Positions 1-64,000 of a stretch of DNA of 64,000 bases are shown in pieces (position 1 is the stretch's first letter; the number at the start of each line of letters is the position of its first letter). The notes under the pieces were generated by a model, which made no database searches, was not told the origin of the DNA, and worked only from the letters and a program-made list of their open reading frames with translations. This DNA comes from a virus. The position numbers and the translations under genes were made by a program. Location: positions 3,945 to 67,944 of the IMG/VR virus record IMGVR_UViG_3300033182_000489, one strand, 5' to 3'.

Positions 1-650
1 TCGGTGATCGTCATGGTCCCGGACTCCATGACCATCGCGGTGTCCTTCTGGAAGGACGTGTTCCAGTCACCCCACCAGCAACCCTCGTAGTAGGTGATCA
101 GGATCTGGTGTGCTCCCGGCTCGGCACCGCTGCCGGTCGGGCCGCCGCCACCCAGAGCGCCGTCGTACTTGAGCGTTCCGTAGGAACCGAACCCGGTCTC
201 GACGCCCGCACCGTCACCCGAAGAAGTCAGTTCCTTGTCGGCGATGACCGAGAAGACGATCTGCTGCTCGACGTCGAACGGCCAGCGGTGGTGCCGCAGC
301 GACCGGACAGGGCCGGACACGCCGGAAGCGTAGCCAGTGCTCTGCCACAGGTTCGACAGGTAGAGCATCGTGCGCTCGACGGAAGCCGTCATCGGCTCCG
401 TGTTGCCCGGCACGAGTTCCGCGATGATGTCGCCGAAGCCGATGCCGCGCACAGGCTCGATGGTGCGGGACTCGGTGGGTCCGAAGTTGCTCAGGACGCC
501 GATCTGGAACAGACCGCGTCCACCGTAGGCGGGGGCAAGCACGCGGACCTTCTGCGTCACAACACTCCGGGTGTTGGGCGAGGTGCCGAACTTGTAGATC
601 TGCGACGACCCTTGGATGCCGCTCTGTGGATTGAGGTCTGTGTTCGCCAT
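1..650 (-). CDS. Probable tail tube protein (3' end runs off the window)
   Basis: Translated by hand from ATG 650 (not in ORF track): MANTDLNPQSGIQGSSQIYKFGTSPNTRSVV...ESRTIEPVRGIGFGDIIAELVPG...RWPFDVEQ...YYEGCW, a myophage tube-like pattern; GGAG upstream. Confidence 0.65.
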   Translation of the reverse strand, partial: MANTDLNPQSGIQGSSQIYKFGTSPNTRSVVTQKVRVLAPAYGGRGLFQIGVLSNFGPTESRTIEPVRGIGFGDIIAELVPGNTEPMTASVERTMLYLSNLWQSTGYASGVSGPVRSLRHHRWPFDVEQQIVFSVIADKELTSSGDGAGVETGFGSYGTLKYDGALGGGGPTGSGAEPGAHQILITYYEGCWWGDWNTSFQKDTAMVMESGTMTIT

Positions 651-682
651 GAGTCACTCCGGGGTGTGTCTATGCGGGGAGT

Positions 683-696
683 ATAGCCGGACTACC
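683..696 (-). promoter_or_regulatory. Class B (late-like) motif GGTAG-N5-CTAT
   Basis: GGTAG TCCGG CTAT, ~33 nt upstream of the tube gene. Confidence 0.65.
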
Positions 697-709
697 GAAC
701 CCCCCAGGA

Positions 710-1096
710 TCAGGTCCAGGAGGACCATGAGATCTTCTTGCCGCCGTCGTACTCGCGGGCCAGGCCCTCGTCGATCAGCACCTGGTTGACGCATGAGCCG
801 TCCTCGGCCCACACCTTGACCAGCAGCCTCCCGTACTTGTCGGGCTTCGCTACCGAGTGCAGGATCACCGTCTTGCCCAGGACCAGGTCTCGGACCCGAT
901 CCCTCGCCGTGTACGCGGCTTCCTTCTCGGCTGCGGACTTCGTGCGGATTTCTGGGGTGTCGATCCCCAGCAGGCGGCACTTGGCCTTGACCTCGATGGA
1001 CAGACCCAGATCAAGGCTGACCGTGATGGTGTCTCCGTCGTACACGGAGAGCACCTTGGCCCGGTAGACATACGGCGTGGGAATGCTGACAGGCAA
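710..1096 (-). CDS. Thermonuclease (SNase-like)
   Basis: VYDGDTI, RLLGIDTPE, DKYGRLL, VNQVLIDEGLA motifs. Confidence 0.92.
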   Translation of the reverse strand: MPVSIPTPYVYRAKVLSVYDGDTITVSLDLGLSIEVKAKCRLLGIDTPEIRTKSAAEKEAAYTARDRVRDLVLGKTVILHSVAKPDKYGRLLVKVWAEDGSCVNQVLIDEGLAREYDGGKKISWSSWT

Positions 1097-1180
1097 GGTA
1101 GTCCTCCTGTCTGAGCGGGATCATAGGCGGGGTATTGGTTTTTCTTCCTCTGGGGGGCACTGATCCTGCTGCGTTCCGGT

Positions 1181-1483
1181 ATGAGGAGCCATCACCACGG
1201 AGGGCATGTGTTCCGAAAGTACTCCTGCGACTGCATCGGCTTTGAGGTCACCGACGACAACGGGGACCGTCACGCATACTGCGTGTGGTCCTGCGATGCC
1301 CCGACCGACAGCCCGGACGTGGGCATGTGGGAGCGCCCCGGCCTGCTGGAGAAGACCAGCGAGCCTGTCCCCTTCAAGCGCACGGTCGAACTGCTCAATA
1401 GCATCGACCGCTACATCAGCGACGGCGACAGGTTCCGCGTCCTGTGCGCTACGCTCGGCGTCAACGCGCCAGGGCGGGGGTAG
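1181..1483 (+). CDS. Hypothetical protein (start may be GTG 1208)
   Basis: GC3-rich coding frame in a short plus-strand operon. Confidence 0.6.
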   Translation: MRSHHHGGHVFRKYSCDCIGFEVTDDNGDRHAYCVWSCDAPTDSPDVGMWERPGLLEKTSEPVPFKRTVELLNSIDRYISDGDRFRVLCATLGVNAPGRG

Positions 1484-1491
1484 AGTGGCCC

Positions 1492-1857
1492 ATGGCTGAC
1501 AGCGACGACAAGGTCATCGACCTCGACAGACACCGCATCCGGCTCGCCCTTGAAGGCAAGCCCGGAGCGCCGGACCTGGACACCACGCCCGTTGCCTACT
1601 TTGAGGTGGTGTGGGGCGAGGAGGTCTACGGCTGGAACGCGGTCTGCGTGGACATGGAGGAGTTGCGGAAGGGTGTCCCTGCCGCTGACCTGACCCTGCG
1701 CCAGCCTGAGCGAAGCAACGAGGTCGAGTTGATCGTCCGCCACCTGCGGACCATCGCCAACGACATCGCCCTTCAATACCGACTCAATCATCTGCTTGAT
1801 CCCCACCCCGACGACGAGCCTGTGCGGCTCGGCGGACAGAAGGACGGCGAGGAATGA
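1492..1857 (+). CDS. Hypothetical protein
   Basis: MADSDDKVIDLDRHR..., coding-like codon usage. Confidence 0.65.
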   Translation: MADSDDKVIDLDRHRIRLALEGKPGAPDLDTTPVAYFEVVWGEEVYGWNAVCVDMEELRKGVPAADLTLRQPERSNEVELIVRHLRTIANDIALQYRLNHLLDPHPDDEPVRLGGQKDGEE

Positions 1858-1989
1858 GCACTGCTGCCATCTACAAGGTTGTGTGGTCCAATGAGCACAA
1901 CTCCGGCGAGTTGCCCGACGAGTACCAATGGGAGGTCGTTCGTGTTGACCCCCCGATTCCCAACCACCCCTTACACGAGGAGAAGACCC

Positions 1990-2169
1990 ATGAGCATGAC
2001 CGACAAGATTGACCGCATCATCGCTGACCTCCAGGCTGCCCGTGCCGACGCTGAGAAGTGCGACGGCGGCAAGGCTGGAGCACCCGGCACCCGGCTTCGC
2101 AAGGCCGCGAGCCAGGCGAGCAAGGATCTGGCCGAACTCCGCAAGGACGTTCTGGCTGCGCGGGGCTAA
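1990..2169 (+). CDS. Histone H1-like Hc1-family small protein
   Basis: DAEKCDGGKAGAPGTRLRKA...LAELRKDV resembles the Hc1-like pattern DAEK..GNKAAGTR.RK; GAGGAG RBS. Confidence 0.6.
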   Translation: MSMTDKIDRIIADLQAARADAEKCDGGKAGAPGTRLRKAASQASKDLAELRKDVLAARG

Positions 2170-2242
2170 TCACCCCCCAGCGATCCAAAGTCGCACCGAT
2201 AGCGGTGAAACTCTGACCCTCTGCGCTGTAAGTGCAGAGGGT

Positions 2243-2839
2243 CTACTGCTTTTTGGGGCTGTGGGCCTTCCGGGTGTCCCTTGCAGCCTTCGCCATGGTG
2301 TCGGCCTTCGACTGCTCCTCACCCTTGCGGAGCCGGACCAGGGCCTTGCGGTCCTCGGCCTTCATGCGGCTGTTGCCGAACAGGGTCATCTGTCCCGTGT
2401 CTCGGTCCTGCCAGCGGGAGGTGAGGCCCGTAGCGCCCGGCTTGTACGCCTTGACCAGTTTCGGGTCCATGTGGCGGATGGCGATGTCCCAGATCATCGA
2501 CAGGTGGGTGCCCGCGCTGATCAGCAACGGCTGCCCGTTGTACATGGTGCTCTGCCGCTCCTTGAACAGCAGGATGCCTGACCCGGTGCGGAGTTCCAGG
2601 TCGAAGTAGTGGACCGGCATGGGCGTGGCGGGGCGGTCGAAGTTCATGATCAGCGGGATGGCCAACCGGAGGTCACCCGCAACGCTGCCCTCGACCCCCT
2701 TGATGTGACCCCACCCCTTGATGAAGACGTCCAGGTCACGAGTGGCGATCAGCCGCTCCAGGACTTCCTGTTCCGTCTCGGACATCGGGGTGTAGTTGCT
2801 CCCCTTGATGCCTCCAAAGCGGTTCTTGTCTGCGGCCAT
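2243..2839 (-). CDS. Hypothetical protein
   Basis: 198 aa ORF with AAGGAG RBS. Confidence 0.75.
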   Translation of the reverse strand: MAADKNRFGGIKGSNYTPMSETEQEVLERLIATRDLDVFIKGWGHIKGVEGSVAGDLRLAIPLIMNFDRPATPMPVHYFDLELRTGSGILLFKERQSTMYNGQPLLISAGTHLSMIWDIAIRHMDPKLVKAYKPGATGLTSRWQDRDTGQMTLFGNSRMKAEDRKALVRLRKGEEQSKADTMAKAARDTRKAHSPKKQ

Positions 2840-2860
2840 GGTTGCTCCTTCGCCCCCGGA

Positions 2861-3283
2861 TCATACCCGTGAGACGTAGCAGGCTCGGGGTCGGCCCTTC
2901 TTCTCCCCTGCGTAGAAATCCAGCATGGAGCCGATGACCGGAGTGAAGGGCTCTACCAGGTCACTCCGGTGCAGGAAGTACAGGTCTGGGCCGCGCTCGA
3001 TGAAGCCCCAACCCTTCACGGGGTCAAAGGACTTCACGGTCCCCCGTAGCCGCGTAGGCGGCTGCTTCCGCTGCACGGATGCTGCTCGGGGGGAGCGTCC
3101 CCCTGGGACCACGTCTGGAACCTCGACCAACTCCCCCGCGATGGGGAGCGGTTCGCCCGGATGAAGGCGCACGAAGTCCTCCACCCGAAAGTACACTCGA
3201 TCTGTGATCCCGCCTTCACCGACGGGTTGGCAGAAGCCATAGCCATTCACCATCGAGTAGAGGTCCACTCGCATGGTGGGCAT
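2861..3283 (-). CDS. Tandem cold-shock-domain protein
   Basis: Two OB-fold motifs: NGYGFC..VYFRVEDF and GTVKSFDPVKGWGFI..YFLHRSDL. Confidence 0.85.
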   Translation of the reverse strand: MPTMRVDLYSMVNGYGFCQPVGEGGITDRVYFRVEDFVRLHPGEPLPIAGELVEVPDVVPGGRSPRAASVQRKQPPTRLRGTVKSFDPVKGWGFIERGPDLYFLHRSDLVEPFTPVIGSMLDFYAGEKKGRPRACYVSRV

Positions 3284-3312
3284 CCCGTCCTCCAATAGGT
3301 ACGTCGCGGCGA

Positions 3313-3621
3313 TCACTCGCTCGCGTACAACGCATCGAGGATCTGAGCCTTCGTCCATCCCCCCTGGAGTTCCACACCAGCGTCCTCGGCAGCAGCGATC
3401 AACTGTGCCTTCGTGTTCGCCAAGGTCAACTTCTCCGCTTCCGTCTCGGGAGCAGGGGCAGGGGCAGGAGCAGCCTCAACGGCGGGTTCCGGTGCGGGAG
3501 CAGGGGCGGGTGCTGCTTCCGGCTCGGGGGCAGGCACAGGCTTGTGCATGACGGGGGTTCCGCCACCAGTAGGGGGACGACGGACGGCCCGCTGGATGTT
3601 CTTGAGGTTGATGATTGCCAT
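3313..3621 (-). CDS. Pro/Ala linker protein with C-terminal HeH (Rho-N/LEM-like) motif
   Basis: PAPEP repeats then TKAQLIAAAEDAGVELQGGWTKAQILDAL. Confidence 0.7.
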   Translation of the reverse strand: MAIINLKNIQRAVRRPPTGGGTPVMHKPVPAPEPEAAPAPAPAPEPAVEAAPAPAPAPETEAEKLTLANTKAQLIAAAEDAGVELQGGWTKAQILDALYASE

Positions 3622-3638
3622 GTGAGGTTCCTCTCGGT

Positions 3639-4010
3639 TCAAGGTTTCGGGACTTCCAGCCATACCCCGGCTCGGACTTCCTTCTTCTGGATGTTGTCGT
3701 CCATCGTCGTCTCGTCCACCTTCGGCCACTGGAAGTAGTCGGGGTGCTTCTGAGCGAGAGCGGTCAAACGCTCCTGTGACACCTGGTCCATGGTGGGGAG
3801 CAGGTCGAAGTACTGGCGTCGAGCCACGGGGTTGTTGCGGACGGTCCACAGAATGAACTCGTCCTCCAGCACAGCAGGGTTGCCGGGGTACTTGACCCGC
3901 ACCACGCGCCCATCCGGCAGCGTCTCAAGAGTGGTCGGACCGCCTTGCAGTCCGTTCACCTGCGCTGCGCCGAACGTCCAGAATCCGTAGGGCTGTGCTT
4001 GCTGTGCCAT
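3639..4010 (-). CDS. Hypothetical protein
   Basis: GGAGG RBS; class B motif upstream. Confidence 0.7.
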   Translation of the reverse strand: MAQQAQPYGFWTFGAAQVNGLQGGPTTLETLPDGRVVRVKYPGNPAVLEDEFILWTVRNNPVARRQYFDLLPTMDQVSQERLTALAQKHPDYFQWPKVDETTMDDNIQKKEVRAGVWLEVPKP

Positions 4011-4034
4011 CTGGCCTCCACACAAGAGAATCCC

Positions 4035-4048
4035 ATAGGGACACTACC
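4035..4048 (-). promoter_or_regulatory. Class B motif
   Basis: GGTAG TGTCC CTAT. Confidence 0.6.
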
Positions 4049-4577
4049 GAGGCGGGAGTTTCTTTGTGTGCAGCGGGGTGCTGGTAGACACCTCGTCCCG
4101 CAGCCGTCGGCTGGGCACGTCGTTCTCGGGCCGGGCTTCCGTGTTCCGGGCCGCAGAGATCGCTTCCATGATCTTCCGCTTCTGGCGTCCGAGGAGACTG
4201 ATGTCGAGACCCAACCCTTCGGCCTCCTTCCGCAAGGCATCCAGTGAGGGGAGTCCCGCCCCTCCGGGCGCGGTCGTGACGTTGGGGTCGTGCCGTTCCT
4301 TTGCGTAGGAGATCCGCAGGCACACGGACCCGTCGGCCCCCACCTCGATGGAGGCGTTTCCACGGCGGCGGTGTCCCTTCATCATGTCCTTCGCTGCCAG
4401 AGCGACGAGGCTGTTGTCCGCGAGTGCCTCGTTGGCTCGGCGGATGGCCTCACTGGCCTCCTTGACCAACGTACCGACAGTCGTGAAGCCGTCGCCATCC
4501 GGCACGGCCACCGACAGCAGCGCGGACCGGAAGGGCTCCTGGACCGGGATGTCTACGGGTTTGAGTTTGCGTGTCAC
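4044..4577 (-). CDS. Hypothetical protein with HeH-like motif
   Basis: GTG start after GGAGGGAGG; LPSLDALRKEAEGLGLDISLLGRQKRKIMEAI. Confidence 0.6.
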   Translation of the reverse strand: MTRKLKPVDIPVQEPFRSALLSVAVPDGDGFTTVGTLVKEASEAIRRANEALADNSLVALAAKDMMKGHRRRGNASIEVGADGSVCLRISYAKERHDPNVTTAPGGAGLPSLDALRKEAEGLGLDISLLGRQKRKIMEAISAARNTEARPENDVPSRRLRDEVSTSTPLHTKKLPPR

Positions 4578-4704
4578 GGCTGTACCTCCCTCCATCTGTA
4601 CCCGACAGCAACCAAAGTCCACCCCCCTGTCTCGTAAGCGGGGGTCAAACATAGCCCTCGATGGGTACATTTCTTTCACACCCACCCCAAAGTGAGGGCA
4701 TCCG

Positions 4705-5367
4705 ATGAACCACAAGGCGATCTGCTTCCTGGACACTGAAACCACCGGCCTCGACCCGCAGAAGGCCGAGGTCATCGAGGTCGCGGTGATCCGCCGTGAT
4801 CCTGATGGCACCGAGACTCGGTTCCACACGCTGATCAAGCCTGAGCGCATCGAGGACGCCCACCCGAAGGCGCTGGAGGTCAACGGCTACGCTGATGATC
4901 CCTCACGCTGGGACGACGCCCCGACGATGGCCGAGGTCGGCGACCAGATCGCGGACATCACGAGAAACTCGGTCATCTGCGGCCACAACGTCTCGTTCGA
5001 CGAGGCCATGATCTCGGCCAACTTCAAGCGGTCCGGGGTCAAGCGCCGCATCCCGTACCACAAGATCGACACCGTGACGCTGGCCTGGGAGCACCTGGTC
5101 CCCATGGGACTGGAGCGCATGAGCATGGATCGCATCCGGGAGTTCCTCGGTTGGTCGAAGGAGGGGGCCCACACGGCGATGAAGGACGCCGAGGACGCCA
5201 TGAGCCTCTACGACCTGCTGTGCAGGATCACCCCGGAGAGGCGGGAAGACCTGCGCCGCTACCTGACCATCAAGAAGATCCACGACGAGTCCGAGGAGGA
5301 GACGCCCTGGATCTGGGACGACTACCACTCCCCTCCACAGGGTGATCAGGGCAAGTCGGAGGAGTAG
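4705..5367 (+). CDS. DEDDh 3'-5' exonuclease (DnaQ/epsilon-like)
   Basis: LDTETTGL, GHNVSFD, IDT, AHTAMKDA. Confidence 0.93.
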   Translation: MNHKAICFLDTETTGLDPQKAEVIEVAVIRRDPDGTETRFHTLIKPERIEDAHPKALEVNGYADDPSRWDDAPTMAEVGDQIADITRNSVICGHNVSFDEAMISANFKRSGVKRRIPYHKIDTVTLAWEHLVPMGLERMSMDRIREFLGWSKEGAHTAMKDAEDAMSLYDLLCRITPERREDLRRYLTIKKIHDESEEETPWIWDDYHSPPQGDQGKSEE

Positions 5368-5485
5368 GTGTCCGCAAGCACCCCTGTCGTGCGTCTCCGG
5401 GATAGCACACACCACAGGAGTGCCCATGGGGTCTTCCTGCGGTCCCCTGACCCCGATGGTGAGGGCGGCATCTACTGGTGGTCGC

Positions 5486-5499
5486 GGTAGGGAGCCTAT
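5486..5499 (+). promoter_or_regulatory. Class B motif
   Basis: GGTAG GGAGC CTAT upstream of ORF 5539. Confidence 0.6.
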
Positions 5500-5538
5500 G
5501 GGCGATGGTTAGAGTGAACCCTCAACCCGGAGCCTCTC

Positions 5539-5751
5539 ATGCCTTCTCGTTCCACCACTTCTGAGTACCAGCCCTCTCCCCCCTTCAACCGTCTGCGCGT
5601 CAAGGGCAGCGGATCCAGCGAGAGCGCCATGCCCGCCAACGGTGTGACGGTGGCCAACACCACCAACACCGTGCGCCCCAACGCTTGCTGTGCGCCGACC
5701 TCGGCCACCACCGGGAACATGCCGAAGATCACGCCGCGCTTCTCGGCGTAG
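5539..5751 (+). CDS. Small hypothetical protein
   Basis: GGAG RBS, class B motif upstream, terminator downstream. Confidence 0.6.
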   Translation: MPSRSTTSEYQPSPPFNRLRVKGSGSSESAMPANGVTVANTTNTVRPNACCAPTSATTGNMPKITPRFSA

Positions 5752-5781
5752 CCTTTCCGACTCCTGCTCCCTGCGGAGTCA

Positions 5782-5810
5782 GAAGCCCTCGCCAATCCGG
5801 CGGGGGCTTC
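5782..5810. terminator. Hairpin terminator between convergent genes
   Basis: GAAGCCCTCGCC-AATCC-GGCGGGGGCTTC. Confidence 0.65.
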
Positions 5811-5816
5811 CTCGTT

Positions 5817-6164
5817 TTAGGACAGGGCAGAAATCAGGTCGGTCTTCTTCATGGACGAGTAGCCCTTGATCCCACGCTCCTTCGCGAGGGCCTTCAACTC
5901 GGTGACCTTCATCTTGGTCAGGTCCACCGCCTCGACGACCTCCTCCACGGCGTCCTCGACGGCTTCGACAGCCTCGACGACTTCCTGCTTGATCTCCTCC
6001 ACGGTCTCCTTGACCTCGGCGACATCCTCAGCGATGCGCTCGGGCGGCTTCTTGCCGAGGCGTCGGAACGCCTTGACCAGGGTGGCCCATGGGGTGCAGG
6101 TCTTCTTCCGGGAGGAGCCACGCTCGTGGCCCTTGACCATCTTCTTGGCGATGCGCTTGTTCAT
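5817..6164 (-). CDS. Rho termination factor N-terminal (HeH) domain protein
   Basis: DLTKMKVTELKALAKERGIKGYSSMKKTDLISAL after basic N-terminus and acidic E/V/A stretch. Confidence 0.85.
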   Translation of the reverse strand: MNKRIAKKMVKGHERGSSRKKTCTPWATLVKAFRRLGKKPPERIAEDVAEVKETVEEIKQEVVEAVEAVEDAVEEVVEAVDLTKMKVTELKALAKERGIKGYSSMKKTDLISALS

Positions 6165-7180
6165 CAGTCTTCCTCGTGCTCCTGCATGGCCTGGATCAGC
6201 AGACCTCGCGCAACAGCGTTCAATGGGTCCGAGGCATGACGGATTTCACTGACCTCGATGGGGAATCGCTTCCGCTTCTTCTCAAACACCTGCTCAAAGA
6301 AGGGCAGGAAGTTGCCAGCGAGGGACGTGCCGCCGCTGACCACGATGGGAATCGGCTTCGGCAGGGCGAAGCGGTCCTTGATCTTCATGAACTCGCGGGC
6401 CGTCTGGTCCACGCAGTACTCGATCAGGCTCTTGTAGTAGAGGGCGAGGGCTTCTTCCTCACGGGACTTCGGGTCCATGAGGTCGATGCCCTTCTCCTTG
6501 AGGGCGCAGATGCGGCTCTGGGTGCTGCCGGTCGCCTTCGCGGCCCCAGCGTCGATCCAGTCGCCACCACGCGCCACGGAGAAGCACAGCCCCTCCACGC
6601 CCGAGACGGCGAGAGCGAGGTTGCACATGCCGGACCCGAACGAGATGCCCAGACCGGAGAAGCCGTCGGCGGCAGTCTCGGCGTAGACGATGGCCATGGC
6701 CTCGTTGCCAGCGTAGGCGTCGAACCCGCACTCGCTCACGATGCGCTCAAACACCCCTCGGTGGTAGACGACATCGCGGTCGGCATCCACGGGAGCGGCG
6801 GGCACGGAGAAATAGCAGGCTTCGTCCTCGGAGACGGGGTCACCGAGGACGTTCTTGATCATCACGCCGAGGACATCGAGAGCATCCATCTCACCCGCCG
6901 AGATCAAGCCCTGCGACAGTGGACGCCGGGCCTCGCGACCGAAGACGTTGGCCATCTCCATGGCGGCATCTCCGACGACGATGATCCCGTCCTCTCCGTG
7001 GTCAATGAAGTTGACTCCAGACAACTTGAGCATTCGCTTCGCCCCTGCGTCGAGGTCCAGGAACGCATCACGCATCCGGCTGGTCTCAACCGACCCATCC
7101 GTGGTGCGCCTGGCCGAGACGATGTTCATGGTGCCAATGTCCAGACCGACACCCAGGGGGGCTTGCTTCTTCGTTGCCAT
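6164..7180 (-). CDS. Actin-like ATPase, volactin-like
   Basis: Phosphate-1 GLDIGTMNI, connect-1 NEAMA, phosphate-2 GISFGSGMCN, RGGDWID, adenosine VSGGTS, DPLNAVARG. Confidence 0.88.
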   Translation of the reverse strand: MATKKQAPLGVGLDIGTMNIVSARRTTDGSVETSRMRDAFLDLDAGAKRMLKLSGVNFIDHGEDGIIVVGDAAMEMANVFGREARRPLSQGLISAGEMDALDVLGVMIKNVLGDPVSEDEACYFSVPAAPVDADRDVVYHRGVFERIVSECGFDAYAGNEAMAIVYAETAADGFSGLGISFGSGMCNLALAVSGVEGLCFSVARGGDWIDAGAAKATGSTQSRICALKEKGIDLMDPKSREEEALALYYKSLIEYCVDQTAREFMKIKDRFALPKPIPIVVSGGTSLAGNFLPFFEQVFEKKRKRFPIEVSEIRHASDPLNAVARGLLIQAMQEHEED

Positions 7181-7189
7181 GTGATTCTC

Positions 7190-7855
7190 CTACGACTTCT
7201 TCTTGCGGAGGGCCTTGAGGGCGGATGCAGCGTCATCCAGCCCACCAGCATCAGCAGAGGAGTCGGACTTGACTGTGAGGTTTTCTGTGTCAGACCTGAC
7301 AATACCCGTGGGAATGAACAAGGGCTCCTCGGGCCCGTTGACCACGAGGTCTGTAGGTGACGAGGCTGAGGATGCGGGGGCGATCTGGGCCGTCCGCAGG
7401 GCTTGTGACACGGCCTGCTGGACCACCTCCTCGATGCCCGCCGTAGGAGCGGCGCTGGGCGCGGCGTTCGCCAGGAGCGTCTGCATCTGCGAGGTCATAG
7501 CAGCGATGGCCTGTGCAGCGGCCTCGGTGGCGGCCTTCTCGACCATCGCCTGAGCCTGCTCCGCTGTGACCCCCTCCTTGACCACTTCTTTGGTCGTGTG
7601 GTGGACCGTGTTGTGGCGAGGCACCTTGCTCGGACGGGACAGCCCAACCGTGTGGATCTTCGGCTTGTTTGGGGGGTCTTGAGACACTCGGCACCTCTGG
7701 CTGGAGGATACCCGCACCTTCCCCAGCCTTATGAGGGTCTGGAGACAGGCGGATCGCTTGAAGTCCTCCTGTTCGATCCACACCGGACCTGGCCCGACGG
7801 TGATCCCGAGGTCTTCGATGGGGGTTGGTTTGTCGGCATCCACTCGCAACGGCAT
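7190..7855 (-). CDS. Hypothetical protein (candidate actin partner)
   Basis: Coupled upstream of the actin gene; Ala-rich linker, C-terminal LDDAASALKALRKKKS. Confidence 0.65.
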   Translation of the reverse strand: MPLRVDADKPTPIEDLGITVGPGPVWIEQEDFKRSACLQTLIRLGKVRVSSSQRCRVSQDPPNKPKIHTVGLSRPSKVPRHNTVHHTTKEVVKEGVTAEQAQAMVEKAATEAAAQAIAAMTSQMQTLLANAAPSAAPTAGIEEVVQQAVSQALRTAQIAPASSASSPTDLVVNGPEEPLFIPTGIVRSDTENLTVKSDSSADAGGLDDAASALKALRKKKS

Positions 7856-8412
7856 CAAAACAGGTCTCCTTGAGTGAGGGCCAGTTGGACGATCTCCTCG
7901 GCCAACTCCTCCATCACCCTTACCCGCCCCTTCTTCACACCTCGCTCGATGAAGGTGTACCGAAGAAAACCGGGGTGGATCCATGCGTCGGCTGTGGTCA
8001 TTGGAGCCGAACGGAAGATCACGGTCCCTTCCTGGGTCACCAGAGGCACCGTCTTGACCTTCGGCTGCATGAGCCAGGTCATCGGGAAGGGCTTCGACGC
8101 ACCCTTCTCCCCCGGCTTCGCCATGTGCTGCTCGGCTGTGGGCCAGTCCGAGACGATCTCGATCTGCTTGTTGGAGATCCGGTACGAGAAGGACTCCACG
8201 AACTTGCGGCTGTCAGGGATCGGCACCGGCTTGCCTCGGCCCCGGAGGCCAGCCGTCTTCGCCATGTCCTTCATGATCTCCTTCTTCACGGAGTCGAGGA
8301 TGATCTCGGCGGCCTTCCTGAGCATGGTCGGCGGCATCTGGACTGCGTTGGGCGCATCCCGCTTGAGCAGGGGCTTCCCGTAGACGCCCCGGAGCCGCAT
8401 GTTCTTACTCAC
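7855..8412 (-). CDS. Hypothetical protein, possibly tail-completion/neck
   Basis: Overlapping start/stop; WIHPG..TFIERGV pattern. Confidence 0.6.
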   Translation of the reverse strand: MSKNMRLRGVYGKPLLKRDAPNAVQMPPTMLRKAAEIILDSVKKEIMKDMAKTAGLRGRGKPVPIPDSRKFVESFSYRISNKQIEIVSDWPTAEQHMAKPGEKGASKPFPMTWLMQPKVKTVPLVTQEGTVIFRSAPMTTADAWIHPGFLRYTFIERGVKKGRVRVMEELAEEIVQLALTQGDLF

Positions 8413-8719
8413 CGAACACCTTCCATAGGGTCACACCCAGCGAGATCACCGACAGGACGGATCCCATGATGGCCAGGCGCTTGCTGAAACGCGCCTGGGT
8501 GTAGGCGTCACCGAGGTTGTCCCGCTTGATCTTGTAGTCGAAGTGGTCCATCGGAGTCAGGCCGGGGACGCGCTCAAAGAAGTCTTTGCACTCCCGCTGC
8601 TCAAACACGTCGTCGTCCATGAGGCGGTGCTGATACCAGAGGCACACCCCTGCGTATTTCTGCTCGTGGTGGTTGTCAGGGTACTTCGACCACAGCCCAC
8701 ATCGTCCGCATCTCGCCAT
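8405..8719 (-). CDS. Cys-rich protein with C-terminal transmembrane helix
   Basis: CGRC..C..C and hydrophobic LAIMGSVLSVISLGVTLW. Confidence 0.65.
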   Translation of the reverse strand: MARCGRCGLWSKYPDNHHEQKYAGVCLWYQHRLMDDDVFEQRECKDFFERVPGLTPMDHFDYKIKRDNLGDAYTQARFSKRLAIMGSVLSVISLGVTLWKVFGE

Positions 8720-8762
8720 GACGGCCTCCTACAGGGAGATCACCATAGGAAAGGTAGCGGGA

Positions 8763-9089
8763 TCAGTGCTCGCCTTCGCCCAGGATGGCGAACGTGGGAG
8801 TCCCTTCCCCCACCCATGCGCCCGACGTGTTGAAGCCGAACCAGTCACGAGCCGCGTCGAAGTCGCAGTCCAGCCACTTCATGATGGCCTCCAGGCACTT
8901 GTCGATGTCGTAGACGGCGACGTGGACGCGAGCCTGGCGGGGCCAACTGTCGTTGGGGTCATCCGTGACCCCGATCAGGGCAGGGTCGTAGACCTCACGA
9001 GGCTCCAGGAGCATCGCGTTGGGATTCAGTGTCTCCAACTCCCGTAGGACTTCCTCGACGCTCACGACCCGCTCCTTGCTATGCGCCAT
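8763..9089 (-). CDS. Phage hypothetical protein
   Basis: DPALIG..AVYD..ARDWFGFNTSGAWVGEGTPTF, a pattern recalled from phage hypothetical proteins. Confidence 0.75.
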   Translation of the reverse strand: MAHSKERVVSVEEVLRELETLNPNAMLLEPREVYDPALIGVTDDPNDSWPRQARVHVAVYDIDKCLEAIMKWLDCDFDAARDWFGFNTSGAWVGEGTPTFAILGEGEH

Positions 9090-9096
9090 CCTACCC

Positions 9097-10047
9097 TCAG
9101 CACCACAACCGACACACCTGTGTGCCCTTGTCGAGCACCTGGAGGAGATGTGCGATGGCGAACCCGCTCTTGATCTCGTCGCCGGAGTACCTGAGCACGG
9201 TGTAGCCCATGTCGTACATCGCCAACGCCGTTGCTTCGTCGTCCGCCATCTTCACGGCGGGGTCGCCGTGGACGGCTCCTGGACCGTGGAACGCCACGCC
9301 GTCGCACAGCACGATAGCCTTGCTTGACCCCATGACGACCTTGATGTCGGCTTCCCGGCGGACCTTCTTCCCACCGACAGTCACGGTCATCCACTCGTTA
9401 CGACCACACGGCTCGACACCGCAGTCCCGCATCTGCTCCACGAACAGCCGCTCCAGACCGCTGCCGAGGCGGGCCTTCTCCCGGTTCTTGCGGGCAGTCC
9501 TCACCCTCCGCTTCCTCACCCTCCGCTTGTACTTGTCCTCGCTGCCGACCACCTGCACGACGAGTTCTCGCGCTGCGGTGTAGTCGAGTCCTGTGGCCAT
9601 GAGGTCACGGACACCACCACCGCTGGCGATGATGTCCGCCGCACTCTGTAGATGTTCCACGGGGTCAATCTTGGGCTTGTAGCCCACAGGCCACCGCGCC
9701 TTGCTGTTCCCGCACTTGGAGTGGGTGCGAGGGTCAGGCGTCTTGTCGAAGCGAAGTGCCTCGTACTTCCGCTTGCTCATGGTCTGCCGCAGCCGCTCAC
9801 ACCGAGGACATCGCTTGGAGTCCTTCAACCGCTTGTCGGTGATCTCAAACAGGTCACCGCACTTCCGGCACCGCAGGGTCGCCCGGTACTCGGCTCGCCA
9901 TGCGTGCCATCGTGCCTTGAAGGCTCGGTGTGCCTCGTCGGGGTTGTGCCTCTCCGAGAGGTGTAGACCGAGGGCGTTGTAGTTGCGGCTCACCTTCCCG
10001 CAGACCTCGCATGGTCCGAGGAAGGGAAGGGTATGGTCGTCCTGCAT
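9097..10047 (-). CDS. Zn-finger + Vsr/DUF559-like endonuclease (free-standing homing endonuclease candidate)
   Basis: C2H2 finger CEVC..HLSERH, CRKC..CPRC, C-terminal ADI..CDGVAFHG..D..GYTVLRY; ATG 10047 chosen by homology with the 24740 gene start. Confidence 0.75.
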   Translation of the reverse strand: MQDDHTLPFLGPCEVCGKVSRNYNALGLHLSERHNPDEAHRAFKARWHAWRAEYRATLRCRKCGDLFEITDKRLKDSKRCPRCERLRQTMSKRKYEALRFDKTPDPRTHSKCGNSKARWPVGYKPKIDPVEHLQSAADIIASGGGVRDLMATGLDYTAARELVVQVVGSEDKYKRRVRKRRVRTARKNREKARLGSGLERLFVEQMRDCGVEPCGRNEWMTVTVGGKKVRREADIKVVMGSSKAIVLCDGVAFHGPGAVHGDPAVKMADDEATALAMYDMGYTVLRYSGDEIKSGFAIAHLLQVLDKGTQVCRLWC

Positions 10048-10135
10048 GGTGAACCTCTGGTACAGGTTTGCTTTGCAGGAGGTCGGGTGTTGCAGCACTC
10101 GGCCTCCACCCTTCTGGGATCATAGGATCACTACC
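10027..10135 (-). repeat. Endonuclease-associated leader element, copy 1 (includes class B motif 10122-10135)
   Basis: Co-linear with 24720-24832; see findings. Confidence 0.75.
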
Positions 10136-10140
10136 GGGGG

Positions 10141-12255
10141 CTACTTCTTGCCGCCTCCAGCACCATACTGAATATGCTGCCACACGGGAGTCCTGCCCCT
10201 TTGTTCCCTTCCATCGGGAATCTTGGCAGCCTCGGACATCATCGGGGTTGCTTGATGCGAGTAGCCAACCGGGTACGGCTCGGCGTCCTCGCACGGTGCG
10301 TCTTCGGGGTTGCTGTAGCGGGTCTCAGGCCACGGGAGGCGTTCCAACTCGCCCATAGGCACCCGGTAGCGGATGTCGCCCGTGTCCAGGTAGCCGATGG
10401 CGAACGCTTGCTGGAGGATCAACCCACGCACCTGGGTCCGGCGCACAGGGCCTACAGCGTACCGCTCACCGTTCTGCTTCACGATGAAGTCCCGCTGGGA
10501 GAGCATCGGGGTCGGCCCGATCCAGACCTCGTACTGGTGCTCCAGTCGTCGTCCGTTGGGGGTCTGGGTCACGCGCCGGTCTGCGTCGTCCGGGGCGATG
10601 ATGATGTCGATGGGCCCCTCGTAGCCTCCCACGAACCCGGTGCCGTAGCACTCCAGACAGGTGTTGGAAGGCTGCTGGCTGTACTCTTGCAGCCGCTCGT
10701 CCCACACGCAGTCGCACTTGACCCCGGTGACCCTGCGGAGGAACAACTTCACACGCTCCCCACCCTGCTCCAGAATCCAGCGGTTCCGGCGCACAGCCTC
10801 ACGCCAGATGTAGTCGAACCGCTCGCTGTTCATCGGCGAGATGGGCTCGGTGTACCCCAGCGGAGTCTCGATCAGTCCGGTCGGACTCTCGCCCGTGGGG
10901 TCAATGGCGACCGTGGTGAGGCGGTAGAAGACCTTGTGTCGCTGGTCCAGGGTGTTGACCAGGGTGTCTCCCCGCTTCCAGTAGTAGTTGATGGTGACCA
11001 CGCTCGTCGCCGTGGGGGCGGTGAACGTGACCCACGACTCGGTGCTCGGATCCCACACCGGGGTCGTGTCGAGCGTGACCTGGCCGTTGGGGCCGAACAC
11101 GGCGGCCACGGGGGTCCGTGATCCGTCGATGTAGACCTCGACGTCGAAGGGTGAGTCAGCGGCGACGGCGTTCCCGGTGCGCTTGACCATGGGCCGATTT
11201 CTCGTCTGGAGCCGCCACACGTCCTTCTGGTTGGGGGCAGAGCCTCGGTAGATCCAGCCTGTGTCCCATGGGATCACCTCGCCGGTCGTCTCCACGATGT
11301 CCGTGCGGTCCCGGTAGAAGTTCGTCATCACCGGGATGCGGTTGACCCGGAAGTACGGGCCGCGCTCTCCGGTGTCGCTGCGGTAGACGTTGACCCCGAG
11401 GATCTGCCACTCGCTGTTGGACTTCCCCTCGCAGGGGACGCCTGTGCCGCCGGTCGTCTGAGAGTCGCTGAGGTCGAACGCCGTGGTGTTCGTCGTGGTG
11501 ATGGTGATCCCATCACCCATCGTCCCGTCCTGGAACGCGGCGATCAGCACGATGTCGCCGGACACCGTGGCCGACACGAAGCCCAGGTCGTTGGTGCTGT
11601 CGTTGATGGCAGCAGCGATGCTCTCGGCGGTGTTGAAGTTGGTCGGACCGACGCCGAAGTTCATCCCGCCCGCTGTCCGGGCCGCCTCGGCGGTCAGTAC
11701 CTGTCCGCCGATGGTCAGCGTGTCTGCGTCGAGGCCACCAGTGAAGGTGCTCCCGGATGCCGTGATCCTGTCGCTGTCGGACGACAGTGTGATCCCATCG
11801 CCGACCTCGCCCGGCGTGTCCGCCGTGAGAGAAATCACATTGAGCGCCGCCGTGGCTGAGGCGATGCCCCATGCTCCGACCGATCCGCTGTTGATGGCGT
11901 TGGCGATGTTGGCGGCTACGACTGCTGTGTCTCCAGAGGAGCCGTCGAACTCGTCGGGGCCGGGCGCTGCCGCCACCGACGTGAGCACGACACCGCCAAC
12001 CTCAATGGTGTCCCCCACAGCGATGGGAGCACCAGAGAGGGTGAACGTGGCCGTGGAGGCGGTGAGGACATCAGGGATGCCCGTCACCGTGATGGACACC
12101 GTGGCCCTCGTGGAGGGCGTAGACGGACCTGTCATCAGGGTCGAGGGGTCATCCCAACGGATGTCCGCATCGGACCCATGGAAAGAGGACATCGCCGTGC
12201 CGTTGGCCGGGGGCCACGGGAATGAACCCGATACTGGTTCCCAGCCAGCCGACAT
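10141..12255 (-). CDS. Virion structural protein (neck/head-completion-like)
   Basis: T/G/A-rich beta repeats; C-terminal WILEQGGERVKLFLRR..CDC..CLECYGTGFVGGY. Confidence 0.7.
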   Translation of the reverse strand: MSAGWEPVSGSFPWPPANGTAMSSFHGSDADIRWDDPSTLMTGPSTPSTRATVSITVTGIPDVLTASTATFTLSGAPIAVGDTIEVGGVVLTSVAAAPGPDEFDGSSGDTAVVAANIANAINSGSVGAWGIASATAALNVISLTADTPGEVGDGITLSSDSDRITASGSTFTGGLDADTLTIGGQVLTAEAARTAGGMNFGVGPTNFNTAESIAAAINDSTNDLGFVSATVSGDIVLIAAFQDGTMGDGITITTTNTTAFDLSDSQTTGGTGVPCEGKSNSEWQILGVNVYRSDTGERGPYFRVNRIPVMTNFYRDRTDIVETTGEVIPWDTGWIYRGSAPNQKDVWRLQTRNRPMVKRTGNAVAADSPFDVEVYIDGSRTPVAAVFGPNGQVTLDTTPVWDPSTESWVTFTAPTATSVVTINYYWKRGDTLVNTLDQRHKVFYRLTTVAIDPTGESPTGLIETPLGYTEPISPMNSERFDYIWREAVRRNRWILEQGGERVKLFLRRVTGVKCDCVWDERLQEYSQQPSNTCLECYGTGFVGGYEGPIDIIIAPDDADRRVTQTPNGRRLEHQYEVWIGPTPMLSQRDFIVKQNGERYAVGPVRRTQVRGLILQQAFAIGYLDTGDIRYRVPMGELERLPWPETRYSNPEDAPCEDAEPYPVGYSHQATPMMSEAAKIPDGREQRGRTPVWQHIQYGAGGGKK

Positions 12256-12256
12256 A

Positions 12257-12565
12257 TCAGTCCTCCTTGTCGATGATCACCTTCCCCTCGGGGGTGACAC
12301 GCCACTGAGCCCCCTCGGGGATGCCGAGGCGCGTGCCTTCCTGTCGGAGCAGGGTGTTCGCCTGGTTGTTCATCGCCGAGATCTCGTCAACGAGGGCGGC
12401 CTTGCGGACCTCCATGCGACCGATCTCCGCGACGAAGTGGTCGCTCCGGGCGCGGAACTGCTGGATGGCAGTCCACACTTCCTGGGAGACAGCCATCTCG
12501 TTGGTGGTCTCAGCCTTCGGCTTGGAGGTCTTCTTGCGGGTCTTGCGGGTTCGTGGGGTAGCCAT
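12257..12565 (-). CDS. Hypothetical coiled-coil protein
   Basis: AAGGAG RBS, 102 aa. Confidence 0.7.
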   Translation of the reverse strand: MATPRTRKTRKKTSKPKAETTNEMAVSQEVWTAIQQFRARSDHFVAEIGRMEVRKAALVDEISAMNNQANTLLRQEGTRLGIPEGAQWRVTPEGKVIIDKED

Positions 12566-12613
12566 GAGAAATGTCTCCTTTGGGGTTCCTCACACACTAC
12601 CCCGCCGATGCCG

Positions 12614-13453
12614 CTACTCCACCGCAGCCGCAGCGATCTGCATGGCTTCCCAATCCTGCTCCCACCCACGCGGACGCTTGCCGAGACGCCCGATGTAGAG
12701 CACCTCAGCCTTCGCGGGGTTGAACGAGCGGAAGGGGAAGCCCTCGGCGCACTGGTCCTGGGACGCACGCTGCTGGGCGAGGATGGAGAAGTAGAAGCCG
12801 TTGGCTCCGACCGCAGCCACGAAGACGTAGCCCGAGTAGTAGTTGAGGCTCCGCATCTGGCCACGAGCCTCACCGCGAGCGATGTACTCGGCAGCAATCT
12901 GCTTCTGCTCCTTGGGCGGCTTACGGCTGGGGTCAGACTTGTAGATGATCTCGATGGGGCCGTAGCCCTTCATCTTGGAGTAGTCGGTCGCCTTGTACAT
13001 GCCGACGTAGCGGGAACGCTGGGCGTTGGGGAACACGACCTCCTCGCTGCCGAACGCGACGGTGACCGGGGAGCCCTTGCTGCCGTCGCCTTCGTCCACG
13101 ACGATGCCGATGCGGCGGTCGTTGTCCCGGTAGACCTCGATGCCGTCGCCCTTGTGCTTCTCAGCCTTGATGCAGACGCGGTAGCCCTTCTGCCAGCGGG
13201 GGCCGGGCTTCTTCGACTTCTCGCCACCGACGCGGATGCCCAGACCCTTGATGAAGCCTTCGACCTCCTTCACGGGGATGGGGTTGCCCTCTTGAGAGGA
13301 GAGGATGTAGGACGCGAACACACCAGCATCGCCAGCGGCCTCCTTGTCGAACGCGGCCTTCTCCAGAAGGACGGTACGCTCGGAGGAGTTCTCGGGGAGC
13401 AGGTAGGCCAGCCGGGTCATGGCTGCGCGATGGGCATCGGTGAGTGCGGGCAT
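12614..13453 (-). CDS. Hypothetical protein (possible internal head protein)
   Basis: 279 aa, class B motif upstream. Confidence 0.7.
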   Translation of the reverse strand: MPALTDAHRAAMTRLAYLLPENSSERTVLLEKAAFDKEAAGDAGVFASYILSSQEGNPIPVKEVEGFIKGLGIRVGGEKSKKPGPRWQKGYRVCIKAEKHKGDGIEVYRDNDRRIGIVVDEGDGSKGSPVTVAFGSEEVVFPNAQRSRYVGMYKATDYSKMKGYGPIEIIYKSDPSRKPPKEQKQIAAEYIARGEARGQMRSLNYYSGYVFVAAVGANGFYFSILAQQRASQDQCAEGFPFRSFNPAKAEVLYIGRLGKRPRGWEQDWEAMQIAAAAVE

Positions 13454-13487
13454 GATGAAGTCTCCAGAAGATACCTGTGAGGTTCGT

Positions 13488-13501
13488 ATAGACCCACTAC
13501 C
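13488..13501 (-). promoter_or_regulatory. Class B motif
   Basis: GGTAG TGGGT CTAT. Confidence 0.6.
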
Positions 13502-13811
13502 GAGACGGGTGGGGGTGCCCTTGTAGGTGGTTGGTGATCTCGTCCAGGCTCCTGTTCACCGAGTCCACGTCACTGGCGATTTCTTCCAGCAGTCGGGTCT
13601 GCTCGGTGAGCGCCTGTTGCATCTCCTCTTGCTTCTCGACCAGCCCGGCCTCGGCGGGTTCCACCAGCCGGTACTGAGGCGGGGATTCGGGGGCGACGAC
13701 GGCGTCGGAGATCAGGGAGGTCTTGTAGAGGTTGAGAGACAGCACCAACAGGAGCACGATCCCCAGGGCGGCGCAGACCTTACCTCTCCAGAAGGATAGA
13801 GCGGATCTCAT
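13497..13811 (-). CDS. Membrane-anchored coiled-coil protein (lysis/spanin candidate)
   Basis: N-terminal TM helix followed by heptad-rich tail. Confidence 0.6.
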   Translation of the reverse strand: MRSALSFWRGKVCAALGIVLLLVLSLNLYKTSLISDAVVAPESPPQYRLVEPAEAGLVEKQEEMQQALTEQTRLLEEIASDVDSVNRSLDEITNHLQGHPHPSR

Positions 13812-14076
13812 CGAGCCTCCCGTTGGCAGTGTCGAGTTTCCCTTCCAGCCGGGCCAGGTGCAAAGCGTTTTCCTGCACCCGTTGGTCGATGTCGCGGATT
13901 TCTTCGATCCGTTCTTCCAGCCGGGCGATCTCGGCGTTGGATTGCTGGAGGAGCATGTCCCGCTGGGCGTTCTCCGTCTCCAACTTCACGATCCACAGGA
14001 GGGACGGGATCACGAGGATCACGAGGATGTCCTTCCCCCACTGTAGGGCTTTGGTTGTGGACGAGTTGTCTGCCAT
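13780..14076 (-). CDS. TM + coiled-coil protein (holin-like candidate)
   Basis: ILVILVIPSLLWIV then IARLEERIEE..LARLEGKLD; AAGGAG RBS. Confidence 0.65.
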   Translation of the reverse strand: MADNSSTTKALQWGKDILVILVIPSLLWIVKLETENAQRDMLLQQSNAEIARLEERIEEIRDIDQRVQENALHLARLEGKLDTANGRLDEIRSILLER

Positions 14077-14104
14077 GGATGCGCTCCTTGCATGTGGGCA
14101 GCGC

Positions 14105-14193
14105 ATAGTGAGGCTACCGGATGGTTGTGCGAGCATCGTGACCCCAGGGGGTACACCTGCTCTCACCCATGCACCGCGTATAGCGTGGCTACC
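14105..14193 (-). promoter_or_regulatory. Two tandem class B motifs (14105-14118, 14180-14193) flanking a hairpin
   Basis: GGTAG CCTCA CTAT and GGTAG CCACG CTAT. Confidence 0.6.
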
Positions 14194-14222
14194 GTCTGTC
14201 GATTTCTCGCCCAAACAAAGAG

Positions 14223-14261
14223 GTCGGCCCCGCGCTCCCGGTTGGGGAGCGCGGGGCCGAC
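14223..14261 (-). terminator. Intrinsic terminator after ligase
   Basis: 17-bp perfect stem GTCGGCCCCGCGCTCCC/GGGAGCGCGGGGCCGAC followed by CTCTTTGTTT on the minus strand. Confidence 0.85.
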
Positions 14262-14265
14262 GGGG

Positions 14266-16164
14266 TCAGACGCGCTGTCGCATGTCGTCCAGCCCGATGA
14301 TCTCGATGCCGAGGTCGCGGGCCTTCTTGGCCTTGCCGGACGTGCTGGTCGGGTCTTTGCAGACGAGGATGGTCACGTTCCGAGACACGGAGGACTTGAT
14401 GGTCCCACCCGCAGCCACGATGGACGCCTCCAGAGCCTTGTCACGGACGCCTGTGAAGCACACAGCCTGTCCGGCCATGGACGTGCCCGTGGGGGCCGCA
14501 GGAGCCTCGTGGGGGGCCGGGACGACGCCCACGGTGTGGAGGCCGATGATGACGTCCTTCCGGGCGTCAAAGCCTGCACGGAACGCCTTGGCCTTGTCCT
14601 GACCGAAGCCCGGCACAGCCGCCAACTCGTCCACCGAGGCGCGAGCCAGATGGTCGAGGGAGGTCATGCCAGCGGCGACCAACTTGCGGACCATCCGGCG
14701 ACCGCACAGCGGGATGCCGAGTGACCCGACGTAGGTCTCCAGCGGGAGCGTCTTGAGTCCGTTGAGCGAGTCGAGTGCTCGCTTGCCAGCCCCACCGACG
14801 CGCCGACCGTCCATCATCAGGTCACCGACCGGACCCGGCTGGAGCCGGTACAGGTCAGGGATGGTCTGGACCATCCCGGCATCGACTACCGCCGAGAGCA
14901 GCGCATCCCCGAAGTGAAGCACACCGACCTTGCTGATCCAGCGGCGCATGGCACCGAGAGTCTGGGCAGGGCAGGTCGCCTCGTTGGGGCAGCACAGGTA
15001 CTCGCCGACCATGTGGAGGGCGGTCCCGCACTCGGGGCACTCGCTCGGGGTCTCCAGCGGGCTTCCGTGCCTCTCTGGCAGCACACCCTCGACGTAGGGG
15101 ATCACGTCGTTGCGCCGGGACACGAGGATGCAATCGTCCTTGAACAGGCCGCACCCATCGGTCAGACGCTCGATGTTCGCCACGTTGTGGAGGCTCGCCT
15201 GCTTCACGGAAGCGCCAGCGAGGTCCACGGGGTCGAACTCGGCCACCGGGGTCACGCGACCCGTGTTGCCGACCTGCCAGCGGACGTTCCGCAGCGTCGT
15301 GCTCTGCGACTCGTGGGGGAACTTGTACGCGATGGAGCCAGCGGGGCGGTTGTTCCGCTCGCCAGCCAGCGTCCAGTCGTTGGTGTCGTTGATCACCACC
15401 ACCAGCCCGTCGATGTCGTAGGGCGTGGCGTCACGCTTCCCTTGGACGTAGCCCTCGTAGGCCATCTGGCAGGTGAGGAAGCCTGAAGCGGTGGCCCACT
15501 GGGGCACGGTGAAGCCGCCAGCGTCCAGCGAGGCCAACTCCTGCTCCTTGTGGGTCAGGGTGCCGACGTCCGGGATCATGCCGAAGGCGATGACGGTCAG
15601 GTGCTTGCACTTCGACGGGTCCGACTGGCGCTTCGCCGTGCCTGCCGCCGTGTTGCGGGGGTTGGACTCGCCGGGGAAGTGAGCCGCGAAGTCAGCCTTC
15701 GTGCAGACGATCTCGCCGCGCACCCAGCCAGACCACTGGCCGAGGTTGCTTGGGATGCCCTTCATCAGGCGGACGTTGCGGGTGATGTCCTCACCCGTGA
15801 TCCCGTCGCCACGGGTGATGGCTTGGGTCAGGGTGCCCTTGTCGAAGCGCAGCGCGATGGCGATGCCGTCGCACTTGTCCATGACAATGACCTCGGGGCT
15901 GTTGCCCACGATGTCGTTGAACCACTGGACCATGTCGTTCCGGTCCTGGGCCTTGTTCAATGACCCCATCGGGATGGAGTGCTTGACCTTGGTCCAGCCG
16001 GACACGGGGGCAGCGCCGACGTTGGCGAGGACGGGGTGGTTGGGGTCGAGCGCACGGAGGCTGTCCTCCAGCGCGTCGAACTCGGCGTCGGTCATGGTGG
16101 GCGTACCTGCGTAGTACGCCTTGCGGGCCTCCGTGATCGCGGAGGCGAGGGTTGCGGGGGTCAT
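14266..16164 (-). CDS. ligA: NAD+-dependent DNA ligase
   Basis: DAEFDAL, PMGSLNK, KCDG adenylation motif, TRGDG..GEDIT, VRGE, NPRN, IDGLV, GRVTPVA, ASLHN, C4 Zn finger, HhH, BRCT. Confidence 0.96.
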   Translation of the reverse strand: MTPATLASAITEARKAYYAGTPTMTDAEFDALEDSLRALDPNHPVLANVGAAPVSGWTKVKHSIPMGSLNKAQDRNDMVQWFNDIVGNSPEVIVMDKCDGIAIALRFDKGTLTQAITRGDGITGEDITRNVRLMKGIPSNLGQWSGWVRGEIVCTKADFAAHFPGESNPRNTAAGTAKRQSDPSKCKHLTVIAFGMIPDVGTLTHKEQELASLDAGGFTVPQWATASGFLTCQMAYEGYVQGKRDATPYDIDGLVVVINDTNDWTLAGERNNRPAGSIAYKFPHESQSTTLRNVRWQVGNTGRVTPVAEFDPVDLAGASVKQASLHNVANIERLTDGCGLFKDDCILVSRRNDVIPYVEGVLPERHGSPLETPSECPECGTALHMVGEYLCCPNEATCPAQTLGAMRRWISKVGVLHFGDALLSAVVDAGMVQTIPDLYRLQPGPVGDLMMDGRRVGGAGKRALDSLNGLKTLPLETYVGSLGIPLCGRRMVRKLVAAGMTSLDHLARASVDELAAVPGFGQDKAKAFRAGFDARKDVIIGLHTVGVVPAPHEAPAAPTGTSMAGQAVCFTGVRDKALEASIVAAGGTIKSSVSRNVTILVCKDPTSTSGKAKKARDLGIEIIGLDDMRQRV

Positions 16165-16394
16165 GCCAGCACCTCCTGCACCCGCCACCAGCCGGGGCCG
16201 ATGGGGTCGGTGTCAGCGCGGACGAGGACGAGGGTGCTCTCGCCCAGCCCGCGCAGGAAGGTGGTGTGCTGCTCGTCGTAGCCGTTGCCCTTGCTGCGGA
16301 GCAGGGTGTCGGCGGCGACGGTGAGGGTGGCGGGGCCGAAGTACTCGACCCCGAAGGCCGCGCACTGGTCGTGGTCGGTGTAGATGATGTCCAT
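16161..16394 (-). CDS. Small hypothetical protein
   Basis: AGGAG RBS; stop overlaps the ligase ATG. Confidence 0.65.
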   Translation of the reverse strand: MDIIYTDHDQCAAFGVEYFGPATLTVAADTLLRSKGNGYDEQHTTFLRGLGESTLVLVRADTDPIGPGWWRVQEVLA

Positions 16395-16405
16395 GGTGGT
16401 GTCTC

Positions 16406-16891
16406 CTACGCGCACAGGTCGTACTGTGCGCGGATGCGGTTGGCGTCCTCGACGGCCATCTGGCAGACCAGACGGCCCTTGTGGTCCGTGGCGATGCCAT
16501 CGGAGTCGATGTGGGCGATGGTGTTGAAGGGGGCGGGCATGGTCGCAGCCCACTCGGAGAGGGGCGGCAGAGCAGCCGGGGTCGCAGCCGGGGGCTTCGC
16601 CACGCGCTGGAAGATCTTGTAGTAGCCCTTGGCTTCCTTGCTACGGGCGCGCTCCAGCGCGTCGTAGACGCTGATGCCCTTGTTGCGGGTCTGCCCGCAG
16701 GTTCCGATCTTGCCGAAGCGGATCTGGATGGGCGCACCGCGCCGGGGGCGCTCGATGCACCAAAACTTGTGCGAGCGGAGGGAGGCGTTGTTGTGGTTGT
16801 AGCCGCTGTACTCGTAGTGGACGGCGAACTTGCGTCCGTCGTGGACGGCAGCGAACAGGGCGTTGTCGTCGGCGTCAATCATCAGGGTCAT
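16406..16891 (-). CDS. WGR-domain protein
   Basis: SHKFWCI..IRFGKIGTCGQ..SKEAKGY matches the WGR pattern (FGK variant). Confidence 0.7.
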   Translation of the reverse strand: MTLMIDADDNALFAAVHDGRKFAVHYEYSGYNHNNASLRSHKFWCIERPRRGAPIQIRFGKIGTCGQTRNKGISVYDALERARSKEAKGYYKIFQRVAKPPAATPAALPPLSEWAATMPAPFNTIAHIDSDGIATDHKGRLVCQMAVEDANRIRAQYDLCA

Positions 16892-16908
16892 GGGGTCTCC
16901 TTGCGCGC

Positions 16909-17220
16909 TCAATGCGCGTCGGGGTGGTGTGGATGTGGGAAGGGGATGACGTTGGACCCCTCACAACGAGGGGCCTCTATGGAGTGACGGGAGCCGGATT
17001 CCGCTCCAACCAGAGGGGGCGAAAAAACCGGCTGCGCCCGGTGCCACGCATCGAACGCAGCACACAGATGGATGACCCAGCCGAACAGCCCGAACGAGAC
17101 CGCCCAGGTGAACAGGGCGAGCAGTCCGAAGTAGACCGCCCGGCCCGGTCGCCCGGTGAGCAGTTGGCCGAGGCCGGGGAGGAACAGGGAGCAGACCCCA
17201 GCGGAAGCGGGATCAAGCAC
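16909..17220 (-). CDS. Small membrane protein (TM2-like)
   Basis: SLFLPGLGQLLTGR..hydrophobic..AAFDAW. Confidence 0.6.
   Translation of the reverse strand: MLDPASAGVCSLFLPGLGQLLTGRPGRAVYFGLLALFTWAVSFGLFGWVIHLCAAFDAWHRAQPVFSPPLVGAESGSRHSIEAPRCEGSNVIPFPHPHHPDAH
16987..17012 (-). promoter_or_regulatory. Class A (early-like) motif TGGTTGGAGCG-N11-CCGT
   Basis: TGGTTGGAGCG GAATCCGGCTC CCGT upstream of the WGR-ligase unit. Confidence 0.7.
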
Positions 17221-17815
17221 CCTGGACCTCCTGAGCCACGAGCCACTCCAGCACCCGCCGCCAGCGGTCGGCGATGTCGCGCTGGACGCTCTCGACGGAG
17301 CCACTGAGCAGGAGTTCCGGCTCCTCGCGGAGGGCCTCGACGAAGCGGGCCTGCATACGGACCTGGACAGCCACGAGGACTGCCGGGGGCAGTGCGAGGA
17401 TCGCGGCGTCGTCCTCGTCGATCTCGCCGTCCTCGCGGGCGTCGATGATGGCCTGCCGGGTCGCCTCGATGGTCTCCTCGGCGGTCGCGTCGAAGGACGG
17501 AGCCGTCGCCATGGCGACGAAGCCCGACCCAGCGAGTTCAAGGGCGCGGGACAGACAGTCCCGGAAGTCGTGCCCCTTCATGAAGGGGGCGAGGCTGCGC
17601 CACTCAGCGATGGCGTCCCCGACCATGTGCCAGGGAGCGAAGTCGCGGCCCTGACCCCAGCGGGTCTTCCACTCGATGGTGGTGGTCATGAAGCGGACCA
17701 CGGCTTCGCGGTCTGCGGGGGAAACGCTGGTCTCCCCCGTGTAGGAAAGGGTGGGAAGGCGGCGAGCGGTCGCCGCGATGTGGTCGGCGGCGCGGTCGAA
17801 GGGTTGAACAGTCAT
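17213..17815 (-). CDS. Hypothetical protein
   Basis: GGAG RBS, class A motif upstream. Confidence 0.7.
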   Translation of the reverse strand: MTVQPFDRAADHIAATARRLPTLSYTGETSVSPADREAVVRFMTTTIEWKTRWGQGRDFAPWHMVGDAIAEWRSLAPFMKGHDFRDCLSRALELAGSGFVAMATAPSFDATAEETIEATRQAIIDAREDGEIDEDDAAILALPPAVLVAVQVRMQARFVEALREEPELLLSGSVESVQRDIADRWRRVLEWLVAQEVQGA

Positions 17816-17872
17816 GGTGTCTCCGTTGGCCCCATGGGGGCGCGGGTGAAGGGAAGGGGTCTCACAGTAGGT

Positions 17873-17979
17873 ACGGGAACCGAGCGCCGCTCCAACCACC
17901 GAGGGCGAAAAAACATTTCTGTCCGGGCATTTCGGACTTTTCGGAGGGTCGCTTGGTTGGAGCGTCGGTGGGCTTCCGT
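17873..17979. promoter_or_regulatory. Divergent pair of class A motifs (17873-17898 minus; 17954-17979 plus)
   Basis: Both TGGTTGGAGCG-N11-CCGT, pointing outward. Confidence 0.75.
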
Positions 17980-18056
17980 CTCTCTACGAGGGGGTCGATC
18001 CTGACCCCTGCTCAACCACCCCGTGCCGCACCGAGCGGCCAACACTGGAGTCCCCC

Positions 18057-18467
18057 ATGAACACCACCTTCAACGTCGGCGACATCGTGATCTTCGGTCG
18101 CCCCAACGGCGAGCAGACCCGTGGCCGGGTCGTTCGCGTCAACCGCAAGTCCATCAGCATCGAGCAGGTCGAGGTGCGCGGATCCCAGCGCATCCGCCAG
18201 GCCGGAACGAAGTGGCGCGTCCACCCGTCCTTCGTCCGTCTCGCCGACGGCCCGGCTCCCGCTCCGAAGGCGAAGCGCCCGGACAGCGAGATCCTGTCGG
18301 ACCTGCGCCGGGTCGAGAGCGGCCTGTCCCCCGAAAACCTGTGGTGGGACGGAGAGCGTTCCGCCTCTCAGGCCCGTGCCGCCGAGCGTCGGCTCAACGC
18401 TGAAAAGCGTCGGCTCCTCCGGGAGTTGGGCCGCACCCCCACCTTCGCCGAGACGTGGGGGCTGTGA
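18057..18467 (+). CDS. Hypothetical protein (SH3-like N-terminus)
   Basis: FNVGDIVIF..GRVVRVNRKSI; C-terminal LSPENLWWDGE. Confidence 0.7.
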   Translation: MNTTFNVGDIVIFGRPNGEQTRGRVVRVNRKSISIEQVEVRGSQRIRQAGTKWRVHPSFVRLADGPAPAPKAKRPDSEILSDLRRVESGLSPENLWWDGERSASQARAAERRLNAEKRRLLRELGRTPTFAETWGL

Positions 18468-18618
18468 TGCACATGCACCTGACCAACTGCCACGGCGAGT
18501 GGACCGCACTCGCCGTGATCCTCGCCCACGCCCCGCTCGTCGGGTTGTGGGTCCGTTCCCTGCTCAGGGGCGTGATCCTGCGCCCCATCCCGTACAACCC
18601 CACACAGGAGACTGACTG

Positions 18619-19359
18619 ATGCTGCTCTACCACGGAACCAGCGAGCGAGTCGCACGGCTCGCCTTGACCGAAGGACTGGTCCCCCGCTTTGAGTCGGGGG
18701 TCGAGTCCGTCTGGGAGGCCCACCCCTCCAACGAACACTGCGTCTACCTCACCTCGGCCTACGCCGGGTACTTCGCCATGAACGCCACCGAGGGCGACGA
18801 GCGGTGGGCGATCATCGAGATCGACACCGACCTCCTGCCCGACTTCGCTGGCTTGATGCCCGACGAGGACTGGCTGGAGCAGGTCACCCGCACCCAGGAA
18901 CTCCCCGAAGACTGGGGCGTCAACGGGGCCTCGATGAAGGTCCGCACGGAGTGGTTCCGCCGCAACCTCTGGCGCTTCTCCCACCTGTGGGAAGACAGCG
19001 TCAAAGGGCTGGGCAACTGCGCCTACGAGGGCGCGATCCCGCCCGAAGCCATCACCCGTGTCTCGTTCGTGGACCCGAAGGGGAACCCGAGCATGGCCCT
19101 CATGGCGTCGGACCCCTGCGTCACCCTGATGAACTACGCGCTCTGCCGAGACAAGTACCAGAGCCTGATGCGCTGGCTCATGGGTGACCCGGTTGACCCT
19201 GCTGCGTTCCTGCCCGCTGGTGGGGGCGCGATCCTGTCCGAGCGCGCCCCTCTCCCTCCCGAGTTGCAGGCGCTGGCCTCGACCTTCCATGACCAAGCAG
19301 AGCGTCTCCGCACCATCACGGCGGACCGCACTGGCGTAGAGGTGCATCATGCAAAGTAG
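18619..19359 (+). CDS. ADP-ribosyltransferase-fold protein (Tpt1/PARP-like)
   Basis: LLYHGTS..GLVP, VYLT..AGYFA, IPPEAI. Confidence 0.6.
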   Translation: MLLYHGTSERVARLALTEGLVPRFESGVESVWEAHPSNEHCVYLTSAYAGYFAMNATEGDERWAIIEIDTDLLPDFAGLMPDEDWLEQVTRTQELPEDWGVNGASMKVRTEWFRRNLWRFSHLWEDSVKGLGNCAYEGAIPPEAITRVSFVDPKGNPSMALMASDPCVTLMNYALCRDKYQSLMRWLMGDPVDPAAFLPAGGGAILSERAPLPPELQALASTFHDQAERLRTITADRTGVEVHHAK

Positions 19360-19642
19360 GTACGTCCTTCCCTTTGAGGTCGAGGGCCTCGGCCTTCCCG
19401 AAGGCTCTTTCGCGGCGTGGGGTGAGCACCTCGTCACCGTGAACGAAGCGTTCGACCCCGAAGACGGGTTCCCCGTCCCCGCCGACGAGCAGCACCGCCT
19501 CCGTCTGGAGGGGGTCGCCGAGATCGCCGAGGACGGCACCGAGCGGCGTCTGACCCAAGAGGAGGTCGTGGAGTGGCTCAAGCAGCACTCCGAGGCACTC
19601 CTGGAGCGCGTCAAGGACGACGAGGAGGCCGCCTATGGCTAA
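19349..19642 (+). CDS. Hypothetical protein
   Basis: Overlapping operon ORF. Confidence 0.65.
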   Translation: MQSRYVLPFEVEGLGLPEGSFAAWGEHLVTVNEAFDPEDGFPVPADEQHRLRLEGVAEIAEDGTERRLTQEEVVEWLKQHSEALLERVKDDEEAAYG

Positions 19643-20399
19643 ACCCCGAATGCCCGTCCCCCGCCTGACCGAAGACGAGATGCGCGAGATCGTCCTTGAC
19701 CGTCTCGCCTGCAAGGTCATGTTTTCCTGCGAGATCCCCATCGCCACCCGGAGCATGTGTCTGCTTCCGGTGGCGATGGGGGCCTTTTCGGTTCCCGGAG
19801 AAATCCGGGAGGCTGTGCTGGGATCAGCCGAGCCTCCTGACTCGCTGCCCGACGAGCCGGACAAGCCTGCCCATCCCGGCTACCCGGACCCCGTGGGTGA
19901 CCCTCCCGCGAGGCCCGTGCTGGCGAAGGTGCCTGACTCGGTCCTCAGCGACTACGACTACGGCGACATCACCGAGGACCAGATGGTCGAGATCCGTGCC
20001 GAGATCGAGGCCACGAACAAAGCCCGCATCCGTGCGTGGGACGACGCCTCCCACGCTTGGCACGAGGCACTGGACGAGGAGCGCCGGGTCCGACGCGAGA
20101 TCGACGAGGCTCACGCCGAGGCCGTCGAGGCATGGGAGGCCAGCCTCCCCCAACACGCCGAGGCCGTCGAGGCTCGTGAGGCCGCCATCAAGGACTGGGT
20201 GACCCGCCACGACGAAGCCTTCTCCGAGTGGGGGGCCGACGTCGGGGTGATCATGGGCCGCATGACGGACACGCTCCCTCGTAGCGTCAACGGCTACCCG
20301 ATGTTCCACCGCGTCACCGTGATCCACAGGGACGACTGGTCACGCATCGAAGCGGCCATCATCCGGGAGCAGAAGCGCGGCAGTCAGATCCAGGTCTGA
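19635..20399 (+). CDS. Hypothetical protein
   Basis: GAGGAGG RBS; helical centre; PRSVNGYPMF. Confidence 0.7.
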   Translation: MAKPRMPVPRLTEDEMREIVLDRLACKVMFSCEIPIATRSMCLLPVAMGAFSVPGEIREAVLGSAEPPDSLPDEPDKPAHPGYPDPVGDPPARPVLAKVPDSVLSDYDYGDITEDQMVEIRAEIEATNKARIRAWDDASHAWHEALDEERRVRREIDEAHAEAVEAWEASLPQHAEAVEAREAAIKDWVTRHDEAFSEWGADVGVIMGRMTDTLPRSVNGYPMFHRVTVIHRDDWSRIEAAIIREQKRGSQIQV

Positions 20400-20534
20400 T
20401 CAGGACGTGTAGAGCAGCAGCCCCACGAGGCCGAGGATCACACCGAAGCCCGCCCATGCGAAGACCACAGCGCACCCCCGGCTCTCGTTGTCTCCCGACA
20501 GCCCCAGGAGGAGGGCTTTCCAGAAATCTTCCAC
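20400..20534 (-). CDS. 44-aa single-TM protein after the endolysin (holin/antiholin candidate)
   Basis: Hand translation: VEDFWKALLLGLSGDNESRGCAVVFAWAGFGVILGLVGLLLYTS. Confidence 0.5.
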   Translation of the reverse strand: MEDFWKALLLGLSGDNESRGCAVVFAWAGFGVILGLVGLLLYTS

Positions 20535-20535
20535 G

Positions 20536-21399
20536 TCATCCCTGCCCGGCGATCCAATCGAGGACGCTCTGATGGTCAATGGCGAGGCGGCACATGGAGA
20601 TCTCGGTCGCGCTGGCGATGCGCTCGTCCCACGTCGTGTGGACCCGCTCCTTCCAGTTGGCCGCGTTCGTGCTGCGGATCGGCCCCAGGTTCCAGAAGCC
20701 CACGCCGTTGAGGCCCGTGCCGCTGGTGTTGCTCTCCAGGGTCAGGATCTTGCCTGTCGCCTCGTCGTAGTCGAGGATCATCCACGAGTGGCCGCTGGGC
20801 CATCCCCGGATCGTCTGGAGCAGGTAGACCCCATCCTTCGGCACCGCACCCGGAGGCATCATTTCTCCGACACCCCATTCAACACAGACCCCAGGACCGT
20901 AGCCCCGGTAGTCGTAGCCTTCGGGCTGGGTCAGCGCCCACCGTGCCCACTGGTCACCAGAGAAGGGTCCGCCGAAGCCGTTGCCGAGCAGGTAGCCCGT
21001 GAACATCACGCAGTTGGTGGCCGCTTCGCCGATGTAGCGGCTGTTCAACCGCAGCCCCGGCGGGAGTTGCGGCATCTGTGCGCCTGACAGGGCGTAGGTG
21101 GCGTTCATGGCCGGGCCGAGCAGCGGGACGAAGTCGCTCCAGTCCTTCTCACCTCCCCACGTCGTGGGGTCGTCTACCGGCTCCTCGGTGTCGGGATCAG
21201 CCTCCAGCGCAGCCCAGGTGTTCGGGCCGACGATGCCGTCCGCCGCGAGGCCCTGCTCCTTCTGGAACGCGATGACCTGAGCCTGTGTCCCGGACCCGAA
21301 GATCCCATCCACAGCACAGAGAAATCCGTGCGCGTTCAAGCCCTCCTGACAGAGGGAGACGTCGCTCCCGGTGTCCCCCTTGCGAATCGTTGCTGGCAT
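20536..21399 (-). CDS. Endolysin: peptidoglycan-binding domain + CHAP/NlpC-like Cys-His domain
   Basis: VDGIFGSGT..FQKEQGLAADGIVGPNTW; NCVMF..GHSW..TLESN. Confidence 0.8.
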   Translation of the reverse strand: MPATIRKGDTGSDVSLCQEGLNAHGFLCAVDGIFGSGTQAQVIAFQKEQGLAADGIVGPNTWAALEADPDTEEPVDDPTTWGGEKDWSDFVPLLGPAMNATYALSGAQMPQLPPGLRLNSRYIGEAATNCVMFTGYLLGNGFGGPFSGDQWARWALTQPEGYDYRGYGPGVCVEWGVGEMMPPGAVPKDGVYLLQTIRGWPSGHSWMILDYDEATGKILTLESNTSGTGLNGVGFWNLGPIRSTNAANWKERVHTTWDERIASATEISMCRLAIDHQSVLDWIAGQG

Positions 21400-21409
21400 C
21401 CTCTCCCCT

Positions 21410-21796
21410 CTACGCCGGTCTCACGGACGAGTGATGGGTTGAAGCGACCCACTTGTCCCCGACCTGCGCCACGGCGAAGGTGTACCGGGCGTGAAGGTGA
21501 GTCATGTCGTTCGCGTTGGTGCCCCAACTAAACTCGTAGTCGCCGGACAGGACACGGTGACCCGTCGTGGCGTTCTGGTTGATTTCCACATCCTCGCCGT
21601 GGACTGTCAGGTTGGGGCGCTCCAGGAGCGTGGTGAAGTAGGCTCGCAGTTGCTCCTGGCCTCGGAGGACTTCTGACCCAAAGATCGGAAGGAGCACCGC
21701 GTCCTCCTCGTACATCGCCATGATCTCGTCGAGATCACCGCTGCCGATGGCGTGGCACCAATCACTGAGGAAGTGCAGCGCGTAGGGATCAGACAT
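21410..21796 (-). CDS. NTF2/SnoaL-like (SgcJ/CaMKII-AD-like) protein
   Basis: W..AI..GD..MYEEDAVLLP..ARYTF..W..HHSS. Confidence 0.8.
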   Translation of the reverse strand: MSDPYALHFLSDWCHAIGSGDLDEIMAMYEEDAVLLPIFGSEVLRGQEQLRAYFTTLLERPNLTVHGEDVEINQNATTGHRVLSGDYEFSWGTNANDMTHLHARYTFAVAQVGDKWVASTHHSSVRPA

Positions 21797-21899
21797 TAGG
21801 GGGCCTCCGGTACAGTTGCTTTGATGCGCCACGGCGATCTCCCACCGCTCGACGCAGCGCGAGTTTTTGTGGCGTGAACCGCTCGACCAGAAATGCCGT

Positions 21900-21913
21900 A
21901 TAGAGCAACTAAT
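21900..21913 (-). promoter_or_regulatory. Class B motif variant
   Basis: ATTAG TTGCT CTAT. Confidence 0.4.
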
Positions 21914-22031
21914 GGCTCGTCACGTCAAGACTTGATAGTGGGGGGTTAGGCTTCACTCTGTGTCGGTATTGTGGGATAACGGACCACCCTGAGTGATTTT
22001 GCCCCACCCTTTGACATCGCTGGAGTCGCCA

Positions 22032-22940
22032 ATGCTGAGAACGAACGGAACCTACTACGCCCGCACGGAACACGGGGGACACCCAGTGGTGGCTGATCCC
22101 AACGGATTTCTGGTGAAGTGGCCGAGTGGTTCCGTTCGCTACCCGAGTGCCCGGAAGACCATCATCGCACTGGTGAACCGAGCCCCTCAGCCAGGCCCCC
22201 AGCACCGTGACCCGAAGATCACGTTCGACAGGTACTTTCGCCGAGGCTCCTTCCAGCGCCCCGAGCCTGCGGTGACCCTCGACACGCTGACCATGTTTAG
22301 CCCCGAGTTGACGGTCGAGGTGGCGGTCCCGAAGATCAAGACCAGCACCGCCATCACCATCGCGACCCCTCGCGGCATCGACCTGGACCGGAGAGGACAC
22401 GAGGTCCGCAAGTTGTTCTACGCAGGCTACGGACGGCGTGTCATCAAGTACGGATACGACCCAGAGGACGTGCTCCAGGAGGTCTACAAAGGGCTGCTGG
22501 TGAGGAATCAGGGCAAGTGCCCCTTCGACCCCAGCAAGTCGTCCTTCGGTCACTACGTCCACATGGTCTGTGGGTGCATCGTGAGCAACTACCGGCGTCG
22601 GTACTCCCGCCTCAGCCGCAACGAGCAGTTCGGGGTGATGACCGTCGAAGGCGTCGTCGAGGATGTGTCCTGCGCCGACCTGGCCATCGAGGACGCGGAG
22701 CAGGAGGATCACGCAGAAATGACCTCTGCCGTGGATCGCCTCACCGCCCTGGTCCGACACGAAGCGTGGGTCCGTGATGCTGACCCCACCGTCGCCGAGC
22801 AGGTGGCTCGCCTGATGGTGCAGGGCTACCGCAAGTCGGAGATCGCCCAGCGCATCGGAGAGACCCCGGCACTGGTGGCCTGGATGCTCCGCATGATCCG
22901 CGAAGTCGCCGCCGCATGGCGAGCGAAAGCGTCCTTCTGA
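22032..22940 (+). CDS. Phage RNA polymerase sigma factor (sigma70 regions 2 and 4) with N-terminal extension
   Basis: DPEDVLQEVYKGL..FDPSKSSFGHYV..NYRRR and HTH QGYRKSEIAQRIG. Confidence 0.8.
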   Translation: MLRTNGTYYARTEHGGHPVVADPNGFLVKWPSGSVRYPSARKTIIALVNRAPQPGPQHRDPKITFDRYFRRGSFQRPEPAVTLDTLTMFSPELTVEVAVPKIKTSTAITIATPRGIDLDRRGHEVRKLFYAGYGRRVIKYGYDPEDVLQEVYKGLLVRNQGKCPFDPSKSSFGHYVHMVCGCIVSNYRRRYSRLSRNEQFGVMTVEGVVEDVSCADLAIEDAEQEDHAEMTSAVDRLTALVRHEAWVRDADPTVAEQVARLMVQGYRKSEIAQRIGETPALVAWMLRMIREVAAAWRAKASF

Positions 22941-22947
22941 GGTGGGC

Positions 22948-23169
22948 ATGGCCACCTCCAACTGTCTCGTCTGTGGACGTCCCTACGCCTACTACGACGG
23001 CAACCCCTCCCACTTCTGCTCCGTGGCCTGTGCGTTGGACGCGGGGCCCGTCAAGGACACGCTCGTCCGATTGAGAGACGAACGGACCCGTGCGGCAAAG
23101 GTTGCCCGAGCCGTCGTGGACGTCGAGAGCGCGGTGCCCCAGCCTTCGACGGAGAAGAAGGATCAGTAG
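22948..23169 (+). CDS. Small Zn-finger protein
   Basis: CLVC..FCSVAC. Confidence 0.6.
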   Translation: MATSNCLVCGRPYAYYDGNPSHFCSVACALDAGPVKDTLVRLRDERTRAAKVARAVVDVESAVPQPSTEKKDQ

Positions 23170-23178
23170 AGTGGCTAT
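23165..23178 (+). promoter_or_regulatory. Class B motif variant
   Basis: AGTAG AGTGG CTAT. Confidence 0.55.
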
Positions 23179-23202
23179 GAACCCACCATCACAGGAGGGA
23201 AC

Positions 23203-23679
23203 ATGACCCCAGACCCCAAACGTATCGCCCGCCGCCACGTCAACGCCGCCTTTGACATCGCCACCTACATCGAGGAGGAGAAGGAGAAGGCGCTCAAGAG
23301 CATTGACGGGAAGATCCGGCGTCATCTGGCGAAGGTCATCACGGACACCTTCAAGGCTCAGTTCCCCCTCTGGGAAATGTTCGACCTGGATTTTGATGTC
23401 TATGAGGAGTCCTATGAGCGCGACAGGCTGGCCATCACCGCCTCAGTGCGGCTGAAAGATGACGCCTTTGTCCGCCGCTACTTCAAGGCGGATCGGGACG
23501 AAGGGGACTACGCTGACTTCATGTATGTGTGGGGTTGGCACAAGGAGATGAAGCGCATGGGGGAGTGGCTCCAGAGCATCGGGTACTCAGACATCAGCGA
23601 CATCGACTACCGCCACCTCTTGGACCCCGATGACGGGACGATCCGCATCAACATCGGGCGCTACCCGTGGCTCCAGTGA
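23203..23679 (+). CDS. Hypothetical protein (possible internal head protein)
   Basis: AGGAGG RBS; MTPDPKRIARRH. Confidence 0.7.
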   Translation: MTPDPKRIARRHVNAAFDIATYIEEEKEKALKSIDGKIRRHLAKVITDTFKAQFPLWEMFDLDFDVYEESYERDRLAITASVRLKDDAFVRRYFKADRDEGDYADFMYVWGWHKEMKRMGEWLQSIGYSDISDIDYRHLLDPDDGTIRINIGRYPWLQ

Positions 23680-23702
23680 CGCATGGCGAGTGAGTACTGG
23701 GT

Positions 23703-24740
23703 CTACGTCTTGGGGGGCCTCCAGCCCACAGGATCAGCCACCCACGGGTGATTGACCCCCTCACCACGACACAGGGGTGAGTCCTCTGGCGTCCAGTGGC
23801 ACCGCGCCTTCCCGCGCTTCGACCGCTTGAGTTTGTACTCGGCCTTGAGGGCTTCGGAGCGACTGTAGTACGGGCCGTAGCAGGCTCGGGCGACCCACGG
23901 ACGGTGCTTGGAAGTCCACTTTCCTCCTCCCTTCTTGCCCATCTTGCCGTTCGCGTAGCGCCCGTTGTGCTCGCGGAGCCGTCGTGCGGGGCAAGTGGTC
24001 ATCCCGACATAGTAGTAGCCGGGGAGGACTCGACCCGTCTTTTTGGACACCCGCTTCTGCTCTGACTGGATCACATAGACGTAGAACGGCTTGACCCACT
24101 TCTCTTTCGTCTTTGTGTTGAGGTTCTTCGGGTCGTCCATGTTCTCCTCGATGATCCTGTACTCCGCAGCGACCGCTTCGGCTTCCGTGTCACACTCCAC
24201 CAGTACCCGCCATGTGGCGGTGCTCCAGTCCTGACCGTTGAGGGCCTTCACATGCGTCCCATGCCGTGCGGCGTGACGGTGCTGGTGGAACCGCCGCTTC
24301 GGGTTGTTCGACTTGCCGATGTAGTAGCAGCCGTCCGCGAAGTCGATGCGGTACACCTGTGGACGCTTCTCGGCCTCCCTTCTGGCTCTCTTGGCGTCCT
24401 TCCCACGCTCGACGGTGGCACGAACCCGGTCAGGGTGTTTGCGCCTGTACTCCCTCTGGTGCTCCCTCATGTAGTCGCGCCGCTTGACGCGAATCCGCTC
24501 TTTGTTCGCTTCCCTGTACGCCCGACCATAGGCAGCCGTCCGAGCCTTATTCGCTTCCCTGTAGGCTTTCAGACAAGCCTTGCAGTAGACCTGCAAGCCA
24601 TCAGAAGTTGTGCGGTTGCGGTTGTACTCGGAGAGGGGTTTGTCCTCGCCGCACTTGCGACAGGTCTTCGTCGTCGGGGCAGCGGGTTCGTACTCGACCC
24701 CGAACAGATCGAACACATCAAGGGTATGGTCATCCAGCAT
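23703..24740 (-). CDS. Zn-finger + tandem GIY-YIG endonuclease
   Basis: KTCRKC..YCKAC; VYRI..YYIGKS..RRFHQH; YVYVIQS..YVGMT..RRLREHNG..WTSKHRPW..ALKAE (Slx1/UPF0213-like). Confidence 0.88.
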   Translation of the reverse strand: MLDDHTLDVFDLFGVEYEPAAPTTKTCRKCGEDKPLSEYNRNRTTSDGLQVYCKACLKAYREANKARTAAYGRAYREANKERIRVKRRDYMREHQREYRRKHPDRVRATVERGKDAKRARREAEKRPQVYRIDFADGCYYIGKSNNPKRRFHQHRHAARHGTHVKALNGQDWSTATWRVLVECDTEAEAVAAEYRIIEENMDDPKNLNTKTKEKWVKPFYVYVIQSEQKRVSKKTGRVLPGYYYVGMTTCPARRLREHNGRYANGKMGKKGGGKWTSKHRPWVARACYGPYYSRSEALKAEYKLKRSKRGKARCHWTPEDSPLCRGEGVNHPWVADPVGWRPPKT

Positions 24741-24832
24741 CGCTTACCTCTGCTACAGGTAGTGGTGTCAGAGACGGCGGGGTGTTGGCGCACCTCGTCG
24801 TCTCGCCCTACCGGACGCATAGGCTGGCTACC
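24720..24832 (-). repeat. Endonuclease-associated leader element, copy 2 (includes class B motif 24819-24832)
   Basis: Co-linear with 10027-10135. Confidence 0.75.
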
Positions 24833-27800
24833 GATCCTCGTCGTAGGTGAACGTGAAGTTGCCTTCGGTGCAGTACCCCGCGTCACTCGGCTCGATGTTC
24901 TTCGCCCCAGCGTCCTGGCCCACCACATAGGTGACGGCGTACTCGTGCTCTGTGGGGGCGTCACCTGTCTCCAGCGAGACCAGCACCCGGTTCGCGGTCA
25001 GCGCCTTCCGCCGTGCGACGATGGCCCTCTCGGTGACGTACCCATCGGCCTCCAGAGTGGCGTCATCCGAGTAGCCCATGATCTGCGCCCCCTCGGAACC
25101 GATGATGAAGGCGTAGTTGGGGGCGATGCCCAGCGACTGCATCGTCTCCCCTGCGTCCAGCAGGTTCATCGCCACGTCGTCCTGGAACACCGCCCGGAAG
25201 TCGCCTTCCTTACCTCCACCGTCGATGGTGGCGGCGGACAGGGACTCGGTGAGGATGTAGACCGTCGCGAAGTTGGTAGTGAGGCTGCTGATCAGCGCGC
25301 TCTCGGTCACCGTGTCGGTCGAGAGCGCCTCTCGGACCACGGTGGAACCCTCCTGTCGGACCAACAGGGTCAACGGAACCACGACGTAGGAGACGCCCTC
25401 GGTCTGCTCAATGAGGTCGATGACGTCCGACTGCCGCACGGGATCACCGAGCCGCAGGTTGTTGAAGTAGTTGGTCAGGTTGGTTCGCAGGGCCGCGTCC
25501 ACGGTGCCCGGCTCTCGGCCCTGGATGGTGACCACGGTTGCCTCGATGTCCAGCGGGACCGGAACCGCGTCCTTCGCGACCACGTCCGCCGTAGCGTGCT
25601 TGGTCGCGTTCAAGGCGTCCTGAGTGATGGAGACGATCAGGTTCGTCTCGTAGGTGACGGTGAAGTTCTCGTCGTGCTCGTAGGAGATCAGCACGGTGGC
25701 TCCGTTCGGGATCGTGCTCGCGTCTGTGCGGGTGATGCTCACGGCAGTCGTCTGCGAGCCGACGCTGATCTGGTAGTCGGGAGCGCCGCCGGGGTCGTTC
25801 GGACCAGCGTAGGTGATCAACCCGTCCGCGCTCTTGACCACGATGGTCAGGTAGTTGGCACCCAGGTTGTCGAGAAACTCGGGGTACTGCCCGACCATGA
25901 CGTGGCTCTCGTCCGTGACGGTGATGCTCAAGCCTTGCGGGAACGGGAGGTCGCCGACGGTCACGCCGTCGATCTGGAGGTAGTCACCCGCCAGAGTGGA
26001 GCGGCCATAGGCCAACGGAGCGTCCGGGTGGACCAGGTAGTAGGCTTCCTCCGGGAGCACACCCGAGGACGTGCCCGTCACCGAGGTGATGGACGACACC
26101 GGCTGGCGCAGGAAGACGAACTTGTTGCCCGTCCGGCGACGGTATGACCCCAGCACCACGTCGGTGAGGTCCACCGAAGGCTGGGGGACCGCCGTGCTCA
26201 GTCGAATCGTGTCGTAGGACGTGACCGTGACTCCGGTGAGATCGAAGACCTCCCCGGTGCTGGCGTTGCGGAACTCGTAGCCGATGTTCGGGTCGTCGAG
26301 CATTTCTACGATGGGGTCCGCCGCCGAGAGGCTGGTGTCCAGTGCCCGGAAGGTGAGTTCCTCGACGTTGAGCACCTGGAACTGGATGTCCTGGCCGATC
26401 TCAAACGTGAAGGCGAAGTTGTCGGTGACCGAGGCGGTGTTGGTGCCCTGCACCCAGACATCGACCTTGCCGCCCTTGTGCTCACCCTCTGCGTTGAGGT
26501 CACGCTGCATCAGCGGGTCGCCTGCGGCTACGACGTTGGCCTTGACCACACCCGGCACGTCGGCAGCGGTCTGGAGGTAGCCTCGTGCGGTGCCGGAGTC
26601 CACGGAAGCGAGTCGGTTCTGGACCCGCGCAGTCAGTGCGAGGTTCGACTCGCCGTCCTGACCCCCGACCATCGCCGCCAGGTTGGTCACGCTCAGGGAG
26701 ACGCCCAGACTGGAGGTCACGGCGGTCACCTGACCCGCTCCGACGTTGGTCCGGCTGCCCGTGCTGGTGGCCTGGACCGGGACCGTGATCTGGTAGTAGC
26801 CGTTGGTCGGGTTGTAGAAGGACGCGGTCTGCGAGGCCGAGATCACCGCCGCACGAGTAGTCGCAAAGCCCGTGGCCCCGCCCTGTACGACCGTGCCCAG
26901 CGGAATGACCAGTGATCCCGATGGCTTTGAAGGGGTGTAAAACAACACCTCGCCTCGGGACGCGGTGCCCGACCTGCGGGTGAGGCCGAAGTTGCTGGCG
27001 TAGGCTTCAAAGGCCGAGTCGATCAGATCCTGCACCGCCTGTGCGTTCTCCAGGTACAGCGCGGCCTGGAGGGCTCGCTTGTAGGAGGACTGAGCCACCG
27101 GAACGCTGGTCCCGGAGCCTGTGGGATCATCGACCTGGAGCAGCAGAGCCGGGGTCCGGGCGCGCTGGTAGAAATCCAGCAGGAACCGGAGCCGCTCGCT
27201 CTCGGAGGAGTAAGGGTCGATGACCGTGTCCCGGAGCACGGAACCCGCCTCGACCTTGATCTGCGGGTTGGACCGGAAGATGGCCTGGACGAACTGGGTG
27301 ACGATGTTCTGCCGGGTCACCGTCGGGATGGACCCCAGAGCCGTCGTGACCTGCATGGGGCGTCCCACCACCTCGGGGGAGTTGGCGGACTCGTACTCGG
27401 TGTTGGTGGCGCTGTCGTAGAAGACCGCCGTGACGACGTAGTAGAGGGGCACGTCCGCCGGGAGGTTGGCGAAGGACGACACCCGAGTCGTCGGCGGGGT
27501 CGAAGCGGGTCCAGCGGTTCGTGAGTGGCTGAAACTGTAGAGGGTGGTGTCCCGCACCTGCTCCAACGTCATGTTCAACCGGATGGTTCGGGCCGTCTCA
27601 GGCACCTCGTACCGCTCGTCGTAGTCCTGGATCAGGACCGTCTCGCTCTCGTCTTCCTGTTGGCCCAGCACCCGGTAGTACAGCGGGTCCGCCACAGGTG
27701 TGCCGTCGGCGTCTACCTGCACAGGGACATCCACCTGCTGCTGGGCGAACTGCTCGACCTCCTGGACGGGAGTGCCGTCGTCGATCACGTTCACGTTGAT

Positions 27801-28283
27801 GCGGGTGTAGCCCGTGATCCCACCGCCTGCGTTGGCCGAGGCGTAGAAGTTCATGCCCTGGAACTGGGACGCCGTGGGGGCCTCGGCCCTGATCTCGACA
27901 GCGTTGTTGAGTTGGTCGATGGAGATGTTGGTGGGCGCTTCCACGGTCACGGTGACATCGACGTCCGTGGTGAGGCGGACCGTTGCGGTCGCCGTCCCGG
28001 TCACGGACCCGTTGCCCAGCACCGCCTTGATCTCGACGGTGTTCGACCCCTCCAGAAGCACCAGGCCGTCCGGCTCGTACAGCGGGTTGGGGAGCGTCCA
28101 CCTCCCGTCGCCCCACTCGACCAGTGCATCGTCGGACGCGAAGCCCGACCCGTTGATGGACACCAGCACCTCAACGGCTTCCTCTGGAAGGGTGCCGCCG
28201 AAGAATCGTGTCTGGAGGGTCGTGCTGAATGCCACCGTCTGGGAGAGGGTGCCATCAGGACTGTAGATCAGTGTCTCTGCCAT
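24828..28283 (-). CDS. Baseplate J-like/wedge protein
   Basis: GSVLRD..ASNFGLTRR..ASRGEVLF..IPLGTVV..GSRTNVGAG..GGQDGES..GGKVDVWV. Confidence 0.88.
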   Translation of the reverse strand: MAETLIYSPDGTLSQTVAFSTTLQTRFFGGTLPEEAVEVLVSINGSGFASDDALVEWGDGRWTLPNPLYEPDGLVLLEGSNTVEIKAVLGNGSVTGTATATVRLTTDVDVTVTVEAPTNISIDQLNNAVEIRAEAPTASQFQGMNFYASANAGGGITGYTRINVNVIDDGTPVQEVEQFAQQQVDVPVQVDADGTPVADPLYYRVLGQQEDESETVLIQDYDERYEVPETARTIRLNMTLEQVRDTTLYSFSHSRTAGPASTPPTTRVSSFANLPADVPLYYVVTAVFYDSATNTEYESANSPEVVGRPMQVTTALGSIPTVTRQNIVTQFVQAIFRSNPQIKVEAGSVLRDTVIDPYSSESERLRFLLDFYQRARTPALLLQVDDPTGSGTSVPVAQSSYKRALQAALYLENAQAVQDLIDSAFEAYASNFGLTRRSGTASRGEVLFYTPSKPSGSLVIPLGTVVQGGATGFATTRAAVISASQTASFYNPTNGYYQITVPVQATSTGSRTNVGAGQVTAVTSSLGVSLSVTNLAAMVGGQDGESNLALTARVQNRLASVDSGTARGYLQTAADVPGVVKANVVAAGDPLMQRDLNAEGEHKGGKVDVWVQGTNTASVTDNFAFTFEIGQDIQFQVLNVEELTFRALDTSLSAADPIVEMLDDPNIGYEFRNASTGEVFDLTGVTVTSYDTIRLSTAVPQPSVDLTDVVLGSYRRRTGNKFVFLRQPVSSITSVTGTSSGVLPEEAYYLVHPDAPLAYGRSTLAGDYLQIDGVTVGDLPFPQGLSITVTDESHVMVGQYPEFLDNLGANYLTIVVKSADGLITYAGPNDPGGAPDYQISVGSQTTAVSITRTDASTIPNGATVLISYEHDENFTVTYETNLIVSITQDALNATKHATADVVAKDAVPVPLDIEATVVTIQGREPGTVDAALRTNLTNYFNNLRLGDPVRQSDVIDLIEQTEGVSYVVVPLTLLVRQEGSTVVREALSTDTVTESALISSLTTNFATVYILTESLSAATIDGGGKEGDFRAVFQDDVAMNLLDAGETMQSLGIAPNYAFIIGSEGAQIMGYSDDATLEADGYVTERAIVARRKALTANRVLVSLETGDAPTEHEYAVTYVVGQDAGAKNIEPSDAGYCTEGNFTFTYDEDR

Positions 28284-28292
28284 GCCTTACCT

Positions 28293-29471
28293 CTACCCGT
28301 CCATCAGGAACCGCTGGGCCTGCGACGGCGACAAGCCGGACACCCCGAGGGACTGTCCGTTCGTACCTGCCAACGCGATTGCACCGGGTGCGGAGTAGAC
28401 GATGTTCAAAGAAACGGGGCGGTTGGAACCGTTGCGGACGGTCACGCCGACTGTGAAAACGGTCGGGTCGGTCGCCGATGGGGTCACGCTCACGTCCTCC
28501 ACTCGATAGAGGCGCTCCTTGTCGGTGACCTGCTGGAACCGCCGCTGCCCGCTCTGGAGTGTTTGGACCGAGTTCAACGCTTGGATGACGTCCTCCCGGA
28601 TGGCTCCTGCTGCGGCCTGGACCCGCTTCCGACCGATGCGGTCCATGATCGAGCACCCGTAAGCGGCGTGGTACGGGTTGGAGCCCTTCATGGTGAGGAT
28701 CGCCTTCAAGCAGACCTGGTACAGCAGGTCTTCATTGACGATGGTGCGGACAGACCCGGTCGCGTCGAAGCGGTAGTCGTTCTCGACGTAGGTAGCCTGA
28801 CAGCGCGGACACCGCTCAGGCATCGCCGAGTAGGTGACCTTGAAGTCGGCTCCCTGGGGGACAGGCTGGTTGAACTGCGGGTAGCGAGCGGCGACTGGGA
28901 TCAGCCCTACCGGCGCTGCGCTGGGGTAGACGTCCTGTCGTGCCGCCAGTGTCCATCCGGGGAACACCTGCTTGCCTCGGGCACCACGCTGGACGAAGCC
29001 CAGCGCCTCGGCTCCGTCGCCGCTGACCCGGACGAAGGACCGTGATCCCGTCTCGTTGACGTCCCGGAAGGCGATGGCTCCGTTGACGTTGGCGATGGCT
29101 ACGATTTCTCGCAGCGCCGACAACTTGAGGTGCCGGACGAGTTTGTCGGTCGAGATCCTCGCACTGATGGGCAACTCGACCGTGACCTTGCCAGCGGAGG
29201 CGTGGACCGTGAGCAGGTTGCCGTCGGGGCCCATGACCCCGACGCATCGCTCGATGCGGTACGGGCCTACTCCTCCAGGGAGGGTGGCCTGGGAGACCAG
29301 CCCGGACGGCGGGACGTAGAACTCGTTGTTGACCAGAATCCGCACGCTGTTGGCTGCACCCACAGGTGCCTGCGTGATCAGCGATTTCTGATCTGCGGCC
29401 AGTGGCACCACCTCCTCGATCACAAGGTGTGGGCACGGGAAGCCTATCTGGATTTCTCGGCTCACGAGCAT
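28293..29471 (-). CDS. Baseplate wedge protein with C-terminal gp25-like domain
   Basis: KAILTMKGSNPYHAAYGC..IG pattern; adjacent to baseplate J. Confidence 0.75.
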   Translation of the reverse strand: MLVSREIQIGFPCPHLVIEEVVPLAADQKSLITQAPVGAANSVRILVNNEFYVPPSGLVSQATLPGGVGPYRIERCVGVMGPDGNLLTVHASAGKVTVELPISARISTDKLVRHLKLSALREIVAIANVNGAIAFRDVNETGSRSFVRVSGDGAEALGFVQRGARGKQVFPGWTLAARQDVYPSAAPVGLIPVAARYPQFNQPVPQGADFKVTYSAMPERCPRCQATYVENDYRFDATGSVRTIVNEDLLYQVCLKAILTMKGSNPYHAAYGCSIMDRIGRKRVQAAAGAIREDVIQALNSVQTLQSGQRRFQQVTDKERLYRVEDVSVTPSATDPTVFTVGVTVRNGSNRPVSLNIVYSAPGAIALAGTNGQSLGVSGLSPSQAQRFLMDG

Positions 29472-29509
29472 CGCCTCCGTCAAGGGACGGAGGCGATAGC
29501 CCGACTACC
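29472..29509 (-). promoter_or_regulatory. Class B motif (29496-29509) plus RBS-sequestering hairpin
   Basis: GGTAG TCGGG CTAT then CGCCTCCGTC-CCTT-GACGGAGGCG-ATG. Confidence 0.7.
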
Positions 29510-29726
29510 GGGTACGGAGCACCCTGCCGTTGACGCCCGGCCAACCAACGCCGACGAAGTTGAAGTCGCCCTGCTGGACTCGCTGGCGCTCGACCTCGCG
29601 AGCGTAGCCGTAGTCCGGGTGGGCTTCCTCCTGCTTCTGACAGGCGGGGCAGATGACGTCGAGGTTGAACCACGACACCCGGTGGACGCCGAGAGGGTTC
29701 GGGCAGCGGTCGCAGATGGCCATCAC
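29505..29726 (-). CDS. Small Zn-binding hypothetical protein
   Basis: CDRC..SWFNLDVICPAC..E..HPDY. Confidence 0.7.
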   Translation of the reverse strand: MMAICDRCPNPLGVHRVSWFNLDVICPACQKQEEAHPDYGYAREVERQRVQQGDFNFVGVGWPGVNGRVLRTR

Positions 29727-29998
29727 GCCGCCTCTCGGTCGAGGCGGCGAGCGAGGGCGTCGAAGACCTGCCAGATGGAGTCCACGAGGTCTTCGCCTCG
29801 GCCCTGCTCAACGCAGGTGAACGAGCCTCGGGGGCAGAGCCACCAGCGCCACTCGTCATCGTCCAGACCAACGGTGAGGGTGAAGGCTCCCACGTCACGC
29901 TCGACGCTGGGCATCTCCTCGGCGGCCTCCTGGACGAAGGTCCAGCCAGCGGGGACGGGGATCGTGGCCACGGCCACGAGGGGTTGAACAGCAGACAT
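29723..29998 (-). CDS. Hypothetical protein
   Basis: Coupled operon ORF, GGAGGT RBS. Confidence 0.6.
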   Translation of the reverse strand: MSAVQPLVAVATIPVPAGWTFVQEAAEEMPSVERDVGAFTLTVGLDDDEWRWWLCPRGSFTCVEQGRGEDLVDSIWQVFDALARRLDREAA

Positions 29999-30864
29999 CA
30001 CTTCACCTCCTTCGGTGCATGGACGACACACCGCTTGGATGTGCCGTGGTAGTGGCGACAGTTGTTGCCCAGACCTCCGATGTAGAGGCCGGTCTCGGGA
30101 TCACAGCACAGCCCCGGCCAGCCGGGACCGCCCTCCCGTTCGGGGGAGCGGCGCAGGCCCATGGGGACCGGATGGGTCAGACCACGGACACGCCAGTCGA
30201 TGTGCAGGTGGACGCTCCGCGTGGACATGCCGGGGTTCAACCGGGCGTGGTCCGCAGCAGCCTGCTGGGCAGCAGCACAGCAAAAGCCCTCGGCGCGGGC
30301 GGCGACCTGCTTCGGGTCGTCCTCGGTGATCCCGTGGCCCTTGTGGTTCATGTGCCCACAGGGGAAGGTCACGGGGCCGACCCAGCCCTCGGGGAGGGTG
30401 CCGAGGCGGTCGTAGTCGAAGTTGTCATCGTCCTTGACCACGCGCGGACGGGTCACGGCGACGGGCTCCTCGACCTCGGGTTCCGGCTCGGGGTCGAGCG
30501 CGACGAGGATGGGGTGAGCCAGGGTCTCGGTGTCGATGCGGAACAGACCCGCCTCGACGCCAGCGTCGAGGACAGCCTGCCATCGCTTCGCGAGCAACTT
30601 GCTGATGCCCAGGGCCTTCGCGGCGACGGGCTTCCAGTAGGCGACCTTCGGGCGTCGTCCGCCCTTCGCGGCCACGGCCTCGCGGACGGCCTGGGCGGCC
30701 TCCAGCGGGGTCACCGTGGGCGTGGTGGCCTTGCGGGGGGTTGCGGGCTTCGCGGACAGGTTGAAGTCCTTGAAGCCTTCAAGGTTGCCGCTGGTCACGT
30801 CCTCGCGAGTGGAGGACTTGACCCCAGCGGCAAACTGCTCAATGAGTTTGTTGACGTCGGCCAT
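29998..30864 (-). CDS. Hypothetical protein with Cys/His-rich C-terminus
   Basis: 288 aa, AGGAGG RBS. Confidence 0.7.
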   Translation of the reverse strand: MADVNKLIEQFAAGVKSSTREDVTSGNLEGFKDFNLSAKPATPRKATTPTVTPLEAAQAVREAVAAKGGRRPKVAYWKPVAAKALGISKLLAKRWQAVLDAGVEAGLFRIDTETLAHPILVALDPEPEPEVEEPVAVTRPRVVKDDDNFDYDRLGTLPEGWVGPVTFPCGHMNHKGHGITEDDPKQVAARAEGFCCAAAQQAAADHARLNPGMSTRSVHLHIDWRVRGLTHPVPMGLRRSPEREGGPGWPGLCCDPETGLYIGGLGNNCRHYHGTSKRCVVHAPKEVK

Positions 30865-30878
30865 GTGGCCTCCTGTGT

Positions 30879-30902
30879 GGGGGTTGGGGTTGGGGTTGGG
30901 GG
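30879..30902 (+). repeat. G5-TT-G4-TT-G4-TT-G5 tract (G-quadruplex-competent)
   Basis: GGGGGTTGGGGTTGGGGTTGGGGG, intergenic. Confidence 0.8.
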
Positions 30903-30903
30903 A

Positions 30904-31089
30904 TCATCGACGCCACGGCTGGCGGACACCTTCACGGTGTCCGACGCGCCGGGCGTCGTCTTGAACGGTCTGGAGCAGACGGAACAGGGCTTGTCGCTCC
31001 TGCTCCGTCAACTTGTCGAGCATCGGGATCAGCACCGCACGGTCGCAGCGCGTCCGGTGCAGCATCGCGGTCAGGTGGCGCAGGATCAT
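30904..31089 (-). CDS. Small hypothetical protein
   Basis: ATGA overlap with the upstream ORF. Confidence 0.5.
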   Translation of the reverse strand: MILRHLTAMLHRTRCDRAVLIPMLDKLTEQERQALFRLLQTVQDDARRVGHREGVRQPWRR

Positions 31090-31676
31090 GGGGCCACCCC
31101 GTTGAGGGCGCACTCGATGTCGTAGGCGGTCGAGACGTAGGACGACCGACGCCGACGCTGGTAGCCCCGACCGTAGGACCGACGAGGGTGACGGGGGGCC
31201 GGGCGGTTGCGCTCCTCGTCGGAGAGCCAGCACAGGTCCGCGCAGACCTCGTTGCCCTTCTTGGTCACGAACTTCGGAGCGCCACAGTGGCACCGCTCGC
31301 AGGTTGCGGCGGTCTTGTAGACGTCGCGCATCCGCTGGTAGGTGCGCTCGACGGTTGCCTCGATGGTGCCGGTGCGGTTGACCCGCTTGTCGGCGCGGGC
31401 GATGCCGCGCTCCTTGCCGTCCTTGCCGGTGTAGACGGCGCAGACGCGGATGGCGTCCTTGCCTTCCTTGCGGACGGCGAAGCCGCCACGGACAGGGACG
31501 ACGCTGGTGTAGACCAGCACCTTGATGGTGCCGTCGGTGCCGTTGACGTCGCGGCTGTAGATGGCTTCCTTCGTCCCCTTGCGGGTGACGGGCTGGAAGC
31601 CGCACTCGGTCAAGCGAGCGCACAGTGCCGCTGCCAGGTTGCGGCGGTCGGTCAGGCTGTTGGGGTTGTAGGTCAT
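31086..31676 (-). CDS. Hypothetical protein with Zn ribbon
   Basis: GKDAIRV..CERCHCG..CADLCW; class A motif upstream. Confidence 0.7.
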   Translation of the reverse strand: MTYNPNSLTDRRNLAAALCARLTECGFQPVTRKGTKEAIYSRDVNGTDGTIKVLVYTSVVPVRGGFAVRKEGKDAIRVCAVYTGKDGKERGIARADKRVNRTGTIEATVERTYQRMRDVYKTAATCERCHCGAPKFVTKKGNEVCADLCWLSDEERNRPAPRHPRRSYGRGYQRRRRSSYVSTAYDIECALNGVAP

Positions 31677-31737
31677 GGGTGGGTGCTCCGTTGGCCGCTG
31701 GGCGGCACTGGGTGTGGGGAGGGTCTCTCGTATAGGT

Positions 31738-31875
31738 ACGGGAACCGAGCGCCGCTCCAACCACCGGAGGCGAAAAACTTCCAAAACCCGCATAGGACGG
31801 GCGTTCTCGGGGGGATTTCTTCCGTGACCCCGAAAAAGTTGAGGTCATCTGGTTGGAGCGTGATCCGGCGTCCGT
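31738..31875. promoter_or_regulatory. Divergent pair of class A motifs (31738-31763 minus; 31850-31875 plus)
   Basis: Same layout as 17873-17979; 31733-31766 is identical to 17868-17901 (34 bp). Confidence 0.75.
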
Positions 31876-31956
31876 GACTACTACGAGAGAGGGCCACAGC
31901 GGCTCTCTCAAGCATCTTCCCCCCTTCCCATGCCGCCGAGCGGCCAAGGAGCCTCC

Positions 31957-32313
31957 ATGTTCGACCTCAACACCTTCGACCTCGCCACCTCCCTCCCCAC
32001 CTCCCGCGTCGAGGCGATGCCTCACGCGGTGGTCAACGGGCTCGACCTCCGCGAAGCCCTCAACTGGGGCATGGAATCCGCGCTCTCCCGCCTCGCGGCG
32101 GCGGGTGTCACCGACCTCTCCGAGTGGGAGGTCATTGGCGACCGCTTCACCGACCTGTCGGGTTGGTGCCCCTTTGAGGGCAAGATGGAGTACCACTCCG
32201 AGGAGTTGGTGCTCCTGGTCCGCAAGGCGGACCACAAGGCGGCGATGTCCGCATTCCTCGCCGAGCAGGCGAAACCCCTCACCCACAGCCCCTTCGCGGG
32301 ATTGTTGCGGTGA
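31957..32313 (+). CDS. Hypothetical protein
   Basis: AAGGAG RBS; ends LTHSPFAGLLR. Confidence 0.7.
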   Translation: MFDLNTFDLATSLPTSRVEAMPHAVVNGLDLREALNWGMESALSRLAAAGVTDLSEWEVIGDRFTDLSGWCPFEGKMEYHSEELVLLVRKADHKAAMSAFLAEQAKPLTHSPFAGLLR

Positions 32314-32315
32314 TC

Positions 32316-32341
32316 TGGTTGGAGCCCAATCGGGCTCCCGT
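32316..32341 (+). promoter_or_regulatory. Class A motif (one mismatch)
   Basis: TGGTTGGAGCC CAATCGGGCTC CCGT. Confidence 0.65.
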
Positions 32342-32370
32342 CTCCCCCCTTCCCCATCCCCATCAACCTC

Positions 32371-32471
32371 GGAGGTGCGCCTTCACCAACTTCATAGTGC
32401 CGGTAACTGCGGCGGGCTTGGATTAGCCGCAGACAGTGGCAAAGGACGGCCCGAACAGTCCTACCACCTCC
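32371..32471 (+). ncRNA. Candidate structured RNA with kissing loops
   Basis: Closing stem GGAGGTG/CACCTCC; stems TGCC/GGCA, CTGCGGC/GCCGCAG, AGGAC/GTCCT; loops carry GGGC and GCCC. Confidence 0.5.
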
Positions 32472-32525
32472 ACCCCCTGACCCCACAACCACTGTGCTCC
32501 CCTGGAGCCAACCTGGAGAGTCCCC

Positions 32526-32669
32526 ATGCGACTCACGCTCGTTTCGTTCAACGGAATCACCCGCTTCATGATGCTCCCCATCGACGCTGATGGGCGCGTC
32601 CGGGTTCCGCAGGCGACCCTGCGGAACGTCTTCGGCATCCGCCGGGGCGACTGCATCTACCGTCGCTGA
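32526..32669 (+). CDS. 47-aa AbrB/MraZ-like swapped-hairpin protein
   Basis: Hand translation: ..PIDADGRVRVPQATLRNVFGIRRGD..; GGAG RBS. Confidence 0.55.
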   Translation: MRLTLVSFNGITRFMMLPIDADGRVRVPQATLRNVFGIRRGDCIYRR

Positions 32670-32735
32670 TCCCGTCCACCTTCCCCGCCCCCGCACCCCG
32701 TGTGCGGGGGCACCAACCCCACCCTGGAGCCTTTC

Positions 32736-33047
32736 ATGCCCTCCCTGACCCTGACCCCCGAAGACGCCGTGAGCCTGCCCGGAATGGGCATCGTGACCGG
32801 CACCGTCACCTACTCTCTCGGTTGCGCTGCGACCTGGGAGCAGCCCGGCGAGGAAGCCGGGATCGAAGACGTGTCCCTCAAGGATGCCTTCGGCATCGAC
32901 CTCGACCCCGAGATGATCCTGGAGGACGACGCCCGCTCCCATGCGCTGGAGCAGGCTGTCTGGATGATCCTCTCCATCGAGGAGGCGGCGCAGTACGCCG
33001 CCTACGCCGCCGAGTTGGAGACTCACCCTGACCACAACTGGTGGTAG
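32736..33047 (+). CDS. Acidic hypothetical protein
   Basis: GGAG RBS. Confidence 0.65.
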   Translation: MPSLTLTPEDAVSLPGMGIVTGTVTYSLGCAATWEQPGEEAGIEDVSLKDAFGIDLDPEMILEDDARSHALEQAVWMILSIEEAAQYAAYAAELETHPDHNWW

Positions 33048-33108
33048 CCCCTCTATCCGCCTCCAACGGTGTGTCGTCGGTATAGTCCGGTGAACATCGT
33101 TGGAGGCG
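33043..33108 (+). promoter_or_regulatory. Class B motif (33043-33056) plus RBS-sequestering inverted repeat
   Basis: GGTAG CCCCT CTAT; CGCCTCCAACGGTGT..ACATCGTTGGAGGCG. Confidence 0.65.
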
Positions 33109-33115
33109 ACCCGCC

Positions 33116-33496
33116 ATGAAAGTAGAAATCACCGCGCTTCTCGTCGCTGTCAGTCTGACAGCCGGGTGCGCCCACAAGACCGTCCTGCGGGACGCCCGCG
33201 TCTATCAGGCCGAACTCGACCAGTACGACACCTGGGCTGTCCAGCAGGCCAAGTACCTCCGAGGCTTCATCGAGGAGCACTGTGAGTGCGAGTCCGACGC
33301 CGAGGGGCCCCAGTTCTCTGATCCCGAGTGCGAGAAGGCCGCCGACTTCGTGCTGACCATCGAGGCCCGCCACGACTGGCACAAGCAGATGTCGCTGTGG
33401 AACGCCGGGATGATCGAGGAGGAGCCGTCTGAGCAGCCGCCAGAAATCGCTCCCCTGTCCTGCCCCCTGCCATCCGCACCTGCCGAGGAGGAGTGA
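33116..33496 (+). CDS. Lipoprotein (o-spanin candidate)
   Basis: Signal peptide with lipobox TAGC; Pro-rich tail. Confidence 0.7.
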   Translation: MKVEITALLVAVSLTAGCAHKTVLRDARVYQAELDQYDTWAVQQAKYLRGFIEEHCECESDAEGPQFSDPECEKAADFVLTIEARHDWHKQMSLWNAGMIEEEPSEQPPEIAPLSCPLPSAPAEEE

Positions 33497-33499
33497 GCC

Positions 33500-33895
33500 A
33501 TGTCTGACTTCGCAAACACACTGGAATCCCTGATCCCACTCGTCGGCAACGCTGCCGTCGCAAAGGCTCAGGGGGAACTCGACGCCCTGGCTGCTGATGC
33601 CGATGATCCCACGAAGGCCCTGGTGCTCTCTCTGATGGCTGATGCCGTCGAGAACCTCGGCCCCGAGGGGGTCAAGATCGCGAAGCGTGAGATCAACAAG
33701 TTGCTCCGGGGCGAGACCCCGAAGATCGACTGGGCCAGCCCTCGTGTCGCCAGCGACATGGTGGCCGCGCTCCAGAACGCCGAGCGAGCCGAGAAGAAGG
33801 CGGCACGGCAGGCGGTAAAGAAGGCCGGGCACGTCCTCGGCACCTTCGGGGCGTTGTTCTTCAAGGCCGCGATCTCAGGCGCTCTGAAAAAGTAG
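33500..33895 (+). CDS. Ala/Lys-rich helical protein
   Basis: GAGGAG RBS, follows the lipoprotein. Confidence 0.7.
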   Translation: MSDFANTLESLIPLVGNAAVAKAQGELDALAADADDPTKALVLSLMADAVENLGPEGVKIAKREINKLLRGETPKIDWASPRVASDMVAALQNAERAEKKAARQAVKKAGHVLGTFGALFFKAAISGALKK

Positions 33896-33902
33896 GCGGC
33901 TT

Positions 33903-33928
33903 TGGTTGGAGCGTAGTCGGGCTTCCGT
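33903..33928 (+). promoter_or_regulatory. Class A motif
   Basis: TGGTTGGAGCG TAGTCGGGCTT CCGT. Confidence 0.7.
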
Positions 33929-33983
33929 CTCTACTATGAGGGAGGCGTGTGCCTCTCTCGACTGATGCTGAAACGGAGATCAC

Positions 33984-34178
33984 ATGACCGATCAACTTGC
34001 TGCTGCTGCTGTCCTCGTCCTCCTCACCGCTGGAGGGCTCTACTACGTCAAGGTAGTGAAGTCCGCCGACGAGGCCCGGCTCGCCATCATGGCGTGCATG
34101 GCCGAGAAGGGCGACATGCGAGGCCCCCGCTCTCGCGAGTACTACGACGAGTGCTCGGAGGACTTGCGTCCCCGCTAA
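33984..34178 (+). CDS. Small membrane protein
   Basis: N-terminal TM helix, GGAG RBS. Confidence 0.65.
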   Translation: MTDQLAAAAVLVLLTAGGLYYVKVVKSADEARLAIMACMAEKGDMRGPRSREYYDECSEDLRPR

Positions 34179-34185
34179 CCCCACA

Positions 34186-34230
34186 CGAAACGCGCCCCCT
34201 GGACCTCACGGTCTCGGGGGCGCGTTTTCG
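34186..34230. terminator. Bidirectional terminator
   Basis: AAACGCGCCCCC..GGGGGCGCGTTTT between convergent genes. Confidence 0.75.
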
Positions 34231-34245
34231 TCGTTGGTGGATTTC

Positions 34246-34455
34246 TCACTCCCCCTGCGGGTTCAAGACCTCACCGAGGGTGGCGTAGACCACCTTGTTG
34301 TCCAGATCCTTCTGGACCCGCTCACCGAGGACGGACTCGGGACCGCCGAACAGTGGCCGCTCGGAATCCCGCGCCTGGCGTTTCTTCGATGCGGCTCGGG
34401 TCACGACTTCGACCTCGTGCCCGTTGCGCCCTCGGATGGTTTTCATACGGCTCAC
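34246..34455 (-). CDS. Small hypothetical protein
   Basis: GAGGAG RBS. Confidence 0.55.
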   Translation of the reverse strand: MSRMKTIRGRNGHEVEVVTRAASKKRQARDSERPLFGGPESVLGERVQKDLDNKVVYATLGEVLNPQGE

Positions 34456-34465
34456 TTGTCACTCC

Positions 34466-34867
34466 TCAGTCGAACAGGTCGGCCAGCCAGCCTTCCTTGT
34501 TGGCTTCGATGTCCTCGGGGTTGGAGGCGACCCGCTTGCGGATGCGGTCCAGCCCCTCCTCGGTGAACATCAGGTCCACGTCGTTGCCTTCGGGATCACG
34601 GACCTGGAAGGCGACGTAGTAGTCGTCTGCGGCGGCCTGCTTGTCCCGGTTGTCCACGCGGGTGAAAACCCCACGCTTGAGGTCAGGAACGTCCTCGGAG
34701 TTCTTGCTGGCCCGTGTGCTGGCCTCCGCGTACTCGTAGTCCGTCATCAGCAGGTACTCCTCGGTCTGCGCGGACCAGGATGTTTCCACCTTCACGAACA
34801 GGTACGACTCGTTCTCCCATTTCTGGGGGTCGAGGTTCGCTACGCGCTTGATCTTGCCTTTTGCCAT
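34466..34867 (-). CDS. Hypothetical protein with internal duplication
   Basis: LLMTDYE..RASKNSEDV and LMFTEEG..RVASNPEDI. Confidence 0.7.
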   Translation of the reverse strand: MAKGKIKRVANLDPQKWENESYLFVKVETSWSAQTEEYLLMTDYEYAEASTRASKNSEDVPDLKRGVFTRVDNRDKQAAADDYYVAFQVRDPEGNDVDLMFTEEGLDRIRKRVASNPEDIEANKEGWLADLFD

Positions 34868-35007
34868 GATGCCTCCGACGAGCACACTGTACCCACCGGA
34901 GCCGTTGCAGGGGCGGCCCTGTGCGTCGGTGACGCGCCAGCCAAGGCGGCCCTCCTTGAGGGCGAGGTAGGCGTCAGCGCGGAGGCGCTCGGGGATCAGG
35001 CCGATCA

Positions 35008-35514
35008 TCACGGCTCCCCCCCATCTGCGGGGACGCCCTCACTGCGGGGAGGGAAGAACCGAAGCACATTGGCCTCGATCTCCTCGTCCGTCATCTGACC
35101 GATTTCGGCAGCGATCTGGTTGCCGATGTACTTGGTAGCCATGATGCGGGCGTCGGGCTTGGGTTCGGTGTCCTTCATGGCTTGCCACTCCTCGCGGGTC
35201 ATGCCCGTAGTTACCCGCCTGCCCCCACTCAACTCGTCGCTCTCCAGCGCCCGCGTGAAGTTTGCCCACGACTGCGCTTCCTCCCGCGCCTCGCTGGCCG
35301 ACACGGGAACCACCGTCGCGCCCCACGCCAGCGCCCGCTCCCGCGTCTCGGGCACGGTCTGCCGCTGGAGCATGTCCAGCAGCCACGCCCGCTCCTCATC
35401 AGTCAACGTCGGCCACAACTCCTGGATGGCTGCCTGCACCTCGCGGTAGACGCCCAAGGAGCGGAAGTGGCTGTAGCGGATGGCGCACAGCAGGGTGGTG
35501 GTGATGGCGGTCAT
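35008..35514 (-). CDS. Hypothetical protein
   Basis: ATGA overlap in the accessory array. Confidence 0.55.
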   Translation of the reverse strand: MTAITTTLLCAIRYSHFRSLGVYREVQAAIQELWPTLTDEERAWLLDMLQRQTVPETRERALAWGATVVPVSASEAREEAQSWANFTRALESDELSGGRRVTTGMTREEWQAMKDTEPKPDARIMATKYIGNQIAAEIGQMTDEEIEANVLRFFPPRSEGVPADGGEP

Positions 35515-35885
35515 GGCGCAGCCTCCAGCGCAGCCACGAGGGCTTCGGCCTCGGTGTCAAAGTAGGCCCACAGGGTCCAAGGCCGATAAACGAGGCTGCC
35601 GCTTTCCCATGCCTCCCGAACTTGCGCCAGCAGCACGCCCAGGGTCGCCGGGTCGCGGAAGTCGGGCCACCAGCCCGAACCTTTTGCGGGCCAGCCCCAA
35701 GACGGCGTCATCTGATGACCGCCCGCAGACATGACAGGGCACCACTCGCCCTCGTGGTCGTACCAGAAGCAGAGGCGGTGCTCCTTTGGGTCGGAGCCGT
35801 CGTACATCGCGAGCACCCCCGCCGCCCACCGGAACCCCGCCTTAAGCGCCCGCAGCCCAAACGCCTTCGCTTCGTCGTCGGTCAT
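35511..35885 (-). CDS. PD..D.ATLG.LL-family hypothetical protein, paralog 1
   Basis: PDFRDPATLGVLLAQVREAW..TEAEALVAALEAAP. Confidence 0.75.
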   Translation of the reverse strand: MTDDEAKAFGLRALKAGFRWAAGVLAMYDGSDPKEHRLCFWYDHEGEWCPVMSAGGHQMTPSWGWPAKGSGWWPDFRDPATLGVLLAQVREAWESGSLVYRPWTLWAYFDTEAEALVAALEAAP

Positions 35886-36529
35886 TCCGCAGCCTCCAGC
35901 GCGGCCACGAGGGCTTGACGGGCAGCGACCCAGGCGGCGGCCTCGGCGGCCTCCTCGGCGGCCCTAGCGGCCTCCTTGGCGACCCAGGCGGCCTCCTCGG
36001 CGGCGGCCTCGGCGGCCCCCCTGGCGGCCCTAGCGGCGGCCCAGGCGGCGACCCAGGCGGCCCCCTCGGCGGCCCTAGCGGCCTCCTTGGCGACCCAGGC
36101 GGCGGCCTCGGCGGCGGCCTCGGCGGCCCTGGCGGCGGTCCTGGCGGATACATCATCAATCACCGGCTCCAGCGCCCGGAGCGTTGCGGCTTCGCCGCGT
36201 AGACCCGCCGACTCCAGCGCCAGGGGCGCAACCACCCTGGCGGCGTGGTCGGCCAGAACGTAAGCGCGGGCCTGCTCGGCCTTCGGCGTCGAGTGCGACC
36301 CCACCAGCATAGGGGCGAGGTCGTGCAGATAGCGCGCCCGCAGCGCATCCCCTTCGGGGCCGAAGCCCATTGCATCGTTAAGGGCCGCCGCATACGCGGT
36401 CAGCACCGGACAAGCGCAGGCTGGCGCGTCGGTGTGGGGCTCTCCTGCCAGATATGCCACGGCTTCCATGAGGCACGTCCCATCCTCGCGGGTGGCGTGC
36501 GGCCCGTAAGTCAGTGTGTAGTCAGTCAT
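35882..36529 (-). CDS. Hypothetical protein with Ala-rich repeats
   Basis: CLMEAVAYLAGEPHTDAPACACPVL; AARAAEAAA repeats; ends ALVAALEAAE. Confidence 0.75.
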   Translation of the reverse strand: MTDYTLTYGPHATREDGTCLMEAVAYLAGEPHTDAPACACPVLTAYAAALNDAMGFGPEGDALRARYLHDLAPMLVGSHSTPKAEQARAYVLADHAARVVAPLALESAGLRGEAATLRALEPVIDDVSARTAARAAEAAAEAAAWVAKEAARAAEGAAWVAAWAAARAARGAAEAAAEEAAWVAKEAARAAEEAAEAAAWVAARQALVAALEAAE

Positions 36530-36930
36530 TCCGCAGCCTCCAGCGCAGCCACAAGAGCGGCGGCTTCGGTGTGGTCAGATTGCAAGGACGTGCCCACAAC
36601 TCGCCAGCCATGCACGCCGCCCTCAGTCAGCAGAGGCTGGCAGGTCAGCCAGTCGCAACCCCATGCCTCCCGCACCAGCCCGAGCAGGCAGCCCAGCGTC
36701 GCGCCGTCGTCCAGGTCGGGCAGGTCTGCCTCCCAATCATCCGTCATCTCGTCCAGGCGCAAGCCGGTATCCAAAGACAGCATCCCAGGCTCCCAGCGCC
36801 AGTGTCGGCAGGCGACGGCTCGTTTTGCAAGTTCATTCATCACTCGGTCATCTCGGTCACAAGTACACTCCTGCTCCAAAGGGCCGGAGTCATAGCCCGC
36901 GTCACAGCGAGCGCATTTGTACCACTTCAT
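36526..36930 (-). CDS. PD..D.ATLG.LL-family hypothetical protein, paralog 2
   Basis: ELAKRAVACRHWRWEPGML..PDLDDGATLGCLLGLVREAW..ALVAALEAAE. Confidence 0.75.
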   Translation of the reverse strand: MKWYKCARCDAGYDSGPLEQECTCDRDDRVMNELAKRAVACRHWRWEPGMLSLDTGLRLDEMTDDWEADLPDLDDGATLGCLLGLVREAWGCDWLTCQPLLTEGGVHGWRVVGTSLQSDHTEAAALVAALEAAE

Positions 36931-37094
36931 TCTTCCTCTGCTTCCACGGGTTCCGCGCCGGTCCCCTTGCAGGTCTTCGCCATGTAGGGTTCGCGGTTGC
37001 GGGTCATTATTGAGTGTCCTGCGATGACGCCGTGCCGCGTCAACGGCAGTCGCGCCCCGCAGGCGGGACATGTTCCTTTCTTATTCTTGCTCAT
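36927..37094 (-). CDS. Small Zn-ribbon protein
   Basis: CPACG..GH..CKGTG. Confidence 0.55.
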   Translation of the reverse strand: MSKNKKGTCPACGARLPLTRHGVIAGHSIMTRNREPYMAKTCKGTGAEPVEAEEE

Positions 37095-37447
37095 GGCGCA
37101 GCCTCCAGTGCGGCGACGAGCACCGCAGCGTAACTCTCGTGTCGAGTCTGCCGCTTGCGGGACGGCGGGTCGATGACCCACGCCCCAAGCGCCTCGCCGT
37201 CCAGGCAGGTCGGAAGCCACGCTGGATCGAGCCGTGCGAGCCGCACCAGCGCGAGCAGACAGCCCAGCGTGGCGGGGTCTTCGAGGTCGGGGGTTGCCCC
37301 CGCTGGGACAACCGTATGCCCGCCCTGAGTCCGCCACACACGGTCGCAGGCTACAGAATCTCCATCCTCATCGACCACCAAAGGCAGCATCCCCGGCATC
37401 CACCGCCAGCCTGGACAGGCTACGGCGCGTTTTGCAAGTTCAGTCAT
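37091..37447 (-). CDS. PD..D.ATLG.LL-family hypothetical protein, paralog 3
   Basis: ELAKRAVACPGWRWMPGML..PDLEDPATLGCLLALVR..VLVAALEAAP. Confidence 0.75.
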   Translation of the reverse strand: MTELAKRAVACPGWRWMPGMLPLVVDEDGDSVACDRVWRTQGGHTVVPAGATPDLEDPATLGCLLALVRLARLDPAWLPTCLDGEALGAWVIDPPSRKRQTRHESYAAVLVAALEAAP

Positions 37448-37628
37448 CTTGCTTCTCCTCACACCGCTCGGCCAACCACCGAATCCCCTTGCGGAGTCGG
37501 ACACGCTCGTCGGGAGTCATCTTGAGAGGGATGCACCGACACCCGGCGTTGGTGTGCATCCCGACCGGAACACCGGGGACAAGCAGCACACAACCGCCGT
37601 CCCCGCAGGCATAGGGGTTCTGCTTCAA
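37440..37628 (-). CDS. Small Cys-rich hypothetical protein
   Basis: CGDGGC..GMHTNAGCRC. Confidence 0.6.
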   Translation of the reverse strand: MKQNPYACGDGGCVLLVPGVPVGMHTNAGCRCIPLKMTPDERVRLRKGIRWLAERCEEKQDD

Positions 37629-38286
37629 GGCTTCTTCTCCAGAAGGGTGGTTACCGTCTGCCGAAGGTCACGAACCGCCTGTCGGAACCGATGGTTGGAG
37701 TCCGAAACGACCTCCAACTCGCCTTCCGTGTAGGTCGTGGCCCCGCTCGCCGGGTACAGGGTCATCTTGACCCCTGCCATCGGGTGCCCGTCGGGGACGA
37801 TGACGGTCATGGTGTCTGAGGGGTTCACTTCTTCTCCGTCTGCCACAAGGCATCCGTCACCGCAGACTGGATCGCCTGCTTCACCGTGGGCGACTCGCGG
37901 GTCCACGACGACATCGCGTTCTTCACGGCCTCGTTGATGGCCGCGTCGAGGTGACTCACGCTTTCCAGTCTCGTGCTCATGTGTGCTCCTGTTTGCAGGT
38001 TCCGCAGACGAGGTACACGGGTTCAGGCTTCATGGTTCCTTCCTTCGGTCGGACTCCTTGAGCCGAGCGTGGCCTGTCATGATCGGCCACCCATGCGTCG
38101 GGTGATTGCAGTCGTATTGGACCCACAGTCGGGTCTTCCCCTCTGGAAGATCCCCCGACCACTCAATCCGATCACCGGGGTTCAACACCACCTTCTCGAT
38201 GCGGAGAAACAAGTCCCCCGCCTTCCCGTGAGGATGGTCGAGGGGCTCGTAGGTGACCTGCTCCCCGTTCGCATACAGAAGAACGG

Positions 38287-38628
38287 TCACGCCGCACCTC
38301 CCAGCGTCCAGTCCTTCGGAGACACGCAGCCGACGTACAGACAGCCGTAGGACTTGTCGGAACTCACCGCGCCCCCGAACAGGTAGGCGTAGACGGCAAC
38401 AGAACCGTCGCCTTGCCACAGGTAGTAGAGGCGGTGCTCCAGCCTCAACGGGTGCATCGTCCCCCAAGGCTGGAGGTCGGGCACCGCGAACGTCGGCTTC
38501 GACTCGCGGAAGAACAGACACTCGGGCTTGAGGACCGGGCGGTTGCTCGCCATCCAGAGATCCCGCACCGCTTCGGGCAGAGCCTCGTTGGGCACCCGGT
38601 ACTTCGGGTCAGGCACTTGGGGTTTCAT
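38287..38628 (-). CDS. Hypothetical protein
   Basis: Operon ORF, coding-like. Confidence 0.55.
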   Translation of the reverse strand: MKPQVPDPKYRVPNEALPEAVRDLWMASNRPVLKPECLFFRESKPTFAVPDLQPWGTMHPLRLEHRLYYLWQGDGSVAVYAYLFGGAVSSDKSYGCLYVGCVSPKDWTLGGAA

Positions 38629-38767
38629 CGTTCACTCCCGATGAATGGAGTCGTGGATAGGGTCACCCGCCCGGTAGGACAGGTAGACGAGGACGAGGGC
38701 GAGCCCCATGCCCCCCGACGCGACGAGGGGGAGTAGGGCGAGTTTCTTGAGGCGGCGACACACCGCC

Positions 38768-40171
38768 CTACTCGATGGTGAGGGTGAGAGTGCCCGTGAA
38801 CCCAGCCGCCTTGAGCGCGGCCTTGACCTGCTCCAGCGTGGCGAGAGGGTTGGAGGGGACGTTCCCGGACGGCTGCTCGGCAGCGAGGGCGTCGAAGGCA
38901 TCCGCGATGTCAGCCCGCAGTTGGTCGCCCAGGGCCTTGACCCGGCTCCCGATGTCGCTGTCGGGAGCCTGATCCGACCGAAATGCGACCCGCTCCTCCA
39001 GAGCCTTGATTCCAGCCGCCATCTGGCCGTTGGCTCGGTTGATGTGGGACTCCACCTCAGCCCGAATCTCCTTCTTGAAGGTCGAGAGGTCTTCCATGAT
39101 CTCCAGGATGGCCGCCGTGTTGCTGTCCACCGCACCGTCGTGGGGCGTGGCCACCAGAGGCGTGGCCGTCGTCGTCTCGGTCCCCAGGTTCAAGTACCAC
39201 TCCACGGCGTAGGACAGCCGGGTGTCGGACCCCTTGTCGGTGATCTGCTTGTAGACCTCGTAGAGGCTCGTCTTTCGGACCTTGTGGCCTTCGGGCAGGA
39301 CCAGGTAGACGAACATCGCGAACGCGAGGGGCTTACCGCTCACGAGGGGCTTCAAGGCCCGGACCAGATCGCGCTGGATGGGAGCGCCCTTCTCGGCGCG
39401 GGACTTCCACGCGGAGACGAACTTGTCCTGCTGTCGGTCGGTGAGGTCGGTCGTGATCATGCGCTGGGCGCGCTCCCACGCCTTGTTCAACTTCGCAGGG
39501 GTGTAGACCTTGCACCAGTTTTCGGTGGCCTTCACGGTCTCCCAGGGGACAGACTGAGTGGGGTATTCGGGCATGGGCGTGGCCTCCTGGGTCACGGGAG
39601 CCTCCTGGGTCACGGGAGCCTCCTGCTGGAGAGGTGTGGGTTCCGGGGTTGTGGGTGTAGGCTCCTGGGTCACGGGAGCCGCAAAGGAAGGTGCGGCGAA
39701 CAACTCGCCGACAACGCTTGCGACCAGTGCTTTGGAGTCCGCCGCCATGGACGGGAACTGGTCGTAGAGGGTTTGGGTGAGATGGCGCGCGACGTCCCCT
39801 CGACGGTCGCTGGGCCGGGCCTCCATGAGGGCTTTCCCCCACTCCAGCATCTCGCGCCGAACGTCGCCGACCGAGATGGCAGCGGTGGGCACAGCCTTGG
39901 GCTGAGGCGCACTCTGGGCCTCGATCTTCGCCAGTTCGCGGCGCATCCCTGATAGGCCGTCCTCGTAGATCACGGGTCGCCCCGTCTCCTTGTGCCAGTG
40001 CTTGTAGGAGTCCGTGTGGCGCATGGAGGCTATGCGGACAATCAACACGTCGTAGGACGGGGGGATCTTGGAGGGGTGACCCCCCAGGCAATAGACCTCG
40101 TGCCCATCCTTCGTAAGTTGGCGTAGGTGGGTCTTGCAGTGCTTCTGGGCAGAGACGATTCCGATCTTCAT
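38768..40171 (-). CDS. Multidomain hypothetical protein (DUF2325-like N-terminus, APVTQE repeats, coiled coil)
   Basis: KIP..DVLIV....H..GRPVIY..GLS; 18-bp tandem repeats near 39582-39625. Confidence 0.7.
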   Translation of the reverse strand: MKIGIVSAQKHCKTHLRQLTKDGHEVYCLGGHPSKIPPSYDVLIVRIASMRHTDSYKHWHKETGRPVIYEDGLSGMRRELAKIEAQSAPQPKAVPTAAISVGDVRREMLEWGKALMEARPSDRRGDVARHLTQTLYDQFPSMAADSKALVASVVGELFAAPSFAAPVTQEPTPTTPEPTPLQQEAPVTQEAPVTQEATPMPEYPTQSVPWETVKATENWCKVYTPAKLNKAWERAQRMITTDLTDRQQDKFVSAWKSRAEKGAPIQRDLVRALKPLVSGKPLAFAMFVYLVLPEGHKVRKTSLYEVYKQITDKGSDTRLSYAVEWYLNLGTETTTATPLVATPHDGAVDSNTAAILEIMEDLSTFKKEIRAEVESHINRANGQMAAGIKALEERVAFRSDQAPDSDIGSRVKALGDQLRADIADAFDALAAEQPSGNVPSNPLATLEQVKAALKAAGFTGTLTLTIE

Positions 40172-40267
40172 GGGGCAGTACCGGTTGGAGGATCACCCGC
40201 TCTCCTTTGGCGGGGTATCCGGTACTACCGATTCGGGCGGCGTTTTAGCCCCCCTCGGAAAAGTCCT

Positions 40268-41338
40268 TCAATCTCGGTGCTTTGGGTCCAGCCCCACTCG
40301 CTCCGCGATGGCGTGGAACAGGTCGTTGTGGGGCGGTCCGCCTCCACCGTTGGCCACCGCGATGTGGACGCACTCGTGGAGGACCACCTGCCGCAGGTAC
40401 CTCTTGTTCTTCGCCGCTGCGGGGTCAATCGAGGTCACCGTGTAGGGGCGACGGTCCGTGGGCGGCTCAGTGAGTCCGATGGTGTTGGGCTTCAACCGCA
40501 CCGACGAGAAGCCGATGGAGACGGACCCCTTCCTCAGATCAGGGGCGGTGCCTGTGATTTCTCGCCGGGCCTCCAGACACTCGTTGAGGCACTCGTTCAA
40601 CAGAGGGACCAGCACTTGAGCCGTCGCCAGGGCCCGTGCCTTGACCCCGCGAGCCGCCTGAGCCCATGGCCAGTCGTATCGCTCGGTCATGGCTTCGGCG
40701 ATGGTGTAGGTCCAGTAGAAGACCCTCGTCCAGTGATCCTCGACGGGGTTCACGATTGGTTGCAGGCCCTCTCGGATCGGAGCGACCGTCGTGCCCACCG
40801 TCCAGAAGTTGTTGTGCTGGTAGGCGATGCAGCGGACCTGCGTGAAGTCGCCCTTCATGGGCTCCGGCACCGCGAAGTCCCAACCCCACGGGTGCGGGGT
40901 CGCGATGGCCGCTGGGGTCACCGATGCCATCGCAAAGGCCATGGCTTCCAGCCCGTCGGTCTCGGTATGCCAGTAGTCGCGCTGCTGGCTCCAGTGGGAC
41001 AGACCCTCTCGGACAGCCGCCGAGGTTGCGGTCGGAGGCTGGATGTCCTCCACCATCGAGCGGTCCACATAGAAATCCTTGACCGGGCCGACGTACTCCT
41101 TGCCTGCGACCTTGACCTTGTAGGCCACGATCTGTCCGAACCGGGTGATGACCCCGAGGATCACAGCCTTCTTGTCGCGGTGATCCCGCAGTCCTCCGTC
41201 GGCGATGCTGGACACCTCAACGGCCTTGCCGACCATCTCGTGGTCGTAGGCCACGTCCGCGCCGAAGTCAGCCTCCAGCGGGAGATCACGCCCTCCGATA
41301 GACAGCGAGGCGGCCTGTTTGGTTAGACGGTTCCTCAC
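40268..41338 (-). CDS. SprT-like zinc metalloprotease-domain protein
   Basis: VVLHECVH..PHNDLF. Confidence 0.75.
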   Translation of the reverse strand: MRNRLTKQAASLSIGGRDLPLEADFGADVAYDHEMVGKAVEVSSIADGGLRDHRDKKAVILGVITRFGQIVAYKVKVAGKEYVGPVKDFYVDRSMVEDIQPPTATSAAVREGLSHWSQQRDYWHTETDGLEAMAFAMASVTPAAIATPHPWGWDFAVPEPMKGDFTQVRCIAYQHNNFWTVGTTVAPIREGLQPIVNPVEDHWTRVFYWTYTIAEAMTERYDWPWAQAARGVKARALATAQVLVPLLNECLNECLEARREITGTAPDLRKGSVSIGFSSVRLKPNTIGLTEPPTDRRPYTVTSIDPAAAKNKRYLRQVVLHECVHIAVANGGGGPPHNDLFHAIAERVGLDPKHRD

Positions 41339-41667
41339 GGCGCGACCCCCAGAATGTTGAGGTTGGTGTCCTTGAACGCCTTGCGGAGCGCGTCCTTGTA
41401 GACGTCGAGGATGGGCTCCACCTTCGTCCCGATGACGTCCCCGTACTGTGGCTCCAGAGAAACGATCTCCGTGCTCCGGTCTGGGAACACCTGGACCTCG
41501 CCTTCCAGCCACAGGGGCTTCTTCTGCTCCGTCATCACACTCTCAAACGTCACCTTGACCCGGATGCGGATCAAGGGGAAGGCCGGTGCCTCGGACCACT
41601 GAGGCTGGCGGTCCACCACGTCGATCACCGTCCGCACGGGGAGGACTTTGGTGTAGATGCGTGGCAT
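41335..41667 (-). CDS. Hypothetical protein
   Basis: GGAG RBS, class B motif upstream. Confidence 0.6.
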   Translation of the reverse strand: MPRIYTKVLPVRTVIDVVDRQPQWSEAPAFPLIRIRVKVTFESVMTEQKKPLWLEGEVQVFPDRSTEIVSLEPQYGDVIGTKVEPILDVYKDALRKAFKDTNLNILGVAP

Positions 41668-41720
41668 CACATGGCTCCGGGACAGGGTACGAGCATGGAG
41701 GTCTCCACCCCTCTGCCCGT

Positions 41721-41734
41721 ATAGCCCCGCTACC
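41721..41734 (-). promoter_or_regulatory. Class B motif
   Basis: GGTAG CGGGG CTAT. Confidence 0.6.
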
Positions 41735-41735
41735 G

Positions 41736-42251
41736 TCAATCCCGGTAGACGACCTCACCCGTGTCGGCCAGCCAGTTGGGCGGGTAGGCGTTCGTCCAGG
41801 TTGGGCCTTCCGCCGCCTCACACTCGTCGCGGACGACGTTCTGGTAGGCGTTGAAGGCATCGAAGTGGCGGTAGCACTCAGCGGCTTCCGACCATGGCCA
41901 GTCCATCGGGAGCATGGGCACATCATCATGGAGCCTGTGACCCAGATTCCCCGCCATGAAGATGCCCGAAGCCGTCTTGGGCATCGCCCCGAAGCGGCGG
42001 TCGTACTCCTCCACGAGGGCCATGCCGTAAAACACGACCCACATGAAGTTGTCCCAGTCCTTCGCGGCCCAGGTAGCCAGACGGCCACCAGCCCCGTCAC
42101 CGAGGATGCGGTCGCGGATGCCGTGCAGGGCAAGGCTCGCCGCGAGCACCTCCCTGGTGCTCTCCAACTGAGAGGACAGGTGCTGGTCGCAGAGTGCCGC
42201 AGCGCACTGGCTGGGGTCTTCGTCGATGATGAAGATGCTTGGAGTAGTCAT
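41736..42251 (-). CDS. Pyrimidine-dimer DNA glycosylase-like protein (divergent)
   Basis: IFIIDEDPSQCAAALCDQH..W..NFMW..EYDRRFG..AY..WT..PPNW. Confidence 0.6.
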   Translation of the reverse strand: MTTPSIFIIDEDPSQCAAALCDQHLSSQLESTREVLAASLALHGIRDRILGDGAGGRLATWAAKDWDNFMWVVFYGMALVEEYDRRFGAMPKTASGIFMAGNLGHRLHDDVPMLPMDWPWSEAAECYRHFDAFNAYQNVVRDECEAAEGPTWTNAYPPNWLADTGEVVYRD

Positions 42252-42255
42252 TGGG

Positions 42256-42645
42256 TCACCTCGTCGGCTTCTTACCGGAAACGGGGTCGGTCTGAGCCCC
42301 CTGTGACCGCACCCGGATGGCGCGTTTGTTGTAGATGGTGTGCGACATCCCCGTCCCCGCTTCGGGGGCCTTGCCGTTCTTGACGACGTGGGGGCAGGAG
42401 AGGCACTTGTCCATCGACATCCCGTCCCGCAGACCGCAGACCTGCTCCCAGGTGCGGACCCGCTGGTAGACGAGATCACTCAGCACGCCCCGGAAGGCTT
42501 CGGCGATAGGCACGCCCGGCGGGAGCGGGTCGATCAGTTCTTCCTGATAGGCGCTGACCTCGATGGGTGGCCAGATGCCCCTGTGGGCGCACTCGTAGAC
42601 GTCCCCTTCGCTGTGTACTGGTTCCAGGGGCTTACGCCTTCCCAT
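42256..42645 (-). CDS. Cys-containing hypothetical protein
   Basis: GGAG RBS; CLSCPH. Confidence 0.6.
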   Translation of the reverse strand: MGRRKPLEPVHSEGDVYECAHRGIWPPIEVSAYQEELIDPLPPGVPIAEAFRGVLSDLVYQRVRTWEQVCGLRDGMSMDKCLSCPHVVKNGKAPEAGTGMSHTIYNKRAIRVRSQGAQTDPVSGKKPTR

Positions 42646-42895
42646 GTGCTCTCCGTTGGGCCGCTGCTCGTTTCTCAAGCCGGGCCAGTGAGTCCCTCAA
42701 CCCTACCCGGAGTTCATCCAGATCGTCCGACTGGTCGAGGCTCTCCAGCGTCTCGCGGATGGTCTTGATCCGGGCGGCTCGGAGGGTGCCGGAGGGCATG
42801 ACTTCCTTCGACTCGGCCTCTTGAACCCACAGGAGCAACGTCGTGACGGTGTTCGTCAAGTGGGTCAGGTGTCTGAGGAGGTCGTCGTTGTCCAT
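42632..42895 (-). CDS. Small helical hypothetical protein
   Basis: Follows the polymerase directly. Confidence 0.6.
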   Translation of the reverse strand: MDNDDLLRHLTHLTNTVTTLLLWVQEAESKEVMPSGTLRAARIKTIRETLESLDQSDDLDELRVGLRDSLARLEKRAAAQRRAHGKA

Positions 42896-42896
42896 G

Positions 42897-45632
42897 TCAC
42901 AGGCCCTCGTAGTCGGCGATCACGCGGAACTCCTCGTAGGCCACTCGGACCGGGTGGCCCAGCAAGTCGTTCCCCTTGGTGTCGCGTACATACAAGGTAT
43001 CGGTGCCCTTGCCCTCGCAGCGGAGGATCACGCGAGCCAACTTGTCTGCCCCATGGGCCGTCAAGGACCGCACACGGTAGACGTAGGACGTCCCCTCCTT
43101 CTCCGGGGCGGGCTTCGGGGCCGGGGCACTGGGTGCTGCCACAGCAGGGTGCGAGGTGCCGTTGACGGGCTTCTCCTCCGGTGCTTCCGGCGCTTCCGCT
43201 GCCGCCTCCCCCCTCCCTCCGCAGGACAGGTAGTGGGCGTAGTGCTGGGGGAACACCCGCTTCCAGCGGTCGGTCCACTCACCGCCGCCCTGGTTCCAGG
43301 TCATCTCGGTCAGGTTGAAGGGCACGGTCCAGTTGTCGCCGAACTCGACGTCCACCTTGAGCGGGACGAGCCACTGGAGACCCCGGATGGTGTCGTTCAC
43401 CATGATCTCCTCGATGACCTCGACGGCCTCGCCCGCCAGAGCCTCCTCGATCTCAAACACCAACTCGTCGTGGATGGTGATGTTCATCAGCACCCGGTCG
43501 AGCCAGTCGCGCCGCTTGAACTCCTTGTACAACTTCGCCATGGCCAACTTCATGATGTCGGCGCTGGTGCCCTGGACGGGTCCGTTGACGCTGTTGCGCT
43601 CGGCTTTCGACCGGAAGCCGCCCATTTCGTGGTCGATGTCCGGCAGCGGGTACTTCCTCCCGTAGGCGGTCGTGACGTACTTCTGCGACCGTGCGGTCAG
43701 GTGCTGCTTCTTCCACCACTTCCGCAGCACCTTGTAGGTCTTGTCGTACTGGTTCTTGATGCGACAGCCTTCCTCGCGGTCCACGCCGACGGCTCGCTGG
43801 GCAGCGGAGCCACCCCCGCCGTAGGCCATGGCGAAGTTGAGGGCCTTGGCCTCCTGTCGGCGCTGCTTGAACTCACCCGTGCCCTTGATCTCGTCACCGA
43901 AGACGCCGAGGGCCGTGAGGCTGTGCAGGTCGCCGATCTTGTCGGACCCACACTGAGGACAGAAGGGAGGCGGGGCTGCGTCTCGTGGGAACGTGTGCTC
44001 GCAACTGGAGCACCGGAAGAACTCGTTGATCCACTTCGGCTCGCCGCTCAGGTTGGTGACGATCCGCAACTCGACACCGGAGTAGTCGATGGCGAACAGG
44101 ACGTGGCCCGGACGTGCCGTGACGACCTCTCGGATGCGTCGGACGCACTCGGGCTTCGACTTGTCGTAGGTCGCCGGGGTCATGTGGACGCCCCACCGCA
44201 CCTGTCCGTGGAAGCGGTCCTTGTGCTTGTCTCGTGGCGTCGGGGTCGAGAAACGGCCCGTGTCCACCTTCTGCCCGTTGAAGTTGGCCCACACACAGCC
44301 GTCGGGGCTGCGCTCGGGCGTCGTGTCCCACCAGATCGGGAACAGGAAGGTGCCCAGACCCTTGCTGACCTCACGGAACCGCTTGACCTTCGCCATGAAC
44401 GGGAACTGGTCGCCAGCCTCCGAGATCACGCGGTCCAACTCGTCCTTGCTCGTCTTGACCTGGCCGGATTTCTCGGTCACGGCGAGACCCTTGACCCCCA
44501 TCTCCCGCAGCATGATCCCGAGGTTGGCCGGGATGGTCACGTCGTACACCGCAGGGAACTCGACGCTCTCCTGCTTGCGGGGATCATCGAGCCGGGGGAC
44601 CGACCGCTCGACAGGCTCCAGAGTCTTGTCCTGTGACCCCACCATGGCCCGCTCACGGACCTCCATGTAGTTGGGCTCCAGGGTGTTGGGGTCGTACCCC
44701 GTCTGCATCTCCTTGACCCACGAGGGGCGCACGTCGCGCTCCAGCATGGCCGAGGCTTCGTCGTAGACCTCGTTGATGCAGCCCCACCACTCGTCCTGTC
44801 CGAGGCGGATCAGTCCCTCCAGACGGTCGCGGTCGATGTTGATGCGGCACTGCTCCATCCACATGGTGGCCCGGAGACACGCCTTCTCCAACTTGTAGAT
44901 GCCGGTCTGGTGCCTGCCGTGCTTGTCCTTCTCGGCGACCGAGGGGTGGAGGATGTGGTAGAGCGCCAGCGTGTTCACGGCATCCGCTGCCGCGTACCAG
45001 ACGACGGGTTCCCAGGTGGGGTCCAGCGTCGAGAAGTCGAGTTTCTTCGCCTTGATGGCCTCGGGTGGGAACAACTCCTCGATCTCGATCATCTCCCGGT
45101 CGAGTTCCTTCTTCGACAGGGGCTTCAAGCCCTTCGCCCGCTCACGGGTGTTCCGCAGGTAGGCGAGGATCATGGTGTCCTCCCAGGTCGTGTTGTCGTC
45201 CCAGTCCCCAGCCCGGCCAGCAGGCTCGTAGTCGAGGAACTTCTGGTCGAACTTCGCGTTGTGGAAGACGGCGCGGGCACCGCCTTCCTGGATGCGGTTG
45301 ACCAGAGCCACCACGAGCCGTGGTGGGACGTTGGCGCTTGCACCCTCCTCCCTGTGCCGCACGGGGATGTACCAACCCTTCTCCGTGCTGGGAGCGATGC
45401 AGTAGCCGACGATCTTGTCCACCGTCTCCTCGCGGCCAGACCCGCCCGCAAAGGCGCGCTGGTCCAGACCCGTTGTCTCCAGGTCCAGGCCGTAGACGCC
45501 TGCGTCGATGCACTCCTGTGCGATGGTGTCGAGGTCGTCAACCGTGGCGAGGCGTAGGTCCACGCCTTCCATCCACGCCTTCTTGGCGACCTTCGGACGG
45601 CTGATCTCTTTGAGGCTGTCCAGGATGTTCAT
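42897..45632 (-). CDS. polA: DNA polymerase family A with 3'-5' exonuclease
   Basis: DLETTGL, HNAKFD, YAAAD; TGRFS; motif A DYSGVELR; motif B RQEAKALNFAMAYG; VQGTSAD; motif C IHDEL. Confidence 0.95.
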   Translation of the reverse strand: MNILDSLKEISRPKVAKKAWMEGVDLRLATVDDLDTIAQECIDAGVYGLDLETTGLDQRAFAGGSGREETVDKIVGYCIAPSTEKGWYIPVRHREEGASANVPPRLVVALVNRIQEGGARAVFHNAKFDQKFLDYEPAGRAGDWDDNTTWEDTMILAYLRNTRERAKGLKPLSKKELDREMIEIEELFPPEAIKAKKLDFSTLDPTWEPVVWYAAADAVNTLALYHILHPSVAEKDKHGRHQTGIYKLEKACLRATMWMEQCRINIDRDRLEGLIRLGQDEWWGCINEVYDEASAMLERDVRPSWVKEMQTGYDPNTLEPNYMEVRERAMVGSQDKTLEPVERSVPRLDDPRKQESVEFPAVYDVTIPANLGIMLREMGVKGLAVTEKSGQVKTSKDELDRVISEAGDQFPFMAKVKRFREVSKGLGTFLFPIWWDTTPERSPDGCVWANFNGQKVDTGRFSTPTPRDKHKDRFHGQVRWGVHMTPATYDKSKPECVRRIREVVTARPGHVLFAIDYSGVELRIVTNLSGEPKWINEFFRCSSCEHTFPRDAAPPPFCPQCGSDKIGDLHSLTALGVFGDEIKGTGEFKQRRQEAKALNFAMAYGGGGSAAQRAVGVDREEGCRIKNQYDKTYKVLRKWWKKQHLTARSQKYVTTAYGRKYPLPDIDHEMGGFRSKAERNSVNGPVQGTSADIMKLAMAKLYKEFKRRDWLDRVLMNITIHDELVFEIEEALAGEAVEVIEEIMVNDTIRGLQWLVPLKVDVEFGDNWTVPFNLTEMTWNQGGGEWTDRWKRVFPQHYAHYLSCGGRGEAAAEAPEAPEEKPVNGTSHPAVAAPSAPAPKPAPEKEGTSYVYRVRSLTAHGADKLARVILRCEGKGTDTLYVRDTKGNDLLGHPVRVAYEEFRVIADYEGL

Positions 45633-45641
45633 GGGCTCTCC

Positions 45642-46262
45642 TTACAAGGCTGTACCCGACGCCTGTGGTGGAACCACCCCCAGGTATTCGCGCACGGTGC
45701 GGAGGACTTTGGCCGCAGCGGCCTTCGTCGAGGCTTCCGGGGCCTTCCCGTCACGATGCACGAGGCTCACCTTGTCGTGGGCCTCCCAGAAGGCGGCGCA
45801 TTTCTCCGGGGGGATGGACCGCTCCCGACAGCAGGAGTCGATGATCCGAGAGACCCGGTTGAGCACCTGCTCCGTCGTCTCGGTGGTGTGCTCCAGTGCC
45901 TCGTTGATCTTGTGGACCGCCTTGTCCTTGCGCGGCTCCTCGGGGCCTTCCCACGGCAGGGGGTCAAGCCCGTAGCGTGCCTCCAGCGCCTTCACCGCAG
46001 ACCAGAAGTCGATCCCCTCCTTCTCACGGACCAGGGTGATGGCGTCCCGGCTCCGTCCACAGGCGAAACAGTGGAAGGACGCCGAGTCGGGGTACACGCG
46101 CGCCGAGGGCTTCGTGTCGGCCCCGTCACCGTGGAGGTCACACGAGAACTGCTGCTCCCGGTCCTCTCCGTCTGGGTGGACGTGGTAGCCGTACTCGTAG
46201 AGCACGTCCACGATGGGCACCTCGGCTCGGATGCGGTCTGCCGCCGCCTTCGCCCTACCCAT
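45642..46262 (-). CDS. Primase-type CHC2 zinc-binding domain protein (no TOPRIM)
   Basis: CDLH..DTKPS..FHCFACG..DAITLV..EGIDFWSAV. Confidence 0.8.
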   Translation of the reverse strand: MGRAKAAADRIRAEVPIVDVLYEYGYHVHPDGEDREQQFSCDLHGDGADTKPSARVYPDSASFHCFACGRSRDAITLVREKEGIDFWSAVKALEARYGLDPLPWEGPEEPRKDKAVHKINEALEHTTETTEQVLNRVSRIIDSCCRERSIPPEKCAAFWEAHDKVSLVHRDGKAPEASTKAAAAKVLRTVREYLGVVPPQASGTAL

Positions 46263-46953
46263 CGGTCTCGCCTCCCACCTGCTTGTAGAAGCGGGAGGCT
46301 CCCCCGGTGTCGGCATAGCAGGTGGCTTCAGTGTCTCCAGAAGCACCATAGATGCCGTGTTTCCCCCAGCCACGCTGTATCCCCTTCATCACACCAGAAG
46401 TGAGGACGCCGCTCTGTTCGTCCAGTCGTGCCACGGGACAGTCGGGTTCGCAGATCCAGTTGGCTACGGTTTCCTTGCCGTCGTTGTCTATCTGTCGGGT
46501 GATGTTCGTGGGTCGATTCTGGTGTGCGTTCCACCCCGAATCCTGACCGAAGGCGTTGTCCCCAGACGAGGCACCGCCACCGATGCCCTTCACCCTCTTG
46601 ACCCCATCACATCGACACCCATCGAGGTGTTGAAGGATGACGTTGGCAGGCCAGCGACCCGAAGGCTGAACATAGCCCGTGGAGGCCGTGCTTCCCGGCT
46701 GGAACATCCCCGCAGAAGCCCCTGTCCGACTGTCGCCCGGAAGGGACGAACGCCCCCCACCTCGCTTGTACCTCCAGTTCTCGGCACCATCCCAACGCTC
46801 CGTGGGATTCTCCGCGTAGGCACCCCCGTTGAGGTTGTCGTCGGTCGAGATCCGAGAGGCGTCGATGTTCAACCCGCCTGTGCCGTGCTTGAGGGTGTTC
46901 GCAGCCACGGTGCCCTCGGACAGGGGCTTTCGGAGGACGTGGATCACGCGCAT
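46255..46953 (-). CDS. DNA methyltransferase internal fragment (no catalytic motifs seen)
   Basis: RKPLSEGTVAAN..GTGGLNIDASRI, GRWPANVI, CPVARLDEQSG, GGASRFY; no DPPY or FxGxG. Confidence 0.65.
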   Translation of the reverse strand: MRVIHVLRKPLSEGTVAANTLKHGTGGLNIDASRISTDDNLNGGAYAENPTERWDGAENWRYKRGGGRSSLPGDSRTGASAGMFQPGSTASTGYVQPSGRWPANVILQHLDGCRCDGVKRVKGIGGGASSGDNAFGQDSGWNAHQNRPTNITRQIDNDGKETVANWICEPDCPVARLDEQSGVLTSGVMKGIQRGWGKHGIYGASGDTEATCYADTGGASRFYKQVGGETDG

Positions 46954-48434
46954 CACAGGTCTCCCAGGTCGATCTCTTGCCCGACCTTCTGCGCGGTCTG
47001 TGGGCTCACGTCGTTGGACGTGACCATCCGACGGCACGGCCACAGCACACCAGCGTAGAAGTCGTCAAACGGTGCGTTGTCACGGGACTTCAAGCACTGG
47101 ATCTTGACGAGGTTCCCCTCCCTCAACTCGGTGTCCACCCAGCCAGCCGTCACGATGTCAGACGACCGCTCGGCCTCGTTGGCGTAGGAGAGGTGAGTCA
47201 GGTTGTACCTACCCCCGTTCTTCTCGGCGCTCTTGTAGCCCTCACGGCTGATCTGGAACAACGCCACCACCGCGATACCCATGCCCCGGTTGAAGTTCAT
47301 CGAGAGCCGCTTGAGGTCACGCAGCACCTCGTTCAACCGCTCCGTGGTGCTGCGGTACTTGCCACGGGACTGCATCAGCCCGGCGTGGTCCACCGTGATC
47401 ATCTGGATCGCGGGGTCTTTGGAGTAGAGCAGTTCGCACCGGGACCGGAGGTCGTTCACGTTGAAGTCGCTCTTGTCGGGATCAGCCACCTCGATGTGGA
47501 TGTGCCCGTACCTGTTCGCCGGGTCGTTGAAGTCCGGCACGACGTGGTCGAACATGAACTTGCGCTCGTTGTCGCTGAGTTCTCCGTCCCGCATCCGGCT
47601 GTAGTCAAGGCTCTTGCCGATGCCGAGGTCTTGCCTGATCTGGGCGAACTTCTCGTGCTGGGAGTGGATGGCGTAGATGATGCGCCGCACCTGCTGGTAG
47701 GGCATCTCCAGGGACACGAGCACGCTGCTGTGCTGGTAGTAGACCGCCTGGTTGTAGTGCCAGTTCATCGCCAGCGTGGACTTGAGGCCCCCTGTGAACG
47801 CCGCGTGGGTCCAGAGTTCTCCGCGCTTCGCGCCCTTCAAGGCCACGTCCATCTGCCGCAGACCGCTAAACTGACCGATGCCCGCGAGAGGGTCGTTCTC
47901 CACCCGCTCGTACTCCTTGAGGAAGGCATCGCCGTCGGAGGTCACGTCACCGGAGAGCCGGACGCCGTTGACTGGCGTGATGACCCGGTGGCTGTTGTCG
48001 AGGACGTAGCGGACAGCGTGGGCAGGACCACGGAGGATGCGCTCCTCGTGCCCTTCCTTGATGGTGACCCCAGTGTCCACGATGCGAGCAGCCTCACGGA
48101 GCACTTCTGTGACCACACGGATGCGGCGGTCCTGGACGCGGGACTCCAGCAGTTGCAGGAAGTCGCCCTGGGTCCGAGGCTTCTCGACGCAGAGCATGTC
48201 CAGTCGGTCCACCACAGGAACCTGACTGACCCGCTCAAAGTGACCCCGGATGGTCGAGGCGTCGGGGACGTGGTGGTGCTGGTCGATGAAGTCCGTGACG
48301 TAGGCCCAGATGGCCCCGTCTTCGGGGAGGTCGAAGCCCAGCCCGGAGTCTCGGAGCGACTGCGCGTTCCGTAGGAACAGGGTGGGGTTGTCCTTCGGGC
48401 CGTCGCGGAACGAGGAGCGCAGGAGCACCTTCAT
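46953..48434 (-). CDS. dnaB: DnaB-like replicative helicase
   Basis: AFTGGLKST, SLEM, VDHAGLM, QISREG, ERSSD, KSR. Confidence 0.88.
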   Translation of the reverse strand: MKVLLRSSFRDGPKDNPTLFLRNAQSLRDSGLGFDLPEDGAIWAYVTDFIDQHHHVPDASTIRGHFERVSQVPVVDRLDMLCVEKPRTQGDFLQLLESRVQDRRIRVVTEVLREAARIVDTGVTIKEGHEERILRGPAHAVRYVLDNSHRVITPVNGVRLSGDVTSDGDAFLKEYERVENDPLAGIGQFSGLRQMDVALKGAKRGELWTHAAFTGGLKSTLAMNWHYNQAVYYQHSSVLVSLEMPYQQVRRIIYAIHSQHEKFAQIRQDLGIGKSLDYSRMRDGELSDNERKFMFDHVVPDFNDPANRYGHIHIEVADPDKSDFNVNDLRSRCELLYSKDPAIQMITVDHAGLMQSRGKYRSTTERLNEVLRDLKRLSMNFNRGMGIAVVALFQISREGYKSAEKNGGRYNLTHLSYANEAERSSDIVTAGWVDTELREGNLVKIQCLKSRDNAPFDDFYAGVLWPCRRMVTSNDVSPQTAQKVGQEIDLGDL

Positions 48435-49156
48435 TCACCACCTCCCCGGAGGGTCTTCTTGCCCTTCATGCCGCTGGTCTGTCGGCGAGGCTTCTTCGCC
48501 GTCGGGTTCGTGGGGCCAGGGCCCACGTTGCTGTTCCCGATGTGCTCCCACTCTCTCAGGATGCGGGCCACGTCGTCGGACCAAAACAGGTGACCGGAGT
48601 CGAGCGGGTGCGCGGGTTCGTCCCACACCCACGTCGGCTTCCCTGCATGGAAGCGTGTGTTGATGGCCTCAGCCAACACCTCCGGGGCTGCGACGTTGCG
48701 GGCCACCTTGACCCCCATGCGGATCACCACGAGGTCCGGTGGGGTCACGAGGTCCGGGATGGTCATGTACTTCGTGCTGACCTTGTGCGCGTCCGGGTCG
48801 ATGATCTCACCACCCCCCAGCCCGGCGGTCGCGAGCCATGCGGTGACCAACTCGGCGTCGGAGACCACCTTGAACGCCCACGTTGCAGGCTGGCGCACAG
48901 CGACGTGGCGCAGGTGCGAGAAGAATGTCTGCCCCGTGGTCACCCACAGGTTCTTGTTGTGCCTCCCCAGCAGGGGCGATTTCTTGATGACGGGAGCCTT
49001 CGACAGGCCCCCATAGCCGCGCTCCACGTTGGTGAGGATGTCGCCTCGGAGGGCGCACTCACAACGGTCGTAGGCGGGAGGATGGGGTGGATCAGGCGGG
49101 GTCTCGACCATGCCCGTACCACCGCAGATCTTGCAGTCGGGGTTGGGAGCAGACAT
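48431..49156 (-). CDS. DnaC/DnaI-like helicase loader (degenerate AAA+)
   Basis: CKICGGTG..RCEC; DLVVIRMG..AINTR..KPTWV; no canonical Walker A. Confidence 0.55.
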   Translation of the reverse strand: MSAPNPDCKICGGTGMVETPPDPPHPPAYDRCECALRGDILTNVERGYGGLSKAPVIKKSPLLGRHNKNLWVTTGQTFFSHLRHVAVRQPATWAFKVVSDAELVTAWLATAGLGGGEIIDPDAHKVSTKYMTIPDLVTPPDLVVIRMGVKVARNVAAPEVLAEAINTRFHAGKPTWVWDEPAHPLDSGHLFWSDDVARILREWEHIGNSNVGPGPTNPTAKKPRRQTSGMKGKKTLRGGGE

Positions 49157-49238
49157 CAGAGCCCCTCCTGGTTGGTTTCAAGGCTCATGTCGCCCTCCGA
49201 ATAGTGTCCACCTGTAGTACCGGACCGGATGCACCGAT

Positions 49239-51848
49239 CTACCCCCTGGCGTCCTCGACCATGGCGTCGAAGATGTCCCGGACCTCGGACCCGGCGTTGA
49301 ACACCACGTCCTCGCCCTTGTTGCCCTTGACCCGTTCGCCGAGCACCTGTTCGATCAGGCCCATCTTCTTGCGGACCACCTGCATGACCCGCTCGTCGAT
49401 GGTGTCCCGGCACACGAGATGGATGGCGTAGCAGGTGTCGTGGTCTGACCCGATGCGGATCATGCGTCCGATGCAGTTGCCGACGATGGCTACTTTCCCA
49501 TTCCGTCTGGTGATGATGGTTCCGAGGTCTGTTTCCACACACCAAACTGGCTCACCCGGTTTGGTGTGTGCCTTCTGCATCCGAGGTCGGTTCAACTTCT
49601 CGTTGCCGTTGAGCGACCAGAAGGGGGTAGGCTTGATGTGCAGGGTCCAGAAGGCGGCCCGAGTCTGAGCGAGATTGCACCGAAACCCCCGACGAACACA
49701 AAGGCTCTGAAGCCTCTCAGCGAAGGTCAGATTCGCTGTGCCAATGTGATAGGAGCGCCGGGTCCACGACTGCCCTCTTTGCTTTGCCCCGTCCCCCAAA
49801 TGAAGGGCCTCCAGCAAAACAGCCAGTTGGGCTGAGGACACCGCTTCCAGACGGGGGGACAGGTCTTTATCCAGAAAGGGTTGAAGCGGTCCCCAGCCGT
49901 TTCTGGCCCGCGTCCCACCCTCACCACCCTTGGGCACCGAAAACACGGTCTGAGGCTTCCCGTTAGGGAAGCCCTTGGGGATTCGGGGGTACTCCGACCA
50001 GTCGAAACCGCAATCGGACAAGCACCGCCTCAGATCCACGATCTGAGGCTGGTGATTCGCCTGCGAGATCACGACCTGCTGATTGGCCTGATTCAAGTAC
50101 CCATCGCTGAGGAACCATCCGAGGAAACGAAGTTCCGGGTCGCTCAACTCGACTCCATTCGACTTCTGCACCCCAGCGGCGGGCACCCGATACTCTGATG
50201 CTTCCTCGCTCATTTCCTCTGCTGTTTCGACACGCCACGGTACGGGCCACCCCTTGCGGCCTCCCTTTCTCGTAGGGCGTTTGAACAACATCCGGTGCCC
50301 ACCTGTCACTCGCACGTCCATGTGCGGAGACGACACAGCAAACATCTCCTCGTCCGAGGCAAGGGGGCGGTCCACCACCGAACGTGCCGGGGTCCAGATG
50401 ATTTCCTCGGTGTTGGGGTCAAAGGCACCAACGAGGTCGTCCTGCGCGATAGCCCCCCGACCACGGAAGCCGTCTGGCGTCAAAATCTCAGTGTGCTGGT
50501 CAAGACACTGGAGGTAGTCCCCCGCCGACCACGGGCTGTCGTAGAAGACCATCGCCTTCGCAGCCTGGAGGTTGATGGCATCGCCACCAGCCATGGTGAT
50601 GAAGATCACCCGCGTGTCGTCGTTGGGGTCTTGGAAGGCGTTCATGGCCTCCTTGCGCTGGGCCTCGTTCTCGTCTCCCGTGACCCGGACGCACTTGATC
50701 TTCGCCTTCTCCAGCACGGGCATGGCCGTGTTGACCATCTCCTTGAACCGGGTGAACACGATGACCTTCTCGTCGTGGAGATCACCGCCGTCGGTGACCA
50801 TATCCAGCAGGGCGTCGAGTTTCTCCGAGTTGTAGTCGGGGTACTCGATCAGGGCTGGGTGGTTCACGATCTCCTGGCAGTAGATCAGCGCGGTCAACTG
50901 GGTCGTCTCCCGCTCGTCGCCGTCGCCCAACTCCAGCAGCCCGGAGAGCGCCTCCTGGTACTTCTCGTGCTGGAACTTCGTGAGGCCAACCCGGACCGTC
51001 TTCGTGGTCAGCACAGGCAAGTCCTTCGCGACCATGTGCTTCGGGCGACCCAGGTAGTAGAGGTCGATCTCGTCCCGGAACTTCGCGATGTCCGATTGCC
51101 GGTAGCCGACGATCATGGGCACCTGGCGTCCGTTCGCGACCCGCTGCATCCGGGTGATGCAGTAGTTGTTCATAAAGCCGTTCTTCGACATGGGGAACAG
51201 CGTCGGGACCACGACCTTGTAGATGCCGTAGCCCTCCATGAGGTTGTTCTTGATCAACGTCGCCGTGAGACCCCACACCCTCGCCGCCTGACTCCCGTAG
51301 TGGCGGCAGATCTTGTGGACCCGCGTGGTCGGGGTCTTCACCACCGTCACCTCGTCCATGATCAACGTGTAGCCCTCCCAGTGCTGGAGGGTGCCGAAGT
51401 CGTTGCAGGCCGACGAGTAGCCCTGGATCAGGACCGTCGGACCCGTGGACTGCTCCCAGGCGTCGTGTGCCTTCGCCCGCTTCTTCGGGGTGCCCACCGC
51501 CATCAGGACGTTAACCCCGGTGGTGAACCTGTCGAACTCGGCCTCCCACTGAGGGACGCTGGACTTCTTCGTGAGCACGATCACCTTCATGTCGGGATCA
51601 CGCTTCCACAACTGGCACAGCGCAGCGATGCTCTCGATGGTCTTGCCCAGCCCGCAGTCGTCGCCGACCACGAACCGCTTCATGGCCATCAGGTGGACGA
51701 CCATCTGCTGCTGGTAGGGGCGCAGGATCAGCGGGGCTTCCGTGCCGTCCCGCTTCGTGAAGGTCTCTCGGAAGTTGGGCGGACACGGCAGGGCGAGGTC
51801 TTGCCGTGTCCGCACCTGCTTCAACCGTTCATGGACACTGGGCTTCAT
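49239..51848 (-). CDS. SNF2-family helicase containing an intein
   Basis: LRPYQ, DDCGLGKT, DEVT, LTAT, KVIVFTRF, AGGDAINLQ, Q|CIGRMIRIG. Confidence 0.93.
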   Translation of the reverse strand: MKPSVHERLKQVRTRQDLALPCPPNFRETFTKRDGTEAPLILRPYQQQMVVHLMAMKRFVVGDDCGLGKTIESIAALCQLWKRDPDMKVIVLTKKSSVPQWEAEFDRFTTGVNVLMAVGTPKKRAKAHDAWEQSTGPTVLIQGYSSACNDFGTLQHWEGYTLIMDEVTVVKTPTTRVHKICRHYGSQAARVWGLTATLIKNNLMEGYGIYKVVVPTLFPMSKNGFMNNYCITRMQRVANGRQVPMIVGYRQSDIAKFRDEIDLYYLGRPKHMVAKDLPVLTTKTVRVGLTKFQHEKYQEALSGLLELGDGDERETTQLTALIYCQEIVNHPALIEYPDYNSEKLDALLDMVTDGGDLHDEKVIVFTRFKEMVNTAMPVLEKAKIKCVRVTGDENEAQRKEAMNAFQDPNDDTRVIFITMAGGDAINLQAAKAMVFYDSPWSAGDYLQCLDQHTEILTPDGFRGRGAIAQDDLVGAFDPNTEEIIWTPARSVVDRPLASDEEMFAVSSPHMDVRVTGGHRMLFKRPTRKGGRKGWPVPWRVETAEEMSEEASEYRVPAAGVQKSNGVELSDPELRFLGWFLSDGYLNQANQQVVISQANHQPQIVDLRRCLSDCGFDWSEYPRIPKGFPNGKPQTVFSVPKGGEGGTRARNGWGPLQPFLDKDLSPRLEAVSSAQLAVLLEALHLGDGAKQRGQSWTRRSYHIGTANLTFAERLQSLCVRRGFRCNLAQTRAAFWTLHIKPTPFWSLNGNEKLNRPRMQKAHTKPGEPVWCVETDLGTIITRRNGKVAIVGNCIGRMIRIGSDHDTCYAIHLVCRDTIDERVMQVVRKKMGLIEQVLGERVKGNKGEDVVFNAGSEVRDIFDAMVEDARG
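49476..50507 (-). mobile_element. Intein with LAGLIDADG homing endonuclease (344 aa)
   Basis: CLDQHTEILT, VTGGHRM, FLGWFLSDG, LHLGDG, VWCVET..IVGN then +1 Cys, within helicase motif VI; codon usage shifts. Confidence 0.93.
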
Positions 51849-51902
51849 CGGGTTCTCCTATGTCGTAGGGATACCCGTTGAGCCGCTGGCCTCACCCCCC
51901 AC

Positions 51903-52547
51903 TCAGGAGCCGTAGACCGCCGCCCAGTACTCCTGGAGGACTCTGACCCCCGTGGGGGACAGGGTGGTGAAGCGGCCAATCCTCAGCAGATCCCCGATGT
52001 CGGCCAGGGCGATCTCGGCACCTTCACCACGCTCGCACTTCTCGCCGTAGACGGCTTCGCACAAGGGCTCGATCTCTGCCCCCACCTTGTCCAGCATCTT
52101 GTTGAACGCCTTCTCGGCGTCCTTGGCCACGGGCAGCGCGTCCTTGGCGAGGAACTTGAACGCCTTGGTCATCTCCTCCTCGGTCGGGGCGTGATCCCGA
52201 TGCCAGTCGGTCATGGAGATCAAGGGGCTGGGCCCGTACTGCCGCAGGCGGCGGACGATGCGGAGGGAGTCGAGATCCTTCTCGGACAGACCCTTCGGCC
52301 ACGTCTTCACGGGCTTGTAGAGGCGGTCCATGACGTACATGCGGTCCACCTTCAACGAAGGACCGAACAGATGCTTCCACCAGGGACGCTTGCCCTGGGT
52401 CACCGCGTCGGCCTTCCCGGCCAACTTCTTCCACTCCCCCTCTACGTCCGCAAGGCCCTGTCGGACCAGTTGGTGGATGGCATCGGGGTCCAGGATGCGG
52501 CGGACCGACTCGGGGATGCCATCGGGGAAGTAAAGGGGGACACTCAT
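51903..52547 (-). CDS. Hypothetical protein
   Basis: 214 aa, ATGA-coupled. Confidence 0.7.
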   Translation of the reverse strand: MSVPLYFPDGIPESVRRILDPDAIHQLVRQGLADVEGEWKKLAGKADAVTQGKRPWWKHLFGPSLKVDRMYVMDRLYKPVKTWPKGLSEKDLDSLRIVRRLRQYGPSPLISMTDWHRDHAPTEEEMTKAFKFLAKDALPVAKDAEKAFNKMLDKVGAEIEPLCEAVYGEKCERGEGAEIALADIGDLLRIGRFTTLSPTGVRVLQEYWAAVYGS

Positions 52548-53335
52548 TTCTCACCTACCATCACGATCAGGCGTCCCGGACCATCCACCGACAGTGCATA
52601 CCCGTTCCGTGTCTCCACGGTATGGACGCCTCCTGATGTGAAGGCTCGCATAGGCACACCACCGAGGACCAGGTGCCCCTGTCGGCGCTCCTGCTCCGGC
52701 ACAGGGGGTGCGCTCATGTTCACCAGGGCCTCGGCAGCCTTCACGCTCTCCACGCCGTTGAGGCCCAGCGCCTTCATCGCTGCGAGGGTCACAGGCCCCA
52801 TGTTCCCATCGACGGGCCCACAGTGGATGCCCAGGCGGTGCAGGTGCGTCTGGATGGTGCGCTCCGTGGTGTGGTTGCCTCCCCATCTGCCGACGTCGAT
52901 CTGAGCCGCGCAGCACATGGATGGCCACGCGAGATCACCGCGCCCCTCCCCATGTAAGAAATCCGCGACCGTGGACCATGGCCCGACGTAGTGGAACACA
53001 TGGCTGGTGTCCGACGGCACCGGGTAGCGGTCCCAGGGCATGAACCCCAGAGGCACCACGATGCTCCAGAGCACAGCCAGTCGCTGCATGGGGTCATCCA
53101 GGCCAGCCAGGCTCAGGTAGACCTCACGCCCCGTGGGGCGCATGGACAGGTGCGGGGGCAGGTCCAGAGGGCCAGCATCCTGCTTGACCCCATCCCACGA
53201 AGCGAGGTCGGCAGGCACCCCGTCGTACTCGACCTGGATGTCACCGTACTCCTTCGCCGCCATCTCCACCCGACGCATGGCGTCGTAGGTGTCTTTGGTG
53301 ACGAGGGTTTTGCGGTAGGGCTGGAGTGTAGTCAT
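52544..53335 (-). CDS. Peptidoglycan-binding-domain protein (possible murein hydrolase)
   Basis: IQTHLHRLG..GPVDGNMGPVTLAAM. Confidence 0.6.
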   Translation of the reverse strand: MTTLQPYRKTLVTKDTYDAMRRVEMAAKEYGDIQVEYDGVPADLASWDGVKQDAGPLDLPPHLSMRPTGREVYLSLAGLDDPMQRLAVLWSIVVPLGFMPWDRYPVPSDTSHVFHYVGPWSTVADFLHGEGRGDLAWPSMCCAAQIDVGRWGGNHTTERTIQTHLHRLGIHCGPVDGNMGPVTLAAMKALGLNGVESVKAAEALVNMSAPPVPEQERRQGHLVLGGVPMRAFTSGGVHTVETRNGYALSVDGPGRLIVMVGEK

Positions 53336-53362
53336 GCCCTACCTGTACCCGTCTGGGGTCAC

Positions 53363-53896
53363 TCACATGCTCTTGGAGGCGTAGCGGAGGGCAACACGGC
53401 TCACGGAGGCGGTACGCGGCACCTTCTGGGCCGCCTTGACGGCCTCGTCGATCAAGTTCTTGGTGTGTTCTCCTGCCAGGTACGCCTTCTCAAACTCGTC
53501 GGCATCCAGACCCTCGCTGATGTACTCACCGGATGCACGGGCAGCGGGCATCTTCCGCTCCGCTCTCCCCAGAGCGGTCTGAATGGCGGTGATCTTGCCC
53601 TTCGTCTTCTCCAGGTCGTCAACCCACCTGCCGATGTCCATCTCGTGCCCCTCTTGAGAGAGGTTCACGGCGGTGCGCCACGAGCGGGTCTGCTTCTCCA
53701 ACGACCGGAGGGAACGCTCGATCTTCTCGCCAGCGTTGCTCAGTGAGCGGTCGTCGGAGAGGTTCATCGCCGAACCGAGGTCATACGCGAGGCTGTGGAA
53801 GGACTCTGACTCGCGCACACCACCGGAGAGGCGTTCACCAGACCACGAGTCCCAGACCTTGTCAGTCAGATGCTCAAGCGATTGTAGGGGGGTCAT
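53363..53896 (-). CDS. Helical hypothetical protein (possible internal head protein)
   Basis: GAGGAG RBS; ends RTASVSRVALRYAS. Confidence 0.7.
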   Translation of the reverse strand: MTPLQSLEHLTDKVWDSWSGERLSGGVRESESFHSLAYDLGSAMNLSDDRSLSNAGEKIERSLRSLEKQTRSWRTAVNLSQEGHEMDIGRWVDDLEKTKGKITAIQTALGRAERKMPAARASGEYISEGLDADEFEKAYLAGEHTKNLIDEAVKAAQKVPRTASVSRVALRYASKSM

Positions 53897-53910
53897 GGTT
53901 CACTCCTCGA

Positions 53911-56900
53911 TCACGGGCACGGATCGTCGTCTGCGGGGTCTTCCGGCGGGTACGGAGCCAGCGGGATGTTAGCACTCGGCAGGGCAGCCCGGCTCTTGAT
54001 CATCGGCTTGCCTTCCAGACGGTAGCGGTCGGAGGCTGCGTAGCCCTTGCCGTAGTCGGTGGGGCTGATGATCCCGTCGAGAGCGTAGCCGTGGTCGCAG
54101 TCCAGAGACTCGCCGTACACAGCGTTGGTCACGATGACCATCTGCACCTCGTCGCCGTAGGAGCGGGTCACGTTGCCCGTGAACGCATCCTCGTAGCCGT
54201 TGCGGACCAGGTAGGCCCGACCGACCAGAGCGGCACCCTTCAACACGGGATCATCACCCTCGCTGAATCCGCCAGCGGTGAAGTCCACAGGGCCGCCAGC
54301 AGCCTCGGGAGACACGACGTAGGCCGAGCCACCGCCACGGTAGAGGCGGAACTTCTTGACCCCATCGGGAGCCGTCGTGGCGTTGTAGGCGGTGTACTGG
54401 AGGATGGCACCGTCGGCCATGCCCATGACCCCACCAGGACCACTGAGGCGCGTGTTCTCCTGCCCGTCTGCCGAGAAGGTCGTCACAGCCTGCGTGGCCT
54501 GATCCCCGCCGCCCGAGCGGACCTCGTAGGCCACACCCTTGCGGAGGGGGTCTTCACCGAGGAAGTCCGAGTCGTTGACGAGGATGCCGAGCGGCAGGCG
54601 GTCCGTCATGCCGGTGAGGCGCATCGGAGTCGGTGCGTTGTACACCTGCTTGCCGTTGGCGGGGACGTTCTCCGAGCCGGACAGTGCCGCCTGACTCACG
54701 ATGGAGAAGTTGGTGGCGTAGAGCGTGCCGTAGGGGGCGTTCTCCAGCAGCCTGACCCCAGTGAGGGTGTAGGGCGTAGCCGTCGCCGGGCTGAGGCGGA
54801 CGTCGGTGTTCGCACCCGTGTGTCCGGGCATCCGAGCGTGGATGTGGCACACAGGTCCAGCAGCCACGGCGTACACGCCGATGGCGTGCTTCGTGCCGTC
54901 GTCGGCGTTGATGGCCGTCGCAAGGTTCTGTGTAGCCTCCACAGCATCCGCGCCCACGGTCCAGTTGGCCCCGTACTCAAAGGTAGCCGTGTCGGTGCCG
55001 CGCGAGATCACGACCTTCTGGTCGGTCAGGGCTGCGAAGTCGGAAATCAGGACGCTGATGGAGGCGTACCCCGCCGAAGCAGGCTGCCCTTCCGTGAGAG
55101 CACGGGGGCGGGGCTGCCACGGGTTCTCCGTTCCAGACTCAGGGAGGCGAGTGCCGGGGGAGGTCAGGACGCCGGGATCAGTCGGGGTGCCAGCGTAGAC
55201 AGGGCCACCCATCTTGCCTGTGCCCATCGTGGTCCAGAAATCGACCGAGGCCAGCACCTCAAGGGAGCGGGCGTTGGGGATCTCGGGGATCTGGTCGTTG
55301 TCCGTGTCGTACTGCTGGAGCGGGGTGTTGACCATGTTCGCACTGGCCGTGGGAACCTGCCCGTACCTGTGCTGGTAGTCAGCCGTCTGGAGGGTCGCCC
55401 CGTCACGGGTCATGTAGGGGTCGCCCTGGTACACCGTCCGGGTGAAGGCCGAGTAGCCTTCAACGCCACCCATGGCAGCAGGGATGATCATCCGGCAGTC
55501 GCCGTAGAGCCCGTCGGCGGGGGCGTAGGCCAGGTTGGCGTCGGTGCGGAGCATGACGTAGTTGTTCTTGTTGATGAAGCCCTCGGCGAAGCCGAAGACC
55601 GCGACCTCGACGACGTACTCGTAGGCGGCGAAGGTCGAAGTGGCTGGATCCCAGCCGGGGATCATCTCCAGGTTGAGTGCTTCCTCGGGGACCACATAGG
55701 TGTGCGCGTCGTGCCCAGCGAGCACGTCCGCCGCCCCATCCTTGACGATGAACAGCGTCTGCTTGTCGGCGTCGGTGCGGAGCAGGTTCGTGGCGAAGGA
55801 GCCTGTGGTCTTCGGAGTGAAGCCCTCGTCGGTCCAGGCCGAGCCTCTGGCCGCGTAGTCGGCGGCCTCGTAGACGGCGTAGACCCGTGCCGCGCCGAGG
55901 TAGGGCGGGAACTGGATGCCACGCAGAGGCTTGTTGATGTCCGAGGACCGTGCGTTCACGTCGTCGTAGAGGCGTCCCTGGAAGCCGACGGCAGCGCCAC
56001 CGTATGCGCCGTAGTCCAGAGCCGTAGCGGCTGCCGTGGTGACCAACAGGGGCGCGTCCGTGACCACAGGTGCCGTGTTCGACGAGCCACCCACGACGTA
56101 CCGGACGAGGTCCGTCACCACGTCGGAGTCACCAAACAGGTGGTTGATGCCCCGGAAGGGTCCGGTGAGGCCCGCCGTGGCCCGGATGGGGATGTCCTGC
56201 CGTCCGAAGCGGGGCATGTACTCGGCAGGGAGGGCGAAGATCTTGTCCTGCTTGAACAGACCTGAGCCGCCCATGACTGCGCCTCCACCGTGGGAGGGGT
56301 CATAGAAGGCTGGAATCTGGTCTGCCGAAGCCGTGCGAAGGGGCCACGCCATGTCCATCTGCTGGAAGGGGCGGAAGACAACCGACTTCGACCCCTCGTC
56401 CACAAAGAGTTCTGCTTCGCGGAGGGTCTCAAAGTTGTAGCGACCCTCGCCGTAGGCCGGTGCGTTGGGGGCATGGCCGCCGAGGCTGGGAAGACGGTTC
56501 CACGTCGGCACCGCCTGGGCGGGGTAGTAGTACTCGTTCTCCGGGACACCTGTCCGAGCGCGGAACTCGGTGCTGTCGGGGTCGATGTTCTCAGGGGCCT
56601 CACGCAGCACCGTGAAGCCTGCCCCCGCAGGGTCGATGACCGTGAAGCGGGAGAGGGCATCAGCCACTCGCGCCATCGCTCCACGGGAGGGTCCGTAGAG
56701 GAGGCTGGTGTCCAGCACCATCTGCCCGAGGAAGGAGGTGCCGAAGCCGTTCCATGGGTTCTCCGTCCCGCCGGTCAGCCCTTCCAGGTCGGTGAGACAG
56801 ATCGCGATGGCCGGGTAGGCGTTGCCGGGGTTGTCCTCGGTGTTCATGTACCGGGTGCGGAACTCCACCTCCACGGTGGCCCCTACGGTCAACGCACCGC

Positions 56901-59295
56901 CGCTGACAGCCACACGCTCGACGACGATGCGGTTGTTGGCGGTCGCTTTGTGCCAGGTGTAGCCGACGGTCCCGGCTCCGATGACCCGGAAGCAGCCGTT
57001 GTTCGCTGTGTTCGCCTCGTCCCTCATGGTGATGAACAACTCGGAGGACTTGCCGGACGGGTCGCTGCCCCCCTTGGTCAGGAGGTCGTAGAGGTTGCGC
57101 TTGCCGTGCAGGAGCAGGTTCGCAATCCCATCCGTGCTGAGATCATCGACGTTGGTGGCGTACCACTGCCCTGCGGTGTCGAAGTCAACGGCGATGGCCA
57201 GTTCGACCTCAAAATCACCCGAAGGGATGGCGGCTTGCGTCACGGCTCCGCTGTCTGCCAGGGGCAGGTCCGTGTTCGCCAGACCACCCAGCACGACGTA
57301 GGGGTACAAGAAATCCGTGTCGGCCAGCGGGAACATGGGGCCGGGGTGATCAGCGATAGCCTCGCCCTTGCCGGGAGCCTGACTCCAGGAGTAGGGCGCG
57401 GTGGCTCCACCCGTCTCACCCACGAAGCGCATGAGGAAGGGGGTCTGGTTCCCGTGGACGCCCGCACCGACGTCGATGATGTCGTCCCTCGTGAGCCAGT
57501 ACTCGTCGGGAGCAACGAAGCGCATGAAGCGGTCAGCCGTCTGGGACGTTGCCCGAGCGCCGTCTGTGCCCGTGGCCCCTCCGATGGAGAGCGTGATGAC
57601 TGAGCCGTTGGTCCACGATCCGCCCTTGCCGGGGATCATGCCGCCCACAGCGAAGCCAGCACCAGCCTCCCAGGTATCACCAGACACGGAAGGCTCGCCG
57701 CCCACGATGGACAGGAGCAGGCTCACGTCGTTCTGGACGACTGCGCTGTCGGAGAAGACCTCACGGATGCCGTCGAAGCCGTCGAGTTGCTCCGTCTGGT
57801 TGGGGAGGGTGCCTGCGCCCTTGCCGAGGTAGGTGTCCACCTCGATGATCTGGGTGCCCTGCGTGTTGGTTCCGTTGCCCTGCTTGTAGGACGACCGGAG
57901 CGAGCCATCGAGGACACGGCCCAGGTTGTGCTTGAGGATGTCCTCGTAGGACCACTCGCCAGGCGTGACCCCACGTCGGAGGTCCAGCACGTCGTGTGCA
58001 GCGATCTGGTCGGAGAAGCGTCCGTCGGGACGGAAGTTGAAGAACTGGATGCTCGATCCAGCCTGGTGGGGAGCAGCCTGAGAGCCGAAGCGTCCACGAC
58101 CCGCCGTGGGGGTCAGGGTTGCGCCCGTCCATGGGTTCGTGGTGTCGGTCGTCGAGGCGATCATGATCTCGCCCGTGGCAGCGTTGACTGCTTGGATGAC
58201 CATGATCTCGTTGTCGATCTGGAGCGCCATCGAGGACCAGTTGATGTTCACGTTGTCGAGACCGGAGCCCGACAGCCCCGTGACCGAGATCACGCCCGTC
58301 GTGGTCGCATCCAGAGCAGCAGTCAGGGTGACCGGGGTGAACGTCCGGGTGGCTTGCAGGGGATCAGTGATGCTCCCCGATACCGGATTTCTGTCCAGTC
58401 CGCCGTTCTGGTTGGCGTTGCCTGAATCCGTCCGGGCCACGAAGGCTCCGCTGTTGCGACGGAAGACCGCGCAGATCGGGATGGCGTAGACGTAGCCGTC
58501 CACAGTGCCGAGGTCCGTCCGGCTGGTGCTGTCACCCTGTCCTGCTCGCCAGAGGCCACGGTCGCCCAACTCGTCGCCCATGTTGGACCAGACGTAGCCG
58601 ACCACCGGGGTGTCCATCGCGCCCTGTGCGAGCACGTTGGGGTCATCCAGGCCGTCGGGGTACTGAGCGAGGTCCACGGAGTTGCCGAGGCCCTCACCGT
58701 TGCCGTAGGTGCGGATGCGGTACTGGATCTGGACGCGCTCCGTGGTCTCAAACCCCATGGTGGGGTCCATCATGTCGTCGTCGAAGTTCGTCCCGCCGTA
58801 CTGCGTGTTGCCGTACTTGTAGATGGTGCTCGCCGAGGGCTTGTTCGCGGTGCTGGGGTTGGCGGCGATCTGCGCCTGCCACACCTCAAGGAACACCAGG
58901 TCCACACGAGCGTCGGTGCCGGGAGGGTTGTAGAGGTTGATGCGGTTGCTGGGGTCACCGTCGCTTACCCCGGTGCCCGTGACCGGGACGAGCCAGCCAT
59001 TGACGTTGGCCCACATCATGGGCGCGTCCTCACTGGCGGACGGACGCCCCAACTTGAACCAGTTGCTCCAGTTCTCGTTGGTCACGAAGTCCTGGTCCGC
59101 CATCATAGGGTCGAGCAGGAACCCCGAGTGCATCTGGGACCGCACGACCTCAGCCATGCGGTTCATCTCCATCTGCGACATCAGGTTCAGTTCGGAGTCG
59201 AGCGGGGGCTTTGAAGCCTGCCATACCACCGTCTGAAACTGACGCTGAATGGCCGACAGTGTGCGGCTCACGCCGTTTCCGAAGTCCTGTGCCAT
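53911..59295 (-). CDS. Large virion structural protein (baseplate/tail)
   Basis: 1794 aa, G/T/D-rich; N-terminal VVWQASKPPLDSELN..DLVFLEVW..ETTERVQIQYRIR. Confidence 0.8.
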   Translation of the reverse strand: MAQDFGNGVSRTLSAIQRQFQTVVWQASKPPLDSELNLMSQMEMNRMAEVVRSQMHSGFLLDPMMADQDFVTNENWSNWFKLGRPSASEDAPMMWANVNGWLVPVTGTGVSDGDPSNRINLYNPPGTDARVDLVFLEVWQAQIAANPSTANKPSASTIYKYGNTQYGGTNFDDDMMDPTMGFETTERVQIQYRIRTYGNGEGLGNSVDLAQYPDGLDDPNVLAQGAMDTPVVGYVWSNMGDELGDRGLWRAGQGDSTSRTDLGTVDGYVYAIPICAVFRRNSGAFVARTDSGNANQNGGLDRNPVSGSITDPLQATRTFTPVTLTAALDATTTGVISVTGLSGSGLDNVNINWSSMALQIDNEIMVIQAVNAATGEIMIASTTDTTNPWTGATLTPTAGRGRFGSQAAPHQAGSSIQFFNFRPDGRFSDQIAAHDVLDLRRGVTPGEWSYEDILKHNLGRVLDGSLRSSYKQGNGTNTQGTQIIEVDTYLGKGAGTLPNQTEQLDGFDGIREVFSDSAVVQNDVSLLLSIVGGEPSVSGDTWEAGAGFAVGGMIPGKGGSWTNGSVITLSIGGATGTDGARATSQTADRFMRFVAPDEYWLTRDDIIDVGAGVHGNQTPFLMRFVGETGGATAPYSWSQAPGKGEAIADHPGPMFPLADTDFLYPYVVLGGLANTDLPLADSGAVTQAAIPSGDFEVELAIAVDFDTAGQWYATNVDDLSTDGIANLLLHGKRNLYDLLTKGGSDPSGKSSELFITMRDEANTANNGCFRVIGAGTVGYTWHKATANNRIVVERVAVSGGALTVGATVEVEFRTRYMNTEDNPGNAYPAIAICLTDLEGLTGGTENPWNGFGTSFLGQMVLDTSLLYGPSRGAMARVADALSRFTVIDPAGAGFTVLREAPENIDPDSTEFRARTGVPENEYYYPAQAVPTWNRLPSLGGHAPNAPAYGEGRYNFETLREAELFVDEGSKSVVFRPFQQMDMAWPLRTASADQIPAFYDPSHGGGAVMGGSGLFKQDKIFALPAEYMPRFGRQDIPIRATAGLTGPFRGINHLFGDSDVVTDLVRYVVGGSSNTAPVVTDAPLLVTTAAATALDYGAYGGAAVGFQGRLYDDVNARSSDINKPLRGIQFPPYLGAARVYAVYEAADYAARGSAWTDEGFTPKTTGSFATNLLRTDADKQTLFIVKDGAADVLAGHDAHTYVVPEEALNLEMIPGWDPATSTFAAYEYVVEVAVFGFAEGFINKNNYVMLRTDANLAYAPADGLYGDCRMIIPAAMGGVEGYSAFTRTVYQGDPYMTRDGATLQTADYQHRYGQVPTASANMVNTPLQQYDTDNDQIPEIPNARSLEVLASVDFWTTMGTGKMGGPVYAGTPTDPGVLTSPGTRLPESGTENPWQPRPRALTEGQPASAGYASISVLISDFAALTDQKVVISRGTDTATFEYGANWTVGADAVEATQNLATAINADDGTKHAIGVYAVAAGPVCHIHARMPGHTGANTDVRLSPATATPYTLTGVRLLENAPYGTLYATNFSIVSQAALSGSENVPANGKQVYNAPTPMRLTGMTDRLPLGILVNDSDFLGEDPLRKGVAYEVRSGGGDQATQAVTTFSADGQENTRLSGPGGVMGMADGAILQYTAYNATTAPDGVKKFRLYRGGGSAYVVSPEAAGGPVDFTAGGFSEGDDPVLKGAALVGRAYLVRNGYEDAFTGNVTRSYGDEVQMVIVTNAVYGESLDCDHGYALDGIISPTDYGKGYAASDRYRLEGKPMIKSRAALPSANIPLAPYPPEDPADDDPCP

Positions 59296-59354
59296 GTTCT
59301 ATGTCTCCGTAAGCGATGGATCAGGCGAGCCTCACCCTTACCCCGGAGGGCTTG

Positions 59355-59368
59355 ATAGCCGGACTACC
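59355..59368 (-). promoter_or_regulatory. Class B motif
   Basis: GGTAG TCCGG CTAT, identical to 683-696. Confidence 0.65.
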
Positions 59369-59531
59369 GGGAAGCGCGGTCGATAGCGTTCAACTTCGCC
59401 TGAGCGTTTCGCTTCTGATGCGCCGACGCGCCGGGATCACGAAGGACTTTGCGGTACACGTCCTTGCGGGCATCAGCCCATCGCTGTCGCTGCTTGCCCT
59501 TGAGGTCTTTGATGGAGAGGTGCTTCATCAT
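59364..59531 (-). CDS. Small basic protein
   Basis: Hand translation: MMKHLSIKDLKGKQRQRWADARKDVYRKVLRD.. Confidence 0.5.
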   Translation of the reverse strand: MMKHLSIKDLKGKQRQRWADARKDVYRKVLRDPGASAHQKRNAQAKLNAIDRASR

Positions 59532-59534
59532 GGC

Positions 59535-60710
59535 CTACAGCGGGGGCAGAAGGTCAGGGAACAGCACACAGAAGCCCTCGACGTAGATCTTGTCGGTGCC
59601 GAGGTTGAGAAATGCGATCCGCAACTCGGTGCCTGCGTTGACCAGGTCAATCGGCTCCAGGTAGGGGATGCGATACCACGACACGCCGTCGTCCACGCTG
59701 GCGTAGACCAGCAGGCTGGGGTCTTCCTCGGCGATCTCCACCAGGCTCTTGATGGCCGGGGAGTTGCCCGTCGGAGTCGCCGCAGCGGTGATCCCCTGGT
59801 CCTCGGTGGTCGCCATGCGGTTGACCTTCCACCACATCATCACCTCGTCGGTGCCGGGGTGGGCCTCGACGATGGTGAACCCGCTGACCCCGCCAGCAGC
59901 GACGACGGTGATCTGGGTGTTGGTCGGAGGCACGGGCCGCAGTTGGATGCGACTCGGGACCGTGGGGTCAATCACCGCCTGCACCAACGTCGCGAAGGAG
60001 TTGGCAGGGTCGTTGATCGCAGCCACGATGTCCGCCGCGATGCCCGCAGCGGTTCCGCTGCTCAGGGAGAAGTCGTCGTTGCCTGGGGTCCGAGCACCGC
60101 CCACTGCCTCAAGGGGGAGGGCGTCGAGGGCCACGATGTCACCGACGACGAGGGTGACCGGGTCGTTGACCTCGATGTAGCAGGGGTTGAAGTACCACAG
60201 GTCGATCATCGCCGTGACGAGCGAGCCGTACAGGTTGTTCGCGCGGCCTTCCGTCCGGGGCAGGATGGCCAGCGAGTTGGGGACCATTCCCACCGAAGGA
60301 GCGCCTGTAGGGCCTCCCAGTTGGCACCGGGGGACCGTGTTGGGGCCGAGCGGTGAGGGGAGTGCTGGGGTCGTGTTCGCGGCAGTCGGCTGCGGCGTGG
60401 GGCTGGTCAGGTCGAAGGCGTCCACGTCGCCGTTGTCGATGTAGAAGTTGTAGATGATGTGGTCGTACATCGGGTAGCGGATCAGGAACTCGGCTGCGGT
60501 CCGCGAAGGGATGGAGTCGAGGTCTTCCTGGGGGAACCAGAAGGAGGATGAATCCACCTCCAACGCCGCGCCCTCGGGGACAGGGAAGACCCACTGTCCG
60601 TTGACCGGAGTGCTGCTACCCGTTTCGGGAGTCGAGTCGGTACGAACAATACGTCCGCCAGGGGCGACCCCTGTCGTGTCGTGGCTTGCGATGTCGGTGA
60701 AGATTCTCAT
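59535..60710 (-). CDS. Virion structural protein
   Basis: Shares the IVAAIND module with 10141-12255; YASVDDGVSW..LRIAF. Confidence 0.7.
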   Translation of the reverse strand: MRIFTDIASHDTTGVAPGGRIVRTDSTPETGSSTPVNGQWVFPVPEGAALEVDSSSFWFPQEDLDSIPSRTAAEFLIRYPMYDHIIYNFYIDNGDVDAFDLTSPTPQPTAANTTPALPSPLGPNTVPRCQLGGPTGAPSVGMVPNSLAILPRTEGRANNLYGSLVTAMIDLWYFNPCYIEVNDPVTLVVGDIVALDALPLEAVGGARTPGNDDFSLSSGTAAGIAADIVAAINDPANSFATLVQAVIDPTVPSRIQLRPVPPTNTQITVVAAGGVSGFTIVEAHPGTDEVMMWWKVNRMATTEDQGITAAATPTGNSPAIKSLVEIAEEDPSLLVYASVDDGVSWYRIPYLEPIDLVNAGTELRIAFLNLGTDKIYVEGFCVLFPDLLPPL

Positions 60711-60719
60711 GGTGTTGCT

Positions 60720-61706
60720 TTACCCCTGGATCGTCTTGAAGGTCTGGAGCGCGGTACGCTGCGCCGTGAGGCCATCCAGATTGGCTTCGACAGGGGCGCT
60801 GGCTTTGGGCTGTGTGACCTCACCCGTGATCCGACCGTTGGCGTCGAAGGTGGCAGTCTTGTAGTTGGTCATCTTGTCGTTTTGCCGGAGCGTGCCGCGA
60901 GCCCTCTCCCGCTCAAACTCTCCGTTCCGCACCTTGTCGAACTTCCGGTACTGCTTGGGGTCACGGGCGGGTGCCAGGGAGGCGTCCCGCACGATGTAGG
61001 CTGGGTGCTCCAGCCTCCGACCCACACCGGTCGCCGTAATGTCGAGGAACGACTGAGGCGGCTCCACCTTCGGGTCCGGGTGGTCCTTGAAGTAGTGCTC
61101 CGTGGGGTTCGTGCTGTTGGTCAACGCCTCCTCCATGACGTACTGGAGGTCGGATCGAAGCATCCGCAGGAAGTTGCCGTAGATGAACCACCCCTTCGGT
61201 GCCTTGCTGTCGATCAGCCGCAGCACGTCCCGGTCACCGGAGCGAGCCGTCTCACGGAAGATGCACCGCGTCGAGATGATGAAGTCCCAGTCGTCCACCC
61301 CTGCGAGCAGGTACTCGGTGAAGTTGGCAGCCTCCAACTCGACGTTGGCGGGCAGCGCGCTGGCGACCTCCAGGTTCGCCGTCGCAGAGGCGATGGCCTC
61401 CAGAGACAGGTCGATGCCTCGGTAGATGACCTCCGGGCGCGTGGCGTGGAGCACCTTGGCGAAGTCGCCGTTGCCGCACCCGATGTCCAGCACCCGCGTG
61501 ATCCCAGCAGGGATCTTCGACACGATGGCGGCGAACACCGCGTTGCGTCGGGTTTGCACCTGTTCTGCGGTCAGTTCGACACCACTGGTGTCGAGAGGGC
61601 CCGGATCGCGCTGGGCCCAGCCGTTCTCGGTCACCTCCGCTATCGCAGGGGCCATGCTCTCGGCTCGTGCGTATCTGCTGATGTAGGTTCCGATGGATGA
61701 TGCCAT
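60720..61706 (-). CDS. Class I SAM-dependent methyltransferase
   Basis: RVLDIGCGNG, YRGIDLS, WDFIIS. Confidence 0.85.
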   Translation of the reverse strand: MASSIGTYISRYARAESMAPAIAEVTENGWAQRDPGPLDTSGVELTAEQVQTRRNAVFAAIVSKIPAGITRVLDIGCGNGDFAKVLHATRPEVIYRGIDLSLEAIASATANLEVASALPANVELEAANFTEYLLAGVDDWDFIISTRCIFRETARSGDRDVLRLIDSKAPKGWFIYGNFLRMLRSDLQYVMEEALTNSTNPTEHYFKDHPDPKVEPPQSFLDITATGVGRRLEHPAYIVRDASLAPARDPKQYRKFDKVRNGEFERERARGTLRQNDKMTNYKTATFDANGRITGEVTQPKASAPVEANLDGLTAQRTALQTFKTIQG

Positions 61707-61714
61707 GATTTCTC

Positions 61715-64000
61715 CTACAGCACGATGTTGTTGGCATTGACACTGGTCCCCGCCCAGGTCCACTTGGCCTGGTTGAAGTTTTCGGTGCCTGTAGTGTCGT
61801 TGTTGCTCATGTTGGAGGTCACGATCCCCTCGGGGATCATGTCATTGGGGTTCGGGGAGATGGTGTTCGCCCAGTTGACCTCGATCAGTACACCACTGGA
61901 ATCGCCACGGACGATGTTGTTCGTCACGTTCCAGTAGTCATTCGTGTTGCCCGACTTCCCGGCTCCGAGGGTGTTGCCGGGCCCGATGTCAAAGTACACC
62001 CGGAACGAGGTGGCGTCGTCTGCGTTACCTGCAACATTGTTGCCCGTCATCACCAGTCCTCGGATCGTGCAGAAAATCCCAGACAGCCTCAGAAGACCGT
62101 CCTGGCTGTTGATGCCGGAGATCCACTGTTGGGTGTTCCCTTCGATCTGGTTGTGGGAGACAGACACAGTCTGTGCCTTGGTGATGTCGGTGACACCCCC
62201 CTGACCACTCCCGTCGATGAACCCATTGAGTGCGACGTTGACCGCGTTGACCCCCACGTTGCGGACCTGGTTGCTGTCGCAACTGATGGTGGACATGCCC
62301 GAGGGGGCCTGGTCGTTCACAGCAGCCAAGATCAACGAAACACCCGTCCACCCCTGGGCGTTGTCCAGGACGGTGAGGTAGCAGTGGTTGTGGTCCACAG
62401 AAACGGCGTGGATGTTCGACGAGAGGCCGGGGAAGACGTAGGAGCACCCTCCTTCAAACGCGACCATCGGAGATCCCGTCCCCGAGGAAAAAGTCTGTCT
62501 CCCGGTGACGACCGTGTTCCGAGAAGCCGTGAAGCCATGGACGTTTCCGCCAGCGCCTGATGTCCCACCGTGCCTCCAGTGAGCGCCTCTACGACTACAG
62601 TCCGTGATGGTGTTGCCGTTCATGGAGCCGTTCTTCAACGTGACGTCGTAGTGCTTCATGTCAGTGTCGCACTGATGGACGTAGATGCCCGTGCGGCAGT
62701 TGCTGATGACGTTGTCGTCGATGTGGACGTTTACGAACTTGCCCTCGTAGTCGCGGCTGCCGTCCTCCCCTTCCCAGCGGATGCCGTAGTCATTCTCGTC
62801 CCCCAACTGCCGGATCTGGTTGCGGCTGATGGACATATCCTCGATGTCCACGTCCGAGTCCCCCAGCACCCGAAGTCGGATGCCGCCGTCGGCGTTGTCG
62901 GACAGCGTCATGATGTTGTCGTCGAGGCTGATCCCATTCAGTACGGTGTCGAGGCACTGGAGGTAGATGCCATACGCTTCCGTGGCCCCTCCGCTGAAAC
63001 CGCTGTAGCGCATCTGGTTCCGAGAAACCGACAACCGCTGCGTGGTGGGAAGGTCCAACTCGATGCCAGACCCCAGCACGTTGAGAGAGAGGCCGGTGCT
63101 CTCGGTCGTCGAGTTGTCGTCCACGCGGAGGTCAACGACCGAGTTGTAGGGGGCGAGATCAAGGTAGAACGCTGTCGCACCATTGGTGGTGCCACAGTTG
63201 GCGAGGGTGTTTCCGCTGACAGAGACGGTGCTGATAATGGACAGCGAAACGGTACTGGCGGGGTTGACTCCCAACTCGACCACGGGCAGGGCAGCGGCGC
63301 TGGTGCCTGAGAGGTCGATGATGTTGTTCTCCAGGATGATCCCCCGGTCGGTGTTGGAGCCTGCCACCGCAGCCTCACCGCCAAACAGGCACTTGATCGC
63401 TTGCACGTCCTGGTTGTAGATGTGGTTCCCAGTGACCTCAAAGGACTGGGTTGCGCCTTCCGAGACGTAGAGAAGGCCCGTGGCGCTGGACCCCGAGGTG
63501 CTGTTCGCTGCGATCTTGTTGTCGGTGATGCAGATATTTCTCGTGAAGCCAGTCTCCGCCCCGTCGAAGGCGATGCTGATCCCGTTGAGGAACGCATCCT
63601 CGACGTTGTTCCGGCTCATGGACAGCGTCTCGATGTCCATGTCGTTGAAGGCGAGCACAGCGCCGCCCGTGCCTCCCTTGAGCGTGTTGTCGTCGAAGGA
63701 GAGGTTGTTGGACTGGAGGTCCGCAACGCCGTTGCCGTTGAGGATGATGTTCAAGGCGTTGAGCACCGTGGCACCGGAGTCCAGGACGGGGAGGGTGATC
63801 TGGTTCGACACCACGTCCAGGGTCTCAATCTCCGTCTCCGTCGCCGCGATGACCAGTGGTCCTCCGAGGAGGTTGTCGGAGATCATCCACTCCTGACAGG
63901 TCAGACTTCCAGCCCCGCCAGTGGCGTTGATGCTCACGGCAGGGGCCTGAGAGGCCGGGACCGCGTTCGGGCCCGTGGAGTTGATGGTGTTGTTCTGGGC
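61715..64000 (-). CDS. Right-handed beta-helix tail fibre/spike protein (5' end outside the window)
   Basis: Frame open to the window end; many I..N.I parallel beta-helix repeats. Confidence 0.8.
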   Translation of the reverse strand, partial: AQNNTINSTGPNAVPASQAPAVSINATGGAGSLTCQEWMISDNLLGGPLVIAATETEIETLDVVSNQITLPVLDSGATVLNALNIILNGNGVADLQSNNLSFDDNTLKGGTGGAVLAFNDMDIETLSMSRNNVEDAFLNGISIAFDGAETGFTRNICITDNKIAANSTSGSSATGLLYVSEGATQSFEVTGNHIYNQDVQAIKCLFGGEAAVAGSNTDRGIILENNIIDLSGTSAAALPVVELGVNPASTVSLSIISTVSVSGNTLANCGTTNGATAFYLDLAPYNSVVDLRVDDNSTTESTGLSLNVLGSGIELDLPTTQRLSVSRNQMRYSGFSGGATEAYGIYLQCLDTVLNGISLDDNIMTLSDNADGGIRLRVLGDSDVDIEDMSISRNQIRQLGDENDYGIRWEGEDGSRDYEGKFVNVHIDDNVISNCRTGIYVHQCDTDMKHYDVTLKNGSMNGNTITDCSRRGAHWRHGGTSGAGGNVHGFTASRNTVVTGRQTFSSGTGSPMVAFEGGCSYVFPGLSSNIHAVSVDHNHCYLTVLDNAQGWTGVSLILAAVNDQAPSGMSTISCDSNQVRNVGVNAVNVALNGFIDGSGQGGVTDITKAQTVSVSHNQIEGNTQQWISGINSQDGLLRLSGIFCTIRGLVMTGNNVAGNADDATSFRVYFDIGPGNTLGAGKSGNTNDYWNVTNNIVRGDSSGVLIEVNWANTISPNPNDMIPEGIVTSNMSNNDTTGTENFNQAKWTWAGTSVNANNIVL

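Follow-up and report, generated by a model that had tools for sequence, protein, structure and literature searches.

Whether phages with very large genomes can build an actin cytoskeleton of their own is the question raised by a gene for an actin-like protein in an uncultured marine phage. To our knowledge, no cytoskeleton of very large phages other than the tubulin PhuZ has been characterised, and the only phage actin that has been characterised, AlpC, comes from a small prophage. Phages carrying the gene analysed here, which belongs to the volactin family, probably form actin filaments of their own in the host cell, because the gene is well preserved and paired with a small partner gene.

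The literature searched contains no description of a phage volactin. Phages or viruses are mentioned neither in the titles and abstract openings of the volactin papers listed nor in the main text of the volactin paper itself (PMC10869688), and the literature found on huge phages with actin-like proteins includes none on a phage actin of the volactin kind. The main texts of PMC13282480, PMC7824862, PMC9123017, PMC7162821, 10.1101/2025.02.27.640493 and 10.64898/2026.10.24.761521 have no relevant actin or MreB passage, although their supplements could list such genes.

The phage and its distribution

The gene lies in a window of 64,000 nucleotides, the whole stretch of DNA that was analysed, which derives from an IMG/VR virus record of 67.9 kb. 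The window encodes Baseplate_J, an endolysin with PG_binding_1, NAD ligase, PolA, DnaB, a primase and an SNF2 helicase. This phage gene set and the virus record bear out the phage origin assumed in a first-pass annotation of the sequence. As a piece of a tailed phage the window is 16% complete, and the records of five relatives imply a genome size of about 440-530 kb. The carrier of the actin is a very large, uncultured, tailed marine phage of a bacterium. In the records of all five relatives, with a completeness of 45-72%, neither Tubulin nor Tubulin_2 has a match. The phages look lytic, although the record of one relative is classified as a provirus.

Volactin genes are present in 53 loci of IMG/VR, and 2831 proteins match at E <= 0.001. 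Among cultured or deposited phages only two of 50,697 records are matched by tblastn (LR745208.1 and LR756511.1, both uncultured huge phages), and megablast with 25 kb of the window gave no match. Near-identical DNA was found in metagenome runs from marine, aquatic, estuary, vent and sponge sources, with 18 DNA runs containing at least 0.22 of the sampled words and at least nine studies represented; two of these 18 runs were aligned. The matches on the RNA side consist of a 196-nt contig from an RNA library and a 236-nt contig from a library that is only guessed to be RNA. Such libraries can contain DNA, and the two short contigs were not accepted as transcription of the locus.

The features surrounding the actin gene are:

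5782..5810, no strand assigned: GC-rich hairpin just 3' of the Rho_N stop codon (12-pair stem, nine G-C pairs)
5817..6164, minus strand: accessory Rho_N/SAP (HeH) protein, 115 aa (Rho_N Pfam match)
6164..7180, minus strand: volactin-family actin-like ATPase, 338 aa (Pfam PF25216, AlphaFold2 model, fold matches, dN/dS)
7190..7855, minus strand: conserved partner "UP", 221 aa (tail HMM, alignment A2, start/stop overlap)
7855..8412, minus strand: "g185", 185 aa, probably a neck or head-tail joining protein (translational coupling to UP; three weak leads)
10141..12255, minus strand: "g704", 704 aa, with a Cys-rich C-terminal part, function unassigned (first gene of the conserved block)

The first-pass annotation had delimited the actin, UP and Rho_N reading frames, and all three were confirmed on the minus strand.

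The actin gene belongs to the volactin family

The 338-aa protein matches the Pfam family Volactin (PF25216) at 258 bits (E 2e-76, cut-off 35) over positions 3-321 of the 321 profile positions, and a six-frame search of the record reproduced the match at 257.7 bits. No other Pfam family, including MreB_Mbl, matches at E <= 0.01, so that membership in the MreB/Mbl/MamK family (PF06723) was rejected; FtsA and ParM are not matched in Pfam either. The earlier preference for volactin over MreB, FtsA or ParM, which had been drawn from sequence motifs, is thus borne out at the level of Pfam. True MreBs score 439-499 bits and are separated from the phage actin clade in the tree by a branch with 100% support. 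The protein has no PHROG family, and a single-sequence search against the PDB returned nothing at E <= 0.01.

The actin ATPase motifs that had been quoted for 6164-7180 are present, with the correction that the position of the phosphate-2 Asp is taken by Ser180. D14, G16, T17, G182, G184, G283, and G284 do not vary in a family alignment of 61 sequences, and E160 hardly does. Ser at the phosphate-2 position, where Asp is usual, is shared by at least 90% of the family members aligned, and in the profile alignment with MamK the family's "iSfGaG" stands opposite "VDIGAG" of MamK. The substitution is a family-wide trait and was counted against the filament reading.

The AlphaFold2 model of the actin (pLDDT 94.9, pTM 0.92) has its best solved matches in BeeR (Z 27.5), MreB (Z 26.2), and crenactin (Z 24.5). 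The nucleotide-binding domain of the Hsp70 BiP follows at rank 4 (Z 24.1), below BeeR and MreB by a small margin; ParM reaches Z 19-23 and MamK TM scores of 0.73/0.76. Because the BiP domain scores this high, the fold alone would also be compatible with a non-polymerising ATPase. Among the viral structures of BFVD there is no close relative (best TM 0.63 at 12% identity), and the matches there are mostly Hsp70s. The family profile, searched against PDB chains, reaches MamK (E 6e-14), BeeR (3e-9), MreB (7e-7), and FtsA (4e-6), and there is no Hsp70 among the 51 chains at E <= 1. Filament formers are thus closer by profile and, narrowly, by fold than the non-polymerising ASKHA ATPases of the Hsp70 or sugar-kinase type. 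Judged by its sequence and predicted structure, the 338-aa protein is a genuine actin-fold, nucleotide-binding member of the volactin family.

The gene is under strong purifying selection and is the most constrained gene in its block. Its dN/dS is 0.041, 0.080, and 0.056 in comparison with the relatives L004, L007, and L008, respectively, while neighbouring genes have 0.14-0.26 (0.14-0.26 also for the Rho_N gene). The actin is more conserved than both g704 and g185 in all 36 of 36 loci, and of the 14 variants that marine metagenome contigs show, 12 are synonymous. The variant S30*, which comes from a single contig of depth 3.2, may be erroneous. The actin genes of relatives also contain inteins.

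A conserved partner gene precedes the actin

Directly upstream of the actin lies UP. Its small N-terminal domain is joined by a Pro-rich linker to a variable helical stretch, after which come the motif P.FIP..IV and a basic tail (...LDDAA.ALKA.RKKK) ending in ...LDDAASALKALRKKKS. The reading frame is open up to 7984. The start at 7855 is to be preferred because its ATG overlaps the stop codon of the preceding gene (TGATG) and public gene calls contain the identical 221-aa protein, and the first-pass annotation had made this better choice. The UP stop codon is located 9 nt ahead of the actin ATG, with GGAGAA in the gap.

Homologs were searched with an HMM built on the C-terminal tail, for which 24 of the 56 phage loci served as training rows. 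The HMM matches 52 of these 56 loci, or 52 of the 53 that hold upstream DNA, always on the same strand and before the actin. UP adjoins the actin in 47 loci and is separated from it by one inserted ORF in five. The locus L003 has upstream DNA and no match, and the other three misses have no upstream DNA. P65, P178, P182, and L213 are invariant (alignment A2). UP is a real and conserved neighbour of the phage actin, as had been proposed for a candidate adaptor in an operon with it. HMMs of the partner and of its tail match none of 270 proteins searched for a fusion with the actin.

UP has no match in Pfam, in PHROG or in PDB sequence and profile searches, and no DNA-binding domain was detected by them. 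Its sequence contains no 19-residue window with a mean Kyte-Doolittle hydropathy of 1.6 or more. Such windows are absent from 29 of 31 phage partners and occur in the remaining two at residues 1-19 of ORFs whose starts may be over-extended. The first-pass annotation had described the tail as basic and amphipathic. The basic character is clear. Amphipathicity is not supported, since the helical hydrophobic moment (0.31, shuffle mean 0.25) is reached by 31% of 2000 shuffles.

The two halves of UP co-vary with different neighbours. In partial Mantel tests the actin correlates with the UP tail given g185 (0.69, 0 of 2000 permutations) and g185 with the UP N-terminal domain given the actin (0.57, 0 of 2000 permutations). 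The actin-tail term drops to 0.21 (160 of 2000 permutations) if the five closest relatives are left out, and linkage would predict the co-variation just as well, since either half of UP adjoins the gene that it tracks.

A probable neck gene belongs to the same block

The order g704, g185, partner, actin is conserved, and a protein of about 410 aa follows in 47 loci. Homologs of g185 are present in 39 of 55 loci. Three weak leads agree on a neck or head-tail joining protein, which g185 probably is: a comparison of atlas features gives a score of 0.95 with "HK97 gp10 family" clusters, phrog_5 (Neck1) matches one of 25 members (E 0.0065), and the VIA fold search ranks the SaPI1 neck chain 9mu2_P first (Z 7.9, rmsd 6.2, 103 residues aligned, for a model of pLDDT 70). 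Foldseek with the same model gave nothing at E <= 0.001, Pfam found no family in the 25 members, and a PDB profile search gave nothing meaningful. Homologs of g704 were found in 46 of 55 loci and are upstream of the actin in 44; the alignment (A3) contains 48 invariant columns. PDB sequence and profile searches with g704 gave nothing meaningful, and its PHROG matches are only to families of unknown function. The protein of about 410 aa is missing from the window and from the whole 67.9-kb record; Pfam and PHROG gave nothing useful for it, apart from a single PHROG row of E 0.0058 without a matched stretch. Pfam and PHROG searches revealed no envelope-related domain among the genes of the block. 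The region 4800-13600 does not contain an intergenic array of iterated repeats as a centromere-like site would have, and the only repeat family there with more than two copies is inside the Rho_N coding repeat.

The 115-aa protein behind the actin has a basic N-terminus, an acidic repeat, and a C-terminal HeH domain matching Rho_N (E 2.3e-12, 47 bits, cut-off 24.9) and SAP (E 1.6e-5), both from residue 81. Its start overlaps the actin stop (TGATG). The presence and the coupling of a Rho-N/HeH protein had thus been described correctly in the first pass, but it is not a conserved partner: tblastn finds homologs in only four of 55 loci (L004, L007, L008, and L009), and by Pfam only three of 29 first-downstream ORFs are Rho_N. 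It is the only Rho_N match in the whole record, and other loci have unrelated cassettes in this slot. The Rho_N gene is an add-on cassette of the closest relatives, outside the conserved core. The hairpin just behind it is likely to mark the end of the transcription unit, as far as its sequence suggests; on the minus strand it is only a hairpin, because the T-run sits on the plus strand.

The nearest cellular relatives of known origin are bacterial

Cellular relatives were searched with a 14-row actin alignment. Where the origin is known, the closest cellular genes lie on bacterial chromosomes, mostly of Planctomycetota, and encode actins with 41-47% identity to the phage actin. In trees, which did not include VolA, the phage clade adjoins bacterial clades. 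The likeness to volactin proposed earlier should not be taken in a haloarchaeal sense, since the nearest cellular sequences of known origin are bacterial. All four tested genomes with a cellular volactin-type gene have also kept a true MreB, which suggests that the cellular actins have a separate role in cell biology.

In 75 of 76 cellular loci (20 of them were training rows) the gene just ahead of the actin encodes a different tailed partner. These partners are coiled-coil proteins of 200-270 aa with a C-terminal end ...GGIAANLARLKKLKGGG. No significant homology was detected between the phage and Planctomycetota tails: hhalign gives E 0.026 with a probability of 1.9%, and the tail HMMs of the two groups find no locus of the other in either direction. 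What is kept is the resemblance in layout. In both groups a volactin-family actin follows the gene of a tailed partner, but the N-terminal domains of the Planctomycetota partners are unlike that of phage UP. As far as the literature was searched, this chromosomal pair is undescribed.

Comparison with known cytoskeletal systems

VolA (HVO_2015) of Haloferax volcanii, which forms dynamic filaments in vivo according to the available part of PMC10869688, shares the Pfam family, which covers the phage protein end to end, and the actin fold. VolA is encoded on an archaeal chromosome and has a role in the rod-to-disk transition, whereas the phage protein belongs to a phage of a bacterium; the same part of that paper describes no partner with a phage-type tail. 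The best structural and profile relatives are the solved filaments of MamK, MreB, and BeeR, with which the phage actin shares only about 17-19% identity and from which it differs by Ser in place of the phosphate-2 Asp.

In its probable mode of working, the closest analogue would be the actin AlpC with its adaptor AlpA, characterised for the prophage CGP3 of Corynebacterium glutamicum (parts of PMC4446434 and PMC5539076). There, as may be the case here, a phage-borne actin and an adaptor serve the virus's own intracellular logistics. AlpC belongs to a different actin family, and AlpA binds alpS DNA sites, whereas UP has no detected DNA-binding domain and its locus no repeat array. CGP3 is also a small temperate prophage in contrast to the huge volactin phages. 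The ParMRC system likewise places an actin-like ATPase beside a small adaptor gene, and the tail of ParR docks on ParM. ParM, however, is distant from the phage actin by fold, the phage locus lacks centromere-like repeats, and the ParMRC adaptor gene is located downstream while UP is upstream and inside a structural gene block. PhuZ, a cytoskeletal polymer encoded by very large phages (available part of PMC7950403), forms the spindle of the nucleus-forming jumbo phages. It has a tubulin fold and the phage volactin an actin fold, and the tubulin families have no match in the incomplete records of all five relatives. As the precedent invoked in the first pass PhuZ stands, but it is incomplete, given the prophage actin AlpC with AlpA described in the parts of PMC4446434 and PMC5539076.

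What the phage actin may do

The reading that we favour, with a probability of roughly 0.55, is that the phage volactin polymerises with ATP, giving dynamic filaments in the infected cell, and that UP acts as its adaptor. The C-terminal tail of UP, with the P.FIP..IV motif and about 25 residues up to the basic end, would dock on the actin, and the small N-terminal domain would hold the cargo. A late function, in which virion parts or packaged DNA would be positioned or transported, is favoured over an early role in replication, because the pair is located directly behind the probable neck gene and is translationally coupled to it. In a bolder version, which seems rather unlikely, UP would be a two-ended tether. 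Its tail would plug into volactin filaments and its N-terminal domain, given the co-variation with the probable neck protein, would hold on to nascent virions, so that the actin might serve as an assembly line or transport track for the very large particles of phages of about 440-530 kb. The pair would then be an ancient cytoskeletal unit of two bacterial genes, which Planctomycetota and Desulfosarcina still carry on their chromosomes and which phages have captured and re-aimed.

It could also be that the filament has no phage cargo and that it or its partner targets the envelope or the divisome, for instance by blocking division or by enlarging the cell to accommodate very large particles. 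Such a take-over of the host seems unlikely. Volactin of Haloferax acts in cell-shape transitions (available part of PMC10869688), the nearest cellular relatives are chromosomal in bacteria that also have a true MreB, and huge particles may plausibly need a remodelled host. Against this, nearly all phage partners (29 of 31) are free of hydrophobic windows, no envelope-related domain of the block is found by Pfam or PHROG, and the gene is associated with a probable neck gene and not with early genes. Segregation of phage DNA, with the partner binding a site on the genome and the filament partitioning genomes, for instance in a carrier state, or moving them to a replication site as in ParMRC or AlpAC, would fit the layout, in which the actin gene has as its neighbour a small gene for an adaptor with a tail that could bind the actin. 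It has a precedent for prophage DNA in AlpC/AlpA (parts of PMC4446434 and PMC5539076), and the closest relatives have added a protein of DNA-binding type (Rho_N/SAP) behind the actin. We nevertheless regard it as improbable: Pfam, PHROG and PDB profiles reveal no DNA-binding domain in the partner, there is no intergenic repeat array between 4800 and 13600, the Rho_N gene is missing from 51 of 55 related loci, and the huge phages look lytic, albeit with the one relative classed as provirus.

Still less probable, and in our view very unlikely, is that the protein forms no long filaments but works as a chaperone or assembly ATPase in joining the neck or the tail, or is packaged. The conserved gene order, with the protein of about 410 aa behind the actin in 47 loci, the co-variation of the UP N-terminal domain with g185, and the structural closeness of the Hsp70 nucleotide-binding domain speak for such a factor. 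However, the profiles reach filament formers only, with no Hsp70 at E <= 1, the top fold matches are filament structures, and the actin does not have a substrate-binding domain.

Conclusions

Uncultured huge phages contain a large clade of strongly constrained actin genes with a fixed partner, and the parallel chromosomal pair, found mostly in Planctomycetota, suggests that bacteria have a cytoskeletal module that has gone unstudied. Filaments, if real, would be a second, independent case of bacterial viruses organising the cytoplasm of their hosts, and the two proteins of 338 and 221 aa would provide a tractable pair for finding out how actins of the volactin type are steered.

Actin protein and its conservation

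The actin locus contains the following features.

Features of the actin locus (window coordinates)
5782-5810: GC-rich hairpin after the Rho_N gene
5817-6164, minus strand: Rho_N protein, 115 aa (ORF reading)
6164-7180, minus strand: actin, 338 aa (ORF reading, Pfam PF25216)
7190-7855, minus strand: partner (UP), 221 aa (ORF reading)
7855-8412, minus strand: g185, preceding the partner gene
10141-12255, minus strand: g704, upstream in the conserved block

The actin covers the entire Pfam Volactin profile (PF25216; E 2e-76, 258 bits, cut-off 35), while no further Pfam family at E <= 0.01 and no PHROG were found. The volactin assignment of the first-pass annotation thus holds, and the full set of actin-fold ATPase motifs that it had listed is also borne out. 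D14-x-G16-T17, G182-x-G184 and G283-G284 are invariant in the 61-sequence alignment, E160 is nearly so, and the nucleotide motifs are intact. At the position where MamK has an aspartate, Ser180 is found across the family; MreB, ParM, and actin have the aspartate as well.

The AlphaFold2 model built from this alignment (pLDDT 94.9, pTM 0.92) has MreB/Mbl, MamK (5ljv_A, TM 0.73/0.76), and BeeR as top Foldseek matches in the PDB. Comparison with 48,161 chains by VIA-align places the BeeR filament highest (Z 27.5, rmsd 3.5, 303 residues aligned), followed by MreB (26.2), crenactin (24.5), the Hsp70 BiP (24.1), actin and FtsA (both 23.2), ParM (22.9), and MamK (20.9). This ranking suggests that the fold favours filament formers, although the margin is not wide. 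The sequence profile of the family, which matches MamK (E 6e-14), BeeR (3e-9), MreB (7e-7), and FtsA (4e-6) and has no Hsp70 among the 51 PDB chains matched at E <= 1, separates the two groups more sharply than the fold does.

The dN/dS values of the actin are 0.041, 0.080, and 0.056 against the related loci L004, L007, and L008, compared to 0.186 and 0.249 for the partner (dS being saturated against L008), 0.15-0.25 for g185, and 0.14-0.26 for the Rho_N gene. The actin is better conserved than g704 and g185 in all 36 loci having all three. Inteins usually occupy conserved, important sites. In the three actin relatives checked (P0122, P0125, and P0130) an intein with Intein_splicing and HNH_3 or LAGLIDADG_3 domains directly follows the phosphate-2 motif; in the actin of the window, this insertion point would fall at about residues 187-206 (window 6563-6622). 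Among the 150 representatives listed, a number have about 700 residues with two matched stretches.

Gene order and conserved neighbours

The partner, actin, and Rho_N genes are packed closely on the minus strand. The stop of g185 overlaps the partner ATG (TGATG), nine nucleotides containing GGAGAA separate the partner stop from the actin ATG, and the actin stop overlaps the Rho_N ATG (TGATG). A longer partner ORF starting at 7984 is less likely because the 221-aa form is recorded in public gene calls and is coupled to g185. The packing and the stop-start overlaps agree with the operon proposed in the first-pass annotation, but its Rho_N member is present in only four of 55 related phage loci by tblastn (L004, L007, L008, and L009). 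In the same search, 46 loci gave a g704 homolog, in 44 of them upstream of the actin, 39 gave a g185 homolog, and 19 gave the partner.

The partner diverges fast except for a pattern in its C-terminal 60 residues (P.FIP..IV, about 25 residues, LDDAA.ALKA.RKKK; alignment A2 of the partner proteins). An HMM of this tail, whose training rows come from 24 of the 56 loci, detects the partner upstream of the actin on the same strand in 52 of 56 loci including the window. The misses are the distant LR756511 locus and three loci without upstream DNA, so that the candidate adaptor proposed earlier is indeed a conserved neighbour. It adjoins the actin in 47 loci; in five a single ORF is inserted, which in three (L034, L039, and L049) is a homolog of the endonuclease-like gene at 9097-10098. 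A hydropathy scan revealed no membrane-type window in the partner.

Behind the actin, the 29 first-downstream ORFs comprise three Rho_N proteins and one each with GIY-YIG, IS605 OrfB helix-turn-helix, PAPS reductase, and DUF7768 domains, and 22 without any Pfam family. A protein of about 410 aa lies downstream in 47 loci at variable distance and was not found in the window or its record. Based on these counts, g704, g185, partner, and actin form the conserved core, and the Rho_N gene, formerly regarded as a system component, is a local add-on in a variable slot.

The g185 protein is probably a neck or head-tail joining protein, as three weak leads agree. By Atlas features it scores 0.95 to clusters of the 'HK97 gp10 family', one of 25 members has a match to phrog_5 (tail completion or Neck1; E 0.0065), and the best VIA match of its model (pLDDT 70) is the SaPI1 neck chain 9mu2_P (Z 7.9, rmsd 6.2, 103 residues aligned), ranking 2.5 Z over the next row. 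Foldseek, Pfam, and PDB profile searches with g185 gave no match, and searches with g704 gave no identity.

Several further observations concern the surroundings. The 333-aa endonuclease-like gene (9097-10098, minus strand) has weak PHROG matches, a C-terminus resembling those of the inserted ORFs, and homologs at differing places in L016, L023, L029, L034, L039, and L048; it behaves like a mobile homing gene. The five copies of a direct repeat at 5916-6034 (about 44 nt, 61-75% identity) encode the acidic (V/A)EE-rich part of the Rho_N protein and do not form an intergenic array. Residues 145-178 of a 178-aa Ala/Pro-rich protein (3313-3849, minus strand) weakly match phrog_3281 (E 8e-4), which is also matched by the HeH domain of the Rho_N protein; a Pfam search of the record found no Rho_N copy other than that at 5817-6164. 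Small ORFs with an 'IP' motif and a basic or helical end also precede the distant actins of LR756511.1 (L003:5762-5992, ...WAIPEFKSGEKVKFGKKA) and Desulfosarcina variabilis (L120:3569-3982, ...VFIPS...LSKLAKQL). This motif may thus predate the phage clade.

Phage genome, host, and environments

The window encodes Baseplate_J, an endolysin with a peptidoglycan-binding domain, NAD-dependent ligase, PolA, a DnaB-type helicase, primase, and an SNF2 helicase. The parent IMG/VR record of 67.9 kb is 16% complete as estimated by CheckV. For five relatives, records of 199-381 kb have completeness ratings of 45-72%, which implies genomes of about 440-530 kb, and the window belongs to a huge phage. No tubulin was found in these five incomplete records. 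Only two of 50,697 deposited phage records contain an actin relative, both from uncultured huge phages (LR745208.1, 485 kb, 61% identity; LR756511.1, 595 kb, 32% identity). The endolysin domain argues for a bacterial host. Near-identical DNA (share of sampled words at least 0.22) is present in 18 DNA runs with marine, aquatic, estuary, vent or sponge labels from at least nine studies; two of these runs were compared with the window at contig level. In metagenome contigs aligned to the window, 12 of 14 differences within the actin gene are synonymous, the other two being D119N and a stop in one contig of depth 3.2.

Two other genes are worth recording. A 1794-aa ORF (53911-59295, minus strand) has no Pfam family and a single weak PHROG match. 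A 345-aa gene adjoining the baseplate genes (23703-24740, minus strand) contains two GIY-YIG stretches and matches PHROGs of the endonuclease VII/HNH type; it is probably another homing endonuclease.

Family breadth and origin

Actin relatives are encoded in 53 IMG/VR loci at 49-96% identity. A word-indexed protein search revealed 2831 proteins at E <= 0.001, of which the best 120 all contain PF25216 and are named no more than 'hypothetical protein'. When representatives clustered at 50% identity were searched exhaustively, 1070 matched at E <= 0.001, 334 of them at E <= 1e-30. In one 297-kb IMG/VR record (G006) two copies lie on opposite strands (L006 and L010), with identities of 88% and 80% to the actin of the window. 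Either a genuine duplication or an assembly in which two related phages were joined may account for them.

Scanning one genome per prokaryote species revealed 439 relatives, of which the best 80 were analysed. Four, on short contigs (52-70% identity), probably stem from phage DNA that was binned into MAGs, as three of them show phage synteny. The remaining 76, at 41-47% identity, have mostly Planctomycetota titles and contigs of up to 7.19 Mb, one being the Desulfosarcina variabilis chromosome, which is complete. Four genomes with a chromosomal volactin-family actin also encode a true MreB (439-499 bits), and these MreBs root the actin trees. One branch separates 35 phage from 21 known-cellular rows with an SH-aLRT of 90.8, which is not decisive. 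Outward from the phage clade follow a Desulfosarcina-type clade and then a Planctomycetota clade; LR756511 is placed elsewhere. The tree was computed without VolA, the Haloferax volcanii volactin. No donor can be named because rows of unknown origin are intermixed and only the top 80 genome matches were sampled.

A partner-actin pair in phages and cells

In 75 of the 76 cellular loci an HMM detects a conserved C-terminal tail, ...DF.GLFKD....LESNMDNIEVKQK.GGGIAANLARLKKLKGGG, in the ORF directly preceding the actin; 20 of these loci had served as training rows. The tail is carried by a coiled-coil protein of 200-270 aa, and such pairs, a coiled-coil protein ending in ...GGIAANLARLKKLKGGG followed by the actin, are seen in L061-L136 (e.g. 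L080:3099-4990). None of the 22 cellular partners scanned has a 19-residue window reaching a mean hydropathy of 1.6. Inspection by eye shows the cellular partner's N-terminal domain fused to the actin in P0154, P0174, P0179, P0202, P0205, P0221, and P0236. Phage and cellular tails share a hydrophobic motif, a short strand-like stretch, a glycine, and a helix with a basic end. Hhalign aligns them in register with an E of 0.026 and a probability of 1.9%, and a search with either HMM returns no locus of the other group. These values do not support homology of the tails, and the likeness is one of layout. A tailed partner gene preceding an actin of this subfamily is thus a recurring arrangement in phages and cells alike. 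Of the indirect evidence for a physical link, this recurrence is the strongest.

A mirror-tree check over 18 loci (partial Mantel, 2000 permutations) gave 0.69 for actin and partner tail given g185, and 0.57 for g185 and the partner's N-terminal domain given actin (0/2000 each), with cross terms of 0.09 and 0.08. Once the five closest relatives are removed, the former drops to 0.21 (160/2000) and the latter stays at 0.55 (0/2000). This co-variation is a hint and nothing more, because each half of the partner gene adjoins the gene that it tracks and recombination between phages would give the same pattern.

We propose that the phage makes an ATP-dependent volactin-type filament that the upstream adaptor would steer via its tail. 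As the pair sits behind a probable neck gene, it would be expressed late with the virion genes, the cargo being virion parts or DNA. DNA movement in the manner of ParMRC or AlpAC is a rival explanation, but the partner has no recognisable DNA-binding domain and there is no intergenic repeat array in 4800-13600. Alternatively, the pair could take over host shape or division, or the actin could be an assembly ATPase working without filaments.

The 2024 paper that described volactin in Haloferax has neither 'phage' nor 'virus' in its main text (PMC10869688). The main texts of the jumbo- and huge-phage literature searched do not mention a phage actin, and 'PF25216', 'volactin-like', and 'phage actin' were not found in the literature searched, supplements aside. 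AlpC and AlpA of prophage CGP3 are a functional precedent for a phage actin with an adaptor (PMC4446434, PMC5539076), but the pair described here has an actin of a different family and resides in huge phages.

Follow-up and report, generated by a model that had tools for sequence, protein, structure and literature searches.

Predicted antisense RNAs and the possible restraint of homing endonucleases

A free-standing homing endonuclease gene is selfish and has to be prevented from harming its carrier; to our knowledge, how this is achieved has been worked out only in a small number of T4 genes. The T4-type homing endonuclease genes (I-TevI, mobE) are free-standing nuclease genes situated after structural or essential genes; their expression is restrained at translation, and they possess late promoters and hairpins that hide the ribosome-binding site (RBS). 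In the RNA-OUT/RNA-IN pair of IS10, and in comparable antisense systems of other mobile-element genes, the mobile element's own antisense RNA lies over the ribosome site of a potentially harmful enzyme.

The closest described relatives of the elements reported here are small cis-antisense RNAs. P22 sar (RF00262) is a ~70-nt cis-antisense RNA whose promoter lies within the first codons of its target gene, ant; its 5′ end adjoins the start codon, and it comprises two hairpins, the second of which is the terminator. At the Escherichia coli symE/SymR locus, SymR overlaps both the start codon and the ribosome-binding site of symE, mutation of the symR promoter raises SymE seven-fold, and the protein whose translation is blocked by SymR was initially characterized as nuclease-like (PMC4147584). 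A second article places the SymR promoter within coding sequence (PMC1891008), and a third reports an expressed Sar homologue from a high-GC Mycobacterium prophage region (PMC6582537). Our literature search, with most subscription journals outside its coverage, revealed no article connecting RNAs of the sar/SymR type with homing endonucleases or describing the present module.

Two nuclease cassettes with a common leader

The window analyzed here, a 64,000-nucleotide stretch of DNA from the 67.9-kb record of an uncultured phage, carries two unrelated nuclease genes, each headed by one copy of a leader. The two copies, at minus-strand positions 10140-10020 (copy A) and 24832-24713 (copy B), are collinear, and comprise the following features together with their genes and surroundings.

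9071..10260, no strand: stretch without counterpart in contigs of related phages, which have 105 other letters there instead
9097..10047, minus strand: ORF A, 316 aa, starting MQDDHTL, with a zinc-ribbon-like N-terminal part
10032..10037, plus strand: −10-like TATGGT of copy A, within ORF A codons 4-6 (D-H-T), 7 nt before CAT
10045..10111, plus strand: predicted sar/SymR-like antisense RNA of copy A, 5′ end opposite the start codon of ORF A
10053-10067, plus strand: core of hairpin 1 of copy A, covering the Shine–Dalgarno region
10078-10107, plus strand: hairpin 2 of copy A, antisense apex GUGUUGCAGCAC
10122..10135, minus strand: GGTAG-N5-CTAT upstream of cassette A, probably the sense promoter
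23703..24740, minus strand: ORF B, 345 aa, starting MLDDHTL, a GIY-YIG nuclease with two matched stretches
23710..24825, no strand: stretch skipped in a related phage contig, nuclease B and its leader
24725..24730, plus strand: −10-like TATGGT of copy B, within ORF B codons 4-6, 7 nt before CAT
24738..24808, plus strand: predicted sar/SymR-like antisense RNA of copy B
24746-24760, plus strand: core of hairpin 1 of copy B
24771-24804, plus strand: hairpin 2 of copy B, antisense apex GUGUUGGCGCAC
24819..24832, minus strand: GGTAG-N5-CTAT of cassette B, its TAG being the stop codon of a Baseplate_J gene

The collinearity of the two minus-strand leaders, recognized in a preliminary description of this DNA, is borne out by their alignment (78% mean column identity over 170 columns, unrelated flanks included), by motif counts (ACCTGTANCAGAGGT occurs exactly twice in the window against 0.27 expected, and ATGCNGGANGACCATACCCTT twice against 0.01) and by an unfiltered full covariance-model scan of the window, which returns copies A and B only. 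The whole record also contains two leader copies. The apex GTGCnnCAACAC is constant between them while the hairpin stem sequences vary, in support of the earlier idea of a conserved RNA module with altered stems. Both copies lie directly 3′ of a stop codon. Phage database searches with the whole region and with each leader separately gave no match; among six viral matches to the Shine–Dalgarno hairpin pattern, a single relative was recovered (the homologue L007), the other five being chance.

The GGTAG-N5-CTAT motif had been counted as a part of the module. It is instead a general promoter-like motif of the phage, of which the window contains 12 exact copies where 0.04 would be expected, and in the cassettes it is probably the sense promoter.

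That the two reading frames are unrelated has stood up to closer analysis. ORF B matches Pfam GIY-YIG at 1.8e-17 in two stretches, which places it in a homing-endonuclease family, and it is the sole GIY-YIG protein among the 66 scanned ORFs of the window, where no HNH protein was detected. ORF A has no significant match in Pfam, PHROG, NCBIfam, or PDB; it shows a weak zinc-ribbon match and an ESM Atlas feature score of 0.93 against a DUF559 cluster. Its former label of "Vsr/DUF559-like" is thereby reduced to a lead from the ESM Atlas, according to which its C-terminal part is possibly a DUF559/Vsr-like nuclease. SymE, an AbrB-fold toxin, is the target at neither site, ORF B being GIY-YIG and ORF A without a SymE match. 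Each gene had also been said to follow a virion gene, which holds for ORF B (Baseplate_J); the 704-aa gene upstream of ORF A has no informative match. A group I intron was considered and rejected: no intron was matched in Rfam, the upstream genes terminate in stop codons, and 3′ of ORF B comes a plus-strand ORF, not intron RNA.

Both cassettes are present or absent at the same site between close relatives. The joint 9070→10261, which skips the upstream gene's 3′ end together with the leader and ORF of nuclease A, is found in one contig each of sequencing runs X1, X2, and X4; the joint 23709→24826 is found in one contig of run X2. Furthermore, in another related phage (G001), homology to the window is confined to positions 24837 to ~23696 (blastn/tblastx, L021 against the window): the GIY-YIG cassette including its leader, the only copy of the module that G001 carries, sits behind a different upstream flank. 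The portability suggested at the outset is therefore upheld, by relatives' contigs that lack nuclease and leader together and by the changed flank of G001.

Strand and conservation of the fold

The preliminary description placed the structure on the nuclease-sense strand; three lines of evidence (fold z-scores, wobble asymmetry, and the comparison of 45 elements) favor the antisense strand instead. The plus-strand fold of copy A reaches −33.1 kcal/mol (z −3.44; 1/200 shuffles) and that of copy B −38.3 kcal/mol (z −5.14; 0/200 shuffles), compared with −20.2 kcal/mol (z −1.0) and −24.0 kcal/mol (z −1.6), respectively, for the same intervals on the sense strand. Sense-strand folds of 121 nt are likewise unremarkable (z −1.33 for A, −1.10 for B), such that in neither copy does the sense strand fold significantly better than chance, or better than the opposite strand, contrary to what an RBS-sequestering leader would lead one to expect. 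The annotated SymR and P22 sar also form two hairpins, at z −5.28 and −5.26. As the mirror image, the sense leader forms hairpins as well and might act too.

An apex hairpin with covarying stems recurs in numerous mobile-element loci of viruses and bacteria, where HNH or GIY-YIG genes often follow it. For most of these comparison loci the apex served as the search bait, and their match to the apex itself is therefore by construction. At 43 of 114 distinct apex sites (32 distinct arms) at least six flanking Watson–Crick pairs are present, against a mean of 7.7 and a maximum of 17 sites in a permutation control (n=200). Read on the sense strand, the stems contain 41 A·C against 11 G·T oppositions (p 3.6e-5); counted per distinct arm the ratio is 18 to 2 with 12 ties, and in the bacterial loci the sense strand shows 18 A·C to 5 G·T. 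The excess of A·C over G·T in the sense reading means that the wobbles form pairs on the antisense strand alone. The antisense strand is the more stable one in 43/45 distinct elements, and it shows two hairpins in 43/45.

Covariation was assessed on a MAFFT alignment (A8) of 13 elements, the window excluded, in which three rows are badly aligned at the 5′ end and are still counted. Within this alignment 89.8% of cells are paired, compared with 76.2% after shuffling (0/500 shuffles reach 89.8%) and 33–50% in slid controls, and both sides have changed in 13 of the 19 pairs. A conserved structure on the antisense strand is thus backed by covariation in 13 relatives. The automatic alignments of our phage-only covariance model R1 (A4, A6) were discarded for pair counts, as they misplace hairpin 1 where loop lengths differ.

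The −10-like TATGGT lies on the plus strand inside codons 4-6 of both nuclease genes. Across the family, TANNNT ending 2–9 nt before CAT is found at 22/43 sites, compared with 2, 2, 0, 1, and 4 in control windows, and L007 keeps AAGGGTATCGT even though its residues read MLPYDTL. The shared MxDDHTL codons are accounted for by the antisense −10-like box embedded in them, rather than by a protein motif or closing helix. No consistent −35 element was found for this predicted antisense promoter, and inspection by eye of the plus strand revealed neither an inverted GGTAG-N5-CTAT nor a shared −35. Hairpin 2 is not followed by a U-run in copies A and B; one is present in the low-GC relatives L010, L014, and L012.

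Covariance models point to named relatives for a module that the preliminary description did not recognize as a named family, namely sar (RF00262), symR (RF01809), and PtaRNA1 (RF01811). An Rfam scan of the window, also proposed earlier, yields no match at gathering level, including the thresholds of SymR, sar, and PtaRNA1, and yields sub-threshold matches for copy B: 34.2 bits to symR (gathering 61; full model, 24736-24807, plus strand) and 24.9 bits to PtaRNA1 (gathering 47; antisense strand). For copy A, none of the three families (sar, symR, PtaRNA1) is matched at E≤10, nor does copy B match sar (gathering 43 bits) at that level. Other loci score higher on their antisense strands: L103, a viral locus with the window's apex type that precedes an Ant homologue, reaches 43.8 bits for sar, at or above gathering (43), and L028 and L058 reach 42.7 bits for symR and 27.9 bits for PtaRNA1, respectively. 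R1 gives 65.7 bits on copy A, itself a seed member, and 27.3 bits on the annotated SymR compared with 16–17 for apex-only matches; it does not find P22 sar. A leave-out model (R2), by which SymR and sar both go undetected, ranks copy B top (23.6 bits, E 0.0016) and copy A third (14.2 bits, E 0.24).

The genes downstream of the family are diverse. At least 9 of 31 encode HNH or GIY-YIG proteins, and others encode Ant, Com, integrase, MuB, and small unknown proteins, so the family does not exclusively precede nuclease ORFs.

Proposed antisense control and rival accounts

Our preferred reading, to which we assign a probability of about 0.7, is that the module is a sar/SymR-type cis-antisense RNA gene travelling with homing-endonuclease cassettes. 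The architecture of the sequence, the strand specificity of the fold, covariation among relatives, the placement of the −10-like box, and the presence/absence polymorphism are observations, whereas transcription of the antisense RNA, its start and end points, and translational repression and its timing are inferred, as follows. On the plus strand of each nuclease gene would lie, in cis, an antisense gene resembling P22 sar or E. coli SymR, whose promoter, with TATGGT in nuclease codons 4–6, would start the RNA opposite the start codon or immediately beside it. The predicted RNA, ~65–70 nt in length, would form two hairpins, the first complementary to the Shine–Dalgarno region and the second an extended stem, bearing the conserved apex GGUGUUGNCGCACC, at which the transcript would stop just short of the sense promoter-like GGTAG-N5-CTAT. 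Annealed to the 5′ region of the nuclease mRNA, this RNA would block ribosome binding, such that nuclease would be made only once sense transcription outruns the antisense RNA. The mobile unit would consist of the sense promoter motif, the antisense gene, the first seven codons, and the nuclease ORF, with one regulatory head common to two unrelated nuclease bodies. Restraint of the nucleases, a role already suggested in the preliminary description, is plausible under such an arrangement.

It is also conceivable, if unlikely, that the module acts in the nuclease mRNA itself, as a cis-acting structured leader whose sense hairpins hide the RBS or bind a repressor (perhaps the nuclease) in the manner of a translational operator. 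The Shine–Dalgarno sequence does sit in a small sense-strand hairpin, RBS-sequestering hairpins have a precedent in T4-type homing endonuclease genes, and the mirror structure is necessarily present in the mRNA, with target loops being important in antisense systems too. However, the sense folds are no better than shuffles (z −1.0 to −1.6), and the A·C mismatches of the sense strand become G·U on the other strand. The AGGG/CCCT closure proposed earlier forms in the minimum-energy fold of copy A but not in that of copy B, and an mRNA leader would leave unexplained both the nucleotide-level conservation of codons 4–7 and a −10-like box at a fixed distance.

The strand-asymmetric wobbles and the covariation, which point to RNA, likewise weigh against a DNA-level or transcription-boundary element devoid of regulatory RNA, be it a terminator of the upstream gene or an exchange or landing site for nuclease ORFs. 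We regard such an element as still less probable than an mRNA leader. It would fit the location of both copies directly after a stop codon, the cassettes being indels with boundaries adjoining the element, and the sense-orientation T-runs after some apex hairpins elsewhere (L099, L105, L068), but the sense-strand hairpins of A and B have no T-run, the fixed −10-like box and start-codon distance would go unexplained, and both relatives that have been studied by experiment (sar and SymR) are RNAs. A coincidental resemblance, or a recent and functionless local duplication, is highly improbable: the record does contain only two copies, yet the motif counts far exceed those of shuffles, the stems differ and still pair, and numerous unrelated loci of viruses and bacteria have homologous or analogous elements.

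If the antisense reading is correct, a self-contained antisense RNA that travels with unrelated nucleases would constitute a general and portable form of restraint, and would link the textbook antisense RNAs sar and SymR, which databases keep apart. The module could then serve as a compact expression brake, and "structured leaders" annotated before phage nuclease genes would need to be read on both strands. A bolder and decidedly tentative idea is that P22 sar, SymR, PtaRNA1, and the nuclease leaders form one very widespread superfamily of portable antisense "safety catches" on phages, prophages, and other mobile elements, united by the near-invariant apical loop GGUGUUGNCGCACC. The module would be exchanged whole among unrelated genes of a toxic or selfish kind, of which homing endonucleases would be the foremost. 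Were this so, an apex kept while every stem changes would represent a specific recognition element (a fast kissing or U-turn loop, or the site bound by a conserved host factor), and the swapped module would let toxic or selfish genes enter new genomes without killing them.

Relation to known systems

IS10 RNA-OUT, likened here by its general description, differs from copies A and B in enzyme class and structure. The T4-type hairpins are cis-acting mRNA structures, whereas in the present module it is the opposite strand that has the conserved fold. In PtaRNA1, the plasmid-transferred antisense RNA, hairpin 1 (ACCUCU...AGGU, anti-Shine–Dalgarno) can be aligned with that of copy B. Copy B matches the whole PtaRNA1 model on the antisense strand, with a different apex in the second hairpin. 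At the sequence level, the sar-like layout (antisense to the target's 5′ end, promoter in its codons, two hairpins) is found here, and P22 ant/sar, in whose record the terminator hairpin of sar is annotated and its promoter is placed within ant, is collinear with copies A and B. The P22 apex is a variant, and whereas P22 sar targets an antirepressor, the genes targeted here encode nucleases and belong to a structural region of lytic appearance. E. coli symE/SymR is collinear as well, with a hairpin of identical apex core, ~10 nt, a Shine–Dalgarno hairpin, 5 nt, and ATG, and with its antisense −10 box also within the first codons. The systems differ in the protein, SymE having an AbrB fold and the protein here not being SymE; in the sense promoter, which is LexA-controlled for symE and probably a phage motif here; and in the setting, which here is a phage homing-endonuclease cassette.

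The cassette and its mobility

On the minus strand, 10140-10020 (copy A) and 24832-24713 (copy B) are observed to align collinearly, each heading a nuclease-type gene (ORF A and ORF B, respectively).

Parts of the cassette, minus strand, 5′ to 3′
Part 1: GGTAG-N5-CTAT
Part 2: about 14 nt with AGGG at its end
Part 3: long hairpin; stems unlike between the copies, apex GTGCnnCAACAC constant
Part 4: about 10 nt
Part 5: ACCTGTAnCAGAGGT, containing the Shine-Dalgarno sequence
Part 6: 5 nt
Part 7: ATGCnGGAnGACCATACCCTT

Two diagnostic motifs of the cassette occur exactly twice each, against 0.27 and 0.01 expected; the whole record (67.9 kb, 16% complete by CheckV estimate) holds two copies only, and a covariance-model scan of the window, run with filters off, matched copies A and B alone. 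ORF B (23703-24740) encodes a GIY-YIG protein and directly follows a Baseplate_J gene, while ORF A (9097-10047) returned no significant match in Pfam, PHROG, NCBIfam or PDB, its C-terminal part giving a DUF559 lead, and only a lead, in ESM Atlas. Owing to the alignment, motif counts, two-copy scans and annotation of both ORFs, the collinear cassette reported in the preliminary description is confirmed.

The window has 12 occurrences of GGTAG-N5-CTAT against 0.04 expected (683, 4035, 5486(+), 10122, 13488, 14105, 14180, 24819, 29496, 33043(+), 41721 and 59355), oriented as the downstream genes are. The motif is probably the phage's own promoter class, outside the nuclease module proper, and upstream of the nucleases it likely functions as the sense promoter. 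Two more dispersed intergenic repeat families, D8 and D15/D19 (16969-17028, 17855-17914, 31720-31779; 17953, 31849, 32315, 33902), have a GGTTGGAGC core in common and may form a second promoter or leader class.

Presence and absence of both cassettes are observed directly in related-phage contigs from metagenomes of different studies: 9070 to 10261 is skipped, with 105 other letters instead, in one contig each from sequencing runs X1, X2 and X4, and 23709 to 24826 is skipped in one contig from run X2. In the related phage G001, homology to the window is limited to 24837 to about 23696, with a different upstream flank and, downstream, a baseplate-J-like 3′ end in inverted orientation. These skips and homology limits argue that the leader travels together with the nuclease ORF; judged from sequence, two unrelated nuclease bodies have the same regulatory head. 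Elsewhere, a relative's contig from run X4 has 19 letters where the window has 23148-23690 with a plus-strand ORF (23203-23679, 158 aa) that matches no family; the interval separating the GIY-YIG gene from the following structural gene is an indel hot spot. At 12610-13450, about 830 unlike letters in relatives' contigs (X1, X2, X4) replace a 279-aa gene (12614-13453), an equal-length allelic replacement. The stretches 35886-36173 and 35501-37291 contain a dense periodic repeat array (9/12/21 nt) and one junction sequence common to four genes (repeat families D1, D2, D4, D6).

The strand of the fold and the antisense −10-like box

Between the complement of the start codon and the far end of the long hairpin, two clean hairpins form on the plus strand in copy A (−33.1 kcal/mol, z −3.44) and copy B (−38.3 kcal/mol, z −5.14), as against −20.2 (z −1.0) and −24.0 (z −1.6) for the identical sense-strand intervals. 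The plus strand folds better because A.C mismatches in the sense-strand stems become G.U pairs on it. The 121-nt sense leaders fold unremarkably (z −1.33 and −1.10), and the AGGG/CCCT closure over the start codon, proposed earlier for both copies, fails as a shared feature, since only copy A has it in its best fold. The conserved structure belongs to the plus strand, antisense to the nucleases; the initial reading of a conserved, portable RNA module is retained, its placement in the sense leader is not. Neither copy has a U-run after hairpin 2, and no clear −35 of an antisense promoter was found.

In both copies TATGGT is observed on the plus strand, ending 7 nt before CAT (10032-10037; 24725-24730). 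Across 43 distinct sites with an ORF start 18-62 nt after the apex, TANNNT ends 2-9 nt before CAT in 22, compared with 2, 2, 0, 1 and 4 in control windows of equal size placed further into the ORF. A homologue at locus L007 keeps AAGGGTATCGT while its protein starts MLPYDTL, and this retention of the box despite changed residues argues that the constraint acts on the DNA. The MxDDHTL start common to both window proteins is, on this comparison, a by-product of the predicted antisense promoter.

Relatives of the module and the genes behind them

Using the apex as bait for comparison loci, a scan of viral contigs yielded at least 119 stretches. Among the matches listed, 43 of 114 distinct apex sites have at least six flanking Watson-Crick pairs (flank-permuted control: mean 7.7, maximum 17), and 32 distinct arms are represented. 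Taken in the sense direction, stems of the listed viral sites have 41 A.C versus 11 G.T (p 3.6e-5); per distinct arm, A.C is in excess in 18 and G.T in 2, with 12 ties. Bacterial genomes contribute, among the matches listed, 26 hairpins in 120 sites (18 A.C versus 5 G.T), lying upstream of, for example, integrase-like ORFs (Kitasatospora, Streptomyces, others). In 43 of 45 distinct elements the antisense strand has the higher stability, and in 43 of 45 it shows two hairpins. Covariation is observed in a MAFFT alignment of 13 relatives, window copies left out: 89.8% of cells are paired versus 76.2% when shuffled (equalled by 0 of 500 shuffles), and both sides changed in 13 of 19 pairs, with slid controls at 33-50%. 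A covariance model from six phage copies only (R1) recovered SymR, as annotated, with 27.3 bits, against 16-17 for matches to the apex alone; another, built without the window copies (R2), put copy B at the top of its hits (23.6 bits, E 0.0016), copy A coming third (14.2 bits, E 0.24), and missed both SymR and sar. Independent backing for copy A is thus weak.

One viral contig (L091) carries two module copies, 895-953 and 7780-7849, and since the second shows a variant form of the apex, GGUGGUGACACACC, strict invariance does not hold. At L046 (1118-1260), L093, L057, L041, L108 and L134 the apex hairpin is nested in larger closed stems, a putative structured RNA context of another type, and some of these show G.T instead of A.C on the nominal sense strand.

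Among 31 downstream ORFs (the window's 2 and 29 from viral loci), PHROGs assigned HNH to 7 and Pfam found HNH_3 in 6 and GIY-YIG in 2; others include Ant (2), Com (2), integrase, MuB and several small unknown proteins. By this family tally, nucleases are frequent predicted targets of the module, not sole ones. Within the window's 66 scanned ORFs the only homing-endonuclease-like genes are the two bearing the module; there is one GIY-YIG, one SNase-type nuclease without the module, and no HNH. Apex hairpins also lie upstream of Mu Com-like zinc-ribbon translational regulators (L035, L052) and a MuB-like protein (L047), and the candidate module is present in Mu-like phages too. At L084, L101, L038 and L040 the apex hairpin sits about 100-120 nt 5′ of the ORF; in the first three it begins a longer structured leader (about 130 nt; that of L040 is similar), followed by ORFs whose N-termini resemble, by eye, Dam-type adenine methylases.

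Proposed mechanism and comparison with sar, SymR and PtaRNA1

We favor, at a probability of roughly 0.7, the reading that the cassette head is a portable antisense RNA gene of the sar/SymR type. Each cassette would give rise to a plus-strand RNA, about 65-70 nt long, which would pair with the nuclease mRNA over the Shine-Dalgarno sequence and start codon, blocking translation as with SymR and sar; the nuclease would be made only once sense transcription, whether started at GGTAG-N5-CTAT or reading through from the structural gene, exceeds the antisense RNA. The searched literature yielded no link between sar/SymR-type RNAs and homing endonucleases, and a single review naming sar and SymR together. 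To such antisense modules the window contributes a phage of high GC, a target of the GIY-YIG family and possibly one of DUF559 type, and, for both cassettes, direct evidence of presence and absence.

The symE/symR locus of E. coli K-12 is collinear with the window copies: its hairpin shares their apex core and is followed by 11 nt, a Shine-Dalgarno hairpin, a further 5 nt and the ATG. SymR as annotated begins opposite symE codon 2, which places its promoter inside the first symE codons; PMC1891008 describes the SymR promoter as embedded in the coding sequence, and PMC4147584 reports that SymR overlaps the symE ribosome site and start codon and that mutating the symR promoter raises SymE seven-fold. 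P22 sar/ant, per its record annotation, follows the same plan, with the 5′ side of sar ending one base short of the ant ATG, its promoter lying within ant and the long hairpin serving as its terminator. In their folds, copies A and B resemble SymR and sar. A Sar homologue in a Mycobacterium prophage region is reported to be expressed (PMC6582537).

In a permissive Rfam scan, copy B matched SymR (RF01809) over the full length of the model, at plus-strand 24736-24807 with 34.2 bits (gathering 61; E 6e-5 in a 351-nt search), and PtaRNA1 (RF01811) in the same region (24.9 bits, gathering 47), and copy A matched neither. Comparison loci gave antisense matches to symR (L028, 42.7 bits) and PtaRNA1 (L058, 27.9 bits). 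Separately, an AT-rich viral locus (L105:1545-1801, minus strand) has the same apex hairpin within a sub-threshold match (42.3 bits, gathering 55) to BsrG (RF01412), another type I toxin locus. The window module falls below the curated thresholds of sar (RF00262), SymR and PtaRNA1, and is therefore not classed as a member; by analogy it works like sar/ant and SymR/symE, yet stands outside all three Rfam families. With the shared apex as the link, the module connects to sar at the level of Rfam's threshold: L103, located before an Ant homologue, gives an antisense sar match of 43.8 bits (threshold 43).
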